Source of the DNA: Candidatus Bathyarchaeia archaeon
Lineage (GTDB): Archaea; Thermoproteota; Bathyarchaeia; Bathyarchaeales; Bathycorpusculaceae
Direction of reading: 5' to 3'
Assembly (NCBI GenBank): GCA_049521795.1
Contig: JBEKOM010000004.1
Span: 59,078-123,077, forward strand
DNA length: 64,000 nucleotides
Shown: in pieces, positions 1 through 64,000 of the stretch
Layout: each line of letters begins with the position of its first letter
Position numbering within the stretch: position 1 is the first letter of the stretch
Translations under genes and position numbers: made by a program
Notes under the pieces: generated by a model
Seen by the model: the letters and a program-made list of their open reading frames with translations, nothing else
Database searches by the model: none
What the model was told of the DNA's origin: nothing

Positions 1-294
1 CTTCCCCTGAATTACCTGTCCTTCACCTTTCCTTACCCCATTCCTGGAACGCCGCTCTTCGAAAGGGTGAGAGACAGGATGAATTCTGAAGATTGGAAGG
101 AGCCTGAAGGGTTTCATCTCATAAAGCACAAAATGCTCTTCCGTTCTCCTTTTTCTGAGGTCAAGCTGAAGTTTGCAATCTTCAAAGGCATGACACAGTT
201 CTATTTGCGGAAATACATGGGGAAAAGAGTTTACAGCCTATTGGGCAGACCGTATGAACGTCTCACGGATGCGTTGTACAGAATCTTGAATTGA
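1..294 (+). CDS. 3' end of a CDS entering from the left edge; C-terminal region resembles radical-SAM/B12-binding family enzymes (tentative)
   Basis: Frame 1 is open from base 1 (LPLNYLSFTFPYPIPGTPLFERV...) to the stop at 292-294. The P-x-PGT-x-LF segment is typical of the end of radical-SAM barrels. The Cys cluster would lie outside the window. Confidence 0.4.
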   Translation, partial: LPLNYLSFTFPYPIPGTPLFERVRDRMNSEDWKEPEGFHLIKHKMLFRSPFSEVKLKFAIFKGMTQFYLRKYMGKRVYSLLGRPYERLTDALYRILN

Positions 295-402
295 TTTTTC
301 CCCAGACTCTCAGTTTAGCAGAGTTCGGTTTCACAGACTTTCTGAAGCAACGCAAATGCGACCACTTCGCAGGCTGTTCTTGTTGTTAGATCTCGCCGTT
401 TT

Positions 403-1620
403 TCATCTCGCCGATATCAATCGGACCAGCAAAACGTTTGAAGCCAGCAGGATGACGGCGAAACCGAATGGAAAGACAATGTTGAAGTTCGTGATCAAAA
501 CCGCTGCTATTAACGGCGAGACAGCGCCCGGTCCGTCACTTGAGAGGAAATAGAGGGAGTAGGCTCTTCCTCCGCTGGATGTGTCTGCTAGAGACGCAAC
601 CATCGACGATGCCGGCGTCCACATTGCGTTTGAGAACAGTTGATAAGTGAAAAAGGAGACGATTGCGAGCGATGTCAGTGGGATGGTTATGAGGCCAAGA
701 AGGAATATAGCTTGTCCAACGTATATGAGCACGAGGGAGTTCTTCTCTCCGAACCTAGAGCTCAGATACCCGCCCACTAGTGAGCCTACGATGCCGACTA
801 ATGGTCCGGCGCCGAAGATTATGCTTGCCACGTCTAGGGCCAAGTGCCGCTGCGAAGTCATATAGGTCGTCATGAATGCGCCCACGCTGCCATTTGCCAA
901 GGCGTTTAATCCCATGGAAGCCATTAGGACTATGAATCCCAGAGTTATGAGGGACGATTTACGGGCACTGTGGTGGACTCCCCCATCGTCCGCGCTAATT
1001 TGGTCTTGTGTCGTTTCAGGCGGTCTCTTTGGAAGTCGCTGGGTTCTTGTTCTTACCAAGATCGCGGCCCAAGCCAAGAGTGGCACTGCAAAAAGAAGGT
1101 AGCAGAAACGCCAGCCAAACTGAATTAACAGCAGGCCCAGGGAAATGGTTCCCAGAGATTGGCCTATGCAACCAGAGGCCCCGTGCAATCCTATGGCGGC
1201 GCTCCTTTCCTTCGGGTCAGAAAACCATCCTTGGAGAATGCTTAGCCCTGGAGGGTGATAAAGTGTGACGGAAATCATGATCAGGGAAAGGGAGAAAACA
1301 AGAAACGCTGCCGTAGTTGATTGGCTTACAAGCACGGCGCCCAGTCCGCCCACAAGCACGCTCAAAATTATCAGACGTCTCGGTCCAAATCTGTCTGCAA
1401 AGATTCCGGCTGGCAAAGTGAAGATCAAACGGCAAAGGCTTGGAACTGTTATAATCAGTCCAGCGTCAAAGACCGACAGGTTAAACTCCTTAATGAAAAC
1501 TGGCACGAGTGCCGGATGCATGAGAAGAAAAACCTCGATCAGCATGTGGCTGATCCAAACCGTCGTAAAGGGCTTCACTGCTTCGTTTCTGACCTTGAAC
1601 AGATTCGTGTTCCTGAGCAC
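403..1620 (-). CDS. MFS-type transporter
   Basis: 405 aa with about 12 hydrophobic segments. There is a loop motif GIFADRFGPRR after TM2 and a central hydrophilic loop. Confidence 0.8.
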   Translation of the reverse strand: MLRNTNLFKVRNEAVKPFTTVWISHMLIEVFLLMHPALVPVFIKEFNLSVFDAGLIITVPSLCRLIFTLPAGIFADRFGPRRLIILSVLVGGLGAVLVSQSTTAAFLVFSLSLIMISVTLYHPPGLSILQGWFSDPKERSAAIGLHGASGCIGQSLGTISLGLLLIQFGWRFCYLLFAVPLLAWAAILVRTRTQRLPKRPPETTQDQISADDGGVHHSARKSSLITLGFIVLMASMGLNALANGSVGAFMTTYMTSQRHLALDVASIIFGAGPLVGIVGSLVGGYLSSRFGEKNSLVLIYVGQAIFLLGLITIPLTSLAIVSFFTYQLFSNAMWTPASSMVASLADTSSGGRAYSLYFLSSDGPGAVSPLIAAVLITNFNIVFPFGFAVILLASNVLLVRLISAR

Positions 1621-1741
1621 CCGACTTTCCTAACAATGTACATTAATAATACGATTTCTGTTCCAGTGCCTTCCTCAGGTTTCACGGGTATGCCAGTTTG
1701 TACGGCGAAAAACGATATTACTCGGGCCGCACTTCTAGGTT

Positions 1742-1954
1742 TCATTCATCCAATTCCGTGTATATCCTGTCCAGCTTCAGGCTTGCTCGTTTTCCAGCCA
1801 GCCTTAGCAGAACGTAGTGTAGAGTCTCATGAACTATTATGTTCTCGATCTCGCCTTCGTACAGCCCACCAAAAATGTAGACGATTCCGTAACCAGCATC
1901 GAAAACCCCGTGAATTGGGGGAAACTGAAAGACAAATTTCAGCGACTTGGCCAT
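1742..1954 (-). CDS. small hypothetical protein with an HExxH motif
   Basis: 70-aa ORF containing VHETLH. No other ORF explains this interval. Confidence 0.35.
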   Translation of the reverse strand: MAKSLKFVFQFPPIHGVFDAGYGIVYIFGGLYEGEIENIIVHETLHYVLLRLAGKRASLKLDRIYTELDE

Positions 1955-2151
1955 TTGTTGTTCCCTTCGTCATGCAGCGTTCTTGGTTCTTCTCCAAAAC
2001 AACCTAGAGCAGGATTCAGTATAAGTGGGATATTTCGGTCTGCAAAATATATCGGGCTCTTGAGGAACAATGGTTAAATAGAATGTCCCTATCATTCTGA
2101 GAATTGGTGCTTCGAAAATGGGGTATTTAGAAACACAACCGTAAACGCGTT

Positions 2152-3417
2152 TTGAAGCGTAGTGGACACCCCTTAGAACCCGTGAATGTTCTGGATAAAA
2201 AGTTTAGGGAAAGAGTGATTTCAAGCGCAGACCACCGAGTGCTAGGGCAACAGTTGGATCTGTTTTCGATAAGCGAGGACGTTGGATGTGGTTTGGTGCT
2301 GTGGCACCCGAACGGCACCGTTGTCCGCAACTTGATCAGAGATTACTGGGAGAATGAACACCTGCAGAACGGCTATCAGCTCGTGTGCACGCCACACATT
2401 GCACGCAGAGAACTGTGGCAGATCTCGGGGCATTTGGATTACTACAAGGATAACATGTACGTTTTCGAAAAGGACGGGGAAGGCTACGTTGTCAAGCCTA
2501 TGAACTGCCCACTTCACATCGCGATCTACAAGAGCAAGCCGAGAAGCTACAGAGAGCTGCCGATTCGCTACGCCGAGTGGGGAACGGTGTACAGGTACGA
2601 GCGGTCAGGAACGTTGCAGGGACTGCTACGAGTGAGAGGCTTCACGCAGGACGACGCGCACATCTTCTGCACGGTCGAACAGGTCACGCAGGAGATCCTG
2701 AACCTGCTGGACTTCACGAGGCACGTGATGCGGAAGTTCGGCTTCGAGAAACACCGCGTCTACCTTTCGACTCGTGACCCTGAACATCCTGAGAGGTACA
2801 TGGGCTCCGACAAGGAATGGACCGATGCTCAGAATGCTCTTGCAAAAGCACTGGAAGAGAAGCAAGTTGCCTATCAGGAGATGCCTGGGGAAGCCGTGTT
2901 CTACGGGCCGAAGATAGACATGAACATTGTTGACGCAGCAGGCAAGGAGTGGCAGTGCACGACGTTGCAGTTTGATTTCAACCTGCCTAAGAGGTTCAAT
3001 GTTACCTACGTCGGCGCAGACAACAAGCAACACGAAGTCGTGATGATTCACCGAGTGCTGTTAGGTGCTGTTGAAAGGTTCTTCGCGATACTGTTGGAGC
3101 ACTGTGGCGGCAGCCTACCAGTTTGGCTTGCACCCGTTCAAGTTGAGGTTATCCCCGTGACAGACGATTGCCTGGAGTATGCTGGCGCAGTTTGTGCGGA
3201 GCTGAGGACTCGCGGGGTGAGGGCCGAGGTTGACGAAAGCCCGGCTACTGTTGGCTACAAGATCAGGAGCGCAGAAGTTCGAAAGGTTCCCTTCATGGCA
3301 ATAGTCGGCAAACGCGAAGTCGAACAGCAGAAGGTGTCGGTCAGGAAACATGGGACAGGAAATGTCGGCTCAATGACTACTGACGAACTGGCCACACACA
3401 TGAAAAAACTGGAGTGA
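2152..3417 (+). CDS. thrS: threonyl-tRNA synthetase, catalytic plus anticodon-binding domains only (no editing domain)
   Basis: DHRVLGQQLDLF opens the core. Class-II motifs are present (YRYERSGTLQGLLRVRGFTQDDAHIF) and the C-terminal anticodon-binding domain is recognisable (VQVEVIPV...GYKIR...VPFMAIVG). The ORF has a TTG start, with an in-frame TAG at 2128-2130. Confidence 0.9.
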   Translation: MKRSGHPLEPVNVLDKKFRERVISSADHRVLGQQLDLFSISEDVGCGLVLWHPNGTVVRNLIRDYWENEHLQNGYQLVCTPHIARRELWQISGHLDYYKDNMYVFEKDGEGYVVKPMNCPLHIAIYKSKPRSYRELPIRYAEWGTVYRYERSGTLQGLLRVRGFTQDDAHIFCTVEQVTQEILNLLDFTRHVMRKFGFEKHRVYLSTRDPEHPERYMGSDKEWTDAQNALAKALEEKQVAYQEMPGEAVFYGPKIDMNIVDAAGKEWQCTTLQFDFNLPKRFNVTYVGADNKQHEVVMIHRVLLGAVERFFAILLEHCGGSLPVWLAPVQVEVIPVTDDCLEYAGAVCAELRTRGVRAEVDESPATVGYKIRSAEVRKVPFMAIVGKREVEQQKVSVRKHGTGNVGSMTTDELATHMKKLE

Positions 3418-3450
3418 CGGCTCTGATGGCCCTAGTTAATTGGTCAAAGT

Positions 3451-3909
3451 CTATTTGATCTCTTCGATCGCTCTCAGAACTTCTTCGGAGTGTTGCTTCA
3501 CGTCGACCTTGGGGAAGATGTGAGTGATCTTTCCCTCTTTGTTTATGATGAAGGTGACTCTTTTTGCTATGAACCCTCCGAATCCGAGGACGCCGTAGGC
3601 TTTGGCAACTTCCTTTTTGCTGTCGCTGAGTATGTCAAATGGCAGGTTGTATTTTTCCGAGAACTTCTCATGTGATTCTACGCTGTCAACGCTGACTCCG
3701 ATCACGACGGCGCCCTTTTCTTCGAAAGGCTTGTAATTATCCCTGAAGCTGCATGCTTCAGTCGTGCAGCCCGACGTAAAGTCCTTTGGATAGAAGTAAA
3801 GCACCACGACGTTTTTTCCGAGGAAGTCTTTTAGACTCACCGGTCGACCCTCTTCATCCAACAAAGAGAAGTCTGGGGCTGTGTCTCCAACTTTCAGCTC
3901 CGTCAACAA
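3451..3909 (-). CDS. bcp: peroxiredoxin, Bcp type
   Basis: APDFSL...VVLYFYPKDFTSGCTTEACSFRD, with the peroxidatic Cys in a T-x-x-C context. Confidence 0.9.
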   Translation of the reverse strand: MLTELKVGDTAPDFSLLDEEGRPVSLKDFLGKNVVVLYFYPKDFTSGCTTEACSFRDNYKPFEEKGAVVIGVSVDSVESHEKFSEKYNLPFDILSDSKKEVAKAYGVLGFGGFIAKRVTFIINKEGKITHIFPKVDVKQHSEEVLRAIEEIK

Positions 3910-4237
3910 GTTCTACCTCAATGGAACAATGCTTTATTTGCAGATTTAGGCTTTCTGGCGTCCCGTTGGTGAATTCGTCGCTTCTCTCCTTACTTCTCTG
4001 ATCTACCTTCTTGTTCCAGCGCCGATTCAACGAGTAGGCTTATCACGCTCAATGCCTAGGCCACACCTCGTTCCTGCACTGGTGTTTTCACTCGTCTAAC
4101 ACTACCCCTCTCTATTTTTTTCTCAGTAAGTAATATTAACAAGTCTTAGGCTGGTGTTTGAGCGCTACATTTTGGCGGTTGCTGTGCAATTCTAATATAG
4201 CGATTTGTTCCAAAGTATATGCGAGTAGTGGATTCGA

Positions 4238-4711
4238 TTGGTGACCTTGACTGATTGGACTGCGATTCTTTCAGCCTTGGCAGGTGTGTCCGCAACGGTG
4301 TTCATTCTCCTCCAGCTTAGGCACATGGAGCAGCACAGAGACCTTGAGGTTTCTATGAAATTGTTCGAGTGGGCAGAGACCGAGAGACTTCGTAAAGCTT
4401 TCAGGTGGGTCGAGGAAGAGTTTCAGTTTGAGAACTATGAGAAGTACAAGGCTGAAGAAACCAAGAGTTTTGAGGTGAGCGATTATCCCTACGAGGTTGA
4501 AGCCTATTTTGAGGAGGTCGGTTTTCTCGTCGTCAAAAAGTTCGTGGACCTCAACATCATTGTTGACCGCCTCGGCTCTTACATCATCGCGGACTGGAAG
4601 AGGCTGGAGCCATGGATTTTGGCCCTCAGAAAGGAGAGGGGCGACGAGACGTTCGGTGAACACTTCCAGAAACTGTATCAAAAAACAGTTGAATCCATGG
4701 AAAAGCGTTGA
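4238..4711 (+). CDS. hypothetical protein with an N-terminal membrane anchor
   Basis: 157-aa ORF with one N-terminal TM segment followed by an acidic helical domain. No family recognised. Confidence 0.5.
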   Translation: MVTLTDWTAILSALAGVSATVFILLQLRHMEQHRDLEVSMKLFEWAETERLRKAFRWVEEEFQFENYEKYKAEETKSFEVSDYPYEVEAYFEEVGFLVVKKFVDLNIIVDRLGSYIIADWKRLEPWILALRKERGDETFGEHFQKLYQKTVESMEKR

Positions 4712-4795
4712 AAGGGAGAAGACGCGCGTGCTGAAACATATATATCTCTGTTTGCATACGCTAGAAAACTAGCCGGTTATTCGGAGATTATTCAA

Positions 4796-5338
4796 ATGGG
4801 CGAAGAGCAGGAAGAACAGCCAAAGAGCGATGAACAAATCGAATCGCTCAAAGAGGCTGTGGAAACGGAGAAGAGACGTTCAGAAGATTACCTTACGCAG
4901 TTGAAGTATGCCCAAGCGGACATCGAGAATCTCAAGAAGAGGTTCGACCGGCAAGTATCTGAAGTGAGGCAGTACGCTAATGAACGCTTAGTAATTGAAC
5001 TGTTGGATGTCGTTGATGAGTTGGAGTTGGCCATCAAATCTGGCCGCTCTTCAGGCTCTGCGGAAGCGCTGATCCAAGGCGTTGAGTTGACCCTCAAGAA
5101 GCTCCGAAAAATCTTGGAAAACGAGGGTGTCGTGCCGATAAAGTGCGTAGGTGAAGCTTTCGACCCTTCAAAACACAGCGCTGTTGCGAAAATCGAAAAG
5201 GAAGGCGTCGAAGGGTGTAAGATAGTTGAAGAAGTGCGGAAGGGCTATACGATGAGAGAAAAGGTGATTAGACCGAGCATAGTTAAGGTTGTCGTGAAAC
5301 CTTCAAAATCACAAGAGGAGATGAATTCAAATGAGTAG
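4796..5338 (+). CDS. grpE: nucleotide exchange factor GrpE
   Basis: [13 protein letters not shown]...[12 protein letters not shown]...G...F.P..H.A motifs. The gene overlaps the dnaK start by 8 bp. Confidence 0.9.
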
Positions 5339-7220
5339 TGTGAAACCCGGGGAAAGAATTCTGGGCATAGACTTGGGAACTACAAACTCTGCGGCCGCCA
5401 TCTATGAAGGCGGAAGGGCCACTGTGATCCCTAGTGCTGAAGGGCCTACGATGGCTGGCAAGATGTTTCCTTCAGTCGTCGCGTTCACCAAGGATGGCAC
5501 GCTTCTAATCGGCGAATCGGCGAAGAGGCAGGCGACGGCGAATCCTGAAGGCACGATATATGAAATAAAGAGGAAAATGGGAACTGACTACAAAGTAACC
5601 ATAGCGGGGAAGGAATACACTCCTCAACAAATCTCTGCATTCATACTGCAGAAGATAAAAAAAGACGCTGAAACGTACTTGGCCACCACGCTAAGGAAGG
5701 CCGTGATAACGGTCCCCGCTCACTTCAATGATAACCAACGTCAAGCCACGAAAGACGCGGGAGAAATAGCCGGCTTCGAAGTTGCAAGGATAATAAACGA
5801 GCCGACCGCGGCCTGTTTGGCCTACGGGATCGATAAGCTGGAAAAGGAGATGAAGATTCTTGTTTTCAGCTTTGGCGGCGGCACACACGACGTCACTGTT
5901 ATGGATTTCGGCAAAGGAGTATTCCAAGTGCTCTCAACGAGCGGAGACACCCAGATCGGCGGCACAGACTTGGACAAAGCGGTAATGGACTTTCTCATAG
6001 AAGAGTTCCAAAGACAAACAGGCATAGACCTGCGAGGCGACAAAATGGCGATCTCTAGGTTGAAGGAGGCTGCTGAGAAAGCAAAGATAGAGTTGTCAAC
6101 TCTGATGACGACAGATATAGACCTGCCATTCTTACACACCGATGCCTCAGGACCCAAGCACCTTCACCTCACGTTGTCCAGAGCTAAACTTGAAGCCCTA
6201 GCTCAACCGATAGTCCAGAAGACGCAGCGCACGATGGTGAAAGCCCTTGAAGACGCGAAGCTGACTCCAAAAGACGTAGACAAGATAATTCTCATCGGCG
6301 GAATGACAAGGATGCCCTACGTTCAACGGTTTGTCGAGCAGATAATGGGAAAACCAGCAGAAAGAGGCATAGACCCGATGGAATGCGTCGCAATCGGTGC
6401 AGCAATACAGGGAGCCGTGCTGACAGGAGAGGTTAAAGACCTTTTGCTTCTTGACGTTACCCCACTCTCGCTCGGGGTTGAAACGCTTGGCCACGTGTTC
6501 ACAAGAATCATGGAGAAGAACACCACGATCCCGACGAGGCGAAGCCAAGTGTTCACGACGGCAGCAGACTTCCAGACAGCTGTTACGATACATGTTCTTC
6601 AGGGTGAACGCCAAATGGCACCTGACAACGTTTCCCTCGGCATGTTCAATCTGGAAGGCATCCCACCGTCTCCAAGAGGCGTACCGCAGATCGAAGTAAC
6701 CTTCGACATTGACGCGAACGGAATACTGAACGTGACGGCAAAGGACCTGGGCACAGGCAAGGTAGCGAAAATAACGATAACAGCCTCAACGAAGCTGTCC
6801 AAAGAAGAAAAAGAGCGGCTCATCAAAGACGCGGAGCAATTTGCCGAGCAAGACAAGAGGAAACGTGAAGAAGCTGAGGCCAGAAACAACGCTGACAACA
6901 TGATCTACACAGCGGAGAAAACCAAGAAAGACCTAGGAGAGAAACTCAATCAGGACCAAAAGAACAGGATAGATGCTGCAGTCTCGGCTCTGAAAGACGC
7001 ACTCGCCGGAACAGACACGGACAAGATCAAGGCAAAATCTGAAGAACTGATGAAAGTACTTCAAGAAGTCGGAACAACGATATATCAGCAGGCAGCTGCT
7101 GAACAGGCAAAGGAGCAGGGACAGCAAGGACAACCGGGACAACCCGGCGGAGAAGCAGCTCAAGAGCCCGGCCCAAGCGGAGACAAAGTGGTCGACTCAG
7201 AGGATTACAAGGTGAAATAG
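5331..7220 (+). CDS. dnaK: Hsp70 chaperone DnaK
   Basis: [15 protein letters not shown]-like [21 protein letters not shown], and a Gly/Gln/Pro-rich C-terminal tail. Confidence 0.97.
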
Positions 7221-7273
7221 AGTTCTAGGCATACCTGATCTTGAAACTGCATCACCAGTCTGATGGTAAGGAG

Positions 7274-8395
7274 ATGGCCAGTAAAAGAGATTACTACGAG
7301 GTTCTCGGCGTTTCCAGAACCGCTTCTAAAGACGAAATCAAAGATGCTTACAGAAAGCTGGCGTTGCAATACCACCCAGACAGAAACAAAGCCGCCGACG
7401 CAGAGGAGAAGTTCAAGGAAATATCCGAAGCCTACGCCGTGTTATCAGACGACGAAAAGCGCACGCAGTATAATCAGCTAGGCCACGCAGGTTTTGACCA
7501 ACGCTACACCAGAGAGGACATATTCAGGGGCGCAGACTTCGAGTCCATATTCAGAGACATGGGCGGCGGCTTCGGTCTGGGAGACGTCTTCCGAGTCTTC
7601 TTCGGCGGAGGAGACTTTGAGGAAAGGGTCACAAGAGGCAGAGACCTAGCATACGACCTTGAGGTCACACTGGAAGAAGCAGCAAGAGGCGCCGAGAAGG
7701 AAATAGAGATCTCAAGAGCCGAAAAATGCGACGTCTGCGGAGGCAGTGGAGCGGCCCCAAACAGCCCGCCCAGAACCTGCCCTAGATGCAACGGAGCTGG
7801 AAGAGTACAGAGTACAACAAGAAACGCCTTCGGCACGTTTGTACGAGTCGTACCATGCCCCACGTGCGGCGGAAGAGGAAGGATCATAGACAAACTGTGC
7901 CCAAGGTGTAGAGGCAACGGTTTGATTGAGAGAGAACGAAGAATCACCGTGAAGGTGCCTTCAGGCATAGATGAAGGATATCAGCTTAGACTCTCAGGAG
8001 AGGGAGAAATGTCTGCAGAAGCAAGGTCTCCTGGGGACCTTTACGTTGTGATCCATATAGCCGCGCACCCGTACTTCAAGAGAGACGAAGATGATCTCCT
8101 CTACAGTCTAACGATAGGCTTCCCTCAAGCGGCCTTAGGCACAGATGTTTCAATCCCGACTCTTGAAGGAAACACCAGCTTCACAATTCACCCTGGAACG
8201 CAGCCAGGTGAAACAATCAGGCTGAGAGGGAAAGGCATGCCGAGGTTCAGAGGGTACGGGAGAGGCGACATGCTGGTACGAGTTGAGATAGAAGTCCCTG
8301 AGAAGTTGACTCAGCAACAGAGAACCCTGCTTGAACAGTTGGCCAAAGAATTTGAGCAAAGTGTGAAACCGAAGGGTCACAGGCTAAGGCTCTAG
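7274..8395 (+). CDS. dnaJ: co-chaperone DnaJ
   Basis: J domain (DYYEVLGV...YHPDRN), a G/F region and four CxxCxGxG zinc motifs. The ATG at 7274 is preceded by GGTAAGGAG. The track ORF starts earlier, at 7241. Confidence 0.95.
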
Positions 8396-8462
8396 CAGTT
8401 TTAGTAACCCCAATTTTTCTTTGCCCGCTCAGTAGTTTTCGCACTAAACCTCATAGAAGCTT

Positions 8463-8777
8463 CTACATGACATCAAGTTGCCCCACAGTGTGATGCCCTA
8501 CCTCGTAACCTTCTTTTTCGCAGAATTCCAGAATCCTTGCAACAGCTCTCAAATCAATTGCTTTTATCCTCTCTTCTTCAGGTCCAACGATTTCGATGAT
8601 TATCCCGACGCCTGCGACTCCGCAGCAAGTGTGTACGTTCTTGTAGACTCTTATGTCGTAGTCTTTTGGAACTCCTATTTCCTTTACGGATTTCTTTATT
8701 TCGTTCACTAAGAAGTCGATCTGGTATGGGTGGTTCGCATTGACGAAATAGATTTCCCTGCAGCTTATTTTGGACAT
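8463..8777 (-). CDS. hypothetical 104-aa protein
   Basis: Its ATG immediately follows the stop of the upstream gene (TGA-ATG junction at 8775-8780). Contains HTCCGVAGVG. No family recognised. Confidence 0.5.
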   Translation of the reverse strand: MSKISCREIYFVNANHPYQIDFLVNEIKKSVKEIGVPKDYDIRVYKNVHTCCGVAGVGIIIEIVGPEEERIKAIDLRAVARILEFCEKEGYEVGHHTVGQLDVM

Positions 8778-9032
8778 TCATCTCCCCTTGAAAGTAATCA
8801 AAGTAATAGTCTCCTTTATCCCTTCAATGGTACGCAGTTTTGCGAAGACGAACTCGTCTAGGTTTTCAGTCGTGGGAAACGAAACTTCAACGTGTAAATC
8901 ATAGTGTCCATACGTAGGAACTGCACTGCAAATCCCCGGTAACTTCTTGACTTCTTTGAGTACAATTTCATCCTTTCCGGCTTCGACTTTTGCCAATACG
9001 TATGCGGTAACCAATTCATGCTCCCTTCTCAC
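8778..9032 (-). CDS. stand-alone Lrp/AsnC-type ligand-binding (RAM) domain protein
   Basis: 84 aa. AYVLAKVEAG...V...L..I..V....GHYDLHVEV......L.EFV...L..I.GI..T.T follows the pattern of the AsnC C-terminal domain. There is no HTH domain. Confidence 0.65.
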   Translation of the reverse strand: MRREHELVTAYVLAKVEAGKDEIVLKEVKKLPGICSAVPTYGHYDLHVEVSFPTTENLDEFVFAKLRTIEGIKETITLITFKGR

Positions 9033-9117
9033 GAGCGCCCGCGCGCAACAGATAGAAAGACATACTGTGTTAAATACTTCTTCGGTTCAAGAGGCTGCAA
9101 ACTAAGGGAAAAGCAAA

Positions 9118-9321
9118 ATGATTAAAGGGTTTTTCTACGTCGGCATTGCTTTGATAGTCATCGCATTGATACTTGGCGGAGTGCAAGATCTCCATGTTTA
9201 CAGCATTTACGGCAGTGGAGCAAACAAATGGTATTTCTACGGTTTTGTCGGAATCGTCTTCTTGATTGGCATTGCACTCGTGGTATGGTCCTACATGAAA
9301 AGGCAAAAGCCTCAAAAGTGA
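9118..9321 (+). CDS. small membrane protein
   Basis: 67 aa with two hydrophobic helices. Confidence 0.45.
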   Translation: MIKGFFYVGIALIVIALILGGVQDLHVYSIYGSGANKWYFYGFVGIVFLIGIALVVWSYMKRQKPQK

Positions 9322-9482
9322 CTATTATTCTGTAATCTCACGAGCACAGATTTCAATTGACCAGCAGTTCCGTATGTCAACTAGAATTGCATACATTGCA
9401 CGCGAAGCTCAAGAAATTGCAAATGGATGCTCAGAGTTGAGATCATCAGCCATGAGAAGAAAGAGAAGGGAGAATCACGCAA

Positions 9483-10772
9483 ATGGATGAGTACACTTCA
9501 AAAACTCGGACTTCGATGACTCTTTATGATAGGGCGAAAAAGGTTCTTCCCGCTGGTGTTTCTTACGGGATACGTTATTTTGAGCCATACCCCTTCTACA
9601 CTGCCAAAGCACACGGAAGTAGGCTTTGGGACGTTGACGGAAACGAGTACATCGATTTTTGGCTCGGACACGCTGCGCTTATCCTTGGACACAGCCCGAA
9701 GGAAGTTGTGAAAGTTGTCAAGAGACAACTGGAAAATGGAACTCACTACGGAACATCGCACGAACTGGAAATCGCGCTAGCTGAACAGGTTGTCAAAATG
9801 GTTCCGAACTCCGAAATGGTTCGCTTCACCAATTCTGGAACAGAAGCAAACATGTACGCTACCAGACTGGCGCGTGCGTTCACGGGCAGAGACACGATTG
9901 CCAAATTTGAAGGTGGATGGCATGGAGGTTACGACGCACTCCACGTGGGTGTGAAACAGCCCTTCGACCTTCCGGAATCGGCAGGCTTAACGCATGGGGC
10001 TCTTCAAGACACTGTTCTTTTGCCTTTCAACGACCTCGAAGGGGTTGAGAAGAGACTGAAAAACAAGCAGCCTGCCTCCATCGTTATCGAACCCGTGTTA
10101 GGAGCCGGAGGAGCAGTGCCAGCTGAAAAAGAATTCCTGAAAGGCTTGAGAGAATTCTGTGACAGGAAAGATATTCTACTGATCTTTGATGAAGTGATCA
10201 CGGGGTTCCGGTTGGCTCCAGGAGGGGGACAACAGTTCTACGGCGTAAACGCTGACATAACCGTTCTAGGAAAGATTCTGGGAGGAGGCTTCCCTGTTGG
10301 CGCTTTCTGCGGGTCGAAGAAGATAATGGAGAGGATAGACAACGTCGCCTACAAGCGTCCGGACTACTCTTTTCACGGAGGAACCTTCACCGGAAACCCG
10401 ATGACAATGATTGCAGGACTCACGACACTGAAAACCCTGGAAGATGGCAGGTTGACAAGCCGTCTCAACAGGCAGGGCGACGAAATCAGGAAGAGACTGC
10501 GACGGATCTTTGAAAAGCATAACGTAGACGCGCAAGTCGTTGGCTTGGGGTCCTTGTTTAATGTTCACTTCACAAAAGAGCGGATAAGAGATGCCCTCGC
10601 CGTCTTTCGAGCAGACAAGAAGAGGCTTCTCGAATACAACTTAGCATTAATGGCAAACGGAATCTTCTTCCTACCGACTCACTGCGGAGCCTTGAGCGCT
10701 GCCCACTCAGAAGCGGACGTCGAGAGACTTTTCAAGGAAACAGAGCACTATTTAGAACAATATGAAAAGTAG
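9483..10772 (+). CDS. hemL: class-III aminotransferase, glutamate-1-semialdehyde 2,1-aminomutase-like
   Basis: NSGTEANM, FDEVITGFR, and LGKILGGGFPVGAF carrying the PLP lysine. Confidence 0.75.
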   Translation: MDEYTSKTRTSMTLYDRAKKVLPAGVSYGIRYFEPYPFYTAKAHGSRLWDVDGNEYIDFWLGHAALILGHSPKEVVKVVKRQLENGTHYGTSHELEIALAEQVVKMVPNSEMVRFTNSGTEANMYATRLARAFTGRDTIAKFEGGWHGGYDALHVGVKQPFDLPESAGLTHGALQDTVLLPFNDLEGVEKRLKNKQPASIVIEPVLGAGGAVPAEKEFLKGLREFCDRKDILLIFDEVITGFRLAPGGGQQFYGVNADITVLGKILGGGFPVGAFCGSKKIMERIDNVAYKRPDYSFHGGTFTGNPMTMIAGLTTLKTLEDGRLTSRLNRQGDEIRKRLRRIFEKHNVDAQVVGLGSLFNVHFTKERIRDALAVFRADKKRLLEYNLALMANGIFFLPTHCGALSAAHSEADVERLFKETEHYLEQYEK

Positions 10773-10875
10773 CGCGAATGTGTGCAGCCTCCACTTGTTG
10801 ATATTCAATAGATAGGGGCGTTCTGAAAATCTTTATATTGATTTGAGACGTTTGGGCTAACCTAAGAAGATCACA

Positions 10876-12720
10876 ATGAGTATTGCAAAGCCTCTTCTCG
10901 ATTATGCTAAGTCTCTTAAACCGCAGAAGGGTTTCGCGCAGTCCTTTTCGGATTTCAAAAGACTCTTGCATTATCACAGGAGATACCCTTGGCACGTCTC
11001 GGCTATAGTTGTTCTTGCATTGATAAGGTCCATTTTGTTCTCGCTCGAACCATTGTATACCTCCTACATTATCATCTACGTCATAGGACCCCCGACTGAC
11101 ACTAGTCTGTTGATGACCTATCTACTCATTATCGTACTGGCCGGAATAGGCTACGCCATAACAAACTTCATTCTGACTTACGTGCACGGGATAATGTCCC
11201 AGTATATAGTGCGAGACATAAGGTCCGAGTATTACCGTTCGCTTCAGAGCAAATCCTTCAGTTTTTACGATTCTGTAGGCGTTGGAGATCTAACGTCAAG
11301 AGCCACAGTGGACCTTCAATTAGTCGACATGTTTCTGAGAACATGGCTGGGTACCGTTCTTAACGCCATCTTCACAACAATCATCATCGTTGTGATAACT
11401 CTCTCAATAAGCCCGACTATGACCCTGATCTCCATGGCCACGATGCCGCTCATCTTCTATTTCACAACGCGCCTATGGATAGACACGATGCCCCTCTTCA
11501 GAAACATGCAGCTAATCATAGGAAGATTGACTTCATACATACAGCAAAACATCGTCGGAATGAAAACAGTCAGGATATTCCGCCGAGAAAAAGATGTTGT
11601 CGATGGATTCAAAGACGTGGAAGACATATACGTGAACACTGCAATCACCGCGGGCAAAATACAATCAATCTACATGCCACTCGGTCCAGCGATACTCACG
11701 CTTGGAGCAGCACTGGTCTACGTTTACGCAGGAATTACGCTGGGTGTTCCATACTCAGCCCTGGCGGTTGCTCAAATTGGCTACTTGATTCTCTTTGTCA
11801 GATACATGATGAGACTGACCTTTCCCATAAGGGATGTAAGCCAGACTCTTGGCACGTGGATTGCCGCTTACGCGGGATTGGAAAGAGTGCAAGAAATGAT
11901 AGATGCTCCAAGAGGCGTTGAAGACTTGCCTAACGCCAGAGACATTAGGATAGAAAAAGGAAAACTTGAGCTGGAAAACGTCACGTTTGGGTACGTGAAA
12001 GACAAGCCTGTGCTAAATAACGTCACTTTCACTGTGCAGCCAGGTGAAAAAATAGCGATACTGGGCGCAACAGGGTCCGGAAAGAGTTCTCTGATATACC
12101 TAATCCCAAGGTTTTATGACATCCAGGGGGGAAGCATTAGAATAGATGGCACGGATATCCACGAATTCAAACTGGCTTCGCTCAGACGGCAGATAGGCGT
12201 AGTGCTGCAAGATGTTTTCCTGTTTTCTGGAACGATGAAGGAGAACATTGCCTTCGGTAAGCCTGACGCCTCGATGGATGAAATAGTCCAAGCTGCTAAA
12301 TCAGCCAAAATACACGATTTCATTGAATCCCTTCCATCTGGTTACGACACACCTGTTGGGGAAAGGGGGATCACGCTTTCGGGAGGCCAGAAGCAGAGAA
12401 TAACCATAGCGAGAGCGCTCGTGGGCAACCCGAGGATGCTGATAATGGACGATTCGCTCTCCTTTGTGGACGCAAAGACGGAGCAAGAAATTCAATCCGC
12501 AATAGAAGAAGCAACAAAGACAAGGACAACCCTCATAATCGCGCAGAGATTCTCAACGATAAAGACGGCTAAAAAGATACTTGTCCTTGAGAATGGTTCA
12601 GTAGCGGAATTTGGCACCCACGAGGAGCTCATGGCAAGAGATGGCGTCTACAAGAAGGTCTATGAAACCCAGTTTGTCCAAAAAGCTTCACCTATCCTAC
12701 GGGAAGGAGGTGGTTCCTAG
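10876..12720 (+). CDS. ABC exporter, fused TMD-NBD half-transporter
   Basis: Six TM helices, then Walker A GATGSGKSS, signature LSGGQKQR and Walker B LIMDDS. Confidence 0.9.
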   Translation: MSIAKPLLDYAKSLKPQKGFAQSFSDFKRLLHYHRRYPWHVSAIVVLALIRSILFSLEPLYTSYIIIYVIGPPTDTSLLMTYLLIIVLAGIGYAITNFILTYVHGIMSQYIVRDIRSEYYRSLQSKSFSFYDSVGVGDLTSRATVDLQLVDMFLRTWLGTVLNAIFTTIIIVVITLSISPTMTLISMATMPLIFYFTTRLWIDTMPLFRNMQLIIGRLTSYIQQNIVGMKTVRIFRREKDVVDGFKDVEDIYVNTAITAGKIQSIYMPLGPAILTLGAALVYVYAGITLGVPYSALAVAQIGYLILFVRYMMRLTFPIRDVSQTLGTWIAAYAGLERVQEMIDAPRGVEDLPNARDIRIEKGKLELENVTFGYVKDKPVLNNVTFTVQPGEKIAILGATGSGKSSLIYLIPRFYDIQGGSIRIDGTDIHEFKLASLRRQIGVVLQDVFLFSGTMKENIAFGKPDASMDEIVQAAKSAKIHDFIESLPSGYDTPVGERGITLSGGQKQRITIARALVGNPRMLIMDDSLSFVDAKTEQEIQSAIEEATKTRTTLIIAQRFSTIKTAKKILVLENGSVAEFGTHEELMARDGVYKKVYETQFVQKASPILREGGGS

Positions 12721-13781
12721 TGTCAGGTTCGTATGGAACTTTCTCGACGAAAGAGGAAGAGAGAAGAAAAAGAACCGTCCCTGACCGGGTGCTGATCAGA
12801 AGGGTCTACGAGTACGCTCAAGCCCACAAACGAAACCTGCAAATCGGCGTTACCGCCACGATAGCCGGCGCCTTCACCGGCCTAGCTGCCCCCTACATGC
12901 ACGCGATAGCTATCGACAGCATAATAACGCCGAAAAACCTTTCGAGCTTCATATGGTGGATCCCCCTGTTCGCCGCCATCATTCTAGGCAACTATCTCTT
13001 CCAGTACATCCAAACCTATCAAATGCGCATAGTGGGAGAAAAAGTGGTTGCAAAGATGCGGGACGACATGATGGAAAAACTGCAGGTCATCTCTCTCAAG
13101 TATTTTTCAGAAGGCGAAGCTGGGAGAATCATTTCCCGCCCGACCAACGACGCCAACACCGTCAGAATATTCATCAGAGTTGGACTGACGAGCATTCTGG
13201 TAGACATCTCCTCGATACTAGGCGCCTTCGCAATCATGTTCTTTCTTGACCTTCGACTGTCACTTCTGGCCATCTCGGTTCTGCCCGTGGCCATAGTGCT
13301 AGTCTGGTACCTCGGAAAATACTCAAGAGCTGCTTACAGGAGAACGCTAATCACGACTTCAGGGTTGACGGCAAGGTTACAGGAAGACTTGGCAGGCATG
13401 AAAGTCACCCAAGCTTACGCGCAGGAGAAAGAGACAGAAAAGAAGTTCCTAAAGAGTCAAGACGAAAACGTCAAGGCTACGATCAGAGCCATCCTCATAG
13501 GCTCGTCTTACACGCCGTTTGTGATAGCACTGAGGCTGATCGGAACCATGATAATCCTGTTCTTCGGCGTCTACGCCTTGTTGGCCGGAACGATCACGTT
13601 AGGAATTCTCGTAGCCTTTATCGAGTACCAGTTCTCATACTTCATGCCACTGGTTGACCTTGTGACCATGTACGACCAGTACCAGTCGACGATGTCTGCG
13701 ATTGAAAGAATGTTCGATGTGATAGACACGAAAGTCGAAGTCGTCGACGCACCGCCTGAAAGGAGTATCGCGCTCCAATGA
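12720..13781 (+). CDS. ABC exporter transmembrane domain only (partner subunit, N-terminal part)
   Basis: 353 aa with type-I exporter TMD topology. It ends at ...DAPPERSIALQ, exactly where the NBD linker normally continues. Confidence 0.8.
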   Translation: MSGSYGTFSTKEEERRKRTVPDRVLIRRVYEYAQAHKRNLQIGVTATIAGAFTGLAAPYMHAIAIDSIITPKNLSSFIWWIPLFAAIILGNYLFQYIQTYQMRIVGEKVVAKMRDDMMEKLQVISLKYFSEGEAGRIISRPTNDANTVRIFIRVGLTSILVDISSILGAFAIMFFLDLRLSLLAISVLPVAIVLVWYLGKYSRAAYRRTLITTSGLTARLQEDLAGMKVTQAYAQEKETEKKFLKSQDENVKATIRAILIGSSYTPFVIALRLIGTMIILFFGVYALLAGTITLGILVAFIEYQFSYFMPLVDLVTMYDQYQSTMSAIERMFDVIDTKVEVVDAPPERSIALQ

Positions 13782-14533
13782 TAGAAGAAGTGAGATTCGA
13801 AAACGTCAATTTCGCGTACGACGTCGATGTCCCAGTTTTGAAGAACATCAACTTCACTCTGAAACGCAACATGAAACTCGCGATCGTCGGCCAGACAGGC
13901 GCGGGAAAAAGCACGATAATCAACCTGCTCGCAAGATTCTACGACCCAGGCGAAGGCAGAATCCTCATCAATGGACATGACATAAGAGACATCCCTCTTG
14001 CTTCCTTAAGAGGCCGCATAAGCATAGTGCTGCAGGATTCGTTTCTTTTTTCACTTTCCATAAAGGAAAACATAAGGTTCGGGAAACTTGAAGCGTCAGA
14101 CCAAGAAGTCGTGGACGCAGCAAAATCCATCGGTGCCCACGATTTCATAATGAAACTTCCCAACGACTACGACTACGTCATACAGGAAGGGTCTTCAAAC
14201 ATATCTATAGGTCAAAGACAACTCATAAGCTTCGCCAGAACACTACTCGCAAATCCCGAAATCTTGGTGCTGGACGAGGCAACATCCTCAGTTGACGCCT
14301 ACACCGAACTGGTGATCCAAAGAGCCCTAAAGAGACTGATGCAAAACAGAATGACGATAATAATCGCACATCGACTCTCAACGATCAGACTGTGCGACGA
14401 AATCCTAACGATCGATCACGGCGAAATCGTGGAAAGAGGCACGCATGAACAGCTCATGCGCCAGAAAGGATTGTACAGCTCATTCTACAGACTGCAATTC
14501 AGAGAAGAAACAGGAACAGACACATCACAATAG
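13778..14533 (+). CDS. ABC exporter nucleotide-binding domain only (partner subunit, C-terminal part)
   Basis: Starts MIEEVRFENVNFAY. Contains Walker A GQTGAGKST, signature-like ISIGQRQL and Walker B LVLDEATS. It has an ATGA overlap with the preceding ORF and lies in a different frame. Confidence 0.85.
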   Translation: MIEEVRFENVNFAYDVDVPVLKNINFTLKRNMKLAIVGQTGAGKSTIINLLARFYDPGEGRILINGHDIRDIPLASLRGRISIVLQDSFLFSLSIKENIRFGKLEASDQEVVDAAKSIGAHDFIMKLPNDYDYVIQEGSSNISIGQRQLISFARTLLANPEILVLDEATSSVDAYTELVIQRALKRLMQNRMTIIIAHRLSTIRLCDEILTIDHGEIVERGTHEQLMRQKGLYSSFYRLQFREETGTDTSQ

Positions 14534-14675
14534 TCGATGCGAACAGTCGAAGAGATAAGCCTGAGGCCGTGACAAATCAGATACCGCTAAGTTGAGTCAT
14601 CCCAAAAACCCAGATTCATCAAAAACTACTTTTGTACGAATTTAGCAACAGCCTAGCGCGCTGCCTGGCGTCAGA

Positions 14676-14894
14676 CTATAAGCTTGGATTCGATTTAACC
14701 TTGAACTTAGAACGTTTGCCGCAATGTGGACAATGGATGTAGCGGACACCAAAAAAACCAAACGCTCGTGTCGCGAGCTTGTGTCCATCATAGGTTACAG
14801 TAGAATAGTAGAGTCCACCTGGACGAACGTGCGGCAATTCTTCGAAATCAAACTCTCCGCCACATTTTGGGCACTTTAAATGTGTGGTTAACAA
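14676..14894 (-). CDS. zinc-ribbon protein
   Basis: 72 aa with CPKCGG ... CPHCGK. Confidence 0.5.
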   Translation of the reverse strand: MLTTHLKCPKCGGEFDFEELPHVRPGGLYYSTVTYDGHKLATRAFGFFGVRYIHCPHCGKRSKFKVKSNPSL

Positions 14895-14918
14895 CTAATG
14901 AACAAACTCCAATAGCTG

Positions 14919-15215
14919 TCATCTCTGAGACGGCGGAAACAAGAATTTACGTTTAGTAAAAAACAGCACTGTGAATGCAATAAAGCATAGTGTACCAAAA
15001 AAAAGTTCTATAATTCCATCAGTTATTTCTTGTGCTGCCGTTGTTTCGCTGAAGTGAACAAAAGGACTACTATAATCGATCACTATACCATTCAGCCCAT
15101 CTGAAAGTCTCCAAGAGCCTATAATCAACAAAGTCATTCCCCCGAGAATTAATAAAACTGCTACCACAGGTCCCCATGAAGACGGATATCTGCGGTAATT
15201 GGGGTTAGTTGACAC
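14919..15215 (-). CDS. small membrane protein
   Basis: 98 aa with two long hydrophobic helices. Confidence 0.45.
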   Translation of the reverse strand: MSTNPNYRRYPSSWGPVVAVLLILGGMTLLIIGSWRLSDGLNGIVIDYSSPFVHFSETTAAQEITDGIIELFFGTLCFIAFTVLFFTKRKFLFPPSQR

Positions 15216-15400
15216 AATAATCTGTAAGGCGATTTTTAATCATAAACCTTTGAGCTCACACGCACCTCGGACAACGCCGTCTGAGCCCTCTAGTTCATGC
15301 GAGCAAATTAAGTAGCCTAACTTAGCAGTGCCCGACAAATCGTAACGCATTTCAATTTGGGATATGAGGCAGAGCCCTTCCGCTTTTTCAAAGATCTATT

Positions 15401-15841
15401 TTAACCTTCTTCGGGAAGATAGCGAGGCGTCCACAAATATGCTAGAATGTCTCGTATCTCCTTATCCATGTAGTTTTCAAGGTTTCGGGCAACATCGTTG
15501 GCTGTCAAGACGCCGTGGAGGGCTCCTTCTTTAACCACTGCTAGTCTCCGGATCTTGTGTTTTTTCATTATCTTAGCTGCTTCTGTCAGGTCCGCGTTTG
15601 GATCGATGGTTACCAGGGGCGTCGACATTACTTCGGCGACTCTTACACTTTTCGGGTCAAGCCCTTTTGCAGCAACTTTCCAGGTCACATCGCGTTCAGT
15701 TACTATGCCAAACGGTTTGCCTTGCCGCAAGACAATAGCGCATCCCTCTTCTTTTTTGTACATGCTTAGAGAGGCTTCAGCTACAGACACGCCTTCTTCA
15801 ACGGTGACTATGTTTGTTCTCATAGCTTCGGCCGCCCTCAA
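15401..15841 (-). CDS. CBS-domain pair protein
   Basis: Two CBS repeats (GIVTERDV..., HGVLTANDVARN). Confidence 0.85.
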   Translation of the reverse strand: MRAAEAMRTNIVTVEEGVSVAEASLSMYKKEEGCAIVLRQGKPFGIVTERDVTWKVAAKGLDPKSVRVAEVMSTPLVTIDPNADLTEAAKIMKKHKIRRLAVVKEGALHGVLTANDVARNLENYMDKEIRDILAYLWTPRYLPEEG

Positions 15842-15947
15842 AAACTTCCCCTTCTTGCTGTTCAGAACAATTCGAATACATTCTTGTGAATCCTAATAAT
15901 TAAACAATACTATGGCCAGCGCGCACGCTCCACTCTTGGTTTTTGCT

Positions 15948-16196
15948 TTATTCTCTCACTGGGGGCGGAATGGCTATCAAGGACTGTGTTCGGATTACGC
16001 CTTTCAATCGCTGGATTTTCTCTATTATTTTTCCCAGGTCATCCATCTTGGGAAAATCCACTAAGGCTATTGCGTCGAATTGTCCTGTCACTGCATCCGC
16101 AGTCTTGACACCTTCAATTCTAAGCGCTGCTTCCGCAACACTCCACAGCTCACTGGCTTCCGTGCTCATGAGAATGTAGGCCTTCAAGACATTCAC
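15948..16196 (-). CDS. stand-alone Lrp/AsnC-type ligand-binding (RAM) domain protein
   Basis: 82 aa. AYILMSTE...V......I.GV..A..VTGQFDAIALV...D...L..I...I..L.GV..T. No HTH domain. Confidence 0.6.
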   Translation of the reverse strand: MNVLKAYILMSTEASELWSVAEAALRIEGVKTADAVTGQFDAIALVDFPKMDDLGKIIEKIQRLKGVIRTQSLIAIPPPVRE

Positions 16197-16303
16197 CTCA
16201 ACGTGATCAACTTGGAAAGTCTTGGAATAAAAAGCTTAAGATGCTCCTCGAACAGCAATTACAGTCAGTTGCCAAAGCTTGCACGAGCGGTTCCCTCCCA
16301 ATA

Positions 16304-17053
16304 TCAGCATCGATCTTTTCTTTCTTCCGCTCGAACGATTGCTGGAACCTCACGTAAGGACTTAATAACATAGTCCGCCTGGAAGCCTCTCCCTTCTCCG
16401 GGAGCTCGCTGGTTTTTATTCAGAATCTCCGGTAGGCTCCTGAAGAGATCGTTGGAGTCTGACTTCTCAAGGTCTCTTGTGACCATTATCGCTACGCCAT
16501 TTGCACCTTTGGCAGCTAATACATCAAGCATCAAGTCGCCCACAAGAAAGAAACGTGTAGCACCGAGTTTTCTTGCGGCCAGCAGAACGCCTTCAGGATC
16601 AGGCTTCAACCTCGTAACATCTTCCCTTGTTACCACAACATCGAAATACTCTTTCAAACCATGAATTTCAAAGACAACATCCGCCGCTCGTCTCGAAGTG
16701 TTAGTGACCAGCCCTATTTTCGCCCCGAGTTCTCGAAGTGTTTGCAATGTGGAAATAGTCTCGGGAAAAAGCCTTGACTTCCTTGCTGAATCCAGTTCGT
16801 AATGGTTGAGAAATGTCTCCATTTCTCGCCGGTATACTCTAGCCCTTTCTTCACCAAGATGCCGTTGAACGTATTCCGATGCAATGTTACGCATTATGGT
16901 GGCGCGTTTTATTCCTTCAAGTACGGTTTTTGGAATTCCAAGATCAATGAGCTTCCGTCTCGTATCACGCCTGAATTCTAGTACGTGCTGGCGAACTGAC
17001 CATGGAGTCTTAACCAGCGTGTCCTCCAGATCAAACAGTACCGCGACATTCAT
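16304..17053 (-). CDS. HAD-superfamily hydrolase
   Basis: Motif I FDLEDTLV, motif II VTNTS, and a late GD..LD motif. Confidence 0.8.
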   Translation of the reverse strand: MNVAVLFDLEDTLVKTPWSVRQHVLEFRRDTRRKLIDLGIPKTVLEGIKRATIMRNIASEYVQRHLGEERARVYRREMETFLNHYELDSARKSRLFPETISTLQTLRELGAKIGLVTNTSRRAADVVFEIHGLKEYFDVVVTREDVTRLKPDPEGVLLAARKLGATRFFLVGDLMLDVLAAKGANGVAIMVTRDLEKSDSNDLFRSLPEILNKNQRAPGEGRGFQADYVIKSLREVPAIVRAEERKDRC

Positions 17054-17256
17054 GCTGTTTACACTAGTCCTGACATTCAGTTCATCCTCTTGCTTCTGCC
17101 ATGGCTGCTATTAAGCTCCTGCCTTTTCACGTTTTCACGTTTTCGCTCGTAGCATTTGCTCATCAACTGGTCCAGCGGAGGGTTCAGGCTGAAAATCTCC
17201 GATGACACTTGTTGGGCGCATGAAACAGATTTAAGGTCAGAACGTCAGTTTGTTTT

Positions 17257-17949
17257 ATGCGCAGAGGCGCCTACTACGGAGACAAGCTTTCTGCGAGCAA
17301 ATTGCTCAAATGTTACGAAGCGGCTACTCCCAGGATCAAGCAGTATCTTGAGGCGGAAATACAATTCGTCATTTCCAATATTCGTGATGCAAAATTGGTT
17401 CTCGAACTTGGATGCGGTTATGGAAGAGTCATGAGAGCCGTGTCTCCCTTCGTTTCCATGATGGTTGGCGTTGACATTTCGCGGGCAAGTCTGGAGCTTG
17501 CGAACACGTATATGAAACCTTGCGGAAACCATAGAATAGTTCAGATGGATGCATCTGACATGGCTTTCTCCCCCTGCATCTTCGACGCTGTATTCTGTAT
17601 CCAGAACGGGATTTCTGCGTTTGGAGTGAACAGAAAGCGGCTCATCGCAGAATGCATAAGGGCAACGAAAGACGATGGGCTAATCCTGTTTTCCAGCTAC
17701 TCGCCCAAGATATGGCAGGAGCGTCTCGACTGGTTTAGAAAACAGTCGCAGCTAGGTCTTCTTGGGGAAATTGATGAAGAGGCGACGCGCTGGGGAACCA
17801 TAGTGTGCAAAGATGGGTTCACAGCCACCACAGTCAGCGGAGACCAATTCATTGAGCTTTTCAGCGAGTTTGGAGTGAAGGCCTCCATCATTGAAGTAGA
17901 CGAATCCAGCATTTTCTGCAAAGTTATCAAAAGGAAAACCGACGTCTGA
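17257..17949 (+). CDS. SAM-dependent methyltransferase
   Basis: Motif I VLELGCGYGR and motif post-I VGVDIS. Confidence 0.8.
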   Translation: MRRGAYYGDKLSASKLLKCYEAATPRIKQYLEAEIQFVISNIRDAKLVLELGCGYGRVMRAVSPFVSMMVGVDISRASLELANTYMKPCGNHRIVQMDASDMAFSPCIFDAVFCIQNGISAFGVNRKRLIAECIRATKDDGLILFSSYSPKIWQERLDWFRKQSQLGLLGEIDEEATRWGTIVCKDGFTATTVSGDQFIELFSEFGVKASIIEVDESSIFCKVIKRKTDV

Positions 17950-18288
17950 GCGGGAGGAAGGGTTTGGTGCCGCGCCACACGTTACATTACTGAAGTCCTG
18001 CTACAAACAGGCCCGTCTTTACTGCTTATTTGCATCGTGGGTGGACTGCTACTTCTTTTTATTTTCGGGTATGAACGATTGGAAAGCAAAGCGTAGAGCA
18101 CGCTAGCTCATTTGGAAGAGCGAGCTGTGCTTTGTCTTCAGCTTTTCCTAATCTTCTTTGAAGGGGCTTTCGAATACGACGCTTCTGACCTTGCAGTTCT
18201 GGCCTCAGTCATTGTTTGACGGAGTCAGCTTCCTTTCGATGTATCACATGCTTTCAGGCACAAAGTCTTAAAGATTGGAAGCGGTTTA

Positions 18289-20757
18289 ATGCGGGGCATG
18301 GAAGGCTCGAAGGGAGAGTCAAAGGGACTTTCTGAGGCGGAAGCTGAAAGAAGGCTCGAACAGGTTGGGCCGAACCAGTTTGTTAAACCCCTGAGGATAA
18401 GTTTCCTCGGCATCGCTAAAGAAGAAGTAGTTGAACCCATGATTCTGCTACTACTTGTCGTAGGTGTGCTCTACACGACCTTCACGTGGCCGAATCTGCA
18501 AGACGCCCTGACGATCTTCAGCATTATCTTCGTGTTGGTTTTTGTGGAAATCTGGAACGAGTATCGCGCCAAGAAGGCCATATCTGCACTCTCTGAGCTT
18601 GCAGCTCCGAGAACGAGGGTTGTGCGGGATGGCAGGATAGTTGAAGTTGAAACTGAGAAAGTGGTTCCCGGCGACCTTTTGGTCTTCACCGATGGCACTC
18701 GAATTGCAGCTGACTGCAAGCTTAACGTGGCATATGACGTTCAAGTCGATGAGTCCGTTTTGACGGGTGAGTCTCTTCCCAGAGAGAAGGGAGTTGGGGA
18801 CGAAGTTTACGCTGGAACATTGGTACTTTCTGGCGAAGGAAAAGGGGAAGCATACGCTACTGGCAAGAACAGTAGATTCGGAAAGATTTCAGCTATGGCG
18901 CAGGCGATTAAGCCTCCGAAAACACCGTTACAATTGGCAATGAAGTCGCTTTCGAAGACGCTTGCGTACGTTGCCATATTCTTCAGTGTGATCATCCCTG
19001 TTCTCGGCGTCGTCCGCTTTGGCTACCAAGACCTGGCTAAGGACAAGGATTTAATCTTAACCGGACTGGCACTTGCCTTTGCAGCCATCCCAGAGGAACT
19101 GCCAATCATAATCACCATGATATTGGGATTGGGCGCCTACAGACTCTCACAGAAAGGTTTTCTAGTCAAGAAACTCAAAGCTGCCGAGACTCTGGGCGAC
19201 GCAACCGTCATCCTTACTGATAAAACAGGCACGATCACTGAGAACAAGATGCGAGTTGCTCAGGTCTATCCTCGACAACAAGAAGCGAAAACGCTTGGTG
19301 CGGCAACCGCGGCGTTGACCGAAATGTCACTGTCCCCCACCGACAAGGCGGTCCTTGAGAAAGCAGGCGAACTCGGAATCGCACGGAGTTTCGGAAGCGT
19401 TATTCGCGAACGCGGTTTTGAAATCAACAAACGAACCAAAGCTGTCCTTCGCGCGAGAAACGGTGGTCTCATGCTTTCAACGATCGGAGCACCGGAGGAA
19501 ATTCTTGACTCTGGAGACAGTGATGGACCACTTGACGAAGAACTGAAAGAGGAAGCAGCGAAGGGAAGAAGAGTAATCGGCGTTGCAGAAAAAGCCGTCT
19601 CCACTGAAGAAGCAGACCTGCCATTTTCAGAGTTGGAGGGAAACTGGGACTTCGCCGGTTTGATCTCGATTGAAGACCCTCCTCGTCAAGGCGTGAAAGA
19701 AACCATAGAGGCAATCGACAGAGCGGGAATACGAACGATCATGGTCACTGGCGACTATCCGCAAACAGCCGCCTACATCGCAACGAGCGTCAGCATCCCC
19801 TCAAAAAAAGTGCTCACTGGCGAAGACCTTCAAAGGCTTTCTGACGAGGATCTGCAGAAAGTCGTGAAGGAAACATCCGTTTTCGCAAGAACCACGCCCG
19901 AGGACAAGTATCGACTCGTGAAGGCGCTGCACGCAAACAACGAAGTTGTCGCAGTCACCGGCGACGGTGTCAACGACACATTGGCTCTCAAGGGAGCAGA
20001 CGTCGGCATAGCGATGGGCGTCAAAGGCACAGACGCAGCTAAGGAAGCGGCGGATGTCATTTTGACTGATGATAATTTTGTAAGCATCGGGCACGCGGTT
20101 TTTGAAGGCCGCACTTTCTTTGACAACCTGAGAAAAGGGCTCAAGTACTATCTGGCAATTAAAGCTGCACTGATCTCAATCTTCCTTTTGCCCCTTGCCC
20201 TGGGCATGCCTTTACCGTTTGCCCCAATCCAGATAATCGTCCTCGAACTTTTCATGGACCTCGCGGCCTCTGCCGGATTTGTCACTGAACCCGCTGAAAA
20301 AACGATTTACAGCCGAAAACCAAGAGACGCTAGAGCAAAGTTCCCTGATTCAAGAATGATAAAGGAACTAGCAGTCTCCGCGGCAAGCCTTTTCACGGCT
20401 GTGATGCTTGCATACTTCTATGCGCGTTGGCAGGGTCTTTCAACCCTTGAAGTACAGACTTTCGCCTTCTCAGCCTGGATGCTGGGGCACATAATCCTCG
20501 CCTTTGTCACACGTTCAGAAAACGAACCGCTTTACATTCTAGGCCCCCTGTCAAACAAGGTGATGGACTTGTGGGCAGTTCTCGCTGTGTCATTCCTGCT
20601 CGTGGCAGTCGCCATTCCCTCAGTAGGTGTTCAACTAAGGCTTTCCACACTCTCGGCCGGTCAGCTTGGCATAATTTTCGCCTTCGCATTTCTCACTATC
20701 GTTTGGCAGGAAATTGCAAAGCTTCTGCTGTTCAAACGTAATCCGAAAAAGGAATGA
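18289..20757 (+). CDS. cation-transporting P-type ATPase (type II-like)
   Basis: TGES, IPEELP in TM4, the phosphorylation site DKTGTIT, MVTGD and TGDGVNDTLALK. Confidence 0.92.
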   Translation: MRGMEGSKGESKGLSEAEAERRLEQVGPNQFVKPLRISFLGIAKEEVVEPMILLLLVVGVLYTTFTWPNLQDALTIFSIIFVLVFVEIWNEYRAKKAISALSELAAPRTRVVRDGRIVEVETEKVVPGDLLVFTDGTRIAADCKLNVAYDVQVDESVLTGESLPREKGVGDEVYAGTLVLSGEGKGEAYATGKNSRFGKISAMAQAIKPPKTPLQLAMKSLSKTLAYVAIFFSVIIPVLGVVRFGYQDLAKDKDLILTGLALAFAAIPEELPIIITMILGLGAYRLSQKGFLVKKLKAAETLGDATVILTDKTGTITENKMRVAQVYPRQQEAKTLGAATAALTEMSLSPTDKAVLEKAGELGIARSFGSVIRERGFEINKRTKAVLRARNGGLMLSTIGAPEEILDSGDSDGPLDEELKEEAAKGRRVIGVAEKAVSTEEADLPFSELEGNWDFAGLISIEDPPRQGVKETIEAIDRAGIRTIMVTGDYPQTAAYIATSVSIPSKKVLTGEDLQRLSDEDLQKVVKETSVFARTTPEDKYRLVKALHANNEVVAVTGDGVNDTLALKGADVGIAMGVKGTDAAKEAADVILTDDNFVSIGHAVFEGRTFFDNLRKGLKYYLAIKAALISIFLLPLALGMPLPFAPIQIIVLELFMDLAASAGFVTEPAEKTIYSRKPRDARAKFPDSRMIKELAVSAASLFTAVMLAYFYARWQGLSTLEVQTFAFSAWMLGHIILAFVTRSENEPLYILGPLSNKVMDLWAVLAVSFLLVAVAIPSVGVQLRLSTLSAGQLGIIFAFAFLTIVWQEIAKLLLFKRNPKKE

Positions 20758-20835
20758 GGGCAAAAAAATCACCATCTGCCATAACAAGCTATTTTCTCAA
20801 ACGAGCCAGAAACTTGACCCCACGGTGAAAAATGG

Positions 20836-21038
20836 TGGTGGGGCCGGCCGGATTTGAACCGACGACCTTTACCCGGAGACAGTGCTTTCGGCGCTGCTCC
20901 TACGGGTTTCTCCTGACAGCTCCAGAACCTCTTCATCCCCTTTTGAGGTCCGCAAACCCGTTAGCTACTTTCTGGAGCCCGTCGTCATACCTTAGCCGAT
21001 CGATCAATCGGTCGATCGACTGCCTAGACTACGACCCC
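20836..21038 (-). tRNA. intron-containing tRNA, read as tRNA-Trp (anticodon CCA) with three introns
   Basis: Acceptor GGGGTCG (21038-21032) pairs with CGGCCCC (20846-20840). Discriminator A is followed by an encoded CCA (20838-20836). T arm is GTCGG-TTCAAAT-CCGGC. Anticodon arm is ACGGG-CTCCAG[intron]A-CCCGT, with the anticodon at 20975-20973. The gene is 203 nt, so about 125 nt must be intronic. Confidence 0.7.
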
Positions 21039-21181
21039 ACGGCCACACTGAGAAGGACTTGCCAGATTTTAAATATATGCATTATTGCGTCAAGAACAGA
21101 ATCTGTGCATATGCCAAAAATCCGAGAAGACATATCAGCCTGGAGCGATAAGCTTATGAGCATAGGGTTGTCGTCTAGTTT

Positions 21182-21307
21182 GGGGTTTGCCGGTCATAGG
21201 GCGCGGGTCCCACCTGATCCCATACCGAACTCAGAAGTTAAACCGCGCTCCGTTTCCGGCTGTAATTTGGTCTTCGGCCATGTGAACCCGGAAAAGCTGG
21301 TAACCCC
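21182..21307 (+). rRNA. 5S ribosomal RNA, not linked to 16S/23S
   Basis: Contains CGGTCATAG and CCCATACCGAACTCAGAAGTTAAACCGCGC. Helix I is GGGGTT(T)GCCGG paired with CTGGTAACCCC. Length is 126 nt. Confidence 0.85.
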
Positions 21308-21369
21308 ACTTCAAAACAGTCCACGAATTTGGAGGAAAATTACCCAAAACTTATAACTGAGCATCTATA

Positions 21370-22536
21370 GTGTGTTCGAAAGGTGAGTTCGTGAGCATAA
21401 CGACGGCAATACTAGGCTTACATAGCCGGATCATCCAAGCACAGTTTGGCGACACCAGTGTAACCTGGATTCTGAACGTGCTCTTCTACGTCGTTTTCAT
21501 CGTCTTCATTTTCTATGGGCAGAGGCTTCAGACGTACGTGATGATCAGGGAAGTAGAGGGGTCACTCTACAAACTGAAGTTCATAAAGGAAGAGGGCCGC
21601 AAGATCACGATAGAAACTATAAAAGAGATTGGAAAGTCGCAGACGGACCCAACGGCAAGAGTTGACAGGTTCCTGGAATATTTCACGATATCGCCTCAGT
21701 CCCTTGACCCGGCAGGCATAGTTTGGAAGCTGGAACACATACTGGACGTAAGGGACACACGCTTCAAGGATGAAGTCAAGTTCATGGCTCCATCAGCAGA
21801 CGAAACCCAAGCAAACAACCTGGAGAACACACTTGAGGCAGCGATGGCCCTCAACTTCATTTACAAAGTGATAAGACACTTCTACCTGCTAGGCAAGAAA
21901 ACACTCAGCCTCTACGTCATCATGCAGATACAGATGATCTTGCCGATGATCATGAAAGAAGCAGAAGCCTACGCAAGCGCGTTAAAAGCCTTCGCCTACG
22001 GCCAGCCAATAGGTGACGGAGCAGGCGCACTCGTCGCGGCAAAGCTCATGCATGGGCAAGAGACGAGGAAAATAGCCAAGGACTGCGTTGTCGCATCCGT
22101 TCCCTTCGAAGGACGAACAGCCTTCGTCATAAAGGCTGAAGGGCCCGGAGGAAACGTAGGCAAACCCGGAGACGCGGTGAAACAGGTCATCGACGAAAAC
22201 GAGGGGAAGATCACCATGGTCATCATGATCGATGCTGCTCTGAAGCTTGAAGGAGAAGAACTGGGCGAGTTGGCTGAAGGTGTCGGCGCGGCTATAGGAG
22301 GCCCCGGAGTTGACCAGTACAAGATCGAGGATGCGCTTCTGAAATATCACATTCCCGCAAACGCCATCGTAATAAAAGAAGACATAGGAGACGCTGTTTC
22401 ACCCTTGCGCAAAGAGGTTTTCGATTCGATCGACGGCGTCATAGAAAGGATAAAAGCGGTCGTGTTAGAGAGGACGAAGGAAGGAGACAAAATAGTGATC
22501 TGCGGCGTGGGGAACACCATCGGAATCGGACAGTAG
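21370..22536 (+). CDS. conserved archaeal membrane-anchored protein (DUF1512-like, tentative)
   Basis: 388 aa with an N-terminal TM helix and then a soluble domain. The family name is recalled, not searched. Confidence 0.6.
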   Translation: MCSKGEFVSITTAILGLHSRIIQAQFGDTSVTWILNVLFYVVFIVFIFYGQRLQTYVMIREVEGSLYKLKFIKEEGRKITIETIKEIGKSQTDPTARVDRFLEYFTISPQSLDPAGIVWKLEHILDVRDTRFKDEVKFMAPSADETQANNLENTLEAAMALNFIYKVIRHFYLLGKKTLSLYVIMQIQMILPMIMKEAEAYASALKAFAYGQPIGDGAGALVAAKLMHGQETRKIAKDCVVASVPFEGRTAFVIKAEGPGGNVGKPGDAVKQVIDENEGKITMVIMIDAALKLEGEELGELAEGVGAAIGGPGVDQYKIEDALLKYHIPANAIVIKEDIGDAVSPLRKEVFDSIDGVIERIKAVVLERTKEGDKIVICGVGNTIGIGQ

Positions 22537-22548
22537 GAGACGGACGAA

Positions 22549-22962
22549 ATGACTGAAACTCAAGCGTCAAGCCCGACACCCCGAATAGCGTCCTCTGTGA
22601 TGATAGCCGTGTTCCTAGCCCTTGCACTGTCGTTCGTAGCCCTCATTTACGCGCTGAGCATTCTTGATCAAGACTATGAAACTGCATCGATCTTCCTGAT
22701 AATGGGATTCTTGGGAGTGGCGTTGTCCACGTACGTTTTGTTCCAGACGCGGAGACGACTTTCAAAGCTGAAGATCGTGCCTGCCCCTGTGACGACCACC
22801 ATAGAGTGCAAGAAATGTGGCTTTAAGAACGTCAGAGAGTTCCAGCGAGGAGACTACATTTTCAAAGAAGGCGAACCATGCCAAAAATGCAGTGACAAGA
22901 TGCTGATAACAGCGATCTACAGGGAAGTCAAACAGAAAGAGAAAGAAAAAGTACCTTTCTAG
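22549..22962 (+). CDS. membrane protein with a C-terminal zinc ribbon
   Basis: Two TM helices, then CKKCGF...CQKCSD. Confidence 0.55.
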   Translation: MTETQASSPTPRIASSVMIAVFLALALSFVALIYALSILDQDYETASIFLIMGFLGVALSTYVLFQTRRRLSKLKIVPAPVTTTIECKKCGFKNVREFQRGDYIFKEGEPCQKCSDKMLITAIYREVKQKEKEKVPF

Positions 22963-23903
22963 GTTAACACGGAACAGCCGTCCGCAACGATCAAAACAGT
23001 GTGCTCTGCTTGGGCAACTGTTTTTCCGCTCGCCTCGACGAAAATCGGATACTTCATCAAGGTCTTCGAAGCCAACAGTTCGTCGAAGGCTTCTCTGTAA
23101 TGTTGCTGGGGCACAACATTCTGCAGCCAGCGTTCCGCAAAGGGTAAAGTTCTAAAGTTGTCTTCAATGTACTTTTGAAGTTCTCTCGCGTGAGGGTTTT
23201 TCGTAGACCTCGACCTGAGAAAACGGAAAATCGTGGATTCGTCACCGTTTTCAACTCTGCCCGCAGCGTTTGGAACGGTTACGAAAGGTTCGATGGCATA
23301 AACGCTACCTAACTTGATTTTTGTTGAAAAAAGCTGTGAAACGTTTGGCAACGACGTGCCAGTGTGCACGACGTACCTGCCGACCTGATGACCCGTCAAG
23401 TTTGAAATGGGTTTGAAACCGCGAGACTTGATCGCACGTTCTATCATTGTCCCAAGCTTTGACGTGGACATTCCTAGTTGAATGTTTTCGACGGCAGTCT
23501 TCAAAGCATGTTCTGCCGTTTCCACCAAGCTTTCGTATTCGGGGTCAAAACACACTGTAACCGCGGTGTCAGTCAGGTAGCCGTCGATGTGGGCGCCGAT
23601 GTCCACTTTGACTAAAGATTTCTCGGGGATTCTTCTCTCATCATCCGGGGGAGAAGTGTAATGCGCAGCAACTTCATTCACGGAAACGTTACATGGAAAC
23701 GCTGGCTTTGCTCCCTTCTGCCTTATCAGGCTCTCCGCTTTCTCGCAAATGTCGATGATCGGCATGCCTTCACGTACATAATTCTTCATTTCTTCCCGCG
23801 TCTCGCGCAGAATCTTCCCTGAGAGGCGAAGCTTTTCAAGAACTTCCTTTTCAGATTCGCTCATCAAAGTCACTTTTTCCAGACGTGCGATCTTGCACTT
23901 CAC
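22959..23903 (-). CDS. map: methionine aminopeptidase, type 2 (archaeal)
   Basis: FPCNVSVNEVAAHY, DIGAHIDGY, GHQVGRY..H and EHTVLI metal-ligand pattern. The real start may be the MSESEK Met at 23864. Confidence 0.92.
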   Translation of the reverse strand: MKCKIARLEKVTLMSESEKEVLEKLRLSGKILRETREEMKNYVREGMPIIDICEKAESLIRQKGAKPAFPCNVSVNEVAAHYTSPPDDERRIPEKSLVKVDIGAHIDGYLTDTAVTVCFDPEYESLVETAEHALKTAVENIQLGMSTSKLGTMIERAIKSRGFKPISNLTGHQVGRYVVHTGTSLPNVSQLFSTKIKLGSVYAIEPFVTVPNAAGRVENGDESTIFRFLRSRSTKNPHARELQKYIEDNFRTLPFAERWLQNVVPQQHYREAFDELLASKTLMKYPIFVEASGKTVAQAEHTVLIVADGCSVLT

Positions 23904-25030
23904 CTTTTTATGTGGAATTCTCCGATTATGTCTCTTGCTTTTTCACGCTTCTTCTGATGCCCAACGAGAAACTTGTTGACTCTTTCAGCGAGTTCTTTCT
24001 TGCACTCGCCGCACAGGACTTCGCCAGCCTTGCAGCGTCTCTTCCTTTCTGCAAGTTTCTCGTCATCCTCCTCGTACAGATAGAGGAAATATTGAAAGAC
24101 TGTGCAGACATCAGGGTCGGCGCCCTCTTTTCTTTGTTCAGCGACTGTTCCTTTTCCACCCGTAAATGCCTTCCAGATCTTCTGTTCAACCAGTTCAGGC
24201 GGGTCTGTCGTGAAGATCGCTGTCTCAGGTTCTGAAGCGCTCATCTTCCCACCGACGCCTAATCCTGGCAAGAAACGGTTGTGGATCTGAGCTGGCTTGT
24301 AGTACCCAAGCTTCTGGGCGATGTCTCGCGTGATCCTCCAGAAGGGGTCCTGGTCTATCGCTGCTGGTATAAGAGCGGGGACGTTTTCTCCAGTTAGTTT
24401 CTTGTGTATGAAACAAGGAACCGCTTGGACGGCGGGCCAGAATACCCAGCCGAGGTTTGTGCTGTCCTGAAAACCAAAGGTCGCTCTTGCCGTGGAATAC
24501 GTTATTCGCTTGGCAACTTCCAACGCAATGTCGTAGAGCAAATCGATGTCATCAACATCGTAGATGATGAAAGTGTTCTTCGGTTCAAAGCCCAGCGCAA
24601 CAAGGTCCAAAGCGTTCTCATAACCCAACTTCGTAGTTTCAGACAGGACGAGATCATCGTCGACCACGAACTTCTCATCGTCAGTCATCTGGAAGTAGAG
24701 CCGCGTGCCAAACGCGTCTTGAAGATGCTTCGTGAAAATCCAAGGAACAAGATGTCCAATGTGAACAGGGCCCGAAGGGCCTCTGCCCGTGTACAGCACG
24801 AACTTGACCCCTTTGTCGTACAAGTCAAGAACAACGCCTAGGTCTCTGTGAGAAAAGAACAGTTCCCTGCGCAGCTGAAGATGAACACCGCCAGTGTACT
24901 TGGCAAGTCTTCGCCGAAGCTCTTCGGTTAATGGCTCGGTTCCAAACTCTCGAATCAAACGTTCATAGTCAACCTTGCCCCTCACTTCCCAAGGAGTAAC
25001 GACCATTCCGTTTCTTTCCTCATCAGTCAA
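23900..25030 (-). CDS. trpS: tryptophanyl-tRNA synthetase (archaeal/eukaryotic type)
   Basis: TGRGPSGPVHIGHL (HIGH), MTDDEKF and KMSAS. Confidence 0.92.
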   Translation of the reverse strand: MTDEERNGMVVTPWEVRGKVDYERLIREFGTEPLTEELRRRLAKYTGGVHLQLRRELFFSHRDLGVVLDLYDKGVKFVLYTGRGPSGPVHIGHLVPWIFTKHLQDAFGTRLYFQMTDDEKFVVDDDLVLSETTKLGYENALDLVALGFEPKNTFIIYDVDDIDLLYDIALEVAKRITYSTARATFGFQDSTNLGWVFWPAVQAVPCFIHKKLTGENVPALIPAAIDQDPFWRITRDIAQKLGYYKPAQIHNRFLPGLGVGGKMSASEPETAIFTTDPPELVEQKIWKAFTGGKGTVAEQRKEGADPDVCTVFQYFLYLYEEDDEKLAERKRRCKAGEVLCGECKKELAERVNKFLVGHQKKREKARDIIGEFHIKR

Positions 25031-25298
25031 ACCTGAAGCCGCCCGAATACCTCAGCTCTTTATACAATTCATGGAAAACGTATTAAATCTTGTGTGAACC
25101 GTGGGAACCCACTTGTGCCCGATGCTCGAAAGAATAAGACATAAATATGATTCTTGATTCTCTGGTTGCTGTGAGTTAGTGATGCCCTGCCAATTTCTGT
25201 AAAAGGGCAAATTTCTTCCAGAAAAAAACCATCGGACGACATGCATACTTTTATTAAAAATAGAACAACTACATTACCGACTCCTATTAACGGCACAT

Positions 25299-26825
25299 GT
25301 GAAGGGAACAACGATGGTTGACCTCAGAGAACACGAACAAAGAACACTCTCAACCTTGGCTAAGCTAGGTGGAAAGACATCAGCTGAACAGTTGATAAGC
25401 CAAAGTGGACTGTCCGACGCTGCGGTGATGCGCGCAGCGTTGACCCTGCAGGACAAGAAACTTGTACAGATCAATGAAGAAGAAGAGACAATCATGAGAC
25501 TCAACGCGGAAGGAAAAATATATGCAACAAGCGGACTGCCGGAAAGGCAAGCCATACGCGCCTTAAGCAGACTAGGCGGCAAAGCGCCTCTAGTAGAAGT
25601 CTTTGAAAAAGCTGAGCTTGGGAAGCAGCTTATCCCTATCGCGTTAGGCTGGATTCAAAGAAAGAAATGGGCAACTCTGGACTCGAAAGCAAACACTCTG
25701 CAGTTGCAGGGAAAACAAGAAGAGGAGAACGATGAGAAACTCGTGAAACTTTTGGCTGAACGGAAAGAAGCCAGAGTTGAAGACTTGAGTCCTGACCTTC
25801 AAGAAGCTTTTCCACTTCTGAAGAGAAGAAAGATCCTTGATGTTGAAGAGAAGACGAAGAGAATAATCGAATTGACAGAAGCTGGCAATGCTTTAGTCAG
25901 AAGAGGATTGAAAGCCGCTGCTGAAGTTACGCAGCTCACCCCTCAACTCATAATTACCGGTAAATGGCGGAAGGTAAGCCTTCAAAAGTACAACATACAA
26001 GCCCCAGTTGCAAAGACGTGGCCAGGCAAAAAGCATCCCTATCTCCAGTTCATCGACAGCGTGAAAGAGAAACTCATCAACTTAGGATTTGAAGAGATGA
26101 CTGGCACGAGCGTCGAAACGTCCTTCTTCAACTTCGATGCTCTGTACATGCCTCAGGACCATCCGGCCCGCGAGATCATGGACATATACCTCGTGAAGTC
26201 TCCAAAGTACGGCAGCATAGGCGCTTCGAAGCGTGTCCTTCAAAACGTTAAGCAAACTCATGAGAACGGCTGGAAAACGGGCTCAACCGGATGGCGGTAC
26301 AATTACTCCGTCAAAGATGCAAAACGTCTGATCCTGCGAGGTCACGGAACCTGCCTCAGCGCCAGAACCCTTCTGAGCAAAGACCTGCACATCCCAGGCA
26401 GGTATTTCTCGATCGCCCGCTGCTACAGACCAGACGTGCTTGACCAAACTCATCTCACCGAGTTCAACCAGGTTGAAGGAATCGTCGTTGACGAGAACCT
26501 GAACCTCAGAGACCTCTTGGGAATTCTGCTGGCTTTCGCCACTGAAATAGCCGAGGCTGACAAAGTCAGGCTGAAGCCGGATTATTACCCGTTCACCGAG
26601 CCCAGCGTGGAACTCAGCGCCTACAAGAAAGGATACGGATGGATCGAGTTCGGAGGCTCAGGCATCTTCAGGCCCGAAGTCACCCTGCCCCTGGGCATCA
26701 AGGTTCCTGTCATCGCGTGGGGCTTAGGCATAGACCGTTTGTTCATGATGAAGGCTGGAATAGACGACATACGAAGCATCTTCTCTAATGATCTACTATG
26801 GTTGAGGACTAAGGAGGTCGCGTAG
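25299..26825 (+). CDS. pheS: phenylalanyl-tRNA synthetase alpha subunit
   Basis: N-terminal winged-helix repeats, then the class-II core (HPAREIMD, RCYRPD, FTEPS, GSGIFRPEV, AWGLGIDR). Confidence 0.95.
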   Translation: MKGTTMVDLREHEQRTLSTLAKLGGKTSAEQLISQSGLSDAAVMRAALTLQDKKLVQINEEEETIMRLNAEGKIYATSGLPERQAIRALSRLGGKAPLVEVFEKAELGKQLIPIALGWIQRKKWATLDSKANTLQLQGKQEEENDEKLVKLLAERKEARVEDLSPDLQEAFPLLKRRKILDVEEKTKRIIELTEAGNALVRRGLKAAAEVTQLTPQLIITGKWRKVSLQKYNIQAPVAKTWPGKKHPYLQFIDSVKEKLINLGFEEMTGTSVETSFFNFDALYMPQDHPAREIMDIYLVKSPKYGSIGASKRVLQNVKQTHENGWKTGSTGWRYNYSVKDAKRLILRGHGTCLSARTLLSKDLHIPGRYFSIARCYRPDVLDQTHLTEFNQVEGIVVDENLNLRDLLGILLAFATEIAEADKVRLKPDYYPFTEPSVELSAYKKGYGWIEFGGSGIFRPEVTLPLGIKVPVIAWGLGIDRLFMMKAGIDDIRSIFSNDLLWLRTKEVA

Positions 26826-26826
26826 C

Positions 26827-28521
26827 ATGCCAACCATAGACGTCGACTACGCAGAATTCGAGAAACTGCTGGGGACAGAGCTGCACAAAGACCCTGAAAA
26901 AATCGATAAAGTCCTAGCCTTAGCCAAGTGCGAAATGAAACTTTTCGATGAAAACACCGGCGCGATGACCATTGAGTTCAAGGACACAAACCGAGCAGAT
27001 CTCTGGAGCATTGAAGGATTAGTCAGGACTCTGCGCCTGCTCTTAGGACTGGACAGAGGCTTGAAGCGGTACAAGACAGTTAAAGAATTGGCTGAGGTGT
27101 ACGTTGACAAGAGACTAGCCAATATCAGACCGTACATAGGCTGTTCCATAATCAAGAACCTCAAATTGACGGACCCGATGATTCGAGCGGTGATGCAGCT
27201 TCAGGACAAGCTAGACCACACGTACGGGAGAAACAGACGCCGAACGTCCATCGGCCTGTACAACTTTGACCTCATGACCCCTCCTTTCAGCTACACCGTT
27301 GTCAAGCCTACAGAAGTCAGTTTTGTGCCGCTTGGCTTTGAGAAAGAGATGAATCTGAGGGAGATTCTGAAGCACCACCCTAAAGGGTTAGAGTACGGTT
27401 CAACCGTAGCGGGAAACAGCGTCTACCCGATACTTCTTGACAGTGAGAAGAGGGTACTATCATTCCCACCGATCATAAACTCAAACGACCTTGGGAGAGT
27501 GACCGAGGACACTAGGAACGTTCTGGTCGAAGTCACGGGCACAGTTCATGAAACCGTGCTCAACACACTCAAGATAGTAACCTTGTCGCTGATTGACAGA
27601 GGAGGAAAGGCTTACTCCACCATGGTTCATTATCCGGATGACAGTTTGACGGTGGTGACGCCGAGTTTTGAAACGGGGCAGATGGACCTTGACGTTGGAT
27701 ACGCAAACAAAGTATTAGGCCTTCAGCTGAAACCCCGACAGATCGGTAAACTGCTTGAGAAAGCCGGCTTCGGAGTTGCAAAACTCGAAAGGGACAAGAT
27801 AACCGTGGAAATCCCTTGCTACCGAATTGACATAATGCACCCGATAGACCTGATTGAAGATGTTGCCATAGCCTATGGATATGATAATATCAAACCGTTC
27901 TGGCGCAAGCTGTCGACGAGAGGCGGCGCCAAGCCGTGGCAAGCCTTTCTTGACGTTGCCAGAGAGCTAATGGTAGGGCTCGGCTTCCAAGAAGTTCTCA
28001 CGTTCAACATGACAAACCCAGAAAACCTGTTCACTAAAATGAACATCAAAAAACAGAGAATAGTGGAGCTGGCAAACCCGAAGGTTCAGACGTTGACGTG
28101 TCTCAGAAACTGGATGCTGCCGAGCCTACTGGAGTTCTTGAGCCACAACCTTCACATTGAATATCCCCAGAAAGTGTTTGAACTCGGCACGGTCACGGTT
28201 TTGGATGAGAAGTCAGAGACACGAACGAGAGACGTGCACACTCTTGCAACGGTCATCTCCCACGCAAACGCAAGCTTCACAGAAGTAAAGTCGGCTCTGG
28301 ACGCGCTTCTCATGAACCTAGGTGTCCAATGGCAGATAAAAGAGGCAGAGCATCCAAGCTTCATAGAAGGAAGAGTGGGCACAGTCATCGCCAACAGAAC
28401 AGAAGTCGGAATACTGGGCGAAATCCATCCGAAAGTTCTGGAAACGTGGGCGCTTGAAAATCCCGTCGCTGGCTTCGAACTTAACATCGATAGCATAAGC
28501 AGAATAAGACATGAACACTGA
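26827..28521 (+). CDS. pheT: phenylalanyl-tRNA synthetase beta subunit (archaeal type)
   Basis: Starts 2 bp after the pheS stop. B3/4 and B5 domain pattern (DLWSIEG, IINSNDLG, DLIEDVAIAYGY). Confidence 0.95.
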   Translation: MPTIDVDYAEFEKLLGTELHKDPEKIDKVLALAKCEMKLFDENTGAMTIEFKDTNRADLWSIEGLVRTLRLLLGLDRGLKRYKTVKELAEVYVDKRLANIRPYIGCSIIKNLKLTDPMIRAVMQLQDKLDHTYGRNRRRTSIGLYNFDLMTPPFSYTVVKPTEVSFVPLGFEKEMNLREILKHHPKGLEYGSTVAGNSVYPILLDSEKRVLSFPPIINSNDLGRVTEDTRNVLVEVTGTVHETVLNTLKIVTLSLIDRGGKAYSTMVHYPDDSLTVVTPSFETGQMDLDVGYANKVLGLQLKPRQIGKLLEKAGFGVAKLERDKITVEIPCYRIDIMHPIDLIEDVAIAYGYDNIKPFWRKLSTRGGAKPWQAFLDVARELMVGLGFQEVLTFNMTNPENLFTKMNIKKQRIVELANPKVQTLTCLRNWMLPSLLEFLSHNLHIEYPQKVFELGTVTVLDEKSETRTRDVHTLATVISHANASFTEVKSALDALLMNLGVQWQIKEAEHPSFIEGRVGTVIANRTEVGILGEIHPKVLETWALENPVAGFELNIDSISRIRHEH

Positions 28522-29113
28522 GGCAAGAACAATAACCTTTAACTTTCCTAACACGCCTATTTCTGGTTGGCGATGACGCAGTTGAGCCATTCCTAATCCC
28601 GTCGACAAATCCACGCAGACGGACCCAACAGAAGAGAGCAAGCTGTGTGCTTGCCTATTCTTATGACGACGGGTTTACCCAAACGTGGGACACGACGGGC
28701 GCGGGCAAAATTCCCTCGACGGAGAGAGCTTAGCTTAGAGGAGCGCATCGCCCCACAATGAAGTTAAGTGTTAGGTTACGTGGGAGACACGTGCCCGCGA
28801 CAAAACAACCTTCACAAACGTTTCCAAGCCATGTTTAAAACAGGTTCGAGCACGCCGCCCACACTCAGATCACATTGAGACACAGTTCAAACATGAGTTC
28901 GTGATAGCAGATTTTGATGAACCAACGCCATCAAAGAAGGCCATTGAGGAACACTACAGAGAATTCGATGACGAACAAAAGTGCGTCCCAAGGTTTCTAT
29001 CTATATGTGGCAAGATAAGATAGACATCGAGCTCAAACCGTAGCGTTGCGTCGGAAGCAACTCTTAAGTTTCACTCGCACATAGAAGCTAGGAAGAAAAC
29101 CGCATAGGTAAGG

Positions 29114-30208
29114 TTGAACTTGGACATCGAGACGAAGATGGAACTTGTCTGCAGACCTCCGACTGAAGAGGTCTTAACACCTGAAGACTTGAGGCACCTT
29201 CTGCAAACAGAGGAGCATCCGATAGCCTACAATGGATGGGAACCATCCGGCCTGGTCCACCTCGGAACGGGCTTGATCTGTGTCTACAAGATTAAGGACT
29301 TCATAGAGGCTGGAATACGTTACAAGGCGTACCTCTCCACGTGGCACGCATGGCTGAACAACAAGATGGGCGGAGACCTCAAACTCATCAGAAAAGCAGC
29401 AGAACTCTTCAAGCACTCGTGGATAGCCCTAGGCGTGCCGCCGGAAAAGGTTGAATTCATCTACTCAGACGAACTGTACGACGACGTAGACTATTGGGCT
29501 AAAGTAGTCATGGTTGCAAAGAACTTGTCCATAGCCAGGGTGACCAGGACACTGGAGATTGCAGGAAGAAAAGAATCAGAAGCAAGACGCGTCTCAGACT
29601 ACATGTACACACCGATGCAGGTTGCCGACATATTCCACATGGAAGTGAAGATATGTCAGTTAGGCATGGACCAGCGAAAAGCGAACGTCGTCGCGAGAGA
29701 ACTGGGCGAACGCCTCGGATTCTGGAAGCCAGTGTGCGTGCACCACAGCTACCTTCAAGGGCTTGTGAAACCTCCTCTCTGGCCCATCCCGAAAGAAAAG
29801 GAGAGAGAGATCCTGTCATCGATAAAAATGTCAAAGAGCAGGCCTGAAACTTGCATTTTCATCTACGACTCGCCTGAAGAGATAAAGAAAAAGATTTCAA
29901 TGGCCTTCTGCCCGGAAAAAGCCGTCGAGTATAATCCGATACTGGAGATCTGCAAGTACATAATCTTCAAAGAAGAGAAGACATTCACGATAGACAGGCC
30001 TGCCAAGTACGGAGGAAGAGTCGAGTTCCACAGTTTCCGAGAGCTTGCAAATTCCTACGCGAGCGGAAGCCTGCACCCGCAAGACCTCAAAAATTCCGTG
30101 GCTGCAGATCTCGCGGAAATCCTTGCACCAGTAAGGAGGTACTTCGAAGGTAATAGAGAAGCAACTGAGTGCCTTAACCTCGTGAGAAAAGCTGACGTTA
30201 CAAGGTAG
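29114..30208 (+). CDS. tyrS: tyrosyl-tRNA synthetase (long archaeal form)
   Basis: AYNGWEPSGLVHLG, WHAWLNNK and KMSKS. An ATG at 29138 (MELVC...) is an alternative start. Confidence 0.9.
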   Translation: MNLDIETKMELVCRPPTEEVLTPEDLRHLLQTEEHPIAYNGWEPSGLVHLGTGLICVYKIKDFIEAGIRYKAYLSTWHAWLNNKMGGDLKLIRKAAELFKHSWIALGVPPEKVEFIYSDELYDDVDYWAKVVMVAKNLSIARVTRTLEIAGRKESEARRVSDYMYTPMQVADIFHMEVKICQLGMDQRKANVVARELGERLGFWKPVCVHHSYLQGLVKPPLWPIPKEKEREILSSIKMSKSRPETCIFIYDSPEEIKKKISMAFCPEKAVEYNPILEICKYIIFKEEKTFTIDRPAKYGGRVEFHSFRELANSYASGSLHPQDLKNSVAADLAEILAPVRRYFEGNREATECLNLVRKADVTR

Positions 30209-30213
30209 AAGCG

Positions 30214-30633
30214 TTGTCCAAGCATCTGAAAGAGAGAGAAGAGAGAATTCAGCAAGTACTAGCGTGTCTGATAGAAGAATCGGCAAAAGGAATTCTCATA
30301 ATCGTAGAAGGAAAGAATGACGTTCAAACGCTGAGACAACTGGGCGTTGGGGGAGAGATAATATCCGCAAAGACAGGCGGAAGGACACGACTGGATGTCA
30401 TCTGTGAAGTGGAGGAAAGCGGGGCCAAGGAAGTGATTATGCTGCTGGACTTTGATCGGCGCGGCAAAGAATGGACAAGAGTGCTCAAGCAACACTTGGA
30501 AAAGGCGAAGATAAAACCCAACCTCACATTTTGGAATGAACTCATGCGGTTCGCAGGCAGAGAGGTCAAGGATGTTGAAGGCCTAGCCTCCTACATTCGA
30601 ACGTTGAAGAAGAAAGCTGGCGAAATACCGTAA
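30214..30633 (+). CDS. small Toprim-domain protein
   Basis: ILIIVEGKNDVQTL ... IMLLDFDRRG (Toprim E and DxD motifs). Confidence 0.75.
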   Translation: MSKHLKEREERIQQVLACLIEESAKGILIIVEGKNDVQTLRQLGVGGEIISAKTGGRTRLDVICEVEESGAKEVIMLLDFDRRGKEWTRVLKQHLEKAKIKPNLTFWNELMRFAGREVKDVEGLASYIRTLKKKAGEIP

Positions 30634-30701
30634 GAATGAGAAAAGCTTAAAGAGTGTGATTTCTAATTCATAAGTGTAATATATAGTGGATGTTAAGACA
30701 A

Positions 30702-30742
30702 GATCTCGTGGTTGAGAAGGAAAATTCTCAATCCACGTGATC
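30702..30742 (+). promoter_or_regulatory. imperfect 41-nt hairpin in the presumed dnaG leader
   Basis: GATCTCGTGGTTGAGAA-GGAAAA-TTCTCAATCCACGTGATC. It lies between a TATA-like GTAATATATAG (about 30677-30687) and the GGAGGTG at 30766-30772. Confidence 0.35.
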
Positions 30743-30776
30743 AACTAACCATTAACTCATCATTAGGAGGTGCACG

Positions 30777-31925
30777 ATTACGGGTTCGTCACAGACGTTT
30801 ACTATAAAGTACGTTATAAACGCTAAATTCGAAATTGAAGGTGTAGTTGAAAAGCCGGATGTCATCGGAGCTGTTTTCGGGCAGACGGAAGGTCTTTTCG
30901 GGCCGGAGCTTGACCTTAGAGAACTTCAAAAGTCAGGCAGAATCGGAAGAATAGAGATTGAACTTCACTCTAAACAGGACAAGACAACGGGCAACATAAC
31001 CATTCCAACAAGCTTGGACAGAGTCTCCACGGCTCTGATCGCTTCAAGCATAGAAAGCATAAACAGAGTGGGGCCCTGCGCTTCAAAGGTTACCCTTGAA
31101 AAAATCGAGGATGTCAGAGAAGCGCGGAGAAAAATCATAATCGACAGAGCAAAAGAGATTCTTCACAAGTGGACGATTGAATCCATGCCCTCGGTCGACG
31201 AAGTGTTCAAAGAAGTCTCGGAAACCCTGAAGCTCGGTAAGGTTGAGAAGTACGGGCCTGAGGAACTTCCAGCTGGACCTGGGCTTGAAAGCGCAAAGGA
31301 AATAGTCGTTGTTGAGGGCAGAGCGGACATCATAAACCTGATGCGATGCGGACTGTTGAACACGGTGGCGTTGGAAGGGGCAAAGGTTCCTGAGGCAATA
31401 AAGACGCTCTGCAAGGAAAAAGAAGCCACAGCCCTCCTCGACGGAGACAGGGGCGGAGACTTGATCCTGAAGGAACTGCAGCAGGTAACGGACGTGAAAT
31501 ACATTGCCAGGGCGCCAAGGGGAAAAGAAGTTGAAGAATTGAACTGCAAAGAAATCTTTGACGCGTTGGCGGCGAAGGTTCCTATTCTGGAACAGTTCAA
31601 ACCGCCGAAGAAAGAAAAGCTGAAGGCTGAGGTTCCCAAAGAAATAGTTGAAACGATAAAGACGCTTGAGGGCACTTTAGAGGCAGTTCTTTTGAACGAC
31701 AAGCTTGAACAGGTAGAACGATTGCCTGTGAACCAGCTTGCCGAAAAACTTCAGCAGGCAGAAGGGGTGGACACGGTCGTCTTCGACGGCATCATAACGC
31801 AGAGGATCGTCGACGTTGCAAGCGAGAAAAACATAAAACGAATCATTGCTTCACGTCTATCAGACGCCGTAAAACCATCGTTGACAGTTCAGCTTGTAAC
31901 CTTCCCGGACGTTGCAGAAGGCTAG
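30777..31925 (+). CDS. dnaG: archaeal DnaG-type primase/exosome-associated Toprim protein
   Basis: The conserved N terminus KYVINAKFEIEGVVEKPDVIGAVFGQTEGLFGPELDLRELQKSGRIGRIE lies upstream of the track ORF (31014). The frame is open from 30756. Toprim motifs VVVEGRADI and LLDGDRGGD are present. The start is placed at ATT 30777 (see finding). Confidence 0.85.
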   Translation: MTGSSQTFTIKYVINAKFEIEGVVEKPDVIGAVFGQTEGLFGPELDLRELQKSGRIGRIEIELHSKQDKTTGNITIPTSLDRVSTALIASSIESINRVGPCASKVTLEKIEDVREARRKIIIDRAKEILHKWTIESMPSVDEVFKEVSETLKLGKVEKYGPEELPAGPGLESAKEIVVVEGRADIINLMRCGLLNTVALEGAKVPEAIKTLCKEKEATALLDGDRGGDLILKELQQVTDVKYIARAPRGKEVEELNCKEIFDALAAKVPILEQFKPPKKEKLKAEVPKEIVETIKTLEGTLEAVLLNDKLEQVERLPVNQLAEKLQQAEGVDTVVFDGIITQRIVDVASEKNIKRIIASRLSDAVKPSLTVQLVTFPDVAEG

Positions 31926-34306
31926 TTTCCAAAGAAATCTGAGAGTTTTCTAGTCTCTTTTTCGCCCCCTTTCGACTGCAAGAGTTGCTCTTCTGATATG
32001 CCGAAGCTTTCAAGGATCCTGGTTGCAGCTGGCACAACCTGCTTCGACACGTAGTACTCCAAGTCCACTTCGTCATACGAAGCGAGCATGTACGGTTTGA
32101 CCCTTTCATAGAGCCGCCCCGTGCCCGTAACGATTACAAAACCGATCTTGTCGCCGACGGAAAGTTCCCAGCCCTTCGCCCTAAGCATTTTGGCGGCCTC
32201 AACGTGGGAAGCCTTAACCTCATAATCTTCAGCAGGCTTGGTCAGCGTCTTCCAAATTATCAGGTCTCGGTAAGCAACACGCTTCTGCCTGAGCTCATAG
32301 ATGAACTGCTGCACGAAATCGGCTGCCTTCTTGGGCGACTGTTCCTTCAAAATGATCTCTAAGACTTTTTCCTGCACCTTCTTTGCTATCGCCGCCCAGT
32401 CTCCGCGTACAACTTCCATACCGACGATGTCAAGTCTCCCATCCGGTAAAAGACCAGCATACCGCTTCTTTGCTTCAGTGAAAAAAATGCGCACGTAGAT
32501 CTCGTCAGGTTTGACTTCCAACCCCATTTTCTCCTTTATCTCTCGTGACAGTCTATCAATCTTTTCTGGCTGATTCTCAACAAAAATGCTGTCAGTGTCA
32601 CCGTAGACGACCTTCAACTTCTCTTCTCTGGCCATTTCGATCGCTGTCATTATCGTGTGTCTTCCCCACGCAGCGGCTGCCTCAGCAACAGGCTTCACGT
32701 ACCATCTGGCACCTATCCACCCAGCATAGCCATAGGAGGCGTTGGTTAAGATCTTCACGGCTTTCTGACGAGCATCTAAGACACGATACTCCACACTTCC
32801 CGGCTTGAGCTTACTCATTTTGGGCCGGATTTCGTCTCGAACTTCAATCAGGTAAGACAGAACCTCCTTGTAGAAGCCCGGAGGCTCCCTTCGGAACCTA
32901 TGATTGACCTCAGGAGCTTCGTATGTTCCGCCAGAAGGCAACGGATCATTGGGCGACACGTAGGTGTCCGGCGAGAGGTTATAGTTAATCATTAAGTTTG
33001 GGTACATTGATTTGAAGTCGAGGACAGCGATGTTTTCGTGCAGCCCTGGCTCTGGCTGAAGCACCAAACCGCCCGCGTAGGACCTGTAGGGTTGCTCAAC
33101 TCTCCTGGGCACGAGCTCGCCGATCCCGTGAGTACGCTTTATGAGGAACCATTCCACCCGAAAGCCCGCAGCCGCTGTTCCAACATGGTCCATGGGCAAT
33201 CCTACGAGATTGGAAAGCTGCATGGCGAAGTCCAAAATCGCCTCTGCAATACCCACAATGCAACGGGTATTGTCTGCCGAAAACTTCGCCAAGATCTCGC
33301 GTTTGTCTTCACTGTCCCAGAAGTTTGGGAAGTCTATGTCTTCGATGATCTTTCGGTTCTCAATCTTCATGATACCCAAGTAATCGGCAAGGTTGGCCAG
33401 AGTCTTGACCTTTACCTCTGGAAATTCCTCTGCATAATCTGCAAGGTCCAAGTTTGCCCTTCCAGTCAGCGAAACGTGACCGTACACACTCGTGTGAGGT
33501 TCAGTCTGAGTCCTGTCAACGTACAAGTGTAATCCGAGCTTCTTGCATCTCTCTTTGAGAAAAGGCCAGTCTTGTCCATTGTTGCCGTAACCTACGATTA
33601 TGTCTGGATCGAAGCTTCGAACATACTCCGCAAAAGCCTCCAACACTGGCTTGTCGCTCTTGTCATCGCCGGCCAAGAACTGTTTATGTTCGTCTTTGTT
33701 GGTTGCGGTTGAAACAATTATCACGGGATTTCTGTCTGGTTTAGGCGAACCCTCTCTGCTGTAGTAGATTGATGAAAAGCCCAGTATGCGCAAGGGTGGA
33801 GCTTCAACCTTTTCAAGAAGCTGCGGAAACGATTTTGCTGAGTAAACCTTGTCAATTCGAGCCTTGCTTTTGTTAGGTTCGCCAACCACTTCTGTTTCGT
33901 GCCATCCGCATGGAACAACGTTGTTGTCTATCATGTACCGCATGGTGTATCGAATGTCGTCTTCGAGACAGTCTTTGACGCCTTCGAGCTTTCGAAGAGC
34001 CTTCGCATAATCCTGCATAACATCAGGATTCTTGCAGTAGACCTTCACGGTCCTAACGGGTTTTCCAAAAAACCTTCGCTCAACAATTTCAAGCTTCGAA
34101 ACACAGGGAAAACGACCTTGATCAATTTCGTTAACGACCTTCTCAGGGTCTGCACCGTCTTCAATCACAGCGTAGAAGTACGAGGCAAAGTTCCTGTCTA
34201 TGACAAGCACTCTTTCTCCAGAAGGGGTTACACCCCAGAGCCAGATTTCTGGAACCTCGTCTTTAACCTCGTAGTTCAAGTCTAAGAGCCAAAAAGTGAC
34301 TTTCAT
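31922..34306 (-). CDS. polB: family-B DNA polymerase
   Basis: Motif A LDFKSMYPN, motif B KILTNASYGY, motif C YGDTDS, plus KKRYAG. The exonuclease motifs are degenerate (see finding). Confidence 0.93.
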   Translation of the reverse strand: MKVTFWLLDLNYEVKDEVPEIWLWGVTPSGERVLVIDRNFASYFYAVIEDGADPEKVVNEIDQGRFPCVSKLEIVERRFFGKPVRTVKVYCKNPDVMQDYAKALRKLEGVKDCLEDDIRYTMRYMIDNNVVPCGWHETEVVGEPNKSKARIDKVYSAKSFPQLLEKVEAPPLRILGFSSIYYSREGSPKPDRNPVIIVSTATNKDEHKQFLAGDDKSDKPVLEAFAEYVRSFDPDIIVGYGNNGQDWPFLKERCKKLGLHLYVDRTQTEPHTSVYGHVSLTGRANLDLADYAEEFPEVKVKTLANLADYLGIMKIENRKIIEDIDFPNFWDSEDKREILAKFSADNTRCIVGIAEAILDFAMQLSNLVGLPMDHVGTAAAGFRVEWFLIKRTHGIGELVPRRVEQPYRSYAGGLVLQPEPGLHENIAVLDFKSMYPNLMINYNLSPDTYVSPNDPLPSGGTYEAPEVNHRFRREPPGFYKEVLSYLIEVRDEIRPKMSKLKPGSVEYRVLDARQKAVKILTNASYGYAGWIGARWYVKPVAEAAAAWGRHTIMTAIEMAREEKLKVVYGDTDSIFVENQPEKIDRLSREIKEKMGLEVKPDEIYVRIFFTEAKKRYAGLLPDGRLDIVGMEVVRGDWAAIAKKVQEKVLEIILKEQSPKKAADFVQQFIYELRQKRVAYRDLIIWKTLTKPAEDYEVKASHVEAAKMLRAKGWELSVGDKIGFVIVTGTGRLYERVKPYMLASYDEVDLEYYVSKQVVPAATRILESFGISEEQLLQSKGGEKETRKLSDFFGN

Positions 34307-34420
34307 CGAAGATTCTCCAATCCTAGACTATCATTAGTGGATGAAAACATGCTTTTAAAGGCTTTAGATTCTGTGAAAATCCAAGAGCAAAGCGCATCTG
34401 AACGATTTCAAAAAGCTGAC

Positions 34421-36610
34421 TCAGACGTGCTTCTTGAGCAAGTCCACCACATCGGGGTAGTCTATTCCCAAAGCTTTCACTTTTTCGACTGTGGGCACGC
34501 CGTTTGGGTTCCATCCTCGTCTTGCGTAAACAGCGTCTTTCAGTCTTTCGTACTCCGTCTCTCTGTACTTCCTCAGGATAGCGATCTTCTCCTCGGTTGA
34601 CTTCCCCTGAGGGCTGTAACCGAGCTTTTCCTTAAGTTGTTTATCGTAGCGTTCTGCTCTGCTTTCGTACTCTTCCTTGGTTGCTGGGCCTACAGCGCGG
34701 TAGGGTAACGTGTCATTCTGCCGTGTGCCGAAACCCATCCGAAGACTGAAGACTCGTTGAAAGTTGTAGACCCTCTCACTCATGAAGATCAAATCGTCTG
34801 GCGTGGTCTTCATACCCGTGACCGCTGAAAAAAACTTTGCATAGTTTTCGACGTGTGAAACAACCTTGGCCGGTTCTTTCGTCTTCTTGTTGTCCACTGG
34901 AACCACGTCGTTCCACGGAAGTTTGCAGAGGCCGTTCAGGCCAAACCAAGTGCGAAACATGGGGAACCAGTGCAGGTTTTCAGCCTTCTGCTCAAAGGTG
35001 GGCATCAAGTTGTGCACCATGTCTAAGAATATTAGCCAAGCCTCGTCGTGCTGAGGACCTTTCAGCGCAAGCCCGTAGCCGCCCTGCTGGGCTAGCGATT
35101 CCTTTGTCACATACTCCGAGAACTCTAACCCTTTTGATTCCATGCCGATGTCCTGCAGAACCTTGGAGTCTGCGCCGTATTTCTCTGCGAAAAGCCTCTT
35201 CATCCGTTTGATTCCCTGTCCGATCACGACGCCGAAGCCTACACCCTTCGCCATCTGATGAACCAATTCAAGAGCCGCTTCCTTGTTGCCGAACCTCAAG
35301 TCCAGACCCCCAGTCGCTTTCTTGTCGATGAGTCCCATCTCGTAGCATTCCATTGCAAAGGCGGTGGCTGTGCCCACTGAAATTGTGTCCAAACCGTACG
35401 TGTCGCAGTAGAAGTTCATCTCGACAACATGGTCGGCATTGAATATTCCACAGTTGCTTCCCACACCGGCGATTGTTTCGTATTCTGGTCCGTTCACGAA
35501 CACTTTCTGCCCCTTGTAGGGACCTGTTTTAAGCTCAAAGTCTTTGATGCCGTGGGCGCATGACATTGCGCAGCCCATCCAGCAACCGTCAAAGCCTCTG
35601 TGGAACTTGTTTCTGTAGACTTCTCGCCCCAATTTCTCTGCTTCAGGGTTGCTGCCGAACCTGAAGTTGTTTATGGGAAGCAGGTCGAAGTCGTTCATTA
35701 TCAGCACGAGATGGGTCGTGCCGACAGAGGCCATTTCGTTTTGCGCGGGGTCAAGGTTTCGGATCTCCTGACTGTGAGCCGTGCCGACCTGTTTAACCAT
35801 TTCGGGGTCAGCCGGGCCGTTTGTGTCCACTGAAATCTTGCCAGAGTACTTGACAGCTATTGCCTTCACTCTCTTGTTCCTTAGGACCGTGCCTATTCCC
35901 CCTCTGCCAGCCTGTTTGAACCTGTGGATCTTGCGTGCAGCGTCGTACCATGAGAGGTTGAGACATCCGAATCGCGTGTGCTCAGCGCCTGGACCAGAAG
36001 AAACTACTGATACGCATCGGCCGTTCTCTCCGCCATATTTCTTGGCCAAATAATCCGTGATCGGATAAGTCTCTGAGGGCAGTTGTGAGGCATTTTCAAT
36101 CTGAACTTTGCCTTCGTCACCGTCGATTAGAACAATGACTTCAGACTGGGCTTTTCCCTGAATTTCAAGGGCATCCCATCCCGCAAACTTCAAGTAAGGC
36201 CCAAAGTATCCGCCGACGTTCGAATCGACAACGGTGTCGGTCAACGGCGAAATCGAAACCGCTATGCTCTTTCCACTGCCCGGATAGACAGGGGTTCCCC
36301 CTAACGGACCGCATGCGATGCAGATTTCGTTTTCAGGGTCGTCCCATTTGGCGATACGGTCTCTAGGCAAAGCATTCCAGAGAAGCCAGAGGTTGAAGCC
36401 GCGGCCGCCTGTGAATTTTTCCTTCATCTCTCGGCTGACTGGTTTGCTTACGACCTGCATGTTTGAGAGGTTTACGTACAAGGTTCTGTTGTTGTAGCCT
36501 CTTTCAACTTTGTTTAGCTTGTACCTGAACTCGGCGATGACCAAACACGGCCACCTTACACGGTTTTGAAGCAAGAGCAACACGAGACGAACAAATAGCC
36601 TTTTCGACAT
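34421..36610 (-). CDS. aor: aldehyde:ferredoxin oxidoreductase family (tungstopterin) enzyme
   Basis: GYNNRTLYVNLS...GGRGFN N-terminal domain, a CxxC-containing cluster region, and the typical C-terminal RRGW..NG.PT...L..LG. The true start is probably the TTG at 36544. Confidence 0.9.
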   Translation of the reverse strand: MSKRLFVRLVLLLLQNRVRWPCLVIAEFRYKLNKVERGYNNRTLYVNLSNMQVVSKPVSREMKEKFTGGRGFNLWLLWNALPRDRIAKWDDPENEICIACGPLGGTPVYPGSGKSIAVSISPLTDTVVDSNVGGYFGPYLKFAGWDALEIQGKAQSEVIVLIDGDEGKVQIENASQLPSETYPITDYLAKKYGGENGRCVSVVSSGPGAEHTRFGCLNLSWYDAARKIHRFKQAGRGGIGTVLRNKRVKAIAVKYSGKISVDTNGPADPEMVKQVGTAHSQEIRNLDPAQNEMASVGTTHLVLIMNDFDLLPINNFRFGSNPEAEKLGREVYRNKFHRGFDGCWMGCAMSCAHGIKDFELKTGPYKGQKVFVNGPEYETIAGVGSNCGIFNADHVVEMNFYCDTYGLDTISVGTATAFAMECYEMGLIDKKATGGLDLRFGNKEAALELVHQMAKGVGFGVVIGQGIKRMKRLFAEKYGADSKVLQDIGMESKGLEFSEYVTKESLAQQGGYGLALKGPQHDEAWLIFLDMVHNLMPTFEQKAENLHWFPMFRTWFGLNGLCKLPWNDVVPVDNKKTKEPAKVVSHVENYAKFFSAVTGMKTTPDDLIFMSERVYNFQRVFSLRMGFGTRQNDTLPYRAVGPATKEEYESRAERYDKQLKEKLGYSPQGKSTEEKIAILRKYRETEYERLKDAVYARRGWNPNGVPTVEKVKALGIDYPDVVDLLKKHV

Positions 36611-36716
36611 GAAGTTACGAGTTTAGACCTCAAACCAAACCGATCCTCTAGCTTAAGGAACTGAATCGTTCGACCTCGTACTGCTTGATTTACACCTTTA
36701 ATAGACGAAGAGATTA

Positions 36717-37832
36717 TTGGATGCTGAACACCAAGCTTACAGGCTGAGAGTCTTGAGAATCCTGGAAATAAACCGTAAGAAAGAGTATGTGAAGATCATT
36801 CCAGAAACAGCGGATGATTTCTGGCATCTGTACAACGTTATCAGCAAAGATGACATGGTTTACGCTAGAACAACTCGAGAAATGAAGGCTGACGAGAAGT
36901 ACGGGAGACCCAAGCGCGGAGAAAGAATCCCTGTTTTTCTAGGCGTCAGCGTTGAAAATGTCGACTGGGACAAGTTCTTGGGCAGGCTCAGAGTTCACGG
37001 AATCATCCGCGATGCTCCTGAGGACGTTCCATCAGGTGTGCACCACACGCTTAACATCACGCTCAACACGCCGATGACGATCGTTAAGGAGAATTGGGCT
37101 GAACATGAAATTGAGAGGTTACGGAGGGCGAGCAAGACATCTGAGAAACCGATCATAATAATCTCGATAGACGACGAAGGCTATGCGATTGCTACAACTG
37201 CTCAGTACGGCGTTGAACAGAGGGTTGAGCAGAGAATGAGGCTTCCTGGAAAGCTGGAGACTGAGAAGAGAGATGCGGCTACAAGCGTGTACTTCAGGGG
37301 AGCACTCAACAGTCTGCGGGAAATCTGGACGCAGACGCGCAGCCCCATAGCAGTCATCGGTGTTGGCTTTACAAAGAATGATTTTGCAAAGTTCATAGAG
37401 AACGAGGCGGCCGACTTGGCGAAATCGGTGGTAGACGTGAAAAGTGTCAACAGCGGCGGTGTTGCGGGAATTTACGAGGCGCTTCGGGCAGGAATACTTT
37501 TAAAAGCGGTGAAGCATCTGCGGGTTTCTGAAGAAGCAAGCGTGGTAGAGGAAGTTTTGAAGAGATTAGGAAAGGGCGAATCAAACGTTACTTACGGTTT
37601 TGAAGAGGTTGAGAAGGCAGCGAAGCTTGGGGCCGTTGAAAAACTTGTTTTGGCAGACGCGGTGCTCCGAAGGGCTGACGAACAGAAGCGCTTGCTGGTC
37701 GAGGAGATCATGAGGACCGTTGAACAGAAAGGTGGCGGTACCACCATGATCGTGAGCACCGAGCATGAAGCGGGAACAAAACTGCTTGCTTTGAGCGGGA
37801 TAGCCGCGCTTCTTCGCTACCCAGTTTTCTGA
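36717..37832 (+). CDS. pelA: Pelota/Dom34 mRNA surveillance factor
   Basis: PETADDFWHLYNVI plus central and eRF1-like C-terminal domains. The start is uncertain by about 12 codons. Confidence 0.9.
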   Translation: MDAEHQAYRLRVLRILEINRKKEYVKIIPETADDFWHLYNVISKDDMVYARTTREMKADEKYGRPKRGERIPVFLGVSVENVDWDKFLGRLRVHGIIRDAPEDVPSGVHHTLNITLNTPMTIVKENWAEHEIERLRRASKTSEKPIIIISIDDEGYAIATTAQYGVEQRVEQRMRLPGKLETEKRDAATSVYFRGALNSLREIWTQTRSPIAVIGVGFTKNDFAKFIENEAADLAKSVVDVKSVNSGGVAGIYEALRAGILLKAVKHLRVSEEASVVEEVLKRLGKGESNVTYGFEEVEKAAKLGAVEKLVLADAVLRRADEQKRLLVEEIMRTVEQKGGGTTMIVSTEHEAGTKLLALSGIAALLRYPVF

Positions 37833-37910
37833 GCCTCGAAAAATCAACCGTACATCCATTCTCGAATGCAAGAATTCAGTTTGCTAAACGAAAAAGTGAG
37901 GCAAACTGTA

Positions 37911-37919
37911 TTATATAAA
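37911..37919 (+). promoter_or_regulatory. TATA box candidate for tbp
   Basis: TTATATAAA lies 41 nt upstream of the ATG at 37960. Confidence 0.4.
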
Positions 37920-37959
37920 GCCATTCTATATCAGTCGAGTGAGTTTGAGATGAAAGATA

Positions 37960-38529
37960 ATGCCGAAGACAAAACCGACGATCCGCATCCAAAATATCGT
38001 TGCGTCAGCGGCTCTTAACCAGAGGATAAACTTGGGGAAGATAGTTCAGAAGTTCCCCTTTGCCGAGTACAGCCCCCGTGTGTTCCCTGGACTCGTTTTC
38101 CGGCTGAAGAAGCCGAAGACGGCTACTCTCATATTTGAAACGGGCAAGATGGTCTGCACGGGTGCAAAATCGGAGAAAGAAGCGATTCAAGCGGTGAACA
38201 AGGTTACTAAGGAGCTGCGAAGCCATGGGATACCGCTTCCTAACAAGCCTGAGGTTAAAATTCAGAACATCGTCGCTTCTGCAGAGTTAAACGGAGAAAT
38301 AGACTTGGAAAACCTTGTCTACAAGCTTCAGAAAGTGATGTATGAGCCGGAGCAGTTTCCGGGAGCAGTTTTCAGGATGGATGAGCCGAAGGTTGTGTTC
38401 CTCATTTTCTCAGCTGGAAAGCTGGTGTGCGTGGGGGCAAAACAGGAGGGAGACGTCTACGAAGCGGTCGGCAAGCTTCAGCAGCTACTGGAGGAGAAGG
38501 AACTCATCTTTTATCCGCCTGATGCATGA
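37960..38529 (+). CDS. tbp: TATA-box binding protein
   Basis: Two direct repeats: IQNIVASA...FPGLVFRL...LIF.TGK.VCTGAKS, then IQNIVASAEL...FPGAVFRM...LIFSAGKLVCVGAK. Confidence 0.95.
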   Translation: MPKTKPTIRIQNIVASAALNQRINLGKIVQKFPFAEYSPRVFPGLVFRLKKPKTATLIFETGKMVCTGAKSEKEAIQAVNKVTKELRSHGIPLPNKPEVKIQNIVASAELNGEIDLENLVYKLQKVMYEPEQFPGAVFRMDEPKVVFLIFSAGKLVCVGAKQEGDVYEAVGKLQQLLEEKELIFYPPDA

Positions 38530-38532
38530 AGT

Positions 38533-39243
38533 CTAAAAGTGGCTTTTCAGTCGCCTGCGAACTGCAGGATTCTCTTTGACAAGCCTTCTCAGAACCATCT
38601 CGAAAGTTTCGCTTGGAACAAGCTCCTGCTTTATGAAGACGCCAGTTCTGCCGACTTCGTCTCTTCTTATAAGGGCGTGAACGCGGTCCAGCACTGTTTC
38701 CACACCTATGCCTAACGTTTTTGCGACCTGCTCCTCTCGGCCCACGACCGTGCTCTCTCTGTGGCCTTTCTCCGTCGGTTCGATGAGCATCAAGCGCTTG
38801 TCGACGCCGGGCGTGCGCAGACCTTTTCTGACGCTGTCAGAGTTGGCTTCGCCGCCGAACTTGTAGAATTCTCTTTCAACCTTGCGGAGTCTCATCAGGG
38901 GAAACGTGACGCTTGTGCTCTCGTCGACTTCGATGTTGGCCTTCATGGCGTAGTTGGGCGTGGCCTGAACAACCAAGCGTCTGTTGACTGGTACGCCCGC
39001 CTTTTCTAGCGCTGTCTCAACGGCAAAAGATGAAACTTGTGTTGGTATGAAGATGTCGATGTCGCTCTTCTCGGACACGTCTCCTCTTGCGATGCTTCCG
39101 TGCACAAGGGTTTCGACGTGGGTTTTTTCGATGGATTCCATTATGCGGAGGGTTTTCTTCCTGAGCTGTTCGAGCAGAAGCCAACGGTCGCCAGTGTAAA
39201 CGACAATTCGAAGTTCAGAGCGTCTTGTGGGCTTTTTCGCCAT
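38533..39243 (-). CDS. nucleotidyltransferase (pol-beta superfamily) domain protein
   Basis: HGSIARGDVSEKSDIDIF (the GS...D.D motif). Confidence 0.7.
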   Translation of the reverse strand: MAKKPTRRSELRIVVYTGDRWLLLEQLRKKTLRIMESIEKTHVETLVHGSIARGDVSEKSDIDIFIPTQVSSFAVETALEKAGVPVNRRLVVQATPNYAMKANIEVDESTSVTFPLMRLRKVEREFYKFGGEANSDSVRKGLRTPGVDKRLMLIEPTEKGHRESTVVGREEQVAKTLGIGVETVLDRVHALIRRDEVGRTGVFIKQELVPSETFEMVLRRLVKENPAVRRRLKSHF

Positions 39244-39345
39244 CCTTCAGCCTCTTCTGTGAGATCGTGTGCTCGTTTTTATGTTGAACCGTGGAGAGGT
39301 CAGTTGCCTGCTGTGGACGCGTGTTTGTGGTGGTCTTCGGTTTGG

Positions 39346-40707
39346 TTAGCGGAGTTTTTGTTTGCGCCTGGAGGATTTTGTGATGGCAACCGCTGTCAGT
39401 GTGAGGATTAGCAGGATTATTAGTGGAGACTGGTATTCGGGGACTGGTGGGTTAGTGTCACCTGTAACTGTTCCGGAGATTGTTCCCGACTGCTCTGGGG
39501 GGATTTTTGTCAGCGCAAAGTTTGCTTGTGAGACGGTGTTGACTGTTACCGATACGTTTTGGGATGACGGTGTGTAGCCTGGCTTGAAGGCCGTTACGTT
39601 GTAGGTGTCTGTCTGCAGCCCAGTTGAGATCATGTAGTTTCCCGAAGTGTCGGTGTACGTGGATTCGCTGCTGGACGTGTGTTGGCCTTCGGCAGTGACG
39701 AGGGCGCCGGCTATCGGTGTGCTGCCTGTGTCTGTGACTTTGCCGATGATGGTGCCTGAGGTTGTTAAGATGTTCATCACGAAGTTGATGTTGCTGGTTT
39801 CTTGACCTTCGACGACGGGCACGCTTGCGTTTGGCATGGCGAAGCCGCCTGGATAGGTTGCGGTTACAATGTAGGTTCCGTTTGCCAGGCCGTCTGATAT
39901 GGAGTAGTGGCCGGACGCGTCCGTTTTGGCAGTGCCCATCGCCATGGAGGTCGACAATGCTATAACGGTAACGTTCGCGAGAGGGACACTGGACGTGTCG
40001 GTGACTGTCCCGGAGATTGTGCCTGAGTGTTCCAAGGCCATGTCGTGCGCGGTTGTTATCGCTCCCTCAGATACTGAGATTGATCCAAGCGTCTTGCTGA
40101 TGTGCCCTTTGGGGAACAGAACGGTCACGTTGTAGTTTCCTGTTGCCAGGTTGGTCACGATTGTGTAGTTTCCGAGGATGTCTGTTAACCCTGCCCAGCC
40201 GAAGCTGCCAGTGGAGGACAAGACAGTGACGGTGACGTTGTTCAGCCCTATGTGGGTCGAGGCGTCGGTTATTCTTCCCGAGACTCCGCCTGAGACGTTC
40301 ATGTAGGGGTTTTCGATTGTGGTTCCGCCCACCGTGACGGAGACGTTTTCAACCGTGAATTCTAGGTACCCGTTGCTGATAACGGTGAGGGTGTAGTTGC
40401 CGGCTGGCAGGCCGCTTGTGATGCTGTAGTGTCCGTTGAGGTCGGTTGTGGCGGTTCCGAAGCCGATGTTCGAAGTGGCCGTTACCACTGCGTTCTGCAC
40501 TGGCACTCCTGAGCTTGCGTAGACTGTTCCGGAGAAGGTTTCGTTCGGCGGGGCCGAAACGTTGAGCATGAAGAATGGAAGAGCGAGGCTGGTTAGGATG
40601 AGAAGCATGATTGTCTTCATGGCTGAAACTCTTTTCAACTCTAAGCGGGTCGTGTTTTCACCAGAGTCGTACTTAGCGCCTGTAACGATATTAAAGGCTT
40701 GTGGCAC
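39346..40707 (-). CDS. secreted protein with at least four carboxypeptidase-regulatory-like (CarboxypepD_reg) repeats and a C-terminal anchor
   Basis: N-terminal signal/TM segment. Repeats follow the pattern G.V.D..G.P...A.V.......T.TD..G.Y.I..L..G.Y.V. The C terminus is PEYQSP + TM + RRKQKLR. Confidence 0.75.
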   Translation of the reverse strand: MPQAFNIVTGAKYDSGENTTRLELKRVSAMKTIMLLILTSLALPFFMLNVSAPPNETFSGTVYASSGVPVQNAVVTATSNIGFGTATTDLNGHYSITSGLPAGNYTLTVISNGYLEFTVENVSVTVGGTTIENPYMNVSGGVSGRITDASTHIGLNNVTVTVLSSTGSFGWAGLTDILGNYTIVTNLATGNYNVTVLFPKGHISKTLGSISVSEGAITTAHDMALEHSGTISGTVTDTSSVPLANVTVIALSTSMAMGTAKTDASGHYSISDGLANGTYIVTATYPGGFAMPNASVPVVEGQETSNINFVMNILTTSGTIIGKVTDTGSTPIAGALVTAEGQHTSSSESTYTDTSGNYMISTGLQTDTYNVTAFKPGYTPSSQNVSVTVNTVSQANFALTKIPPEQSGTISGTVTGDTNPPVPEYQSPLIILLILTLTAVAITKSSRRKQKLR

Positions 40708-40725
40708 TGGGCGTGCGATGCGAGG

Positions 40726-41766
40726 ATGAGCGTTTGGTCGAGCGCGCCAAGAGGGTCTTTGACGGCGTTCAATAGGCTAACATATACATGGGTCCTGCCT
40801 CTATGTTCAGCGAGGAAGTTGGCAGTGGCGAGCAGGAATGTCTGTGACGTTTGCGGTCGGCGTGAGGCGTTCTTTTTCAGGCCGTACTCCGGCGTTAGCC
40901 TGTGCAAACGATGCTTGACCGAGTCCGTGGAGGAGAAGGTGAGGGCCACCATCGTGAAGTACGGCATGTTTGAGTTTGACGACATCATTGCTGTCGCGGT
41001 TTCAGGCGGGAAGGACAGTGTCGGCCTCATGCACGTGTTGGCGAGGTTGGAGAAGAGGCATCCTAGGGCTCGTCTTGTCGCCGTCACCGTGGACGAGGGG
41101 ATCAGGGGTTACCGGGACGAAGCGTTGAAGATTGCTTCCGAAAACTGTAGGAAGCTGAGTGTGAAGCACATCGTGGTGTCTTTTGAGGAACTGTTCGGCT
41201 ACACGTTGGACGATATGGTCAGGCGCCTTAGGAGGAAGGGCGCTGATGAGGAGACGCCGTGCGCGTGGTGCGGTGTGCTAAGGAGGAGAGCGCTGAACGT
41301 TACGGCGAGGAGGCTTAAAGCAGACAAGCTTGCGACGGCTCACACGCTGGATGATGAGGTGCAGACGATCCTGCTGAACATTCTCCACGGCGATGTCCTG
41401 CGGATCGCGAGGGAGAAGCCGGCCACGGATATGCTTCATCCGAAGCTTGTGCGGAGGATTAAGCCGTTCTGCATGGTTCCTGAGAGGGAGACTTCCTTGT
41501 ACGCATACCTCAGGGGAGTCAGGTTTCAAAGCACGCCGTGTCCGTACGCTTCGGAAGCGTTGAGAAACGACGCGCGCTTGATGCTCAACAGGATGGAAGA
41601 GAAGCACGCCGGGATCAAATTCACCGTCTTCAAGTCGCTTGAGAAGATAAGGCCGGCCCTGGAAGACGTTGCAAGGAAGGAAGGCTTAGGCGTATGCAGC
41701 GAGTGCGGCGAGCCGACGACCGACAAAGTCTGCAGGACATGTCAGATGCTAAAACAGATAGAATGA
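40726..41766 (+). CDS. PP-loop ATPase, tRNA 2-thiolation enzyme (TtuA/NcsA-like)
   Basis: N-terminal CDVCG...CKRC, PP-loop VAVSGGKDS, and C-terminal CSECG...CRTC. The start could be as late as the GTG at 40825. Confidence 0.85.
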   Translation: MSVWSSAPRGSLTAFNRLTYTWVLPLCSARKLAVASRNVCDVCGRREAFFFRPYSGVSLCKRCLTESVEEKVRATIVKYGMFEFDDIIAVAVSGGKDSVGLMHVLARLEKRHPRARLVAVTVDEGIRGYRDEALKIASENCRKLSVKHIVVSFEELFGYTLDDMVRRLRRKGADEETPCAWCGVLRRRALNVTARRLKADKLATAHTLDDEVQTILLNILHGDVLRIAREKPATDMLHPKLVRRIKPFCMVPERETSLYAYLRGVRFQSTPCPYASEALRNDARLMLNRMEEKHAGIKFTVFKSLEKIRPALEDVARKEGLGVCSECGEPTTDKVCRTCQMLKQIE

Positions 41767-42012
41767 CTAGACGTTTGAAGAAGCAGACGCTAAATCCCTG
41801 CATTCCCGTCTTCAAAAGAAAGAAAAACCAGCTGAAATAGAAGATCAGCCTCATAAACACAATTCTATAAGCCAGTGCTAACAACGGAGCTTCCACGTTG
41901 GCCTTGGACGCCGCCTGAGAAAACCTCACCGATCTTCAATTCTTTGACTTAGCAACGATGCGCTGGAGGATGAGTTCGTCTCTCTCAAAAAAAGAGAGAA
42001 AGAAAGGTGCAG

Positions 42013-42387
42013 TTACGGATTCATCGGTTGCATTATGCCCAATTGGTTTCCTTCAGGGTCGACGGCTATTGCGGTCCAGCCCACATGTGGGACTTCTTGT
42101 TTTGGAACGATGATTTTTCCACCGAGCTTCTTGATTTTCTCAATGTATGCGTCAGCGGACTCGACTTGAATGTAGATGACGGGCTTCATCTCCTTTGTCT
42201 CTTTCGTTTTCTTATACATGCCTCCGTTGATTCCTGGTCGCAACGGTCGCATCTGCTCGTCCATTGGTACGGTTCCGAGAAGCCAGTATTCCATGCCGCT
42301 GCTCATATCTTCGCTGCCTTTCTCTATTTTCCATCCGAAGACTCCTGAATAGAACTTCTTCATTTTCTCAGTGTCGTTTACGGGAAT
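42013..42387 (-). CDS. VOC/glyoxalase-family protein
   Basis: IVHFEIPVNDTEKMKKFYSGVFGW ... DPEGN. The start is taken at MDHTIV. Confidence 0.8.
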   Translation of the reverse strand: MPVNDTEKMKKFYSGVFGWKIEKGSEDMSSGMEYWLLGTVPMDEQMRPLRPGINGGMYKKTKETKEMKPVIYIQVESADAYIEKIKKLGGKIIVPKQEVPHVGWTAIAVDPEGNQLGIMQPMNP

Positions 42388-42554
42388 TTCGAAATGAACG
42401 ATTGTGTGGTCCATTCTTTTACCCTCAATTTTGAGAGAATGTCGCAGAGCGAGAATAATAAGCGTTGCTGCACAACCCCAGTAACAGCGCATGCTGAGCG
42501 TCCGCGCAGTGGCTAAAGGTTTATAGGTTCTTTGTAACTCTGCTTGACGCGAAT

Positions 42555-43466
42555 ATGACCGTCAAGATTTCAAGCTTCGACCGGAAGCATTTGCGGTTCT
42601 TGCCAGAGCTGATGAACGAGGAGTACGGAGGTTCTGCGGAGTTTATCCCTTTTGACGAGGAGAGGTTTCTCTCGGAGATTCAGAGGCGCCGTATCACAGT
42701 TCTAGTAGCCGAAGACGATGGACGCGTGGTTGGCTTCATCGGAACTCATTCAGATGACGGGGGAGAGGACATTCACTGGCTCGCCACAGGCAAAGGGCCG
42801 GAAGGCAAGGTCCTTAGGGACATGCTTGTGAAAGAGGTTGAGAGGAACGCGAAGGGCGACTCGCTAATGAGGATGATTGATGAAGGCAGCCCGGAAATTA
42901 AGGAGTGGGAGAGTCGAGGCTACGTCCTAGAACCGGGGTTTCAGCGCATGACCTCGGAGCTTCGCGGTCTGACGCGCGTTCCCGAAGTTGATGAGGAAAT
43001 AAGGCTTAGAACCTTGAGGCCCGGCGAGGAAGCCAAGTTCGTGGAGACTGTCAACGCGGGGTTCGGATGGGAGAGGCTCGAACTGGGAGACCTTGAAAGG
43101 TGGAAGGCTGAGGACCCACCGTTTGACGAGGGATGGGTTCAGGTTGCCGAAGCCGCGGGAAAAATCGTCTCAGTCGTCGTGGGGAAACCGGACACAGACT
43201 ACAACAAGTACCTGCACTGCAGGATGGGGTACATGGGACCCGCAACCACTCTTCCAGAGTTCAGGAACAAGCATCTTGCATCGGCGCTCACGGCTAGAGC
43301 TATGAATCTTCTGTTTGAGAAAGGAATGAACACCGTCCGGCTTGGAACCTCAGAAAAAAACGTGTCTTCCATTGCTCTGCTGCGAAGTCTAGGCTTTCAC
43401 GTCGAAAACGTCAGAAAAATCCTGCGCAAAAAACTGAAGGACAACTCGCCACGACAAGAAATGTGA
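42555..43466 (+). CDS. GNAT-family acetyltransferase (two GNAT-like halves)
   Basis: 303 aa. The C-terminal half has the PEFRNKHLASAL...A acetyl-CoA motif. Confidence 0.75.
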   Translation: MTVKISSFDRKHLRFLPELMNEEYGGSAEFIPFDEERFLSEIQRRRITVLVAEDDGRVVGFIGTHSDDGGEDIHWLATGKGPEGKVLRDMLVKEVERNAKGDSLMRMIDEGSPEIKEWESRGYVLEPGFQRMTSELRGLTRVPEVDEEIRLRTLRPGEEAKFVETVNAGFGWERLELGDLERWKAEDPPFDEGWVQVAEAAGKIVSVVVGKPDTDYNKYLHCRMGYMGPATTLPEFRNKHLASALTARAMNLLFEKGMNTVRLGTSEKNVSSIALLRSLGFHVENVRKILRKKLKDNSPRQEM

Positions 43467-43651
43467 CTTCCAACACGATATCGAGAAAGGAGCGCTATCA
43501 GGCTAGCTCGCGCTGTAGGATGCGTGAATCGACTTTTCAACGTGGCAAGGTGTTTTTTGCGTAGGGGTTGACTATCTTCGCCTGTTTCCACGATGCCTCG
43601 TTAAGAAAAACTGATATACCCAGAGAGCCAAATCACGAAGAGCGATAACTT

Positions 43652-44440
43652 ATGAGAAACTCGAAAGGGAACAGTCTAAGAACTGGTCTGTTGGCAATTC
43701 TTCTGGTAACAGTGTTTGCTCCAGCACTGGTTCATGCTAAAGATTACAAAGTCGGCGTCAAAGCTGGAGACTGGGTTAAATATGGCCAAATCACAATCAC
43801 CTGGGCTGGAAACGGAACTGAGCCTTCATACATCACTGACGAAAAGAAAATGGACTGGGCGCGAATAGACGTCTTAAGCGTTGGAGGCACGGCAGTCAGC
43901 CTGAACTTGACTACTCACTTCAACAACGGTACGCAAACGTTCCAAAGCTCCGACGTAGACGTCCAAAGCGGCGGCGGGATGGGAATGACGACCCTCGTTG
44001 CATCCAACCTGACAATGGGAGACGCGCTTAGCCCACAGATACCCGGAACCACGATAAATCAAACCTTGACAAGAATGTATGCAGGAGCAAACAGAAAAGT
44101 CAACATGCTAGACTCCAAAAATAACTATCCAGGCTACCCAAGCGAAGAAAGAATCTACTGGGACCAAGACACCGGCATAATGGTTGAGCTGTACATCAAC
44201 CAATCAGATTTTAGCAATCCTGGCGCATTCGTAGAACAGTCGATCATAGCAACCGAAACGAACCTATGGTCAGCAAATGCACTCGACCTCATACAGGACA
44301 ATCTAGTCTACATTATCGCAGGCATAGCCGTCATAATAGTCATCGTGGCAGCAACCATCGCTATCCGAAGAAGAAAACCCCCATCTTCCCAACAAGTTCT
44401 ACCTCCACCTCCTTCCGCGCCTCCGCCAACGCCGCCATAA
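43652..44440 (+). CDS. secreted protein with a C-terminal TM anchor and proline-rich tail
   Basis: Signal-like N terminus, several N-x-T sites, and a C-terminal TM followed by RRRKPPSS...PPPPSAPPPTPP. Confidence 0.55.
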   Translation: MRNSKGNSLRTGLLAILLVTVFAPALVHAKDYKVGVKAGDWVKYGQITITWAGNGTEPSYITDEKKMDWARIDVLSVGGTAVSLNLTTHFNNGTQTFQSSDVDVQSGGGMGMTTLVASNLTMGDALSPQIPGTTINQTLTRMYAGANRKVNMLDSKNNYPGYPSEERIYWDQDTGIMVELYINQSDFSNPGAFVEQSIIATETNLWSANALDLIQDNLVYIIAGIAVIIVIVAATIAIRRRKPPSSQQVLPPPPSAPPPTPP

Positions 44441-44499
44441 AACGGCAGACTGTCGCACGCCACGATATCCCACCTTTCCTTTTGACTCTGCAGCGTGCG

Positions 44500-45252
44500 C
44501 TACATGTTCAACACTCTGGTCAGTATGAAAGTCAAGATAAATATCAGTACGAATCCAGCTGTGCACGTGATCACTGTGAGTGTTGGAGGATTCTCTTCAT
44601 GGGCTTGTGGTAAGAGGTCACTTGCCCCTAGATACAGAAAGCCTCCTGCAAAGAAGGGCAAAAGTACCACTATGTAATTCGGTGGTAGTTGAAGGAAAAG
44701 TGTGACAACTGCTCCTAAGACTGGAGCAATGGCGTCCAAGAACAGCATTCTTAGAGAATTCCTCAGCGAGTTGCCGGAATTGAGCATTACGGTAACCGTG
44801 CTGAGTCCATCAGTGAAGTCGTGACATATGACGGCAAACGCGATTATTATCCCAACATGAATGTCTGCTTCTAGACCAAAACCGATTGCTAAGCCGTCTA
44901 TGAAACTGTGAACCGAAAGTTCTGACGTTGCAAAAACTCCGCCGATAGGATGCTTGACCTCAACGTATTCACCGTCCTTGCTGAAAACATGCTCACTTAT
45001 CAATCTGGAGATGATGTAGAGGAAAAGGAATCCGACAACTGTCAATGCCATGACGTCTTCAAGGAGCACGTTAGCGGATTGAGCAAGTTTGAAAGTCTGT
45101 GGCAGTATGTCGAGCAAGGAAGTAGTAATCAACACACCTGCTGCAAAAGCCCCAAGAATTCCGATCTTTTTCCTGTATCTTGCTGCAAAGACACCTCCAA
45201 ACACAGTTGAGAAACAAGTAATAACAGCCAGAATAACCGCGTCAAAGTTCAT
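44500..45252 (-). CDS. ZIP-family metal transporter
   Basis: HSFIDGLAIG and HDFTDGL motifs, with about 8 TM helices. Confidence 0.85.
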   Translation of the reverse strand: MNFDAVILAVITCFSTVFGGVFAARYRKKIGILGAFAAGVLITTSLLDILPQTFKLAQSANVLLEDVMALTVVGFLFLYIISRLISEHVFSKDGEYVEVKHPIGGVFATSELSVHSFIDGLAIGFGLEADIHVGIIIAFAVICHDFTDGLSTVTVMLNSGNSLRNSLRMLFLDAIAPVLGAVVTLFLQLPPNYIVVLLPFFAGGFLYLGASDLLPQAHEENPPTLTVITCTAGFVLIFILTFILTRVLNM

Positions 45253-45408
45253 ACGAACACTAGGTTTTGGACCAAGCTACTTAACATTTTTCGTTACTGT
45301 CGAAATTTGGACGCGCTGTCATGGCGTTCTTGACTCGACATCCTTGATGTCTCCGGCATACTGGAAGATTGAGACCCAGCTCCGCGTGGGTTTTGCGGGT
45401 CTGTCGGC

Positions 45409-45642
45409 TTATCTGGTTGCGGCTTCGCTCTTCATTTTTCGCAGGATCGCTGATGCTTCGCTTGCGGTGTTCGCTGAAGCGAGTTTTCTGGCCTTCTGCA
45501 CGACGACTGTGTGGCCGCAGTAGGGGCAGGTTCTGGTTTTTGTTTCATTCTTCGCGAGCAGAAGACCGCCGCATCTGGGGCAGACGACTATGAGGGTTGA
45601 TGGCATGTGTTTCACTGATCGAAAGCCTTTTCCACGTCGCAC
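45409..45642 (-). CDS. small zinc-ribbon protein (DUF1922-like)
   Basis: CPRCGG...CPYCGH followed by a helical tail. A Met at 45606 is the likelier start. Confidence 0.6.
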   Translation of the reverse strand: MRRGKGFRSVKHMPSTLIVVCPRCGGLLLAKNETKTRTCPYCGHTVVVQKARKLASANTASEASAILRKMKSEAATR

Positions 45643-45676
45643 TAGATAACGCTATGCGCAAGAGGGGGAACAGCGG

Positions 45677-46051
45677 GTGAGCGGTGAAGCAGAGAGCAGG
45701 CCGAAGATGGATCCGAACCTGCTTCAGCAGGTGATTCGCTATTTTAAGAAGGATGGTTACAAGATTGAGCAGGACGAGACCTCGCTTGAGGGGTTCAGCG
45801 GGATCGCGCAGAAGTTTGATCTCATAGTTCAGAAGGGCCAGGTGGCGCAAGGCGTCTGGATAAGGGACTGGAACAGAACTATAGGCGTTAACGTCATAAT
45901 TAACATTGACAAGGCCTCTTCAGACGTGGGACTTTCGAGCCCTATTATCATAGGTGGAAAGTTCAGCGGTCACGCGAAGTCTTACGCGAACAGAAGAAAG
46001 ATCACGCTGTTGACGAAGCAGCAGATCACGCTGAGGCACATGGTCAACTGA
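45677..46051 (+). CDS. hypothetical protein
   Basis: 124-aa ORF. It weakly resembles restriction-endonuclease-like folds, but I could not place catalytic residues. Confidence 0.4.
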   Translation: MSGEAESRPKMDPNLLQQVIRYFKKDGYKIEQDETSLEGFSGIAQKFDLIVQKGQVAQGVWIRDWNRTIGVNVIINIDKASSDVGLSSPIIIGGKFSGHAKSYANRRKITLLTKQQITLRHMVN

Positions 46052-46634
46052 GCTTCACGTATTCATCCAGCAAGCCTTCGTTCTCAAGCTTGCCCAGCCA
46101 GTCGACCACGCCTACACGGCATTTGCTGGGATGGCGGAGCAGGAACAGAATCTGCTCAACTGTCTCTTCTACGCTTTGGCCCGTGACGTTTAGTTCGCAT
46201 ACTCTTCTCTTAGCAACTGCTTTCAGAGCGTCGAACAAGCAAACGTCCAACGCTTCGGAGGCCAGGTTCTCGAAGAGCTTTGGACCCTGGAATCCGCAGT
46301 GTTCCATCAGTCCTCGCAGTTCCACTGGGTCGCGCCTCAAAACGAACACGCGCGTCACGAGCTCCTTGGGAACGACGTTGACGGCGTAGTGTCCGTCGAT
46401 GACGATTTGTTTCTTATCTGTTTTCTGAATGATGCTGCGGATCTTCTTTTTCATTCGCGGTTCGTCAATGATGATGGTGTTTCGCGTCTCGTCTTTTCCT
46501 GAGACAAGTTTGTCCAGCACGGCCAGTTCTGTCAGGTTGACGTATAAAGCGTTGAGCTTAACCGTGAGCAGCCGCGCTGCAGAGGTTTTGCCGACGCAGG
46601 GAGTTCCGGTTAGCAACGTAACACGCTTAGGCAT
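46044..46634 (-). CDS. P-loop kinase, adenylate kinase 6/Fap7-like
   Basis: MPKRVTLLTGTPCVGKTS is the Walker A motif, in about 197 aa. The track ORF extends to 46730. Confidence 0.6.
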   Translation of the reverse strand: MPKRVTLLTGTPCVGKTSAARLLTVKLNALYVNLTELAVLDKLVSGKDETRNTIIIDEPRMKKKIRSIIQKTDKKQIVIDGHYAVNVVPKELVTRVFVLRRDPVELRGLMEHCGFQGPKLFENLASEALDVCLFDALKAVAKRRVCELNVTGQSVEETVEQILFLLRHPSKCRVGVVDWLGKLENEGLLDEYVKLS

Positions 46635-46735
46635 CGTCGATCGGTTCCTTCGCAGACTAGGTTGCACACATGGAAAGATAAGATGTTTCCCGTCAACTCT
46701 GACCGGTATTGAAGCATCCGAAGCATGCAAATGCT

Positions 46736-48094
46736 TTAGGGCGGTTTGATTCCAGGATCTGGAGGCGGCGGAACCTGTTGAATCGGCGGCGTGCTGGGTT
46801 TCGGACGCCTTCTGCGGGCTATGAAAACCGCTACTATCGCTATGATCACTATGATCGCGACTATTACTATGGCCAGATACAGTGTGGGGAATGATGATGG
46901 TGACTGCGGCATGACGCTGTTTCCAGCCGAGTCGGTTTTAACCAGGAAGCCATCGTAGATACCGGCGCCGTAAGAATCCGTGAAACCGGCTAACGCGTAG
47001 CCTCCGTCGCTGGTCTGAACAAGTGAGAACGCCTCGTCGTCTCCTCCTCCGCCGTACGTTTTGCTCCACTGCATCGTTCCAGAAGAGTAGGTTTTGACAA
47101 GCCAGAAATCGTAGTTGCCCGCTCCGTAGGAACCTGTCCAGCCGGCTAACGCGTAGCCTCCGTCGCTGGTCTGAACTATGGCGTTTGCCACTTCATCGCC
47201 TGCTCCTCCGTAGGTCTTGTTCCACAGTTGCGCTCCGCTGAGGTCTGTTTTGACAAGCCAAAGGTCGAGGCCGCCTGCGCCGGTAGAGTTCGTGTACCCA
47301 GCTACGGCGTAGCCGTCGCCGGTCTGAATCACACACTCTGCTTCATCGTCCCCTGAGCCGCCGTAGGTCCGGTTCCAAAGCATGTTTCCTAAGGAGTCGG
47401 TTTTAACCAACCAGAAATCGAGGCTGCCCGCGCCGAAAGAGGTCGCGGATCCCGCCCACACGTAGCCTCCGTCGCTGGTCTGAATAACAGAGTAAGCCTG
47501 TTCGTCTCCGGTCCCACCGTACGTCTGGTTCCACTCCATGCTTCCCGAAGAGTTTGTCTTAACCAGCCAAAAGTCGTAACCGCCCGCGCCGTAGGAATCT
47601 GTGGACCCCGCCAACGCGTAGCCTCCGTCGACGGTCTGGATCAAGGAGTATGCAGCGTTTTGTGCTCTTCCTCCGAATGTTTGGCTCCACAGCATGTTTC
47701 CAGAAGAGTCTGTTTTGACCAGCCATGCGTTGGTTTCGCCTGCACCGTAGGAAGTTGTGGTTCCGGCTAATGCGAATCCCGTGTCGTTGGTCTGGATAAC
47801 TGAAAAGGCTCCATCGTCACCTGATCCCCCGTAGGTTTGGTTCCACAGCATCGTTCCAGAAGAGTTTGTCTTAACCAGCCAAAAATCGTAGCCGCCCGCG
47901 CCGCTGGAGTTTGTGTATCCCACTAACGCGTAGCCTCCATCGCTCGTCTGAGCAAGTGAATAGAATTCGTTGTCCCCTTTGCCTCCGTAGGCTTGACTCC
48001 ACCCTGACGCGGCGAAGCCTGACCGAACGCACAAGGCAAAAGTGAACATGCTGATGACAAGAAGACACAGCAGTATTCGGTTCCAGCGTTCCAT
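46736..48094 (-). CDS. secreted seven-repeat (propeller-like) protein with a C-terminal TM anchor and proline-rich tail
   Basis: Signal peptide, then seven units of about 48-52 aa (W.[QK]TYGG.GDD.A.S..QTSDGGYALAG.T.S.GAG..D.WLVKTD..G). The C terminus is SSFPT + TM + RRRRPKPSTPP...PPPP. Confidence 0.75.
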   Translation of the reverse strand: MERWNRILLCLLVISMFTFALCVRSGFAASGWSQAYGGKGDNEFYSLAQTSDGGYALVGYTNSSGAGGYDFWLVKTNSSGTMLWNQTYGGSGDDGAFSVIQTNDTGFALAGTTTSYGAGETNAWLVKTDSSGNMLWSQTFGGRAQNAAYSLIQTVDGGYALAGSTDSYGAGGYDFWLVKTNSSGSMEWNQTYGGTGDEQAYSVIQTSDGGYVWAGSATSFGAGSLDFWLVKTDSLGNMLWNRTYGGSGDDEAECVIQTGDGYAVAGYTNSTGAGGLDLWLVKTDLSGAQLWNKTYGGAGDEVANAIVQTSDGGYALAGWTGSYGAGNYDFWLVKTYSSGTMQWSKTYGGGGDDEAFSLVQTSDGGYALAGFTDSYGAGIYDGFLVKTDSAGNSVMPQSPSSFPTLYLAIVIVAIIVIIAIVAVFIARRRRPKPSTPPIQQVPPPPDPGIKPP

Positions 48095-48308
48095 GAACAG
48101 TCACACTCGACCATCCACGGTTGCTTTCTGATTCTTAAATAAGTTGCGGACACCGCTATCGATCCCAGTTGGACAGTGATAGCTTTGACTGTTCAAGGCG
48201 ACGCCGTCCTCCTCTTCTTGAGGATAATGAGCTTTGGACGCGCAATTCCAAGTGAGGGCGATAAGGTTTCCATAATTCTTATTTGCGTACAAGCGCACAG
48301 AGTACATT

Positions 48309-48627
48309 GGGCTGGCGAGTCGGTGTGTGGCTTTCGAGCCTCGACGAGAGAGGCTTGAGGAAACTCCGCCCACAAGTAGAGTTGCAGCGTCCGCAAGGAC
48401 GCAAGGTGAGAACCTTGGCTCCAGAGCAGAAACGAAACGTCCGCTCAGCAAGTGACGGTGATGCATGTTAAGTTGTTGAGGATGCTGAGTGCGAAGCGAT
48501 GAAACGGCTGACCTGCAAGTGGAAAGGGCAAGCAGACGCTGATGAAGAGTCTACCGGAAGCGCGGGTAGCCCGATTAGCCGAATGCCACAAAGAACAAAA
48601 GGCGGGTTACGACCAACACGCCAGCTC
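48309..48627 (+). ncRNA. rnpB: RNase P RNA (archaeal type A-like)
   Basis: P1 is GCTGGCG (48311-48317) paired with CGCCAGC (48619-48625). P3 hairpin is GGCTTTCGAGCC. CR-I is GAGGAAACTCCGCCC. CR-IV/V is CCACAAAGAACAAAAGGCGGGTTAC, and P4 pairs CCGCC with GGCGG. Length is about 319 nt, with an A/T-rich box 25-35 bp upstream. Confidence 0.8.
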
Positions 48628-48662
48628 TACAAGCAACCCGCCACCCCGACAACGTAACTGAC

Positions 48663-49553
48663 ATGAATAAGAACGGCATCCTTGCCCAATTCTTGATCCA
48701 TTGTCAAAAAACTGCCTTGTCCGAAGAAACCATCAACACCAAATACAAAGTTCTCAGAGTAATGCTCACTAATAACGTCAACCTAAACGACTCTGACCAA
48801 GTTAAGATTTTCATTCACAACCGCAAACAATGGAGTAACGGACACAAAAGCATAGCCGTATTTGCCTATGATGAATACTGCAAAATGAAAGAAATCCAAT
48901 GGACTCCGCCAGAATATCCCAAAAACGAGACTCTACCATTCGTTCCAACTGAAAAAGAAATAGACGCACTCATAAACGGAACAAGTACAAAAGTATCCAT
49001 TACACTGCAAGCACTAAAAGAAACAGCGTTCCGTATCGGCGAACTCTGGAGATGTAAATGGACAGACATCGACGAAGAAAAATCAACCCTGAAATGTAAT
49101 CAGCCCGAAAAGAAATGTGCTCCAAGGGAAGTGCGAATCTCAAGTAAATTGATCGCAAGATTCAACCTTCTACCAAAAACCAACGAGTATATATTCGGTA
49201 AAACGCGCATAAGTGCAACTCGAACAACTTTCTGCAACCAACGTAATAGCCTCGCCAGAAAACTCAACAACCCAAGACTCAAACAAATACATTTTCATAC
49301 CTTTAGACACTACCACGCCACTAGACTCTACAATGAAACAAAAAGTCTTATAGAAGTACAAGCTCGCCTTGGACATCGAAACATAAACTCAACCATGGTC
49401 CATACTCATATTGTACAATTCGATGAAGAGAGCCAAAACTATCATCATGCAATAGCTCGCAATGAAAAGGAAGCTGGCGAACTAATAGACAACGGATGGA
49501 CGTACATCTGCACAACCCCACAGAATGTAATGATGTTCCGAAAACGCAAATAG
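48663..49553 (+). CDS. tyrosine recombinase / phage-type integrase
   Basis: ETAFRIGEL (Arg I), HTFRHYHAT (H-x-x-R), LGHRNINSTMVHTH (the catalytic Tyr position appears to be replaced or offset; needs alignment), plus an N-terminal SAM-like core-binding domain. Confidence 0.85.
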   Translation: MNKNGILAQFLIHCQKTALSEETINTKYKVLRVMLTNNVNLNDSDQVKIFIHNRKQWSNGHKSIAVFAYDEYCKMKEIQWTPPEYPKNETLPFVPTEKEIDALINGTSTKVSITLQALKETAFRIGELWRCKWTDIDEEKSTLKCNQPEKKCAPREVRISSKLIARFNLLPKTNEYIFGKTRISATRTTFCNQRNSLARKLNNPRLKQIHFHTFRHYHATRLYNETKSLIEVQARLGHRNINSTMVHTHIVQFDEESQNYHHAIARNEKEAGELIDNGWTYICTTPQNVMMFRKRK

Positions 49554-49655
49554 CAACAACCTCCCCCTTTTTTATTACCAACACAAAGCGCGCAAAGCTT
49601 CTTAAATCAAACCAAACAAACGAATGAAAGAATGTGCTAAGCAAGAGACAGAGAT

Positions 49656-49982
49656 GTGCTCAAATTGAAAGCAAAGTCAGCCACAGAGAAATCTGAAAAA
49701 GAGGTCCTTTTTTTCCTAGAGCAATACTTTGGCGCAAAAGACATCGAAATAAACCCAAAAGTAGGAGACAAGAAAGCTGACTTCAAGGTCAAAAGCATTG
49801 ACGCATACATCGAAGTTCATGCACTTAAAGACATCGCGAGCGACCAAATGGATATTCTGTCACGAGAAAAGAACATCACTCATGTGAAATTGAAGAATGA
49901 TGGACAAAAGAAGATTCTAGACAGAATAGCAAACAAGCTGCTTCATGAGTGCGCTCAGCTTCCTGAGGGAAAAAAAATCTAA
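49656..49982 (+). CDS. hypothetical protein, possibly the 5' part of a frameshifted gene
   Basis: 108-aa ORF that ends just after an A8 run at 49970-49977. Confidence 0.4.
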   Translation: MLKLKAKSATEKSEKEVLFFLEQYFGAKDIEINPKVGDKKADFKVKSIDAYIEVHALKDIASDQMDILSREKNITHVKLKNDGQKKILDRIANKLLHECAQLPEGKKI

Positions 49983-50053
49983 TCGTAACGAAGACTGAGG
50001 GCCGCTTCCTTTGGCCAGAAGACGTCACTGACACTATTATTGGAGAACCTCAT

Positions 50054-50290
50054 TTGCTTATCAACAAAGAGAACATGCAAACAAGTGTCGGACGTGGAAC
50101 TACTGCTTTCAGGACTGATGAAGAACTTCAAGAAGTGTTGCGGAAGATTTCCGCTGTTCTTGCATACGAAGCGATTTGTCAGCATGGCAAATTGTTGGGA
50201 ATCTTGGGAAATAACAAGAACAATGCTGAAGTTCCTTTTGATGACGAAACCCTTGCAATTTTCAAGAACTTCCTGTGCGATAAATGCTGA
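50054..50290 (+). CDS. hypothetical protein, possibly the 3' part of a frameshifted gene
   Basis: The frame is open back to 49967, so it overlaps the A8 run in the -1 frame relative to 49656-49982. Confidence 0.35.
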   Translation: MLINKENMQTSVGRGTTAFRTDEELQEVLRKISAVLAYEAICQHGKLLGILGNNKNNAEVPFDDETLAIFKNFLCDKC

Positions 50291-50334
50291 AGAGAGAAAG
50301 CTTCATCATACAATTACAGCGCTCCAGCAATATA

Positions 50335-50377
50335 TTGGCTCGTGAGCCGTTCGGCTCACTCGCACGTTCCAGACGAT
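50335..50377 (+). repeat. 43-bp direct repeat, copy 1 (contains a 7-bp-stem hairpin)
   Basis: TTGGCTCGTGAGCCGTTCGGCTCACTCGCACGTTCCAGACGAT. It matches 42 of 43 positions of copy 2. Confidence 0.9.
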
Positions 50378-50421
50378 ACGTCACAAACAGCCGAGCGCGC
50401 GCTAGAAAAAACTCTTTTATA

Positions 50422-50883
50422 ATGAGATACCACTTTAGTCCATGGAAGTTGTCCACCGAGAAGGGTAATCCTCTATTCGGAGCATGGAGGCTGAAATCGC
50501 TTGAAACAAAGGCATCTGACGGATCTGTCTCCTATCCGTGGGGGAAAGAAACTTTTGGCTACGTCGTCATCAGCCCAGAAGGCTACTTTTGCGTCGCAAT
50601 AATGAGCGCTAATCGCAGAAGATTCTCCTCACAAGATATGAAGGGAGGTAGCGCGGAAGAAAGAGCGAACGCTGCAGATTCATACATATCGTACTCCGGA
50701 CCGTGTGAAATCGAGAAAGACAAGTTTCGAGTAAAGGTAGAAGTCAGCCTGTTCCCCAATTGGGTAGGCGGAATCCAAGAACGCAACTACAAGATCGAGG
50801 GAAAAACGCTCTCTGTATCGACTACTCCAACTCTTGTAAACGGAAAAGAACAGGTAGGCTACTTGATTTTCGAACGCGTCTGA
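50422..50883 (+). CDS. lipocalin-like domain protein
   Basis: LFGAWRLKSLE....G.....PWG....GYVVISPEGYF ... and a YSG ... F.V.V pattern typical of the bacterial lipocalin_5-type domain. The ATG is at 50422. Confidence 0.6.
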   Translation: MRYHFSPWKLSTEKGNPLFGAWRLKSLETKASDGSVSYPWGKETFGYVVISPEGYFCVAIMSANRRRFSSQDMKGGSAEERANAADSYISYSGPCEIEKDKFRVKVEVSLFPNWVGGIQERNYKIEGKTLSVSTTPTLVNGKEQVGYLIFERV

Positions 50884-51014
50884 AACTGATCGCGCGCGCA
50901 AGATCAAGCCGAAGTTTTGAAGCCCCAAGATCCAAAACCTGTAAGCCGAGCCTCTTCTAGACTTCGAAAATTATTAAAGCACTATTACGCATATCATATC
51001 TTCTGGGAACATAA

Positions 51015-51107
51015 ATGCCGAAAAAAGACAAACCGTTAACTAAGAAAGAGCGAGACGAGAAAAGGAAGAAACATAAGGAAAAGCAAAGCAAAACACAGGC
51101 TTCTTAA
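51015..51107 (+). CDS. candidate 30-aa Lys/Arg/Glu-rich micro-protein
   Basis: MPKKDKPLTKKERDEKRKKHKEKQSKTQAS. A paralogue lies at 61063-61125(-), and the two differ mostly at synonymous sites. Confidence 0.35.
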   Translation: MPKKDKPLTKKERDEKRKKHKEKQSKTQAS

Positions 51108-51278
51108 GCCCCAAGAAAGAGCTTTGCAAAACTCTTTTTCTCTTTTTTCCATAAAGTTGGCTTCTTTAATGAAATGAAAGAAAGACGCGTCAGCTTTGGA
51201 TATTATTGGCTTCCTCCATTAATGCGAAAGAAATATGTTTTAGTTTGTTTATTTATCGTTAATTTGTAGCTGAGATTC

Positions 51279-51407
51279 ATGCCGAGTGTAATGAAACGTA
51301 AACAAAAGAATACTCAAATCGCACAACAGAAAAAGAAAGAACGAGATAAAGAAGCGAAAAAGAAACAGTTGAGACAGCAACTTCCTGCCAAGGGCAAGAA
51401 ACGTTAA
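51279..51407 (+). CDS. candidate 42-aa lysine-rich micro-protein
   Basis: MPSVMKRKQKNTQIAQQKKKERDKEAKKKQLRQQLPAKGKKR. The call rests on composition only. Confidence 0.25.
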   Translation: MPSVMKRKQKNTQIAQQKKKERDKEAKKKQLRQQLPAKGKKR

Positions 51408-51433
51408 AGCCACTAAAGGAGCGCGCGCTCATC

Positions 51434-51476
51434 TTGGATCGTGAGCCGTTCGGCTCACTCGCACGTTCCAGACGAT
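51434..51476 (+). repeat. 43-bp direct repeat, copy 2
   Basis: TTGGATCGTGAGCCGTTCGGCTCACTCGCACGTTCCAGACGAT, 1099 bp downstream of copy 1. Confidence 0.9.
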
Positions 51477-51962
51477 GAGTCAAAGCCAAACCAACCGCAC
51501 AATAAGCATTTCCGCCTGTCGCGCTCGCATCACGCTCGCGCTCCCACCCACAAAAACTCAAAACAATAACTAGCAGACGCTTATCAGGTAAGGATAAGAC
51601 TTTGCCCTCAGACTGTGCAGTTTTCTCGTCCCCCCTGTTTTTTTCAGTAACGTTTTTGGTAATGTTGTGTGGTAACAAGTCTTGAAGAAGCGGACAGGCG
51701 TGGGGAACAAGACTTCAGCTCTACACCGTAACGAACCAGCACTACTATCCTAATAGCGTTTTTTTCCTAAGCATTCCATTCTAGATCTCTTCATGGTTTT
51801 CTTGGCTGTACTCTCTATTGTCCGCTTCCACCCTGACGCTAAGGGGTCCGATTCTTGCAAGTGGCGGTAGGATATGAGACAGCAATTGCTCTGCACTTAG
51901 TGGGCGAAGTGTACCATTCAGACTGATCTGCGTCCAATCAGTCTTTTCTTTGCGATATTTCT

Positions 51963-52367
51963 GTGTCCAGCCGTGTTTGGTCGTGCGCGCGTGCTATGGT
52001 TCAGATTCCGAGAATGAGACATGGAAGCAAACAGACAATTGAAACATTGATTAATGAAGAGGCTTACTTGTTTGCGAAGTTTCTGAGATGTGAACGAGAA
52101 ACATGGGTTCCAAGAATAGTGAGCCTTCAAGGAAACATGGCTACTATCAGCACAAACCTCGGAACGTTGACAGGCACTGTTACCAGCATAAACAGCACGG
52201 TCGCTACGATCCAAACAAGCCTCGGAACTCTTGAAGTCACTGATCAAGGAGTCAAAAGCTCGTCGGACACAACAGGAAACTACTCCTTAGCCGCATCAGC
52301 CCTTTCAATCATCAGCATAATAATTCTGCTTGCCGTCGCAATTCAAGTGTTCAGAAAACATAAGTAA
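51963..52367 (+). CDS. hypothetical protein with a C-terminal TM anchor
   Basis: Repeated I.T.LGTL motif, then a TM helix. The start is uncertain; an internal Met (MATIST) is possible. Confidence 0.4.
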   Translation: MSSRVWSCARAMVQIPRMRHGSKQTIETLINEEAYLFAKFLRCERETWVPRIVSLQGNMATISTNLGTLTGTVTSINSTVATIQTSLGTLEVTDQGVKSSSDTTGNYSLAASALSIISIIILLAVAIQVFRKHK

Positions 52368-52592
52368 ACCCAAAATTACCTAGTTTTCTTCTATCGTTCT
52401 TTCTTCTCCACAATCATGCGCATGCGCGCGAGCCCAATCCCATGACTAATGGATTTGACTTTTGCAGATTTGATAGAAGTGTGTCGATACGACAGTGCGA
52501 AAACAGAGAGGACTGAGTTAAAGTGGTTCTCGAGCATCTATGTTTCTTGTTCTCTCCAAACGCCCGCGCCCACATTTCAGGTTGTCTGGTTT

Positions 52593-53447
52593 CTATGTCT
52601 TGCCTTTTGCAACGAAGATTGCAAGATGTGCAAGACGATGACGCTTGACCTTGCGGAAGTAACGGGATAACAAAGATTCAGCAAATGCGTAGTCAAGTTT
52701 GGTCTTATCCTCTTCCAAGACTTCGTGTTCCACTTTCTCAACAAATTCCCCCATCGTTAAGGGGTAATTGTCCTTGTTCGGATGAGAATAAGGAACGATG
52801 AACGCGAGACTTCCGTCCTTCTTCAAAACACGGTGTAACTCTTTCAGGGCGCGGTGGACATTTTCGGGTTCGCCATGCACTCTCACGGCATCAACAAAGT
52901 TATCCTTTAGGGATATGTTTTCAACAGGGGTATCAAGAACAATGAGGTTTGCGCATTCGATGCTCAGCTTCACGGACTTGGGCTTGACCAAGTAGATTTT
53001 TCCATCCTCAACCACGTTGCCTAAGGATGATATCATCCAATCATAGAAGACTTTAGGTGCAACCACCAAGATTGTGTCGCCTCTGCCAACTTGCGAATCG
53101 AGCAATCGTTGCAGTTTTCGAATAGCACTCTTCTCAGGAGGAAGTTTCGACAAATACTGCATGTACTTGACATGAATAGTTTTGACTGCTTCCTTCAGCT
53201 CTTGACCCAGTTGATTCGTACCTTTCTTGCCGAGCCTGTACACCTTCCTTTCAGGCCCAAGGGCGCTTTTCATTCGGGTAGCCTCCAGATAGCCCTCTGT
53301 CTCCATCTCAGTGAGCACTCTATAGAGGTAGCTGATATTCGGCCTGAAGTCTCTCGCTGCCAATTGTTTTTGGACCTCATAGCCGTGCATTTCTGCGGTG
53401 CCAAGCATCTCTACAATCGTCTTCTTCAGATAGTCTTTGTGCATCAA
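52593..53447 (-). CDS. PadR-type winged-helix regulator fused to a methyltransferase-like domain
   Basis: N terminus: HGYEVQKQL......ISYLYRVLTEMETEGYLE....KS..GPERKVYRLGKKG. C terminus: ILVVAP ... FVDAVRVHG ... LKELHRVLKKDGSLAFIVP. Confidence 0.7.
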   Translation of the reverse strand: MMHKDYLKKTIVEMLGTAEMHGYEVQKQLAARDFRPNISYLYRVLTEMETEGYLEATRMKSALGPERKVYRLGKKGTNQLGQELKEAVKTIHVKYMQYLSKLPPEKSAIRKLQRLLDSQVGRGDTILVVAPKVFYDWMISSLGNVVEDGKIYLVKPKSVKLSIECANLIVLDTPVENISLKDNFVDAVRVHGEPENVHRALKELHRVLKKDGSLAFIVPYSHPNKDNYPLTMGEFVEKVEHEVLEEDKTKLDYAFAESLLSRYFRKVKRHRLAHLAIFVAKGKT

Positions 53448-53488
53448 ACAAACCAGCTATTCGAAAATCAGTACTATAGTGACATCAT

Positions 53489-53512
53489 CTTAGGCATTTA
53501 TAGGTTCCTAAG
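53489..53512. promoter_or_regulatory. inverted repeat bracketing a TATA-like box upstream of the PadR-fusion gene
   Basis: CTTAGG-catttataggtt-CCTAAG. On the minus strand the centre reads CCTATAAATG, about 50 nt upstream of the start at 53447. Confidence 0.35.
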
Positions 53513-53708
53513 CCCCTCATGTTTCAAGCCGGAACACAAAACAGAATAACGTGAAAAAATGAGAAAAACGAAATCATTATTGCCGATAATCTCAGGTATT
53601 CATTTGCCATCCATATTCTTAGCTGCACCTAGCTTTGCCTGCAACACAACGGGCTTAAGTGGTGCGTTCGCGTGTGCCTCGCAATCATAGCACGGGGGAG
53701 AAAAGCCT

Positions 53709-54284
53709 GTGACACAGCCTCAAAGCACAAGGGCTTCAACCAGCAAAGTTGGCGGGATCATGGGACCGAGCTCCATTCTGACTTTGGCTGTCCCCGTGGT
53801 CGCACTGATCGTGGCGCTGTTGAGCAGAAGCCTTCTTCTCCTGACTTATGTTCACGTACTCACCGGCGGAACTTGGACTGGCATAGACCTGTTTATGGGA
53901 CTGGTCATGAGCAGAGTGCTGGGCAGTCTCTCCACTCAAAGCCGCGTTGAGGTCATAAAAAAACTCGTGCCGATCATGTTGTTCTTCATGCCTGCGCTGG
54001 CTTCGGTAGCCATAACTGCCGGCGTTTACCTAGCAATCAGTCTGGGTTGGAGTTTCTTCTCCACTCCAATAATTGCGGCATTTATCATCGTGATCATTCT
54101 ATCGGTCCAAGGCTTTGGTCTGATACTGCCAAACGAGGTTCGCGTCTTTCTCGAGCTCAGGAAGCCAAACCCAGACACAGAGAAGATTGTGAAACTTGGC
54201 ATGAGAAACTTCTACTTCGCTGGCAGCCAGACGGTATTCCAGATCGCAATCATATTTGTGATGGCCTATATGGGCACCATATGA
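53709..54284 (+). CDS. integral membrane protein
   Basis: 191 aa with about 5 TM helices. No family recognised. Confidence 0.55.
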   Translation: MTQPQSTRASTSKVGGIMGPSSILTLAVPVVALIVALLSRSLLLLTYVHVLTGGTWTGIDLFMGLVMSRVLGSLSTQSRVEVIKKLVPIMLFFMPALASVAITAGVYLAISLGWSFFSTPIIAAFIIVIILSVQGFGLILPNEVRVFLELRKPNPDTEKIVKLGMRNFYFAGSQTVFQIAIIFVMAYMGTI

Positions 54285-54411
54285 TGAAAAAAACGTTTGG
54301 ACCTGTACCCGTTTGGTCTTAAGAGTAAAGTCTTGTCCCAAACCCAAACGACTAAGCGCGTGCTACTGAACGACCGTCAATAATACTCTTAGAAAAAGAC
54401 GCGCTAGAAAA

Positions 54412-54897
54412 TTATGTAGCTTTGCCTTCTTTACAATAGTAGCTCATTGGTTTACCTTTCATTAGATTGAAGTCCTTGAAGACTTGGCATCCGCTGCAAA
54501 TGCACATCTTGTTGAAATCAAGGTCTTTACAAACTGCAACGCCGTTAGCGCAGTATGGTCCAGGCATATCTTCCGCTTTAGGCATCATCAAAGCAATCTG
54601 TTCCTTTGGCGTGTTCCGCATCATTTCATCGCTCATGTTCTTCATCTGTTCCCTGGACATGCTCCTCATCGTTTCAGGACTCATGTTTTTCATCATTTCC
54701 AAGTTCTGCATCATTCCAGGGGTCATGATCTTCGATATTTCAGGGCTCGGGTTCTTCATCATCTCATCCTTCGCTATTATTTTAGGTTTGGCACACGCAC
54801 TAATAGCCTGGACTGGACACATTGCGCACTTGCATTTCATTATCACATCATAAGTCAATAGAACCTTAGGTCCTGCCTTATGCCCAAAAAGATTCAA
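54412..54897 (-). CDS. Cys-rich protein (DUF2769-like) with a Met-rich repeat insert
   Basis: CKCAMCPVQ ... YCANGVAVC...CICSGCQVF...YYCKEGKA. The central MMKN[PM]SPE repeats contain many Met residues. Confidence 0.6.
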   Translation of the reverse strand: MNLFGHKAGPKVLLTYDVIMKCKCAMCPVQAISACAKPKIIAKDEMMKNPSPEISKIMTPGMMQNLEMMKNMSPETMRSMSREQMKNMSDEMMRNTPKEQIALMMPKAEDMPGPYCANGVAVCKDLDFNKMCICSGCQVFKDFNLMKGKPMSYYCKEGKAT

Positions 54898-55357
54898 AAA
54901 AATCCACCTCCAACCTAATCGCCTTAGAACAAGATGCTAGATTAAGCTTTGCTCTCATATTAACCATCGCAAACTAACCGATACGCGCACTTCCTTCTTC
55001 AGGGTATGGTTTGCAGGAGTGTGCCATTTGAAGGGGAAGTAGAACATCAGATTTATCAGTGGTACTCAAAAGACATCAAGGTTAAGCACGCGGGGTATCT
55101 ATCCGTGTCTGTTTTTTGCGTTTGTCCGTGTGTGTTTGTGTGTGCGAGTGTTTGTAGAAAGAGGGCTAGTAGGAGAGAGAGAAAGATAAGACTTTACCCC
55201 CAAAACCAAAGGTATGCGGCGAAAAGTGTTTTTTCGGTTAATGGTTTGAACACGCAACCTCTGTTCGTTAACGATTACGAGGGTGTTCTTTCTGTTAAAA
55301 AAATCTTCAAACCTTAAATACAAAATAGGAAATACTGGTCATCTGAGAAGATTTGGG

Positions 55358-55732
55358 ATGTCACAAAAGAGGTATTGCCAATATTGCGGAGTAGAAATAT
55401 CCCCAACGACCACACAATGCCCTTCATGCGGTGCGGTACAACAGGCCCCTGCTCAATCACAACAGCAGCCTTACGTAGCGCTTCAACCTCAACCGCCGCC
55501 TCCGCCGGTAGCAGCTAACAAATCAACAGGAAATATTCTGGCGGCGGCAAGCATCATCCTTGGGATTGTGGGCATATTCGTCGCCGGGGTCATACTCGGA
55601 ATAGCCGCGATAATCGTTGGCGCCGCTGCAATATCGAAAAAGGCAAAAGTCGGCGGTGCAGTTGGAATAATACTGGGCTTTATTGCGTTTGTCGCTACGC
55701 TGTTGCTGATATTAGGAGTAATCACCGTATAG
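55358..55732 (+). CDS. zinc-ribbon membrane protein
   Basis: YCQYCG...CPSCG, a Gln/Pro-rich linker, and two Gly/Ala-rich TM helices. Confidence 0.6.
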   Translation: MSQKRYCQYCGVEISPTTTQCPSCGAVQQAPAQSQQQPYVALQPQPPPPPVAANKSTGNILAAASIILGIVGIFVAGVILGIAAIIVGAAAISKKAKVGGAVGIILGFIAFVATLLLILGVITV

Positions 55733-55831
55733 ACGGTTCTTCGCTGCCTGATTATCTACAAAAAGAACGCGCGCGAAGATTACTCTATCCTCGTAAGGAA
55801 ATAGATTTAGGAAATAGTCGGTCTATCGATT

Positions 55832-56416
55832 ATGAAAACTACTGGATTTTTCTGGGGTAGATTTAATCCTCCGCATAAAGGCCACGTTGAGATTATTAGA
55901 AGAATTCTAAGACAAGTGGATGATTTGATCGTGGTCATAGGAGCTTCCCAAAACAAGAATACTAAAAGCAATCCGTTCAGCGGGGAAGAGAGAAAGCAAA
56001 TGCTGGAGGCATACTTGAAAGAAGAGGAGCTAGATGAGAAGGTAAAAATAATTCCACTTCCAGACAGTGAAGTGTCGATACAAGATGCAGTAAGATATGT
56101 TCTCAACAACACTCCGAAATTTGATGTCTCTTTTTCTACGCATGAAATAGAAGAACAGTTGACTCCGATAAAAATAGAAGTTGAAAAAACACTAGAACAA
56201 GAATTGAATAAGAGAAAAATCAAAATTGTCAAGTTTAGAAGAATGGGAACACTATCTTCTTCGAAGATCAGAGAAGCCATAGCTTATGATAAAAAATGGG
56301 AGTATATGACAGGTAAGTCTGTGGTGAGAATAATCAAAGAACTAAATGGAATAGAAAGAATAAAGAAAGCGCATAACAGTAGTTACACACAATCGAAGAG
56401 AAAGAGAAAAGGATAA
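55832..56416 (+). CDS. nicotinamide-nucleotide adenylyltransferase (archaeal NMNAT)
   Basis: GRFNPPHKGHVEII (the H-x-G-H motif) and the late SSSKIRE motif. Confidence 0.85.
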   Translation: MKTTGFFWGRFNPPHKGHVEIIRRILRQVDDLIVVIGASQNKNTKSNPFSGEERKQMLEAYLKEEELDEKVKIIPLPDSEVSIQDAVRYVLNNTPKFDVSFSTHEIEEQLTPIKIEVEKTLEQELNKRKIKIVKFRRMGTLSSSKIREAIAYDKKWEYMTGKSVVRIIKELNGIERIKKAHNSSYTQSKRKRKG

Positions 56417-56513
56417 GCGCGCTTCACAAACCTATGGTTATTCGTCCTCGGGCGCCTTGTATTAGGGTAAGGTTAATTTTTGCCTTCGCAGTAGTTTGAA
56501 AGGGGCGATCCGA

Positions 56514-57134
56514 GTGTTTGAGTTTGCTGGTCTGAGGTTCAGGCCTTTGGAGAAGGAAGATCTGAAGCTGCTGCACGTTTGGGAGAACGATTCTGAGCTG
56601 ATGATGTACAGTAGAAGTCAACCGTTGAACATGGCCTCGATGGCTCAGCTGGAGGAAAGATTTGCCGAATGGATGAAGAATGAGAAGAACCTCTTTTTCA
56701 TCGTGGAGGCCATCGATTCAAACGAGCCTATAGGTTTCGCCAGCATTCGCAGGGAAGTTTGGGGCAACGTTCCAGGAGCGGACGTTGGCACCTACATAGG
56801 AAAGAAGGAACTGTGGGAGAAGGGCCATGGAAAGAAAATAACCGTCGCATTGCTAGAAATGTCCTTCATGCACCTTGGCCTTGAGCACTGCCAAGCGTGG
56901 AGCGTAGAGTACAACACGCGGGCCCACAGAGCGCTCGAATCTTGCGGCTTCAAGAAAGGCGGAGCTGTGCGGAACACGGTCTACGTGGCAGGCAAGAAAT
57001 GGGGGTCCTTCCATTTTGACATACTTCAAGAAGAATACATGCGCGTGCGATCGGACCTGCTGACGAGGGTTCTCGGAGACGAAGTGGACAACTATTTGAA
57101 GAAGATGGGACCGAACCTTAAGCCTGCCAAGTGA
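56514..57134 (+). CDS. GNAT N-acetyltransferase (RimJ/RimL-like)
   Basis: LRFRPLEKEDL...W and the GKKI...L....F acetyl-CoA region. GTG start at 56514. Confidence 0.8.
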   Translation: MFEFAGLRFRPLEKEDLKLLHVWENDSELMMYSRSQPLNMASMAQLEERFAEWMKNEKNLFFIVEAIDSNEPIGFASIRREVWGNVPGADVGTYIGKKELWEKGHGKKITVALLEMSFMHLGLEHCQAWSVEYNTRAHRALESCGFKKGGAVRNTVYVAGKKWGSFHFDILQEEYMRVRSDLLTRVLGDEVDNYLKKMGPNLKPAK

Positions 57135-57317
57135 AGAAGTGACTGCTAAGAAACAGGAGGCTTATCTTCTGTGACGGCACGCGCGGTCCAGAATCGAAGA
57201 ACAGCGCTTGCGCAGGCTGTGAAACGTTAGAAGTCCATTATCCCCGCTCCTGATTCAGAGTTCACAAGGCTAATTTCTCCAGAAGATGAAAAGTTAGCGC
57301 ATAATAGGTAGTTGCAT

Positions 57318-59678
57318 ATGAACTGTCGAGTCTTTACATTATTACTGTTTCTTCTGACAGTGTTTCTTCTAATTCCCGTCCAGAGAGTCTCAGCGGACGT
57401 TGATTCGGACCTTCAGGTGACGCCGCTGACGCAGCATTTCGTTGTGAATCTCGTGTACACTCAGATGCTCCGGTTTAGCTTTAACATAACCAACTCTGGC
57501 ACTCAGGCGAGGCCGCTTATGATTCAGCACGATCCGCTTCCGGACTGGGTAGAACGCGATGACTATCAGGGCAAGGCTTTACCAAACACGGTTGACACGG
57601 TGTGGGTCATGTTAGGATGCGGCGGTCCTGACCTCAACTCTAATGGAACGACTTACACGGCGTACTACGCTGTGATCGCGGATCACGCCAACACCCCTGG
57701 AAACTATGTGGCTGCAAACGTGACCATAACTTGGACTATAATTGTTTCATGGGATGGCCAGCTGTACTATCAGGCCAGCGGAGAAGTGGTTGATGCTGAA
57801 ACCTCGGTCCCGATTTCCGGTGCTTACGTCGGCTTCGGGGTACCAGGCGAGTTCGGAGTAGGCCCTGGACCTGCGAGTGTTTCACAGGCAGACGGAACCT
57901 ATTCGGAGTACACCGTGATTCCAGGAACCACTAGCACCGCGGTCGCATTGGCCCTCGGGTATCAGACATACGTTAACGCTGACTACTATGTGACTTCAAA
58001 ACCTGACCAGCGCATCCAACAGAACTTTGAATTGATCCCTTCTGGGACGTTAGGAAACTACAGCCTGCAGTGGAACTCAACCCTGCTGAGCCCCATCTAC
58101 TACGGAGCCATCTCATCCGACTTCAAGACCATGATCCTGGCAGGGGGAGAACATGGAACCGCGAGTTACCACGCATTGCCAGACCCGTCCTTCAGCAATC
58201 TGTACTACGTCTACTTGTACGATACGAACGGCACGATGCTATGGAGGTTCGGGCCTTTGACCAACGACAGCGACACTTACGGAGGGTTCTGGAGCGCCAC
58301 CATAACAGCAGACGGTTCCTTAGCAGCGGCGGGAACCACCGATGGAAAACTCTTCGTCTACAACAGACAAGGCCTGCTGTGGAACATCACCAGAACAGCT
58401 GAAAACGCTTCAGACGCCCAGTTTGAACGATTTTCTCCAGACGGAAACTACTTAGTGGACGGTTGCGGCGGCAGCTGGATAGAATGCAGGAACGCCACGA
58501 CCGGCGAGATCTTCTGGTCAGCGCCCGCCTACGAGCTTGCAAATCCTAGGGCGATGCTCTTCAGCGCCGACAGCAGCAAACTGCTGGTTGGAACTTCAGT
58601 GCTGCGATTGTTCGACACTGCCAACGGCACGCTGCTCTGGACAAGATCGATAAGCGGGTTCATCTGGCCGACTTCGATCGCTGCGACACCCGACTTTTCA
58701 TTCATAGTCGTCGGCACTGGGAAGGGCGGCACCATCTGGGCCATGGACGGCGACGGCAACGTCAAGTGGGAGGTCGACACTGGAAACAGCGCAGTCAACT
58801 GGGTCTCCATGTCAGTCGACGGCTCAGTTGTCGCTACGGGAGCAAGAGACGGTCTCAGAATCTTCAACCAGAACGGAAAACTGCTATGGGGACTTACCGG
58901 CCTTGAAGCCCGCCTACCTTGGATTGGCGACGTGACCGCGGGAGCTGTGACAGCTGATGGCCGCTACATTCTCGCAGGCACGTCCGGCAACACCGCCTTC
59001 CGAAGCGATACCATTCCAAACGGAGCTTTGCTTTTTGACGTGAACGGCACTCTCCTCTGGAGTGACTTCTGGAACACCACGGCGACGAAGTGGGTGCCAC
59101 CCGACTTTGGAAGACCACTGTTTGCAGCGATATCAAGCGATGCCAGCACTTTCATCCTTGGGTCCACCGACAGCGCTCTAAGAGTGTATCACGGAGCGGT
59201 CGTAGCAACGCCTACCCCTCAGAACGTCACAGTTGCTGATCACACTGTTCAAGTGGACGGAAAAGTTTTCCACGTAGTAACGGAAAGCAACTCAACCGTG
59301 TCGGACATCGTCTTGGATCAATCACAAATAAAGTTCAACGTCTCCGGTGACTCTGGCACAGTTGGATATTTCAACGTGACAATTCCAAAGTCTCTGATGA
59401 ACTGCACAAGTCTTGACGATTGGACCGTGTGGCTTAACGGCACACAGCTTCTAGCTCCTAACTTCCTCGCGCCAACGGAAAACGCAACACACACGTTCAT
59501 ACAGTTCACTTGCACGTTTGATTCCACGTTTCAAGTAACTATCAAAGGAACAAACGTGGTTCAAGAGTTTCCATCACCAACCATTCTGTCACTAGCCATC
59601 GCAACAACGCTACTAGCAGTCATAGTCTGCAAAAGAGGAAGGATTAAGAAAACCGATGGATCAACGGCACCTCACTAG
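57318..59678 (+). CDS. large secreted protein with beta-propeller-type repeats and a C-terminal anchor
   Basis: Signal peptide. There is a CarboxypepD_reg-like segment (GEVVDAETSVPISGAYV...ADGTYS) and multiple repeats of DG..L.AG...G.L.....G.LLW. The C terminus is QEFPSPT + TM + KRGRIKK. Confidence 0.7.
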   Translation: MNCRVFTLLLFLLTVFLLIPVQRVSADVDSDLQVTPLTQHFVVNLVYTQMLRFSFNITNSGTQARPLMIQHDPLPDWVERDDYQGKALPNTVDTVWVMLGCGGPDLNSNGTTYTAYYAVIADHANTPGNYVAANVTITWTIIVSWDGQLYYQASGEVVDAETSVPISGAYVGFGVPGEFGVGPGPASVSQADGTYSEYTVIPGTTSTAVALALGYQTYVNADYYVTSKPDQRIQQNFELIPSGTLGNYSLQWNSTLLSPIYYGAISSDFKTMILAGGEHGTASYHALPDPSFSNLYYVYLYDTNGTMLWRFGPLTNDSDTYGGFWSATITADGSLAAAGTTDGKLFVYNRQGLLWNITRTAENASDAQFERFSPDGNYLVDGCGGSWIECRNATTGEIFWSAPAYELANPRAMLFSADSSKLLVGTSVLRLFDTANGTLLWTRSISGFIWPTSIAATPDFSFIVVGTGKGGTIWAMDGDGNVKWEVDTGNSAVNWVSMSVDGSVVATGARDGLRIFNQNGKLLWGLTGLEARLPWIGDVTAGAVTADGRYILAGTSGNTAFRSDTIPNGALLFDVNGTLLWSDFWNTTATKWVPPDFGRPLFAAISSDASTFILGSTDSALRVYHGAVVATPTPQNVTVADHTVQVDGKVFHVVTESNSTVSDIVLDQSQIKFNVSGDSGTVGYFNVTIPKSLMNCTSLDDWTVWLNGTQLLAPNFLAPTENATHTFIQFTCTFDSTFQVTIKGTNVVQEFPSPTILSLAIATTLLAVIVCKRGRIKKTDGSTAPH

Positions 59679-59969
59679 AATCGTGAAGAAGACAGCGAGA
59701 AAAGCTGCATGGCGTTTTCCGATGAAGGATTGTTACTTTCACGGTTCGAGCCGGGTGCTCTCTCGCTCTCACACCCTCCCCCCCGGGTATCCTATATGAC
59801 CCAAATATGGTTAGGTAGTCAGAAATGACTATCCGCATATGGTTCAAGAGCAGAGTTGCACTAGCTACTGCCCGAAAGAATTAAGGAACACGCTAGCGCG
59901 CTAGGAGAAGAAAAAGAAAAGATGGCTTATTTTTGACCCATCGCCTGGGCTGTCGCAAGGTATTTATGT

Positions 59970-60323
59970 ATGCAATTGATATCTTTTGTATACGGTGACG
60001 TGTTGACGCTTAAACCTTTAGCGGTAAGGATACCTAAGGAAATCGAGAAGGAAATCCTCGAAGTGGTCGAACGTGCAAAGTTGGACAAGGCTACTGTTGT
60101 TAGGAATCTTCTTGAATTGGGAATTGCGGAGTGGAGGAAGCAGACGGCTCTGGAGTTGTTGCGAGACGGGAAAACCACGTTTGCCAAGGCTGCAGAGATG
60201 GCAAGGCTTTCGCTTTGGGAATTCGCTGATCTGGTGAAGCAGCGTAGTGTGGAATGGGTTAGATTTACGCCTGAAGAGCTCGAGAAAGAGTTCAGGGAAG
60301 CGTCGGCGGCGAAGCGTAAGTGA
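59970..60323 (+). CDS. antitoxin-like protein (RHH segment plus UPF0175-like domain)
   Basis: LAVRIPKEIEKEILEVVE...ATVVRNLLELG, then A.ELLRDGKTTFAKAAEMARLSLWEFADLV. Confidence 0.6.
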   Translation: MQLISFVYGDVLTLKPLAVRIPKEIEKEILEVVERAKLDKATVVRNLLELGIAEWRKQTALELLRDGKTTFAKAAEMARLSLWEFADLVKQRSVEWVRFTPEELEKEFREASAAKRK

Positions 60324-60832
60324 AGCTGCTTGTTTTCAATTCTACGCCATTGATCTACTTGACTAAAGTGGGTTTGAGCATGGTTCTTGAGGGTTTGAAG
60401 GGCGAAAAGGTAACGTCGCCGAAGGTCAAGAGCGAGGTTGTGGATGAAGGCAGGCGTAAAGGTGTTCCTGACGCAGTTGTCTTGGAAAAGCTGTTTGACA
60501 GCAAAGTGTTTAGGGTTGTTGAGCCTAAGGATGAGGAGTTTTTGTCGAGATTGTTGAAGACGAGGGGACTTCATGTGACTGACGCGGAGGTTTTGGCTCT
60601 TGCCCACGAGTTGAACGGTGTGGCTGTCGTGGATGATGGTGTGGCAAGGAACACCGCGAAGGTTTACGGGATAGGCTACGTGGGTACGCCATATGTTCTG
60701 GCGAGGGCTGTCTGTGAGGGATTGGTCACTAAAGAAAGAGCTAAGCAGGCTGTGAACGAAATGGTTTCTGTCGGTTGGCGATGCAGCGTTGAAAGTTATG
60801 CGAAGATTATTGAAGCTTTAGAGAAGCTTTAG
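60320..60832 (+). CDS. PIN-like toxin (DUF3368-type)
   Basis: GTGA overlap with the upstream gene. Contains LVFNSTPLIYL..., DAEVLALA and VVDDGVARNTAKVYGI..VGT..VL. Confidence 0.65.
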   Translation: MKLLVFNSTPLIYLTKVGLSMVLEGLKGEKVTSPKVKSEVVDEGRRKGVPDAVVLEKLFDSKVFRVVEPKDEEFLSRLLKTRGLHVTDAEVLALAHELNGVAVVDDGVARNTAKVYGIGYVGTPYVLARAVCEGLVTKERAKQAVNEMVSVGWRCSVESYAKIIEALEKL

Positions 60833-60892
60833 AGGTTGAGCAAATTCAGCGCGCTGGCTTGTCCCTAAATTCGAAAAAAAAAGTAACTGAAA

Positions 60893-60931
60893 GCATATAC
60901 ATTTCGCATATACGTTTTGCATATACAGTTG
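60893..60931 (+). repeat. three tandem 13-bp units sharing the core GCATATAC
   Basis: GCATATACatttc GCATATACgtttt GCATATACagttg, with cores at 60893, 60906 and 60919. Confidence 0.7.
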
Positions 60932-61062
60932 ACGAGCATTGTTGAAAACGGTGAGGCTGTTCACGTCGGCTGCCGAGCTGCGTGGACTGTTCAAGTGCGC
61001 AATGAGTCGATAGACTCAACAAAAAACGCACGCTGAGAATGAACAATGCCCAACGATTGAGG

Positions 61063-61125
61063 CTACTTCTTCAATCGTTTCTCTTTGTGCTTTCTTCTTT
61101 TCTCTTCTCTTTCCTTTTTAGTCAT
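61063..61125 (-). CDS. candidate 20-aa Lys/Arg/Glu-rich micro-protein (paralogue of 51015-51107)
   Basis: MTKKEREEKRRKHKEKRLKK. Confidence 0.3.
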   Translation of the reverse strand: MTKKEREEKRRKHKEKRLKK

Positions 61126-61468
61126 TGGTTTCTTTTTAGTGGCTCCAGTGCTCAATTCAATCACCACGCTCAAATAGTCAGAATAGGGAATTAAGTTTTT
61201 GCGCGCGCTCTGGCTAATGCGCGTGCTTCTTCCAGTCTCCTCACTTTTTTAACGTTGCTCCTTCCATGTTTCCATGTTCCTCGGCTTTTCATTCTTTTCA
61301 AGAATCGTTCTTTTTTCGCCTGCTTTTTCCTCGATCGGTCCAAACAAATCTTCCTTCCCAGAATCAGAAAGTAACAACAAACAAGGATTATAACCTTTCA
61401 CCTGAATAATCCGACAGAATCCAAGACTTAATGAGAAAGAAGTTCATTAGAGTATTGAGAGTCTGTTT

Positions 61469-61582
61469 ATGAGCAGGCGTAGACGGTTTGACAGGCTTGA
61501 ATGTCAGAATTGCATTTACAAGAGCAGCACGTACTGTTGGAGACAATGTCCGTACAACATCTGGAAGACGGAAGAATACTAA
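61469..61582 (+). CDS. candidate 37-aa four-Cys mini-protein
   Basis: MSRRRRFDRLECQNCIYKSSTYCWRQCPYNIWKTEEY (CxxC ... CxxxC). It falls below the ORF-track threshold. Confidence 0.2.
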   Translation: MSRRRRFDRLECQNCIYKSSTYCWRQCPYNIWKTEEY

Positions 61583-61784
61583 GTCTCGTGCGGTTGCTTC
61601 TTAGCTGCAGGAGCCTGAGTTGTGTTCTCATCGGCTACACGTTCGAATAGCCTTCCGCGCGCTGTGAGACGCCTAGAGAACTGAATGAGATTTAAGATAA
61701 AGCCGATGCCTATATCTTAGGAGCTCCATTGTACTGTTTGGATGTAAATGGTTTAATGAGGACTGAAGGAATGGGAGTGGGAAC

Positions 61785-62078
61785 ATGATTTCGTCCAAGG
61801 CGAAAAATCGAATGAAGCGTGAGCTAGCCTTAGGGAAGCCAACAATATGGGTTGGTAAGGAGGGAGCGTCGCCGCAGACGATGAATGAGATTTCTAGGCA
61901 GTTGGAGAAGAGGAAAATGGTGAAAGTCCAAATATTGAATAGCGCGCTTGTGAATGAGAGCGCCAAAGACATCGCGTCAAAAACAGCTCAGCAAACAGGA
62001 TCCGTTTTAATCGATGTTCGAGGCCACACTTTCATACTGCATAAGCCTCGCAAAAAGAGAAGTGAAAAGCCTCCGTGA
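61785..62078 (+). CDS. CRS1/YhbY-type RNA-binding protein
   Basis: KRELALGKPTIWVGKEGAS......I...L..RKMVKVQIL. Confidence 0.8.
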   Translation: MISSKAKNRMKRELALGKPTIWVGKEGASPQTMNEISRQLEKRKMVKVQILNSALVNESAKDIASKTAQQTGSVLIDVRGHTFILHKPRKKRSEKPP

Positions 62079-62561
62079 GAGGACCGTTTAAAGGGTTTTG
62101 AAAGGGATTGGATTGTGATAATCTTGTTAGGGAAGGTTCAAAAACACCCACTTCGTTCATGCCTTTGACCTTGCCTTCATGAACCTGCCTCCGTCAAGAG
62201 ATCCTAAAATGGCTGACGCATCCATTGACAAAGGCGCGCGCGTCTTTCTTGATGAGCATGACCATTCTGACTGAGTGTGCTCTTTTCATCCTCTTCAACT
62301 ATCGAACAGCCTAGCGCGCGCACTATCTTACTCTCTTGTTTCTCCGAAGCAAGCGTTTGTTTGGGAGTTTTGGTTTCTTCACACGTTTTGCATCCGTCGC
62401 AGCCAAGACTAGACCCTCAAGACAGTTTTGACCCTCGTTTCTCTTAAAGCTACTGTACAGCGCGCTCTAATGATTGTGGAGACGACTTACAAATTTAGCG
62501 CGCTGGATCGATAGGCATGCGGAACATGCTAGAAATCGGCTATTAACCCGAAAATCTTGCA

Positions 62562-62774
62562 TTAGGGTTTAGTGCGGGCGGCGCTTGGCTTCTTTACCCA
62601 TTCTATTTTAGTAGAGTAGGCTTCACGCAATTGTGGAGAAGTAATGGGTTTCCATTCTTTGGCCACTGCAAGCATTCGACTTTTGGATTTGCTAGTCTTG
62701 TCTTTTCGTTTGGGCTTTTGTTTCCCTCTCGGTTTGTAATGTTCAGGTTTCATGTTCGATCTCCGCTGGTTCAA
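62562..62774 (-). CDS. lysine-rich hypothetical protein
   Basis: 70-aa ORF, very basic in its N-terminal half. It is the only sizeable ORF in a 1.1-kb gap. Confidence 0.3.
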   Translation of the reverse strand: MNQRRSNMKPEHYKPRGKQKPKRKDKTSKSKSRMLAVAKEWKPITSPQLREAYSTKIEWVKKPSAARTKP

Positions 62775-63213
62775 GCTTAGATATCTAACATATAGGAGTT
62801 TTGTAACCTTTTGATTTAGCGCGCTACTAACAAAGGGTTGATACTGGCTATTTCCATGACCGAAAGCAACCTGCGTGTGTCATCTATTTTTTGAGCTCTG
62901 CGACTAGCAGATGTAGATTGGTTTTCCCTGTGTTCTCGGCTTCATGTGATCGTGCCTTGAGGAAGAGCCTCTTGGCCGCTTTTGTGTCCAAAACATCTGT
63001 TTTTCCTGAGGATGTCAGTTTTAGTTTGCCACCTTAGCGCTCGAATCCGGGACAAGGGAACTGCAGGAAAATGTCCTCATGATGCTCTGTTGGTTAATCG
63101 GTTTATAAGGAAGTGTGTGCATTATGGGGCAGTAGCGTTCTGTTGTTGACGGACGAGAAGAACACAGCAACGTTGCACGACACAATCAATGATGAAAGGG
63201 GTGATAGAAAGAA

Positions 63214-63498
63214 ATGGCTGAAGAATCTGCAATTGTTTTCATTGGAAGTAAACCACCAATGGACTATGTTCTAGCAGTTATGACAAGACTATCGGCTGGC
63301 AATGCTAAGGAAGTAGTTTTGAAGGCAAGAGGACAGGCGATCACTACGGCTGTTGATGTGGCTGAAATAACCAGAAATCGCTTCCTGAAGGACCTGAAAG
63401 TGAGCAAGATAGCTGTAGGAACAGAGGAGATGCCGGCAAGAGAAGGCGAGAACAGGTCACGGATGGTTTCAATAATAGAAATAACCCTTGCAAAATAG
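63214..63498 (+). CDS. albA: chromatin/RNA-binding protein Alba
   Basis: [15 protein letters not shown]......[25 protein letters not shown]. Confidence 0.92.
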
Positions 63499-63569
63499 CA
63501 GGAAACCTTGCGAAACACGCGTGCAATTATAGTGAGAGAATGTTTAGATACGGGTAACGATGAAGAACA

Positions 63570-64000
63570 ATGAAACTTGCTGTTCTGGTCTGGGAGTATC
63601 CACCGAGGATCGTCGGTGGCTTGGGAACCTACTCGGCTGAAATAACTCGCCAGTTTGTTCTCACGGACAATGATGTTACAGTTTTCACGATGAATGATGA
63701 TGCAAATGCTTTGCCGACGCGTGAGATTTGGCACGGTATCGAAATCCACAGGCCGCTGCACATTGACATTTCTGACTCGTTGCCCGATGTTGTTGCAGAA
63801 GACCTACGGAAATGGGGTAGTGGGTTACAGTGGTTTTCAAAGATCCTCGTTTATAATTATCTGAGCGCTGCAAAACTCGTGAATGAGCTGATAAGAAAAG
63901 AACGCATCAAATTCGACCTTGTCGTTGCTCATGACTGGCTTTCAGGTATAGGTGGAATGGCTGTTAAGAAAGAGGCAGGACTTCCTTTTGCGTTTCACGT
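63570..64000 (+). CDS. glycosyltransferase (GT4/GT5, glycogen-synthase-like), 5' part running off the window
   Basis: MKLAVLVWEYPPRIVGGLGTY ... DLVVAHDWLSG. The frame stays open to the window end. Confidence 0.75.
   Translation, partial: MKLAVLVWEYPPRIVGGLGTYSAEITRQFVLTDNDVTVFTMNDDANALPTREIWHGIEIHRPLHIDISDSLPDVVAEDLRKWGSGLQWFSKILVYNYLSAAKLVNELIRKERIKFDLVVAHDWLSGIGGMAVKKEAGLPFAFH

Follow-up and report, generated by a model that had tools for sequence, protein, structure and literature searches.

A 203-nt tRNA-Trp gene is located at 21038..20836, on the minus strand, of the 64,000-nt stretch of Bathyarchaeia DNA analysed here (the window). The trpS gene (23900-25030, minus strand; NCBIfam, 2.3e-155) lies 2.86 kb away, close to the ∼2.9 kb given in an earlier note on this sequence, and in 26 species representatives the tRNA-Trp gene follows trpS at a distance of 3-5 kb. 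The ends of the 203-nt gene, which the note had called textbook, were confirmed in every particular: the acceptor stem GGGGUCG/CGGCCCC forms 7 bp with a single U5-G68 pair, the T arm reads GUCGG-UUCAAAU-CCGGC, and A73, G1-C72 and an encoded CCA are all present. The A73 discriminator and G1-C72 are archaeal and eukaryal Trp identity elements. The anticodon, C34-C35-A36, occupies 20975-20973, within exon 2. A BRE/TATA-like element precedes the gene and is also conserved ahead of its orthologues in most relatives, while a T5 run beyond the encoded CCA likely serves as an archaeal transcription stop, judging from sequence. A mechanically called 174-aa ORF also overlaps the gene.

The gene resolves into tRNA-Trp(CCA), as had been proposed, only after removal of three introns, a result obtained both with ARAGORN on the spliced form and by comparison with orthologues. 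In default mode ARAGORN detected no tRNA anywhere in the whole window, and when one intron was allowed the same ends were misread as tRNA-Asn(att) with a 111-nt intron. The ARAGORN intron search suggested as a check failed on the unspliced gene, but ARAGORN returned tRNA-Trp(cca) on a product spliced by hand at the junctions of the earlier note. With one intron allowed, the calls were Asn, Val, Ala, Pro or Gln, and for relatives carrying the 37/38 intron alone ARAGORN returned tRNA-Trp(cca) and placed the intron at position 37. Rfam gave no tRNA match (RF00005) for the gene in its unspliced form, whether at the gathering threshold or at E<=10, as expected from the 126 nt of inserts.

Exact insert boundaries were established by comparison with ∼76 orthologous tRNA-Trp genes from relatives, genomic and metagenomic, including 26 genomic homologues. 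Splice junctions were fixed by orthologues without the inserts, that of intron 1 by L005-type alleles, and the exon joins left after removal exactly match the uninterrupted sequence of relatives such as L003 and L014. The mature product is 74 nt plus CCA, not the 75 nt plus CCA previously calculated. An insert of about 28 nt had been recognized in the D loop; the insert is real but its boundaries shift from 20994-21021 to those given in Table 1, with a length of 29 nt. Similarly, the 33-nt length assigned to intron 3 was correct while its register (20868-20900, 44/45) was not; either register yields the same spliced product, and a bulge-helix-bulge (BHB) forms in the 43/44 register only. Exon 1 (GGGGUCGUAGUCUAGGCAG) is near-identical to intron-1-free orthologues, three positions varying in some relatives, and exon 2 (GUAUGACGACGGGCUCCAG) is almost unchanged in all orthologues, its second base alone varying.

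Table 1. Coordinates of the tRNA-Trp gene, its exons and introns, and candidate guide and expression elements.
Feature	Position	Strand	Basis or remark
Complete tRNA-Trp(CCA) gene, encoded CCA	20836..21038	-	sequence, ARAGORN on spliced form, ∼76 orthologous genes
BRE/TATA-like archaeal promoter GCAUAUAUUUAAAA	21067..21080	-	ends 28 nt before G1
Exon 1, positions 1-18 (5' strands of acceptor and D stem, D loop to G18)	21020..21038	-	
Intron 1, 29 nt at 18/19 (G18|G19), relaxed BHB	20991..21019	-	
Exon 2, positions 19-37 (3' part of D loop, 3' strand of D stem, 5' strand of anticodon stem)	20972..20990	-	
Intron 2, 64 nt, canonical 37/38, strict hBH	20908..20971	-	
Antisense element 1 AACGGGUUUG	20953..20962	-	complementary to the intron's last two As and A38-U43
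D'-like box CGGA	20949..20952	-	directly 5' of co-varying hairpin
Hairpin closing K-turn, CCUC-AAAA-GGGG	20937..20948	-	
C'-like box AUGAAGA	20930..20936	-	6/7 matches to RUGAUGA
Antisense element 2, 12-nt spacer GGUUCUGGAGCU	20918..20929	-	complementary to G30-G37 and first two intron bases
Exon 3, A38-U43, ACCCGU (anticodon stem 3' strand)	20902..20907	-	invariant in all orthologues
Intron 3, 33 nt at 43/44, strict BHB	20869..20901	-	
Exon 4, A44-A76 (AGGUC variable loop, T arm, 3' strand of acceptor, A73, CCA)	20836..20868	-	
T5 run, 3 nt past encoded CCA	20828..20832	-	sequence

BHB motifs at the three junctions

Introns 2 and 3 conform to the strict motif, a 4-bp helix with two 3-nt bulges and cuts after the second bulge base. 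In intron 2 the central helix (H) is formed by CUCC (32-35) and GGAG (20913-20910), flanked by the bulges AG^A and AA^A, with the anticodon stem as helix h. The earlier account of this intron, a 64-nt insert at 37/38 (20908-20971) with a CUCC/GGAG motif and bulges AGA and AAA, was exact. H is paired at 4/4 or 3/4 positions and h at 5/5 in all 26 of 26 genomic homologues.

In intron 3, H pairs A38-C41 with GGGU (ACCC/GGGU) between the bulges GU^A and AA^A, and helix h' consists of GGAG/CUCC plus an inner CAG/CUG. A BHB is formed in the 43/44 register in 16/16 genomic homologues carrying the intron; registers 44/45, 45/46 and 46/47 yield no BHB and were rejected. Across 18 distinct sequences 90.9% of cells are paired, compared with <=56% in slid registers, and four compensatory pairs are observed. 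The motif GGG(U/G)AAA, placed to pair with A38-C41 and create the two 3-nt bulges, is retained in all 18.

Intron 1 carries a relaxed BHB in which H is the 3-bp GGC/GCU formed by G15-G16-C17 and GCU, with bulges AG^U and AG^G and a 7-bp helix h' (CGAUCGA/UCGAUCG). In 26 distinct sequences 78% of cells are paired versus <=44% in slid registers, A14 and the A opposite it never pair, and H falls to 2/4 in GAUC-type alleles. The 10-bp hairpin described previously in this intron exists and competes with the BHB fold. Relaxed motifs of this type are cut by (alpha-beta)2 or epsilon2 enzymes (PMC5829648, PMC4033280). Cleavage of intron 1 would depend on the endonuclease type, as its central helix has only 3 bp, and the relaxed nature of the motif would imply an endonuclease of broad specificity. 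No EndA was found in the ∼42 kb of the window with Pfam-annotated gene calls (about 16.8-58.5 kb), and tblastn of the window and the relatives' loci, using an M. jannaschii EndA query, gave chance-level matches only.

With junctions fixed by exon homology and a pair probability of 6/16, chance would produce the required helices with a probability of ∼1e-4 to 1e-3 at any one of the three sites. Sets of 18, 26 and 57 distinct sequences show these motifs again, and compensatory changes accompany them.

Intron content varies among relatives

Exons are near-invariant across the ∼76 orthologues, and the inserts that they carry differ and diverge. The 37/38 intron is present in all orthologues, the D-loop insert is absent in some and the variable-region insert in many, and all four presence/absence combinations of introns 1 and 3 occur. 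In the nearest relative (L003), whose TrpRS is 95% identical, intron 1 is precisely absent, as it is in L004 and most other relatives. Two further species representatives, L007 and L015, have three-intron alleles, and 5 of 46 full-length intron-1 genes, genomic and metagenomic, also carry intron 3. Metagenome contig L117 carries an identical intron-1 sequence. Intron 1 is palindromic and microsatellite-like, containing (GATC)n in L015. As read from these alleles, the comparison shows that tRNA-Trp introns have been gained and lost among relatives. Intron 2 would be ancestral in the clade, with intron 1 (18/19) and intron 3 (43/44) as later, lineage-variable additions.

One genome pair with flanks 97.5% identical differs by an integrase element and intron 1, and in one relative intron 1 arrived together with such an element. 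The inserted element in relatives is ∼1.05 kb and encodes an integrase only. L011 and L064 contain, in order, a tRNA fragment, a recombinase and a full tRNA with intron 1, and truncated tRNA-Trp copies are present in some relatives. In L014 the ORFs between two tRNA-Trp copies have no Pfam match, and viral contigs gave no exact match to the 5' part of the tRNA. In the window, the gene with intron 1 keeps its native promoter and has no integrase beside it. Within the DNA searched, introns 1 and 3 had copies in tRNA-Trp genes only, which says little about transposition to other tRNAs because that DNA was almost all trpS neighbourhood.

A similar arrangement is described for tRNA-Thr(GGU) of Caldiarchaeum subterraneum, in which alleles within a population vary in how many introns they carry (Sugahara et al. 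2012, PMC3293823) and which was read as intron gain from an intron-carrying attP (PMC3293823). L011 and L064 resemble that locus in the sequence of fragment, recombinase and full tRNA with an extra intron, but differ in the tRNA concerned and in phylum. Integrase elements whose attachment site is a partial tRNA copy may carry introns in and out, and the three-intron allele of the window would be one product of this traffic.

Alternative explanations

We consider it highly probable that the locus is a functional tRNA-Trp(CCA) gene whose three introns would be taken out through the pathway of archaeal splicing endonuclease and RtcB ligase. Very unlikely is a situation in which only the 37/38 intron is spliced and the D-loop and variable-region inserts are kept as expansion hairpins, resembling a class II arm. 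Both inserts do fold as stable hairpins, intron 1 with 10 bp and intron 3 within the MFE fold, and long variable arms occur in other tRNA classes. However, relatives with 95% identical TrpRS differ in having or lacking the inserts, and the synthetase therefore cannot depend on them. A variable arm also does not predict the maintenance of GGG(U/G)AAA in splicing register in every intron-3 sequence, a 38-nt variable region is longer than known class II arms, and a retained intron 1 would split G18 from G19 and break the D-loop/T-loop contact.

Decay was also considered, the gene being a pseudogene with palindromic insertions while a second, intact tRNA-Trp gene elsewhere serves translation, as might be suggested by the microsatellite-like intron 1 with its (GATC)n variant, by the truncated tRNA-Trp copies and by the restriction of the survey to the locus. 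This we judge very unlikely, as the exons hold constant in ∼76 genes while the inserts diverge, the promoter is conserved and the intron helices stay paired via compensatory changes. In addition, the syntenic locus is the only tRNA-Trp gene found in every relative's trpS neighbourhood, and archaeal genomes usually have non-redundant tRNA genes (PMC3293823). An assembly chimera of alleles from a mixed population is an extremely remote prospect. The population is clearly polymorphic at this locus, but three-intron alleles recur in L007 and L015, introns 1 and 3 are combined in 5 of the 46 full-length genes, and contig L117 has the identical intron 1; moreover, the pheT protein 6 kb away is identical in an independent Logan assembly, the contig of which stops short of the tRNA gene. 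The locus is thus best read as a functional gene with three introns.

Competing folds and predicted order of splicing

The central helix of intron 3 uses A38-C41, that is, the 3' strand of the anticodon stem that is needed by the intron-2 BHB. Occupation of this strand means that introns 2 and 3 can never both be in a spliceable fold at once. The unconstrained MFE of the full precursor is -77.7 kcal/mol, in a fold containing the intron-3 BHB and a duplex of the anticodon loop with antisense element 2; with the intron-2 BHB imposed, the value was -69.6 kcal/mol. Since the lowest-energy fold already has the intron-3 BHB, intron 3 is probably spliced out before intron 2, as predicted from these modelled structures. 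A cis fold with both guide duplexes (conformer C), a pseudoknot, was discarded, its energy being invalid. An archaeal tRNA can contain as many as three introns, and those in close proximity may need ordered removal before the next BHB can form (PMC8450103, PMC4033280).

Intron 2 as a candidate box C/D guide

From its sequence elements, a K-turn with an antisense element of about 12 nt on either side, we infer that intron 2 is a box C/D-type 2'-O-methylation guide like the euryarchaeal pre-tRNA-Trp intron. Antisense element 1 is kept as NNNGGUUU(G/A) in 43 of 57 distinct introns, and the D'-like box beside it is CGGA in 27 and CUGA in 16, together 43 of 57. The C'-like box occurs as AUGA(A/C/U)GA in 53/57. 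The hairpin closing the K-turn shows compensatory changes (CCAG/CUGG, CCGC/GCGG), with pairs 2-3 paired in 21 of 22 distinct sequences by five pair types, and the complete K-turn pattern, NNGA followed by a co-varying stem-loop and (A/G)AUGA(A/C)GA, is present in 22/22. At sequence level the C'/D' spacing fits a 3-nt K-turn loop. A pattern allowing 9-16 nt matched 56 of the 57 distinct introns, and in 56/56 of these the C'-like box is followed by a 12-nt spacer.

As the base in AACGGGUUUG that lies fifth upstream of the D' box (CGGA) pairs with C39, corresponding to N+5, we confidently predict C39 as a methylation target. C34 is a tentative prediction, since it lies at N+5 only if GUCA replaces box D. 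GUCA (20914-20917) occupies the expected D-box position, relatives having GUCA, GUUA, GUCU and similar sequences but never CUGA, and a GA dinucleotide is found at this position in no homologue. Terminal C (RUGAUGA) and D (CUGA) boxes are absent in intron 2, AAAGUAG and GUCA, or variants, being found there instead. A terminal C/D K-turn assembled from the intron 5' end, exon AUGACGA (21-27, 6/7 matches to box C) and GUCA was rejected, as the tandem G·A geometry does not fit. The segment GUCA(UAC) can instead form Watson-Crick pairs with (GUA)UGAC of the exon. Rfam box C/D families gave sub-threshold matches only (sR40, 13.8 bits, E = 3.5; sR14, 9.7 bits; SNORD31, 12.4 bits). A link through sR40 to the Pyrococcus tRNA-Trp intron was dropped, that intron being sR50 (PMC7994747), and the match is a composition hint only.

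The candidate guide resembles the Haloferax volcanii and Pyrococcus sR50 pre-tRNA-Trp introns in residing in the same tRNA at the same intron position and in having two antisense elements that span the exon-intron junctions and cover positions 34 and 39. It differs in that only the internal C'/D' K-turn is recognisable, with no terminal C and D boxes, and in that position 39 is C in the Bathyarchaeia gene versus U in the euryarchaeal system. In H. volcanii the reported targets of the intron are Cm34 and Um39, which agrees with the pairing of C39 at N+5 here, and guide duplexes and BHB are mutually exclusive in the euryarchaeal guide intron (PMC11408192, PMC7714728, PMC7994747), as they are here. 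The host of the present intron is a TACK archaeon, whereas the feature is described as conserved in euryarchaeotes.

ACCCGU (38-43) would have three potential partners, namely the anticodon-stem 5' strand, the D'-side guide in intron 2 and GGGU in intron 3. A switch would then operate in the order removal of intron 3, guided methylation, and splicing of intron 2. A joint reading, in which tRNA-Trp is an integrase-driven recombination hotspot and its precursor a multi-state RNA switch, is possible, though we regard it as rather doubtful.

Discussion

Multi-intron tRNA genes are known from Thermoproteales (Pyrobaculum calidifontis, Thermofilum) and also from Thaumarchaeota and Korarchaeota (PMC4033280, PMC8450103). 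The gene described here is like those of Thermoproteales in having up to three BHB-bounded introns, one at 37/38 and others at non-canonical positions with relaxed motifs, in the variation of intron content between relatives, and in that neighbouring introns can need ordered removal (PMC4033280, PMC8450103). It is unlike them in its host, an uncultured Bathyarchaeia archaeon represented by a JGI metagenome contig, and the comparison here concerns a single gene. The pointer of the earlier note to TACK lineages holds, Bathyarchaeia being such a lineage. Three points were absent from that note, namely the box C/D-like content of intron 2, the incompatibility of the splicing folds of introns 2 and 3, and the connection with integrase elements. 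A literature search found no paper describing tRNA introns in Bathyarchaeia. Three-intron tRNA genes are an established type of structure, met here in a lineage from which none had been described.

For annotation, this gene is overlooked or misnamed by standard finders, and genomes of Bathyarchaeia may consequently be scored as lacking tRNA-Trp. For intron evolution, alleles with one, two or three introns in a densely sampled clade constitute a natural series, and the genome pair with 97.5% identical flanks provides the snapshot wanted by the mobile-element model of intron gain (PMC3293823, PMC4033280). Because the splicing motifs of introns 2 and 3 overlap, splicing is predicted to be ordered, a point open to direct test. 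Should intron 2 be a methylation guide, the range of the tRNA-Trp intron guide system would reach beyond Euryarchaeota, and a guide intron in TACK archaea would then either predate the Euryarchaeota/TACK split or have been transferred between the two.

Gene structure and distribution of the inserts

Sequence reading of the minus strand divides the tRNA-Trp gene into four exons separated by three inserts, with an acceptor stem of 7 bp that includes one U-G pair and with A73, the T arm and the encoded CCA as stated in the earlier note. ARAGORN classifies the manually spliced sequence as tRNA-Trp(cca), in agreement with the isotype claimed previously; the predicted mature tRNA is, however, 74 nt plus CCA rather than the 75 nt plus CCA then proposed, the same length as in the orthologue L014, a 142-nt gene containing intron 2 only, of 65 nt. 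ARAGORN in default mode detected no tRNA in the entire 64-kb window and, when one intron was allowed, returned the right ends for the window gene with the wrong isotype, tRNA-Asn(att), and a 111-nt intron. At the Rfam gathering threshold, the sole matches in the window are the archaeal RNase P RNA and a 5S rRNA.

Features of the tRNA-Trp gene, its surroundings and the compared loci (L-numbers, trpS neighbourhoods of related genomes)
Feature	Position	Strand	Detail
tRNA-Trp(CCA) gene	20836-21038	minus	203 nt
5' exon	within 21038..20836	minus	GGGGUCG-UA-GUCU-AGGCAG, then 29-nt insert
Intron 1	20991-21019	minus	D loop, 18/19
Second exon		minus	GUA-UGAC-G-ACGGG-CUCCAG, then 64-nt insert
Exon UGAC (22-25)	20981-20984	minus
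Intron 2	20908-20971	minus	37/38
Intron 2 GUCA	20914-20917	minus	3' of second antisense element
Third exon		minus	A-CCCGU, then 33-nt insert
Intron 3	20869-20901	minus	variable region, 43/44
Last exon		minus	AGGUC-GUCGG-UUCAAAU-CCGGC-CGGCCCC-A-CCA, 3' end of gene
Upstream element	21080-21067		GCAUAUAUUUAAAA, end 28 nt upstream of G1
5S rRNA gene	21186-21305	plus	Rfam 70.2 bits
174-aa ATG ORF	20832-21356	plus	spans tRNA-Trp and 5S rRNA genes
RNase P RNA gene	48315-48621	plus
Window integrase	48663-49553	plus	tyrosine type, PF00589, E = 1.2e-18
L011 integrase locus	11668-12869
L064 integrase locus	11186-12685
L014 intact tRNA-Trp	11668-11809		intron 2 only
L014 second copy	about 13577-13730		5'-truncated
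L004 tRNA-Trp	10991-11141
L015 intron 1	11020-11070

Among the trpS neighbourhoods of 80 Bathyarchaeia species representatives, a tRNA-Trp orthologue of 142-203 nt is situated 3-5 kb downstream of trpS, on the same strand, in 26, with exons nearly unchanged. The 37/38 intron is present in all 26, the D-loop insert in seven, counting the window's own contig, and the variable-region insert in 16, GUAGGUC being unbroken in the ten without it. The D-loop insert is exactly missing from the closest relatives, L003 and L004 (TrpRS 95% identical), such that GGCAG directly abuts GUAUGAC. All four combinations of intron 1 and intron 3 presence and absence are seen, and all three inserts occur together in the window, L007 and L015. 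In intron mode, ARAGORN calls intron-2-only genes tRNA-Trp(cca), with the intron at position 37, and assigns the wrong isotype to every gene with a D-loop insert. Exon constancy, insert presence and absence and these calls thus show, at the level of sequence, that each insert is a self-contained unit which the otherwise conserved tRNA-Trp gene can do without.

Junctions and splicing motifs

Junctions were judged by canonical bulge-helix-bulge (BHB) geometry, in which each strand has a 4-nt central helix followed by a 3-nt bulge cut (^) after the second base. For intron 2, the central helix is formed by CUCC (32-35) and GGAG, with bulges AG^A and AA^A and the anticodon stem as outer helix. This geometry is kept in 26/26 homologues, upholding the 64-nt intron that the earlier note had placed at 37/38. 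The size proposed there for intron 3, 33 nt, also stands but its register does not: repeated bases permit four registers, and a BHB forms solely at 43/44, in 16/16 genes, with A38-C41/GGGU as central helix, bulges GU^A and AA^A, and GGAG/CUCC as flanking helix (h'). Across 18 distinct intron 3 sequences, 90.9% of cells pair, compared with ≤56% in slid registers, and compensatory changes occur in four pairs.

Intron 1 lies in the D loop as previously proposed, but not as ~28 nt at 20994-21021. L005-type alleles (GGCAG/ACGG...AUCAA/GUAUGAC) regain G18-G19 solely with the intron between these two bases, and the intron is therefore 29 nt long. After one metagenome scan, the sample comprised 29 distinct sequences in 46 genes, with a constant layout of bulge AG^N, h' closed by CG/CG, GCUA and bulge A(A/G)^G. 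GCUA pairs with G15-G16-C17; A14 opposite A is unpaired throughout, and the central helix is thus 3 bp only. In 26 of the 29 sequences, 78% of cells pair, against ≤44% in slid registers, and h' shows compensatory changes. The motif predicted for intron 1 is a relaxed BHB. In L015, intron 1 is a nearly pure (GAUC)n palindrome, which suggests that its stem was shaped by slippage or recombination.

Intron 2 as a putative methylation guide

Alignment and tabulation of 57 distinct intron 2 sequences from 76 genes gave a fixed layout of six elements, in order: antisense element ACGGGUUUG; a D'-like C(G/U)GA (CGGA in 27 and CUGA in 16 of the 57 distinct introns); a hairpin with a co-varying stem (CCUC/GGGG, CCAG/CUGG, CCGC/GCGG); a C'-like AUGA(A/C/U)GA (53/57 distinct introns); a spacer, (G/A)(G/A)UUCUGGAGCN, of exactly 12 nt in 56/56 introns matched by a pattern permitting 9-16 nt; and GUCA or a variant. 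By our own reasoning from K-turn geometry, the middle of the intron has the sequence requirements of a putative D'/C' K-turn. Antisense element 1 is complementary to A38-U43 and the last two intron bases; counted upstream from the D'-like box, the fifth base pairs with C39. Antisense element 2 is complementary to G30-G37 and to the two 5'-most intron bases; for C34 to lie at N+5, GUCA must count as box D. The euryarchaeal pre-tRNA-Trp intron guides Cm34 and Um39 (PMC11408192, PMC7714728, PMC7994747), a reported design which the antisense elements of intron 2 match in sequence. Since no terminal C and D boxes are recognisable in intron 2 and no Rfam family is above threshold for it, intron 2 is likened to this guide system, in the manner of which it probably works, and is not classed as a proven member. 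In work by d'Orval 2001 and Bortolin 2003, both guide duplexes reportedly cross the exon-intron junction and are exclusive with the BHB fold.

GUCA in intron 2 is Watson-Crick complementary to exon UGAC, and in L005, L008, L023 and L039 it is lengthened to GUCAUAC, complementary to GUAUGAC (19-25). Exon AUGACGA (21-27) agrees with box C at six of seven positions.

Competing folds

The strand ACCCGU (38-43) has three potential partners: the anticodon-stem 5' strand, as required by the intron 2 BHB, the D'-side guide of intron 2, and the GGGU of intron 3, which forms the intron 3 central helix. As this strand is common to the rival pairings, introns 2 and 3 are never simultaneously in a spliceable fold. 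The unconstrained minimum, -77.7 kcal/mol, holds the intron 3 BHB and a duplex of antisense element 2 with the anticodon loop, and folds in which the BHBs of introns 1 and 3 or of introns 1 and 2 were forced have energies of -73.2 and -69.6 kcal/mol, respectively. In this folding model, intron 3 would be excised ahead of intron 2. Dependent introns of such a kind in other archaea are described in the tRNAscan-SE 2.0 paper (PMC8450103).

Integrase elements and intron gain

In L011 and L064, a 28-nt tRNA-Trp fragment that covers positions 1-28 and lacks intron 1 lies behind the native promoter and leads directly into a 318-aa tyrosine integrase (PF00589, E = 1.1e-18), the ATG of which is the AUG of GUAUGACGAC, placing the start codon within the tRNA sequence; a complete tRNA-Trp with intron 1 follows ~1 kb downstream. 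L014 has neither integrase nor intron 1. L011 and L014 are 97.5% identical across 3,568 bp, ending at tRNA position 28, after which L011 has ~1.05 kb extra before the alignment restarts at position 19 with 98.5% identity; this insertion is precisely what separates the two. This contrast shows the configuration which Sugahara et al. reported in Caldiarchaeum and read as intron gain from an intron-carrying attP (PMC3293823). In the window, intron 1 is present behind the native promoter, where it would have been left if the integrase element was afterwards lost by recombination. The window integrase, 36% identical to that of the L011 element, begins 42 nt past the RNase P RNA gene and may represent another integration beside a structured-RNA gene.

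The L004 gene has another intron 2 class, another T arm, no encoded CCA and neither intron 1 nor intron 3. The intact L014 gene has a different T arm, and the second copy, 1.8 kb downstream, begins near position 17 and has an intron 2, an intron 3 and a T arm like those of the window; ORFs between the two copies had no Pfam match. The mismatch of L004 with its TrpRS kinship, together with the second L014 copy, indicates that the locus is mosaic relative to its surroundings, and, from the comparison of L004 with the window, the tRNA-Trp locus is exchanged faster than neighbouring genes.

Genomic context

Neighbours of the gene encode a P-type ATPase, a DUF1512 protein, type II methionine aminopeptidase, trpS, pheS and pheT, with trpS 2.86 kb distant on the same strand, bearing out the proximity noted earlier. 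The window belongs to JGI contig Ga0427939_0000121, of 166,868 bp. TrpRS homologues (77-95% identity) belong to "Candidatus Bathyarchaeia/Bathyarchaeota" genome bins, and the TACK lineage guessed from sequence was therefore correct. Most orthologues retain the upstream element, and in the window the CCA is succeeded by a T5 run. The window gene and most relatives encode CCA, the exceptions, L004, L042, L071 and L075, having 3' ends of ...CCCCACU or ...CCCCACAUUUUU. The 5S rRNA gene is stand-alone and divergent from tRNA-Trp, and the 147-bp spacer between them includes the conserved upstream element, which is TATA-like. The mechanical 174-aa ORF is almost certainly spurious, although gene finders could call such an ORF.

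Discussion

In Thermoproteales, tRNAs with several introns, as many as three, and with relaxed BHB motifs are amply documented, and introns of non-canonical type have been reported from Thaumarchaeota and Korarchaeota as well (PMC4033280, PMC8450103). No paper on such tRNA introns in Bathyarchaeia was found in the literature searched, which is not proof of absence. Added interest lies in a guide-like tRNA-Trp intron beyond Euryarchaeota, in an overlap of splicing motifs which predicts ordered processing, and in a new natural case of integrase-linked intron gain.

Follow-up and report, generated by a model that had tools for sequence, protein, structure and literature searches.

Archaeal PolB3 polymerases are represented by the P. 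calidifontis structure 5mdn, which was named PolB3 by Kazlauskas 2020, and by Sulfolobus Dpo3, for which 3'-5' exonuclease activity has been reported. The gene for crenarchaeal PolB3 is located next to a convergent dnaG gene (Makarova 2014). PolD is encoded by all archaea except Crenarchaeota (Makarova 2014), and PolB is non-essential in those PolD-bearing archaea that have been studied. PolB3 is also non-essential in Sulfolobus, where it is linked to 4-NQO sensitivity. The related PolB2/Dpo2 proteins combine an inactive exonuclease with an active polymerase: Exo I is not conserved, Exo III is missing, motif C usually comprises a single Asp with D(K/R), and the gene forms an operon with iRadA and PPB2. 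The exonuclease-less Dpo2 performs accurate insertion and mismatch extension. Among eukaryotic enzymes, the catalytic subunits of Pol alpha and Pol zeta are full-size family-B polymerases with a folded but dead exonuclease domain that operate beside proofreading-proficient replicases. Exonuclease activity also can be removed by engineering: in Pfu, KOD and Vent, D141A/E143A by itself is the change that yields the standard exo-minus enzymes of archaeal origin, for which no proofreading and more strand displacement are the expected consequences.

The gene described here, polB3, is located in a window of 64,000 nt (positions 59,078–123,077 of contig JBEKOM010000004.1) from Candidatus Bathyarchaeia archaeon (GCA_049521795.1) and is the only polymerase gene in this 64-kb stretch. 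The full-length open reading frame was found exactly as it had been given in an earlier note made from the DNA letters, and all of the motif strings quoted in that note were present in the translation. Both the DNA_pol_B (PF00136; 1e-61, 209 bits, cutoff 23) and DNA_pol_B_exo1 (PF03104; 1.5e-20, 74 bits, cutoff 23) profiles of Pfam assign the product to the family-B DNA polymerases. The features of the locus are listed below with window coordinates, and with conservation counts from a set of 121 sequences that comprises the query and 120 homologues, each with at least 73% identity.

31014–31925, plus strand: archaeal dnaG (Toprim primase/exosome subunit; NF003108, 334 bits, cutoff 300), convergent with polB3.
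31922–34306, minus strand: polB3, encoding a 794-aa family-B DNA polymerase with an ATG start, exonuclease site predicted to be inactivated and polymerase site intact.
33764–33778, minus strand: degenerate Exo I, FSSIY (aa 177–181), catalytic Asp replaced by S178 and Glu by I180.
33557–33586, minus strand: Exo II region, GNNGQDWPFL (aa 241–250), D246 kept, motif Asn replaced by G241 and Phe by Q245.
33266–33283, minus strand: degenerate Exo III, FSADNT (aa 342–347), Tyr replaced by F342 and catalytic Asp by N346.
32996–33019, minus strand: motif A, DFKSMYPN (aa 430–437), metal-binding D430 (121/121) and steric-gate Y435 intact.
32729–32755, minus strand: motif B, KILTNASYG (aa 518–526), K518, N522, Y525 and G526 in 121/121.
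32588–32605, minus strand: motif C, YGDTDS (aa 568–573), both catalytic Asp residues, D570 and D572, intact (121/121).
32459–32470, minus strand: KKRY (aa 613–616), primer/template contact, within TEAKKRYAG in 121/121.
31931–31954, minus strand: PIP-box-like tail, TRKLSDFF (aa 785–792), of the form xxxLxxFF in the 120 homologues and in a group with 61% identity.

The DEDDy proofreading set consists of Asp and Glu in Exo I, Asp in Exo II, and Tyr and Asp in Exo III. The 5mdn, Pfu and KOD polymerases possess the full DEDD set, whereas only one of the five residues, D246, is present in the polB3 product. Alignment with 5mdn by phmmer paired FDIEV with FSSIY, NGFDWPYL with NGQDWPFL, and YVLDD with FSADN without gaps. 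Similarly, the FAIAT sequence of the engineered exo-minus Pfu mutant 4ahc fell in register with FSSIY, and an HMM that was built exclusively from exonuclease-intact relatives (n = 77) aligned all three Exo motifs with a posterior probability of '*' throughout. The replacement of FDIET by FSSIY in Exo I and the degeneration of Exo III to FSADNT, as proposed in the earlier note, were reproduced in the alignments with 5mdn, 4ahc and the exonuclease-intact profile, and the survival of the Exo II Asp was recovered with 5mdn and the profile. The note had regarded Asp or Glu at the Exo I and Exo III positions in a proper structural alignment as evidence against its reading; the sequence and profile alignments placed S178 and I180, and N346, at these sites. 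Relative to archaeal PolB3, Bathyarchaeia have S and I in place of D/E of Exo I, G and Q in place of N/F of Exo II, and F and N in place of Y/D of Exo III. Within the 121 sequences, S178 and F342 each were found in 120, N346 in all, and I, V or L at position 180 also in all (I in 117). As the substitutions are near-invariant in this set, the pattern is not due to chance or sequencing error. Judged from its residues, the DEDD 3'-5' exonuclease site of the polB3 product is destroyed: the catalytic Tyr is lost and only one carboxylate of the four remains. Asp or Glu occupies position 246 in 116 of the 121 sequences and an acidic residue (D/E) is conserved at position 345, and therefore some residual metal binding may be possible.

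Motifs A, B and C and the KKRY sequence, which had been described as canonical, were invariant in the 121 sequences. The polymerase site residues are complete and polymerase activity is predicted. All polymerase motifs, the Y-GG motif, KKRY and a putative PCNA-binding-type tail are shared with archaeal PolB3, as is the architecture of N-terminal, exonuclease, palm, fingers and thumb domains which extends to Sulfolobus Dpo3 and, more distantly, to the Pfu, KOD and 9N enzymes. The AlphaFold model of the protein (pLDDT 93) included a well-folded exonuclease domain and superimposed on 5mdn with TM values of 0.87/0.90 and on the KOD and 9N polymerases with values of about 0.84/0.87. Towards the C-terminus, residues 780–786 (pLDDT <50) are modelled as a disordered linker that is followed by a short helix at 788–791. 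The motif lies at the extreme C-terminus and, measured against the Qxx[LIM]xx[FY][FY] consensus, the Q position is not Q; the tail is a putative PCNA tether. The expectation that the enzyme is exonuclease-dead yet polymerase-competent, as foreseen in the note, is a prediction from residues, with which all of the sequence, profile and fold tests that were run agree.

The best match of the protein in the PDB was 5mdn (phmmer E-value 5e-220, 736 bits, 46% identity), whereas Sso Dpo1/PolB1 (1s5j) scored 159 bits and matched in the polymerase domain only. Phylogenetic analysis grouped the polB3 product in one clade with 5mdn and with homologues from Sulfolobaceae, Pyrodictiaceae and Korarchaeota. 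Bathyarchaeia PolB3 was monophyletic (bootstrap 100), with exonuclease-dead Culexarchaeia as sister (bootstrap 100) inside the TACK PolB3 clade, in a tree that had modest basal support (bootstrap 62) and that included no PolB1 or PolB2 outgroup. The genomic context was in line with this placement. The two genes polB3 and dnaG lie tail-to-tail with the 4-bp overlap reported earlier, their stop codons sharing CTAG. A convergent dnaG gene was located directly downstream of polB3 in every related locus that reached past the 3' end of the gene, including those of Pyrodictiaceae; it was absent beside PolB3 in Culexarchaeia. The arrangement matches that of crenarchaeal polB3 and therefore supports PolB3 orthology. 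AOR and Pelota genes flank polB3 on one side; on its other side lie dnaG and the genes for a small Toprim protein and for TyrRS. The housekeeping synteny (PheRS, TyrRS, Toprim, DnaG, PolB and Pelota) is kept among related loci, and AOR or other genes are found upstream of polB3 in the window and in these loci. By sequence, tree and dnaG synteny, the protein is identified as the Bathyarchaeia orthologue of TACK/crenarchaeal PolB3 rather than as PolB2. As the exonuclease residues are lost compared to the exonuclease-active PolB3 proteins that have been characterized, the product is termed a PolB3 variant.

The same Exo substitutions were detected in SPRUCE peat MAGs, in a closed MAG chromosome from Danish soil, and in hot-spring Bathyarchaeia MAGs whose proteins share 61% identity with the query. 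The intact 794-aa open reading frame recurs in >120 clusters that stem from independent projects, among them a closed chromosome of 2.35 Mb; OY970176.1 is an example of a complete Bathyarchaeia chromosome with exonuclease-dead polB3. The DEDD residues are retained in homologues from Pyrodictiaceae, Sulfolobaceae, Pyrobaculum and Korarchaeota, and sister lineages possess W/T, G/L, and K/L or R at the lost Exo positions. The distribution of residues indicates that loss of the exonuclease is ancient, having occurred in an ancestor of the class, and that the resulting state is conserved across Bathyarchaeia. Values of dN/dS were 0.08–0.18 for the exonuclease domain versus 0.06–0.10 for the polymerase domain. 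Purifying selection thus acts on the dead exonuclease domain as well. A published description of exonuclease-dead PolB3 in Bathyarchaeia was not found.

The suggestion that the polB3 product is the main replicative polymerase, lacking intrinsic proofreading and dependent on another mechanism of fidelity, is compatible with its status as sole polymerase gene of the window and with its strong conservation, full length, PCNA-type tail and strong purifying selection. However, genes for the DP2 subunit of PolD are abundant on contigs labeled Bathyarchaeia or Bathyarchaeota, some of Mb scale (up to 2.9 Mb), none of which was matched to the present genome or to a contig with exonuclease-dead PolB3. 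DP1 with an Mre11-like nuclease domain lies near DP2 on L030 and L034, the two loci whose flank shows DP1, and Orc1/Cdc6 is encoded on DP2 loci L026, L030, L034 and L035. In tetranucleotide composition, DP2 loci L029, L031 and L035 match the locus of P0111, which carries the same exonuclease-dead PolB3 (r 0.89–0.91); the similarity of DP2 loci to the window itself is only 0.67–0.79. Taken with the reported presence of PolD in all archaea other than Crenarchaeota and the dispensability of PolB in PolD-bearing model archaea and of PolB3 in Sulfolobus, these observations make a main PolB with an unusual fidelity strategy, as raised in the earlier note, unlikely. The protein most likely is an accessory enzyme alongside the PolD that is encoded on contigs labeled Bathyarchaeia. 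As the inventory of other polymerases covered PolD, the protein's share of replication could be larger than this reading assigns.

The note also considered the protein reminiscent of PolB2/Dpo2, and membership of the PolB2 mutasome family as a translesion polymerase merits attention in that some TACK members keep DxD and a fairly complete inactive exonuclease domain, with those that have an intact DxD being closest to PolB3 in an in-silico study from 2025. The dead exonuclease and live polymerase are common to both, and Dpo2 biochemistry describes extender enzymes. As a functional analogy the comparison is fair and PolB2/Dpo2 is a likely analogue of the polB3 product, but the protein is not of PolB2 type. 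An Exo III region exists and can be aligned, motif C is DTD, and the Exo I replacements are conserved; the protein has a full length of 794 aa, 46% identity to 5mdn and a position nested in the PolB3 clade of a tree without PolB2 sequences. The dnaG synteny is a PolB3 signature, neither iRadA nor PPB2 (arCOG07300) was found beside polB3 in the window or in related loci with listed gene calls, and no RadA-like gene or gene for a ~90-aa partner flanks polB3. With no tested PolB2 hallmark present, this assignment is decidedly unlikely. Less probable again is an exonuclease site rebuilt from other residues or other chemistry so that proofreading is kept, for which PolB2 offers a precedent in that D(K/R) has been proposed to compensate within its polymerase site (Kazlauskas 2020) and with which strong purifying selection on the exonuclease domain and conservation of D246, D/E345 and the invariant N346 would agree. 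Against this, the S, I, N and F residues that replace three DEDD carboxylates and the Tyr would be unable to bind two metals, loss of the two Exo I carboxylates alone is sufficient in the engineered enzymes, of which 4ahc aligns in register with FSSIY, and the residues in sister lineages resemble drift after loss of function and not a new catalytic set. Finally, polB3 could be an artefact, whether a pseudogene, an error of sequencing or assembly, or a polymerase that is viral or was mis-binned; in favor of this, a few homologous contigs are labeled bacterial (Zixibacteria, Acidobacteriota and Acidiferrales). As these contigs are short and are 74–93% identical to Bathyarchaeia genes, the labels are binning errors; the recurrence of the intact frame, dN/dS of about 0.1, and the conserved housekeeping synteny leave an artefact with a negligible probability.

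We consider it probable that the polB3 product is a PolB3 orthologue that lost its exonuclease in an ancestor of the class and that acts as an accessory, PCNA-bound polymerase beside PolD. In this account, the DEDD site would have disappeared in that ancestor and the exonuclease fold, the polymerase site and the PCNA-binding-type tail would have been kept by purifying selection. Polymerization would proceed via a replicative-type active site with accurate insertion. The enzyme's own errors would not be excised and mispaired or lesion-paired 3' ends therefore would be tolerated and extended, without idling at nicks. On PCNA, its accessory work may be to fill gaps, to mature Okazaki fragments by strand displacement, to carry out repair synthesis, or to extend the strand once a lesion has been bypassed. 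PolD, which includes the DP1 nuclease, would take on bulk replication and proofreading. By analogy with Pol alpha and Pol zeta, the exonuclease domain may have been kept for structural reasons or to handle DNA.

Exonuclease-dead Bathyarchaeia PolB3 is comparable to the known cases of Pol alpha, Pol zeta and PolB2. The two eukaryotic polymerases possess C-terminal metal-binding domains and B-subunits, whereas the polB3 product has no such C-terminal domain, and no evolutionary link to the Bathyarchaeia clade is implied. The engineered polymerases are neutralized at the same pair of Exo I positions; in contrast, the alteration in Bathyarchaeia is natural and ancient, includes loss of the Exo III Tyr and Asp and of the Exo II Asn and Phe, and has conserved replacements. 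An exotic fidelity mechanism is not implied.

Bathyarchaeia belong to the most abundant archaea of anoxic sediments and soils, and to our knowledge nothing is known experimentally of their replication. The clade-wide, selectively maintained exonuclease-dead PolB3 means that proofreading is not a constant property of the most widespread PolB among archaea, and cautions against the annotation of Bathyarchaeia polB3 genes as proofreading replicases. It offers a natural model for the retention of dead exonuclease domains like those of Pol alpha and Pol zeta, and a testable case in which labor is divided between PolD and an exonuclease-less PolB; naturally exo-minus PolB3 scaffolds may be of use in polymerase engineering. 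More tentatively, PolB3 may have been turned into a proofreading-free, PCNA-tethered polymerase that shares labor with PolD in Bathyarchaeia and Culexarchaeia, and possibly in more uncultivated TACK lineages. If so, these archaea would hold a counterpart to the eukaryotic arrangement in which exonuclease-dead Pol alpha and Pol zeta act next to replicases that proofread, with correction of errors in trans, and exonuclease-dead PolB3 may stand in for PolB2 as the extender of mismatches and lesions in these lineages. A separate exonuclease loss in Thermoplasmatota would make exonuclease-dead PolB a recurrent evolutionary solution.

The open reading frame described in the earlier note and all of the peptides quoted from it were present at the expected positions, and the tail-to-tail arrangement with dnaG also was borne out. 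The translated protein matches the family-B polymerase (PF00136, 1e-61) and family-B exonuclease (PF03104, 1.5e-20) domains of Pfam. The two genes are convergent and their stop codons interlock in a shared 4-base CTAG.

31922-34306, minus strand: polB3, 794 aa, ATG start
aa 177-181 of PolB3: Exo I peptide, FSSIY
aa 241-250 of PolB3: Exo II peptide, GNNGQDWPFL
aa 342-347 of PolB3: Exo III peptide, FSADNT
aa 430 of PolB3: polymerase motif peptide, DFKSMYPN
aa 518 of PolB3: polymerase motif peptide, KILTNASYG
aa 568 of PolB3: polymerase motif peptide, YGDTDS
aa 613 of PolB3: KKRY
31014-31925, plus strand: dnaG, 303 aa (NCBIfam archaeal DnaG, 334 bits against a cut-off of 300)
30214-30633, plus strand: 139-aa Toprim protein (PRK04017-like 'hypothetical protein') upstream of dnaG, in a position conserved in related Bathyarchaeia loci

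Elsewhere in the window, a phage-type integrase (PF00589; 48663-49553, plus strand) heads a stretch of lower G+C at ~48000-56000 (0.44-0.46 vs. ~0.49) that may be an integrated element. At a threshold of E ≤ 1e-5, no Pfam family matched the open reading frames at 46736-48094 (minus strand, 452 aa), 43652-44440 (plus strand, 262 aa) and 59927-60607 (minus strand, 226 aa).

The best solved relative of the protein is the PolB3 polymerase of P. calidifontis (5mdn), which aligns end to end (E 5e-220) with 46% identity overall and 40% identity in the exonuclease domain. In gap-free alignment with 5mdn, Exo I is FDIEV in the latter and FSSIY in the window protein with the Asp and Glu replaced by S178 and I180; Exo II is NGFDWPYL and NGQDWPFL, respectively, in which the Asp is retained as D246 and the Phe is replaced by Gln; and Exo III is YVLDD and FSADN, with F342 in place of the Tyr and N346 in place of the catalytic Asp. 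When the exonuclease domain alone was compared with the PDB, the engineered exo-minus Pfu mutant 4ahc (FAIAT) aligned in identical register to FSSIY. As an independent test, the protein was aligned to an HMM constructed from 77 exo-intact relatives that all possess the DEDD residues. The pairings fDiEt/FSSIY, FDlpyl/QDWPFL and YnlkD/FSADN carried the top posterior-probability symbol at each position, and no acidic residue was restorable by another alignment register with this HMM at the three Exo motifs. The loss of the Exo I and Exo III residues and the survival only of the Exo II Asp, which had been noted by eye, were recovered in both the 5mdn and HMM alignments. The exonuclease site is devoid of three of its four metal ligands as well as the Tyr residue.

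An AlphaFold2 model built on a diverse 103-sequence alignment had a mean pLDDT of 93.0 and a pTM of 0.87, with values of 84-98 for blocks of the exonuclease domain. The model superposed on 5mdn with TM-scores of 0.87/0.90, and on the KOD and 9N polymerases with TM-scores of ~0.84/0.87. The exonuclease domain is therefore predicted to be folded and complete with the loss confined to its chemistry. The residue, profile and fold comparisons all fit the proposal that the enzyme would be exonuclease-dead and polymerase-competent.

The family to which the protein belongs was assessed from bit scores and phylogeny. The protein scored 736 bits with 5mdn, which is classed as PolB3 (Kazlauskas et al., 2020), ~364 bits with Thermococcales PolB, and 159 bits with Sulfolobus Dpo1/PolB1, the latter across the polymerase domain only. 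Relatives to ~30% identity, drawn from 1.84 billion cluster representatives that were searched, were placed with anchors in a bootstrapped NJ tree. Bathyarchaeia PolB3 was monophyletic (bootstrap 100) with an exo-dead Culexarchaeia protein, which shares the Exo III Asp-to-Asn change, as sister (bootstrap 100), and was located inside a TACK-type PolB3 clade with 5mdn and the Sulfolobaceae, Pyrodictiaceae and Korarchaeota homologues. Support for the base of the clade was modest (62). A first NJ tree had suggested P0122 as the nearest exo-intact relative and two TACK exo-dead clades, neither of which was supported by the bootstrapped tree. Convergent dnaG is the sole conserved neighborhood of polB3 and is found in most Crenarchaeota (Makarova et al., 2014). 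It was present in the window and at every related locus that reaches beyond the 3′ end of polB3, including that of Pyrodictiaceae; the Culexarchaeia locus had no dnaG neighbor. Translesion polymerases of the PolB2/Dpo2 type, to which the protein had been likened, are missing Exo III, have a non-conserved Exo I, usually possess a single Asp in motif C, and are encoded in an operon with iRadA and PPB2 (Kazlauskas et al., 2020; 2025 in-silico study). The window protein has none of these defining features: Exo III is alignable, the residues that replace those of Exo I are conserved, motif C is DTD, and neither iRadA nor PPB2 was among the listed neighbors in the window and at related loci. The gene is also convergent with dnaG, and the protein nests in the PolB3 clade. 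Membership of PolB2 was rejected, and the protein instead is a PolB3 whose exonuclease is predicted to be dead. In the Pyrodictiaceae contig WAQK01000043.1 (L018, ~11722-12863), an exo-intact PolB3 bears an insertion of ~380 codons that splits motif C (YGD...TDS). Inteins are known to occupy this site in PolB, and the insertion would fit one.

The substitutions are shared widely among Bathyarchaeia. When about 5.8 billion proteins were searched, 120 clusters were recovered with 73-95% identity to the window protein, and those that were named were Bathyarchaeia or Bathyarchaeota. In an alignment of 121 sequences, the former Exo positions were occupied by S178 (120/121), I/V/L180 (121/121), F342 (120/121) and N346 (121/121), with D/E246 in 116 sequences. 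D430, D570, D572 and the string TEAKKRYAG were invariant in the same alignment, in agreement with the canonical polymerase motifs described initially. The four substitutions recur in the closed 2.35-Mb chromosome OY970176.1 (95% identity), in SPRUCE peat MAGs (94, 76 and 75%), and in hot-spring Bathyarchaeia MAGs whose PolB3 is just 61% identical; the Pyrodictiaceae homologue (49%) retains FDIEV and Y..DD. Nei-Gojobori dN/dS values from five close pairs with unsaturated dS were 0.08-0.18 in the exonuclease domain, compared with 0.06-0.10 in the polymerase domain. The low values for the former indicate that the dead domain is maintained by selection instead of decaying. The C-terminal end of PolB3 has a conserved xxxLxxFF pattern (TRKLSDFF in the window protein, ..QTLLEFFG in the 61% group) that is modeled as a short helix after a disordered linker. 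This end looks like a PCNA-interacting tail, suggestive of a role with PCNA. In the uracil pocket, alignments inspected by eye showed that Y12, Y42, P94 and I118 are kept, with P36 changed to Ser and V93 to Met. Genes for polB3 with 74-93% identity also occur on short contigs (L004, DASPPK010000014.1; those encoding proteins P0064 and P0115) labelled in public records as Acidiferrales bacterium, Zixibacteria and Acidobacteriota, which probably are binning errors.

Among 103 full-length representatives, all four carboxylates were present in 77, and the set was incomplete in about 30. The polymerase aspartates were kept in the exo-degenerate representatives with the single exception of P0247. 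Named members of the exo-degenerate clusters derive from MAGs labelled Bathyarchaeia, Culexarchaeia, Nitrososphaerota and Thermoplasmatota. The Bathyarchaeia member, P0131 (771 aa; L019, 6001-8316; GCA_038849055.1), is of a different exo-degenerate type, being 42% identical to the window protein and lacking a dnaG neighbor. The TACK exo-degenerate sequences were weakly grouped in the bootstrapped tree. P0169, P0173, P0177, P0185 and P0200 are exo-degenerate, polymerase-intact PolB3-like proteins of which two are labelled Thermoplasmatota; the Thermoplasmatota group fell separately within exo-intact sequences (bootstraps 95 and 81) and represents an independent loss of the exonuclease. The former catalytic positions are fixed within Bathyarchaeia and varied in sister lineages (W/T, G/L, K/L, and R at Exo III), the latter as expected after loss of function. 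At another locus (L020, 6001-9544; JGI Ga0315296_10000001), the gene for exo-degenerate P0133 (772 aa) overlaps by 26 nt a downstream 416-aa DHH-family (RecJ/GAN-like) gene; the two may constitute an operon that couples an exo-dead PolB to a nuclease encoded by its own gene. A DNA ligase gene is located 2.2 kb further downstream on the opposite strand. Exo-dead family-B polymerases as a kind are not new: Pol alpha, Pol zeta, the C-terminal half of Pol epsilon, and PolB2 are well known (Kazlauskas et al., 2020; 2025 in-silico study). No specific account of exo-dead PolB3 in Bathyarchaeia or TACK was found in the literature, including the part of the supplementary table of Kazlauskas et al. (2020) that was covered.

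If the protein were the main replicase, as the earlier note contemplated, its fidelity strategy would be unusual. The window itself encodes no second polymerase or stand-alone DEDD nuclease among ORFs of at least 200 aa, and tblastn with a P. abyssi DP2 segment, one of two verified against the PDB before use as PolD probes, gave no match in the window or related loci. A metagenome pattern scan for DP2 produced five matches comprising three chance matches and two frameshifted DP2 genes. A profile built from these two fragments retrieved 120 DP2 fragments, five of which were labelled Bathyarchaeia or Bathyarchaeota, the largest being on an 850-kb Bathyarchaeota contig. The five contigs share a neighborhood of Elf1, PcrB (in most), DP2, MazG and Sec61-beta, and four of them also encode SHMT. 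Orc1/Cdc6 is near DP2 at L026, L030, L034 and L035, and DP1 (Metallophos plus DNA_pol_E_B, 518-534 aa) at L030 and L034. DP2 was called as two ORFs at L026 (7416-11059), L029 (2273-5684) and L030 (5914-9284), but a split gene was rejected in favor of an assembly artefact because the interruption lies at a different point from one contig to the next and is caused by a 100-N gap or by frameshifts. A 1136-aa DP2 stitched from one contig recovered 120 full-length DP2 proteins with at least 80% identity on contigs of up to 2.9 Mb, from which it follows that PolD is common in Bathyarchaeia.

Comparison of the DP2 and exo-dead PolB3 contigs by length, assembly and accession series gave no match between the two sets. 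The best link between the two is compositional: tetranucleotide correlations of DP2 loci L029, L031 and L035 with the P0111 exo-dead PolB3 locus (74% identical) were 0.89-0.91, which is in the inter-locus range of the 61% group (0.87-0.98), below that of the window with its closest relatives (0.97), and compares with 0.67-0.79 for the same loci and the window itself. No explicit statement on PolD in Bathyarchaeia was found in the literature; PolD is encoded by all archaea except Crenarchaeota (Makarova et al., 2014), and published work describes PolB as non-essential in PolD-bearing model archaea and PolB3 as non-essential in Sulfolobus. In view of these statements, the composition, and PolD on Bathyarchaeia contigs, it is unlikely that the enzyme is the main replicase.

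The most economical role for the exo-dead PolB3 would instead be as an accessory beside PolD in gap filling, Okazaki-fragment maturation, repair synthesis or translesion extension. Its polymerase site, with a steric-gate Tyr, motif B, DTD, KKRY and Y-GG, is of the replicative, accurate-insertion type. On PCNA, the enzyme would extend primers without the capacity to remove a mispaired 3′ end and therefore should extend mismatches or lesion-paired termini. Biochemically, exo-less Dpo2 inserts accurately yet extends mispairs, and by analogy we infer the same for PolB3. Exo-minus family-B enzymes displace strands rather than idle at nicks, and the polymerase likewise would displace downstream strands without idling. 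Its errors may be corrected in trans by the DP1 nuclease of PolD or by other nucleases.

Follow-up and report, generated by a model that had tools for sequence, protein, structure and literature searches.

Prokaryotic integrative elements integrate, as a textbook rule, at the 3' ends of tRNA and tmRNA genes. These genes are the targets of both the pNOB8-type archaeal and the P4/lambda-like bacterial integrases. In SSV-type elements (partitioning, or 'suicidal'), the att site lies inside the int gene, which is split by integration. Phage phiEf11 integrates into ffs (4.5S RNA), at a novel att site reported in 2025 (PMC12540744). In archaeal integrons, putative attI sites are located just downstream of intI (Ghaly et al., 2022; PMC9668308). 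No report of rnpB, the RNase P RNA gene, as an attachment site was found in the literature; in the matches, rnpB serves as a marker or for reference.

The window analyzed here, a 64,000-nt stretch of DNA from a Candidatus Bathyarchaeia archaeon (GCA_049521795.1, JBEKOM010000004.1:59078-123077), carries a tyrosine recombinase gene (48663-49553, + strand) directly behind rnpB. Most likely, this gene encodes the integrase of a family of small integrative elements that use the 3' end of rnpB, the window copy being probably stuck. The relatives of this element show that the insertion site of the family lies within the terminal ~25 bases of rnpB. Here, three integrase lineages follow the 3'-end logic of the textbook rule with the RNase P RNA gene as their target.

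The rnpB elements resemble those of the pNOB8 and P4/lambda-like types in several respects: the recombinase gene lies beside att, att is an identity block over the 3' end of a stable RNA gene, this gene is rebuilt on integration, and flanking direct repeats as well as tandem arrays occur. They differ in targeting the RNase P RNA gene instead of a tRNA or tmRNA gene, in possessing integrases with a tail of ~45 residues past the catalytic Tyr, which is conserved in all three lineages, and in being small, with no recognizable replication, conjugation, or virion genes. An intact int gene beside an att site (48603-48625) that overlaps the rnpB 3' end is a non-partitioning feature of the window, and the element would be assigned to the pNOB8 (non-partitioning) type by its architecture, not by sequence clade. 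The SSV-type elements also employ an archaeal tyrosine recombinase for integration into an RNA gene. In the rnpB family, however, the ORF does not contain att, which is found 38 nt before the start codon (or ~30-50 nt past the int stop codon in a lineage with a Zn-ribbon), and int remains whole when integrated. phiEf11 is similar in using a stable RNA gene other than a tRNA or tmRNA gene, with a 27-nt identity block near the integrase gene, but it is a bacterial phage targeting ffs, while the elements described here reside in rnpB of archaeal hosts and lack viral genes.

Attachment site at the 3' end of rnpB

The rnpB gene of the window (48315-48625, + strand), which is targeted by the element family, is intact. 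The Rfam model RNaseP_arch (RF00373) matched positions 48315-48621 of the + strand over its full length (1-288; 192 bits), and GCUG/CAGC pairing seen in the sequence can lengthen P1 to ~48625. tRNA genes were absent from the whole window. The attL core, CGGGTTACGACCAACACGCCAGC (48603-48625, + strand), corresponds to the terminal 23 nt of rnpB; the same 23-34 bp form perfect direct repeats flanking elements in five other loci (L003, L126, L146, L170, and L246). With an att profile derived from 121 sites, the rnpB 3' site was recovered at an E-value of 1.5e-12. The preliminary description had noted that the int start codon (48663) follows P1 almost immediately; it is located 41 nt past the end of the Rfam match and 36-38 nt past the P1 end given there.

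The left inverted-repeat arm, GGCGGGTTAC (48601-48610), has an inverted copy on the element side, GCAACCCGCC (48633-48642, + strand). The same offset is kept for AACCCGCC in the window-type attL junctions of L002, L003, L126, L146, and L170, and a distant lineage (L050, L117, L059) displays GTACACCRCC at this position. The motif is absent after attR. The copy at 48633-48642 is a putative second core-type binding site for the integrase.

Search with the att profile over the window and the 9.5 kb of the contig past it recovered the rnpB copy alone. No att duplicate is therefore present within 24.9 kb downstream of rnpB, in agreement with the earlier inspection by eye, which had found no duplicate of the rnpB 3' end. 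A candidate attR at 51705-51725 (17/21 matches) was rejected because 100 of 200 random sequences score as well and upstream DNA scores 21-23. A conserved right-end motif of L003 and L050, AAGAAATTACTAAGCCC, was missing from the window even at 3 mismatches. Since no attR was found, the window by itself cannot prove integration into rnpB; the relatives can, and it is from them that we infer integration of the window copy.

Occupied and empty rnpB loci in related genomes

Species-representative genomes were scanned for a 25-nt motif of the rnpB 3' end, the survey covering the rnpB genes that possess this motif. Among the matches listed, all but one were labelled as Bathyarchaeia-type archaea, at least 41 loci had a recombinase gene within 2.5 kb, and at least 49 had none; the latter correspond to 49 of 90 comparable loci with no recombinase within 3 kb. 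A profile search of these empty loci, again among the matches listed, did not reveal any recombinase. By the same listed matches, the rnpB site is in use in close to half of the surveyed Bathyarchaeia species genomes. Its occupants belong to three divergent lineages, namely the window type, a ~30% identical type, and the Zn-ribbon type, and occur in two orientations, the Zn-ribbon-type integrase being reversed.

In at least nine loci (L003, L246, L126, L146, L170, L050, L117, L067, and L020/L036), the last 23-66 bp of rnpB are repeated directly, perfectly or near-perfectly, 0.74-17.8 kb downstream, and in most of these the repeats bracket an integrase gene and unrelated cargo. Perfect repeats of 28 bp (L003) and 34 bp (L246) bracket integrase and cargo over 2.95 and 9.16 kb, respectively. 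Those of L126 and L146 are 23 bp long (~7.8-7.9 kb), and that of L020/L036 comprises 26 bp (17.8 kb). The att-bounded elements with a window-type integrase span 2.95-9.2 kb. The core has two variable bases, and these change in concert at attL and attR within L003, L126, L146, and L170. The upstream gene order Pelota ... Fap7-like kinase, rnpB, int is retained in L001 and L003, with nothing in common downstream of int, and in L002, L105, and L119 att and int occur without rnpB. The cargo is very diverse: 452 ORFs fall into 371 clusters.

These genomic footprints are directly observed; the recombination behind them would follow the chemistry of the tyrosine-recombinase family. A circular element would bear attP, a copy of the rnpB 3' end, beside int, and the integrase would recombine attP with attB within rnpB. 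With the exchanged segments being identical, rnpB would be rebuilt at attL with int directly behind it, and the 3' end displaced from rnpB would stay behind as attR on the distal side of the cargo. Tandem arrays would arise from repeated integration.

The preliminary description had also called for comparison with an empty site. Empty loci do occur among the relatives, but no flank-matched empty site was found for any att-bounded element; the species representatives are too diverged to offer an occupied/empty pair with matching downstream flanks. The sole match in this search was a 67-nt scar-like one between L004 and L050. An exact-protein look-up with the upstream kinase for strain variants returned no record.

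For island mapping in archaeal metagenome-assembled genomes, rnpB represents an additional target class, whose elements would be missed by tRNA-based island finders. The DNA near rnpB stands out as a hot spot for accessory genes gained by horizontal transfer, in a lineage that is abundant in sediment and soil.

The integrase and the state of the window copy

The integrase gene is an intact ORF encoding 296 aa. Its product matched PF00589 over residues 97-250 (E = 1.2e-18; 67.9 bits versus a cut-off of 27.1 bits) and the phrog_1 integrase family of PHROGs (E = 1e-22), and has more than 300 homologues with identities of 53-97%. The active-site residues R124, H212, R215, and H238, all invariant in the alignment, are present. 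The nucleophilic Tyr is absent. Position 247, which is Tyr in 24 of 24 aligned homologues and aligns with the catalytic Tyr of XerA ('IYTH'), is occupied by His (codon CAT, 49401-49403), which substantiates the defect suspected earlier. This is the sole departure of the window integrase across 105 conserved columns. Past the stop codon, a CCTCCCCC-TTTTTT tract (49560-49573, + strand) is probably the integrase terminator. The tract is kept behind the stop codon in 17 loci, the sequences of which then diverge completely; a clean homology breakpoint lies at 49572, and homology with the relatives ends just past the tract. The cargo differs even at L238, the integrase of which is 96.6% identical.

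The closest solved structures (PDB 5HXY and 4A8E) and the best NCBIfam model (NF040815) are those of archaeal XerA, with which the catalytic motifs align, including the LGH...Y-T-H box, and the integrase family is highly conserved within Bathyarchaeia assemblies. A conserved chromosomal Xer-type recombinase, serving chromosome dimer resolution and located beside rnpB by chance, might display these same features. This identity is nevertheless very improbable and is already contradicted by several observations. The window protein scores 80 bits (80.1) against an equivalog cut-off of 220 bits and lacks the catalytic Tyr. At this site, the recombinase is patchy instead of universal: it is missing from the 49 empty loci among those listed, is present in tandem multiple copies on single contigs (L126, L208), and represents three lineages in two orientations. 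It is also tied to att repeats that bracket variable cargo.

The integrated or decaying element with rnpB as its att site, as proposed in the preliminary description, thus finds its support in the att repeats of the relatives, the empty loci, and the low XerA score. None of the three kinds of counter-evidence named there, namely lack of an att duplication, the same downstream genes in relatives devoid of an integrase, or identity with Xer, was encountered at the family level.

The first cargo gene (49656-50290, + strand) is interrupted by a -1 frameshift within an A8 run (49970-49977). Its repaired product of 211 aa has 25 homologues, most of ~195-260 aa, with 57-83% identity over 90-100% coverage. 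One of them, P0124, is encoded by the first gene behind the integrase in the att-bounded L246 element. The window probably contains the attL-int end of an integrative element, and this copy is probably immobilized: the nucleophilic Tyr is replaced by His, the cargo gene is frameshifted, and attR is missing within 24.9 kb. The word 'decaying' used earlier fits these three defects.

Both the Tyr-to-His replacement, a single T-to-C change, and the A8 frameshift could be assembly or consensus errors in a metagenome contig. The element might then be intact and active, as a large island with attR more than 24.9 kb downstream. In line with this, the integrase is otherwise perfectly conserved (105/105 other conserved columns) and differs from that of L238 by 19 synonymous versus 10 non-synonymous substitutions; low G+C and GCGCGC runs extend to ~66.7 kb, and one member of the family spans 17.8 kb. 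We regard an intact island as improbable, since it would take an unlikely coincidence of three artefacts to account for two independent lesions and the missing attR. Besides, the genes for Alba, NMNAT-like, TBP, and SSB-like proteins in this stretch look chromosomal, and the known att-bounded elements with this integrase type are, as given above, smaller. The precise att sequence and the Tyr-containing homologues offer a system testable in vitro, for archaea without genetic tools.

Modular DNA downstream of the integrase

The DNA behind the window integrase is a mosaic of accessory-gene modules that also occur behind other integrases. The frameshifted gene, lipocalin-like gene, micro-ORFs, and repeats listed in the preliminary description are all real, and G+C content drops past 49 kb from ~0.49-0.56 to 0.41-0.46. 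A dispersed repeat, D1, is present in two copies on the + strand, copy a (GCTCGTGAGCCGTTCGGCTCACTCGCACGTTCCAGACGATACG..., 50335-50385) and copy b (51434-51484). They largely coincide with a 52-nt direct repeat pair (50332-50383 and 51431-51482). The provisional end of the element at 51476 is no element boundary but the second copy of this repeat. L133 and L215 have the right flank of copy a, the lipocalin module, in common with the window but unrelated left flanks, and homology breakpoints around copy b lie at 51438 and 51474.

The Lipocalin_5 module (50395-50899, + strand) has GCGCGCGC on both sides and contains a gene at 50449-50883 (PF13924, E = 1.4e-29). The same segment, aligned over exactly 50395-50891, is inverted relative to D1 in L105. 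The adjacent micro-ORF module (50900-51428, + strand) ends at a further GCGCGCGC (51421-51428) and encodes two Lys/Arg-rich peptides, m1 (51015-51107, 30 aa) and m2 (51279-51407, 42 aa), both intact in up to 12 loci. It shares 91-97% DNA identity with L023, L073, L110, L142, and L209, although the integrases of the first three are merely 27-76% identical to that of the window. A second m1-like micro-ORF was detected at 61069-61137 on the - strand.

Eighteen GCGCGC(GC) palindromes are contained in a stretch at 49588-62824, with no strand assigned, which may form a single mosaic island. Its gene content includes PadR-methyltransferase, NMNAT-like, GNAT, beta-propeller, and UPF0175/DUF3368 genes. 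AGCGCGC(GC)T palindromes number 18 in the 13.7 kb downstream versus 6 in the 48 kb upstream (Poisson P = 4e-13 relative to the upstream density), and 17 of the 18 are intergenic (binomial P = 2e-7). D1 and the palindromes mark breakpoints of modules common to other loci.

Rfam search over 49500-52600 gave no match to a known RNA at E <= 1, and inspection of the D1 alignment by eye showed no compensatory changes. In PHROGs, only the integrase was matched, save for one faint sub-threshold tail-protein match to the product of 51996-52367. A viral origin was rejected: the D1 pattern, the att pattern, and the integrase family are all absent from IMG/VR contigs.

The succession of a tyrosine recombinase gene and co-oriented repeats that separate very diverse small genes is reminiscent of integrons, as is the frequent location of D1 just behind int, comparable to that of the putative attI behind intI (PMC9668308). 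A recombinase beside rnpB, or a partner of it, might capture and shuffle small modules at D1 and/or the AGCGCGC(GC)T palindromes. The DNA at 49.6-62.8 kb would then be an array assembled module by module, not the cargo of a single element, which is compatible with integration into rnpB. We regard such a cassette-collecting platform as possible, though on the unlikely side. D1 (48 nt; 149 copies in 128 sequences) has sharp bounds and unrelated flanks; identical left flanks meet different right flanks across it, and vice versa. A tyrosine recombinase gene was found on 66 of 120 D1 metagenome contigs, always upstream and on the same strand, with D1 often 30-40 nt past its stop codon. Two to four D1 copies, spaced by 0.54-7.5 kb and never of mixed orientation, are present on 17 contigs. 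D1 shows an 11-fold and GCGCGC a 7-fold enrichment of clean homology breakpoints. The high cargo diversity, the exact placement of the lipocalin module between two GCGCGCGC motifs with its inversion in L105, and the intergenic excess of palindromes described above point in the same direction. D1 and GCGCGC together, however, account for only ~16% of clean breakpoints, and a palindrome of 6-10 bp lacks the length needed for a recombinase site by itself.

Integrons differ from this locus in further respects. The window protein falls below the IntI cut-offs (53.4 versus 265 bits for TIGR02249; 21.9 versus 435 bits for NF011946), the cassette ORFs have no common orientation (130 versus 138 on the two strands downstream of D1), and in the relatives rnpB att repeats enclose the whole unit. 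The attC sites of integrons are imperfect palindromes that fold as single-stranded hairpins with R''/R' boxes; D1 shows sequence conservation and no attC-like fold. Its folding yields a mere 7-bp hairpin (z = -1.8 alone, ~0 with flanks), and its left flanks carry no conserved box, by which an attC-like hairpin was ruled out. The arrays of co-oriented D1 copies with reassorted flanks are explained equally well by decay of tandem integrations, with one int-D1 unit per element (as in L126 and L208).

The junction motifs D1 and GCGCGC could indicate a module-exchange mechanism additional to integration into rnpB. A broader proposal, which we hold to be rather doubtful, is an undescribed gene-shuffling locus located behind rnpB in many soil and peat Bathyarchaeia, where modules following an rnpB-anchored tyrosine recombinase would be exchanged between genomes at D1 and at AGCGCGC(GC)T palindromes. 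Such a locus would be an analogue of integrons in function, with different sites and a different recombinase clade. Sister lineages adjoin tRNA and 5S rRNA genes.

Integrase gene behind the RNase P RNA gene

A full-length archaeal RNase P RNA gene (rnpB) was identified by Rfam on the forward strand at 48315–48621 (192 bits). The integrase gene (int), an open reading frame of 296 codons, extends on the same strand from an ATG at 48663 to 49553 and matches Phage_integrase (PF00589) as well as PHROG integrase families. The coordinates reported in the preliminary description for an integrase directly behind the RNase P RNA were, therefore, correct. No tRNA genes were detected in the 64-kb window. 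The described change of character behind rnpB was also recovered: the G+C content falls after 49 kb, and the downstream region contains the lipocalin-like gene, a 52-nt direct repeat, two micro-ORFs maintained as ORFs in many relatives, and a gene with a −1 frameshift in an A8 run; full-length homologues exist for its product once the frame is repaired. The JGI metagenome contig Ga0427939_0000121 includes the window.

Archaeal XerA provides both the closest solved structure and the top NCBIfam model for this integrase. The score, however, is 80 bits versus a cut-off of 220 bits, and the patchy, multi-lineage, repeat-flanked distribution of rnpB-linked integrases is unlike that of a housekeeping resolvase. 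A conserved chromosomal Xer-type enzyme, the alternative named initially, was rejected on these grounds.

Two other features of the window were recorded. The reverse strand at 46736–48094, between the gene for a Fap7-like kinase and rnpB, encodes a 452-aa secreted/membrane protein of repeated 'SGxxxWxxTYGG' units, which has no Pfam match and is missing from this position in two related loci, L001 and L003. A stand-alone 5S rRNA gene (70 bits) is located at 21186–21305; no further rRNA gene was detected in the window.

Occupied and empty rnpB sites in relatives

More than 300 integrase homologues were found, with identities of 53–97%; almost all of them, as well as the rnpB relatives, are labelled Bathyarchaeota/Bathyarchaeia. 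Two contigs share with the window the upstream order Pelota ... Fap7-like kinase, rnpB, and an int homologue is again located directly behind rnpB. Nothing in the DNA downstream of int is common to the window and these two contigs.

A 25-nt att pattern derived from the repeat in locus L003 was scanned through one genome per species, yielding at least 119 stretches. Among the matches listed, 118 of 119 carry labels of uncultured or Bathyarchaeia-type archaea; one, L096, is labelled Candidatus Acidoferrum. Sorting by rnpB profile and integrase similarity revealed, among the matches listed, 41 rnpB genes with a tyrosine recombinase within 2.5 kb of the 3' end and 49 with adequate downstream sequence but no recombinase. 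Profile searches detected no recombinase ORF within 3 kb of these empty sites.

Integrases at occupied sites fall into three lineages. Those of the window's type read away from rnpB; a second lineage, about 30% identical, has the same position and orientation. Members of the third are in reverse orientation, with the stop codon 27–52 nt from att, and possess an N-terminal four-Cys zinc ribbon matching the zinc-binding domain models of IS1/IS1595 transposases (NF050000; N-termini of P0088, P0092, P0095, P0097, and P0100; loci L010, L011, L026, and others). A C-terminal tail of about 45 residues past the catalytic Tyr is conserved in all three lineages.

Perfect direct repeats of the rnpB 3' end were present in L003 (28 bp, spaced by 2,951 bp and enclosing int and two small genes), L246 (34 bp, 9.16 kb), L126 (23 bp, 7.75 kb), L146 (23 bp, 7.92 kb), L170 (23 bp, 3.55 kb), and L020/L036 (26 bp, 17.8 kb). 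Near-perfect repeats occur in L050 (5.35 kb) and L117 (4.36 kb), while the perfect 66-bp repeat of L067 (0.74 kb) is not accompanied by an integrase. In the core CGGGTTAC-NN-CCAACAC..., the two NN bases match between attL (the rnpB side) and attR (the far-end copy) within each of L003, L126, L146, and L170 but vary from genome to genome. Several contigs (L126, L170, and L208) carry tandem att-int...att-int arrays, and an att copy followed by int occurs without rnpB in L002, L105, and L119. An inverted GGCGGGTTAC copy lies about 32–36 nt from attL on the element side in two lineages and is absent past attR; GGCGGGTTAC and this copy are putative core binding sites. Together, these are the usual footprints of site-specific integration in which the 3' end of rnpB serves as attB. 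The proposed use of rnpB as an att site is thus supported in relatives by direct repeats and by occupied versus empty loci.

This class of mechanism is well known. No account in which rnpB serves as an attachment site was found in the open literature: a 2025 paper (PMC12540744) still treats ffs, a non-tRNA RNA gene, as a novel target, and a 2026 survey assigns 13.5% of RNA-gene provirus targets to 'ncRNA' without names. What appears to be new is the target, rnpB, together with the integrase clade and how often it occurs in Bathyarchaeia.

Some empty or nearly empty rnpB loci carry apparent short scars immediately past att. In L004, a 67-nt stretch (2724–2790) matches the flank past the second att of L050 (6264–6330), and integrase C-terminal fragments of 29–37 aa lie downstream of att in L060 and L032. 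This suggests earlier occupation followed by deletion. A 253-kb MAG contig (L038) carries at its end two full-length inverted rnpB copies, about 2.4 kb apart (1652–1956, forward, and 4336–4637, reverse); they could reflect either att x att inversion or duplication, or an assembly artefact.

State of the copy in the window

No second att copy was detected in the window or in the next 9.5 kb of the contig, a search extending 24.9 kb past attL, in agreement with the earlier inspection by eye. The sole attR candidate in the window was rejected as a match at chance level. The conserved right-end motif is absent from the window.

Compared with the consensus of 24 homologues, the integrase deviates in one of 105 columns conserved at 95% or more. 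This column is Tyr247, the position of the XerA catalytic Tyr in the alignment, and is His here (TAT to CAT); the doubt raised about this residue was justified. The gene differs from a 96.6%-identical, Tyr-bearing homologue by 19 synonymous and 10 non-synonymous substitutions, which indicates purifying selection until recently. The frameshifted gene is the first cargo gene (49656–50290), whose intact homologue in L246 is the first gene past int within the att-bounded element. We conclude that the window contains a recently immobilised element, although the single base change and the homopolymer length could both be assembly errors. The initial impression of a decaying element agrees with Tyr247His, the frameshift and the lack of a second att copy.

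Dispersed repeats, palindromes and cargo

The 52-nt repeat (50332–50383 and 51431–51482) belongs to a dispersed family, D1, with a core of about 48 nt that is sharply delimited and flanked by unrelated sequences. Scanning metagenomes for a 26-nt D1 core retrieved at least 120 contigs. Among the matches listed, 66 of 120 carry a tyrosine recombinase, always on the same strand and upstream of D1, its stop codon often just 30–40 nt away. Some D1-linked recombinases of other lineages adjoin not rnpB but a tRNA gene (L195, tRNA-Gly, 33–107; L206, 79–143) or a 5S rRNA gene about 300 nt away (L200, 5530–5649). The family as a whole may have several stable RNA genes as targets.

D1 is present in two to four copies on at least 17 contigs, and among the matches listed the copies on a contig all point the same way. 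D1 joins identical left flanks to different right flanks, and vice versa; the lipocalin module (50395–50899) also follows D1 in L133 and L215, where the upstream DNA is unrelated to that of the window. Module edges in this downstream mosaic also fall at GCGCGC(GC) palindromes, for which the consensus is A-GCGCGC(GC)-T. The lipocalin segment shared with L105 extends exactly from one GCGCGCGC to the next; in L105 it is inverted relative to D1. The micro-ORF module (50900–51428) is 91–97% identical across loci whose integrases are just 27–76% identical to that of the window. Upstream of rnpB, the window contains 6 GCGCGC runs in 48.3 kb; in the 13.7 kb past int there are 18, 17 of them intergenic. 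Clean homology breakpoints across all loci are enriched 7-fold at palindromes and 11-fold at D1, but the two together explain just about 16% of breakpoints. A cassette platform of D1- and palindrome-linked modules downstream of int is kept as a minority reading because D1 arrays could equally be what is left of tandem integrations after decay, with one int-D1 unit from each. The integrase scores below IntI cut-offs, D1 lacks an attC-like fold, and the ORFs do not share one orientation, all of which speaks against a true integron.

A second dispersed intergenic motif, (CTTATCATCT)AAGGATAARACTTTRCCCC, occurs at 51590–51610 and 55182–55202 and to the right of D1 in many loci. Often the motif comes after D1 plus a GCGCGC run and before a gene; it may be a promoter-like cassette leader.

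The cargo is very diverse. No viral or plasmid hallmarks were seen among it, and neither D1 nor the integrase family was found in IMG/VR. The micro-proteins of the window (30–42 aa) are very basic (MPKKDKPLTKKERDEKRKKHKEKQSKTQAS and a second type; 51015–51107, 51279–51407, and 61069–61137, reverse strand); their reading frames are preserved in as many as 12 loci, and a paralogue within the window, 10 kb away, is 74% identical. Two TBP genes occur within 28 kb, one at 37960–38529 and the other beyond the window at about 65.1–65.6 kb (L251, 11852–12412). The second adjoins an SSB-like OB-fold gene, near genes for Alba and a 'GT4-conflict' glycosyltransferase, and is located inside a low-G+C, GCGCGC-rich stretch.
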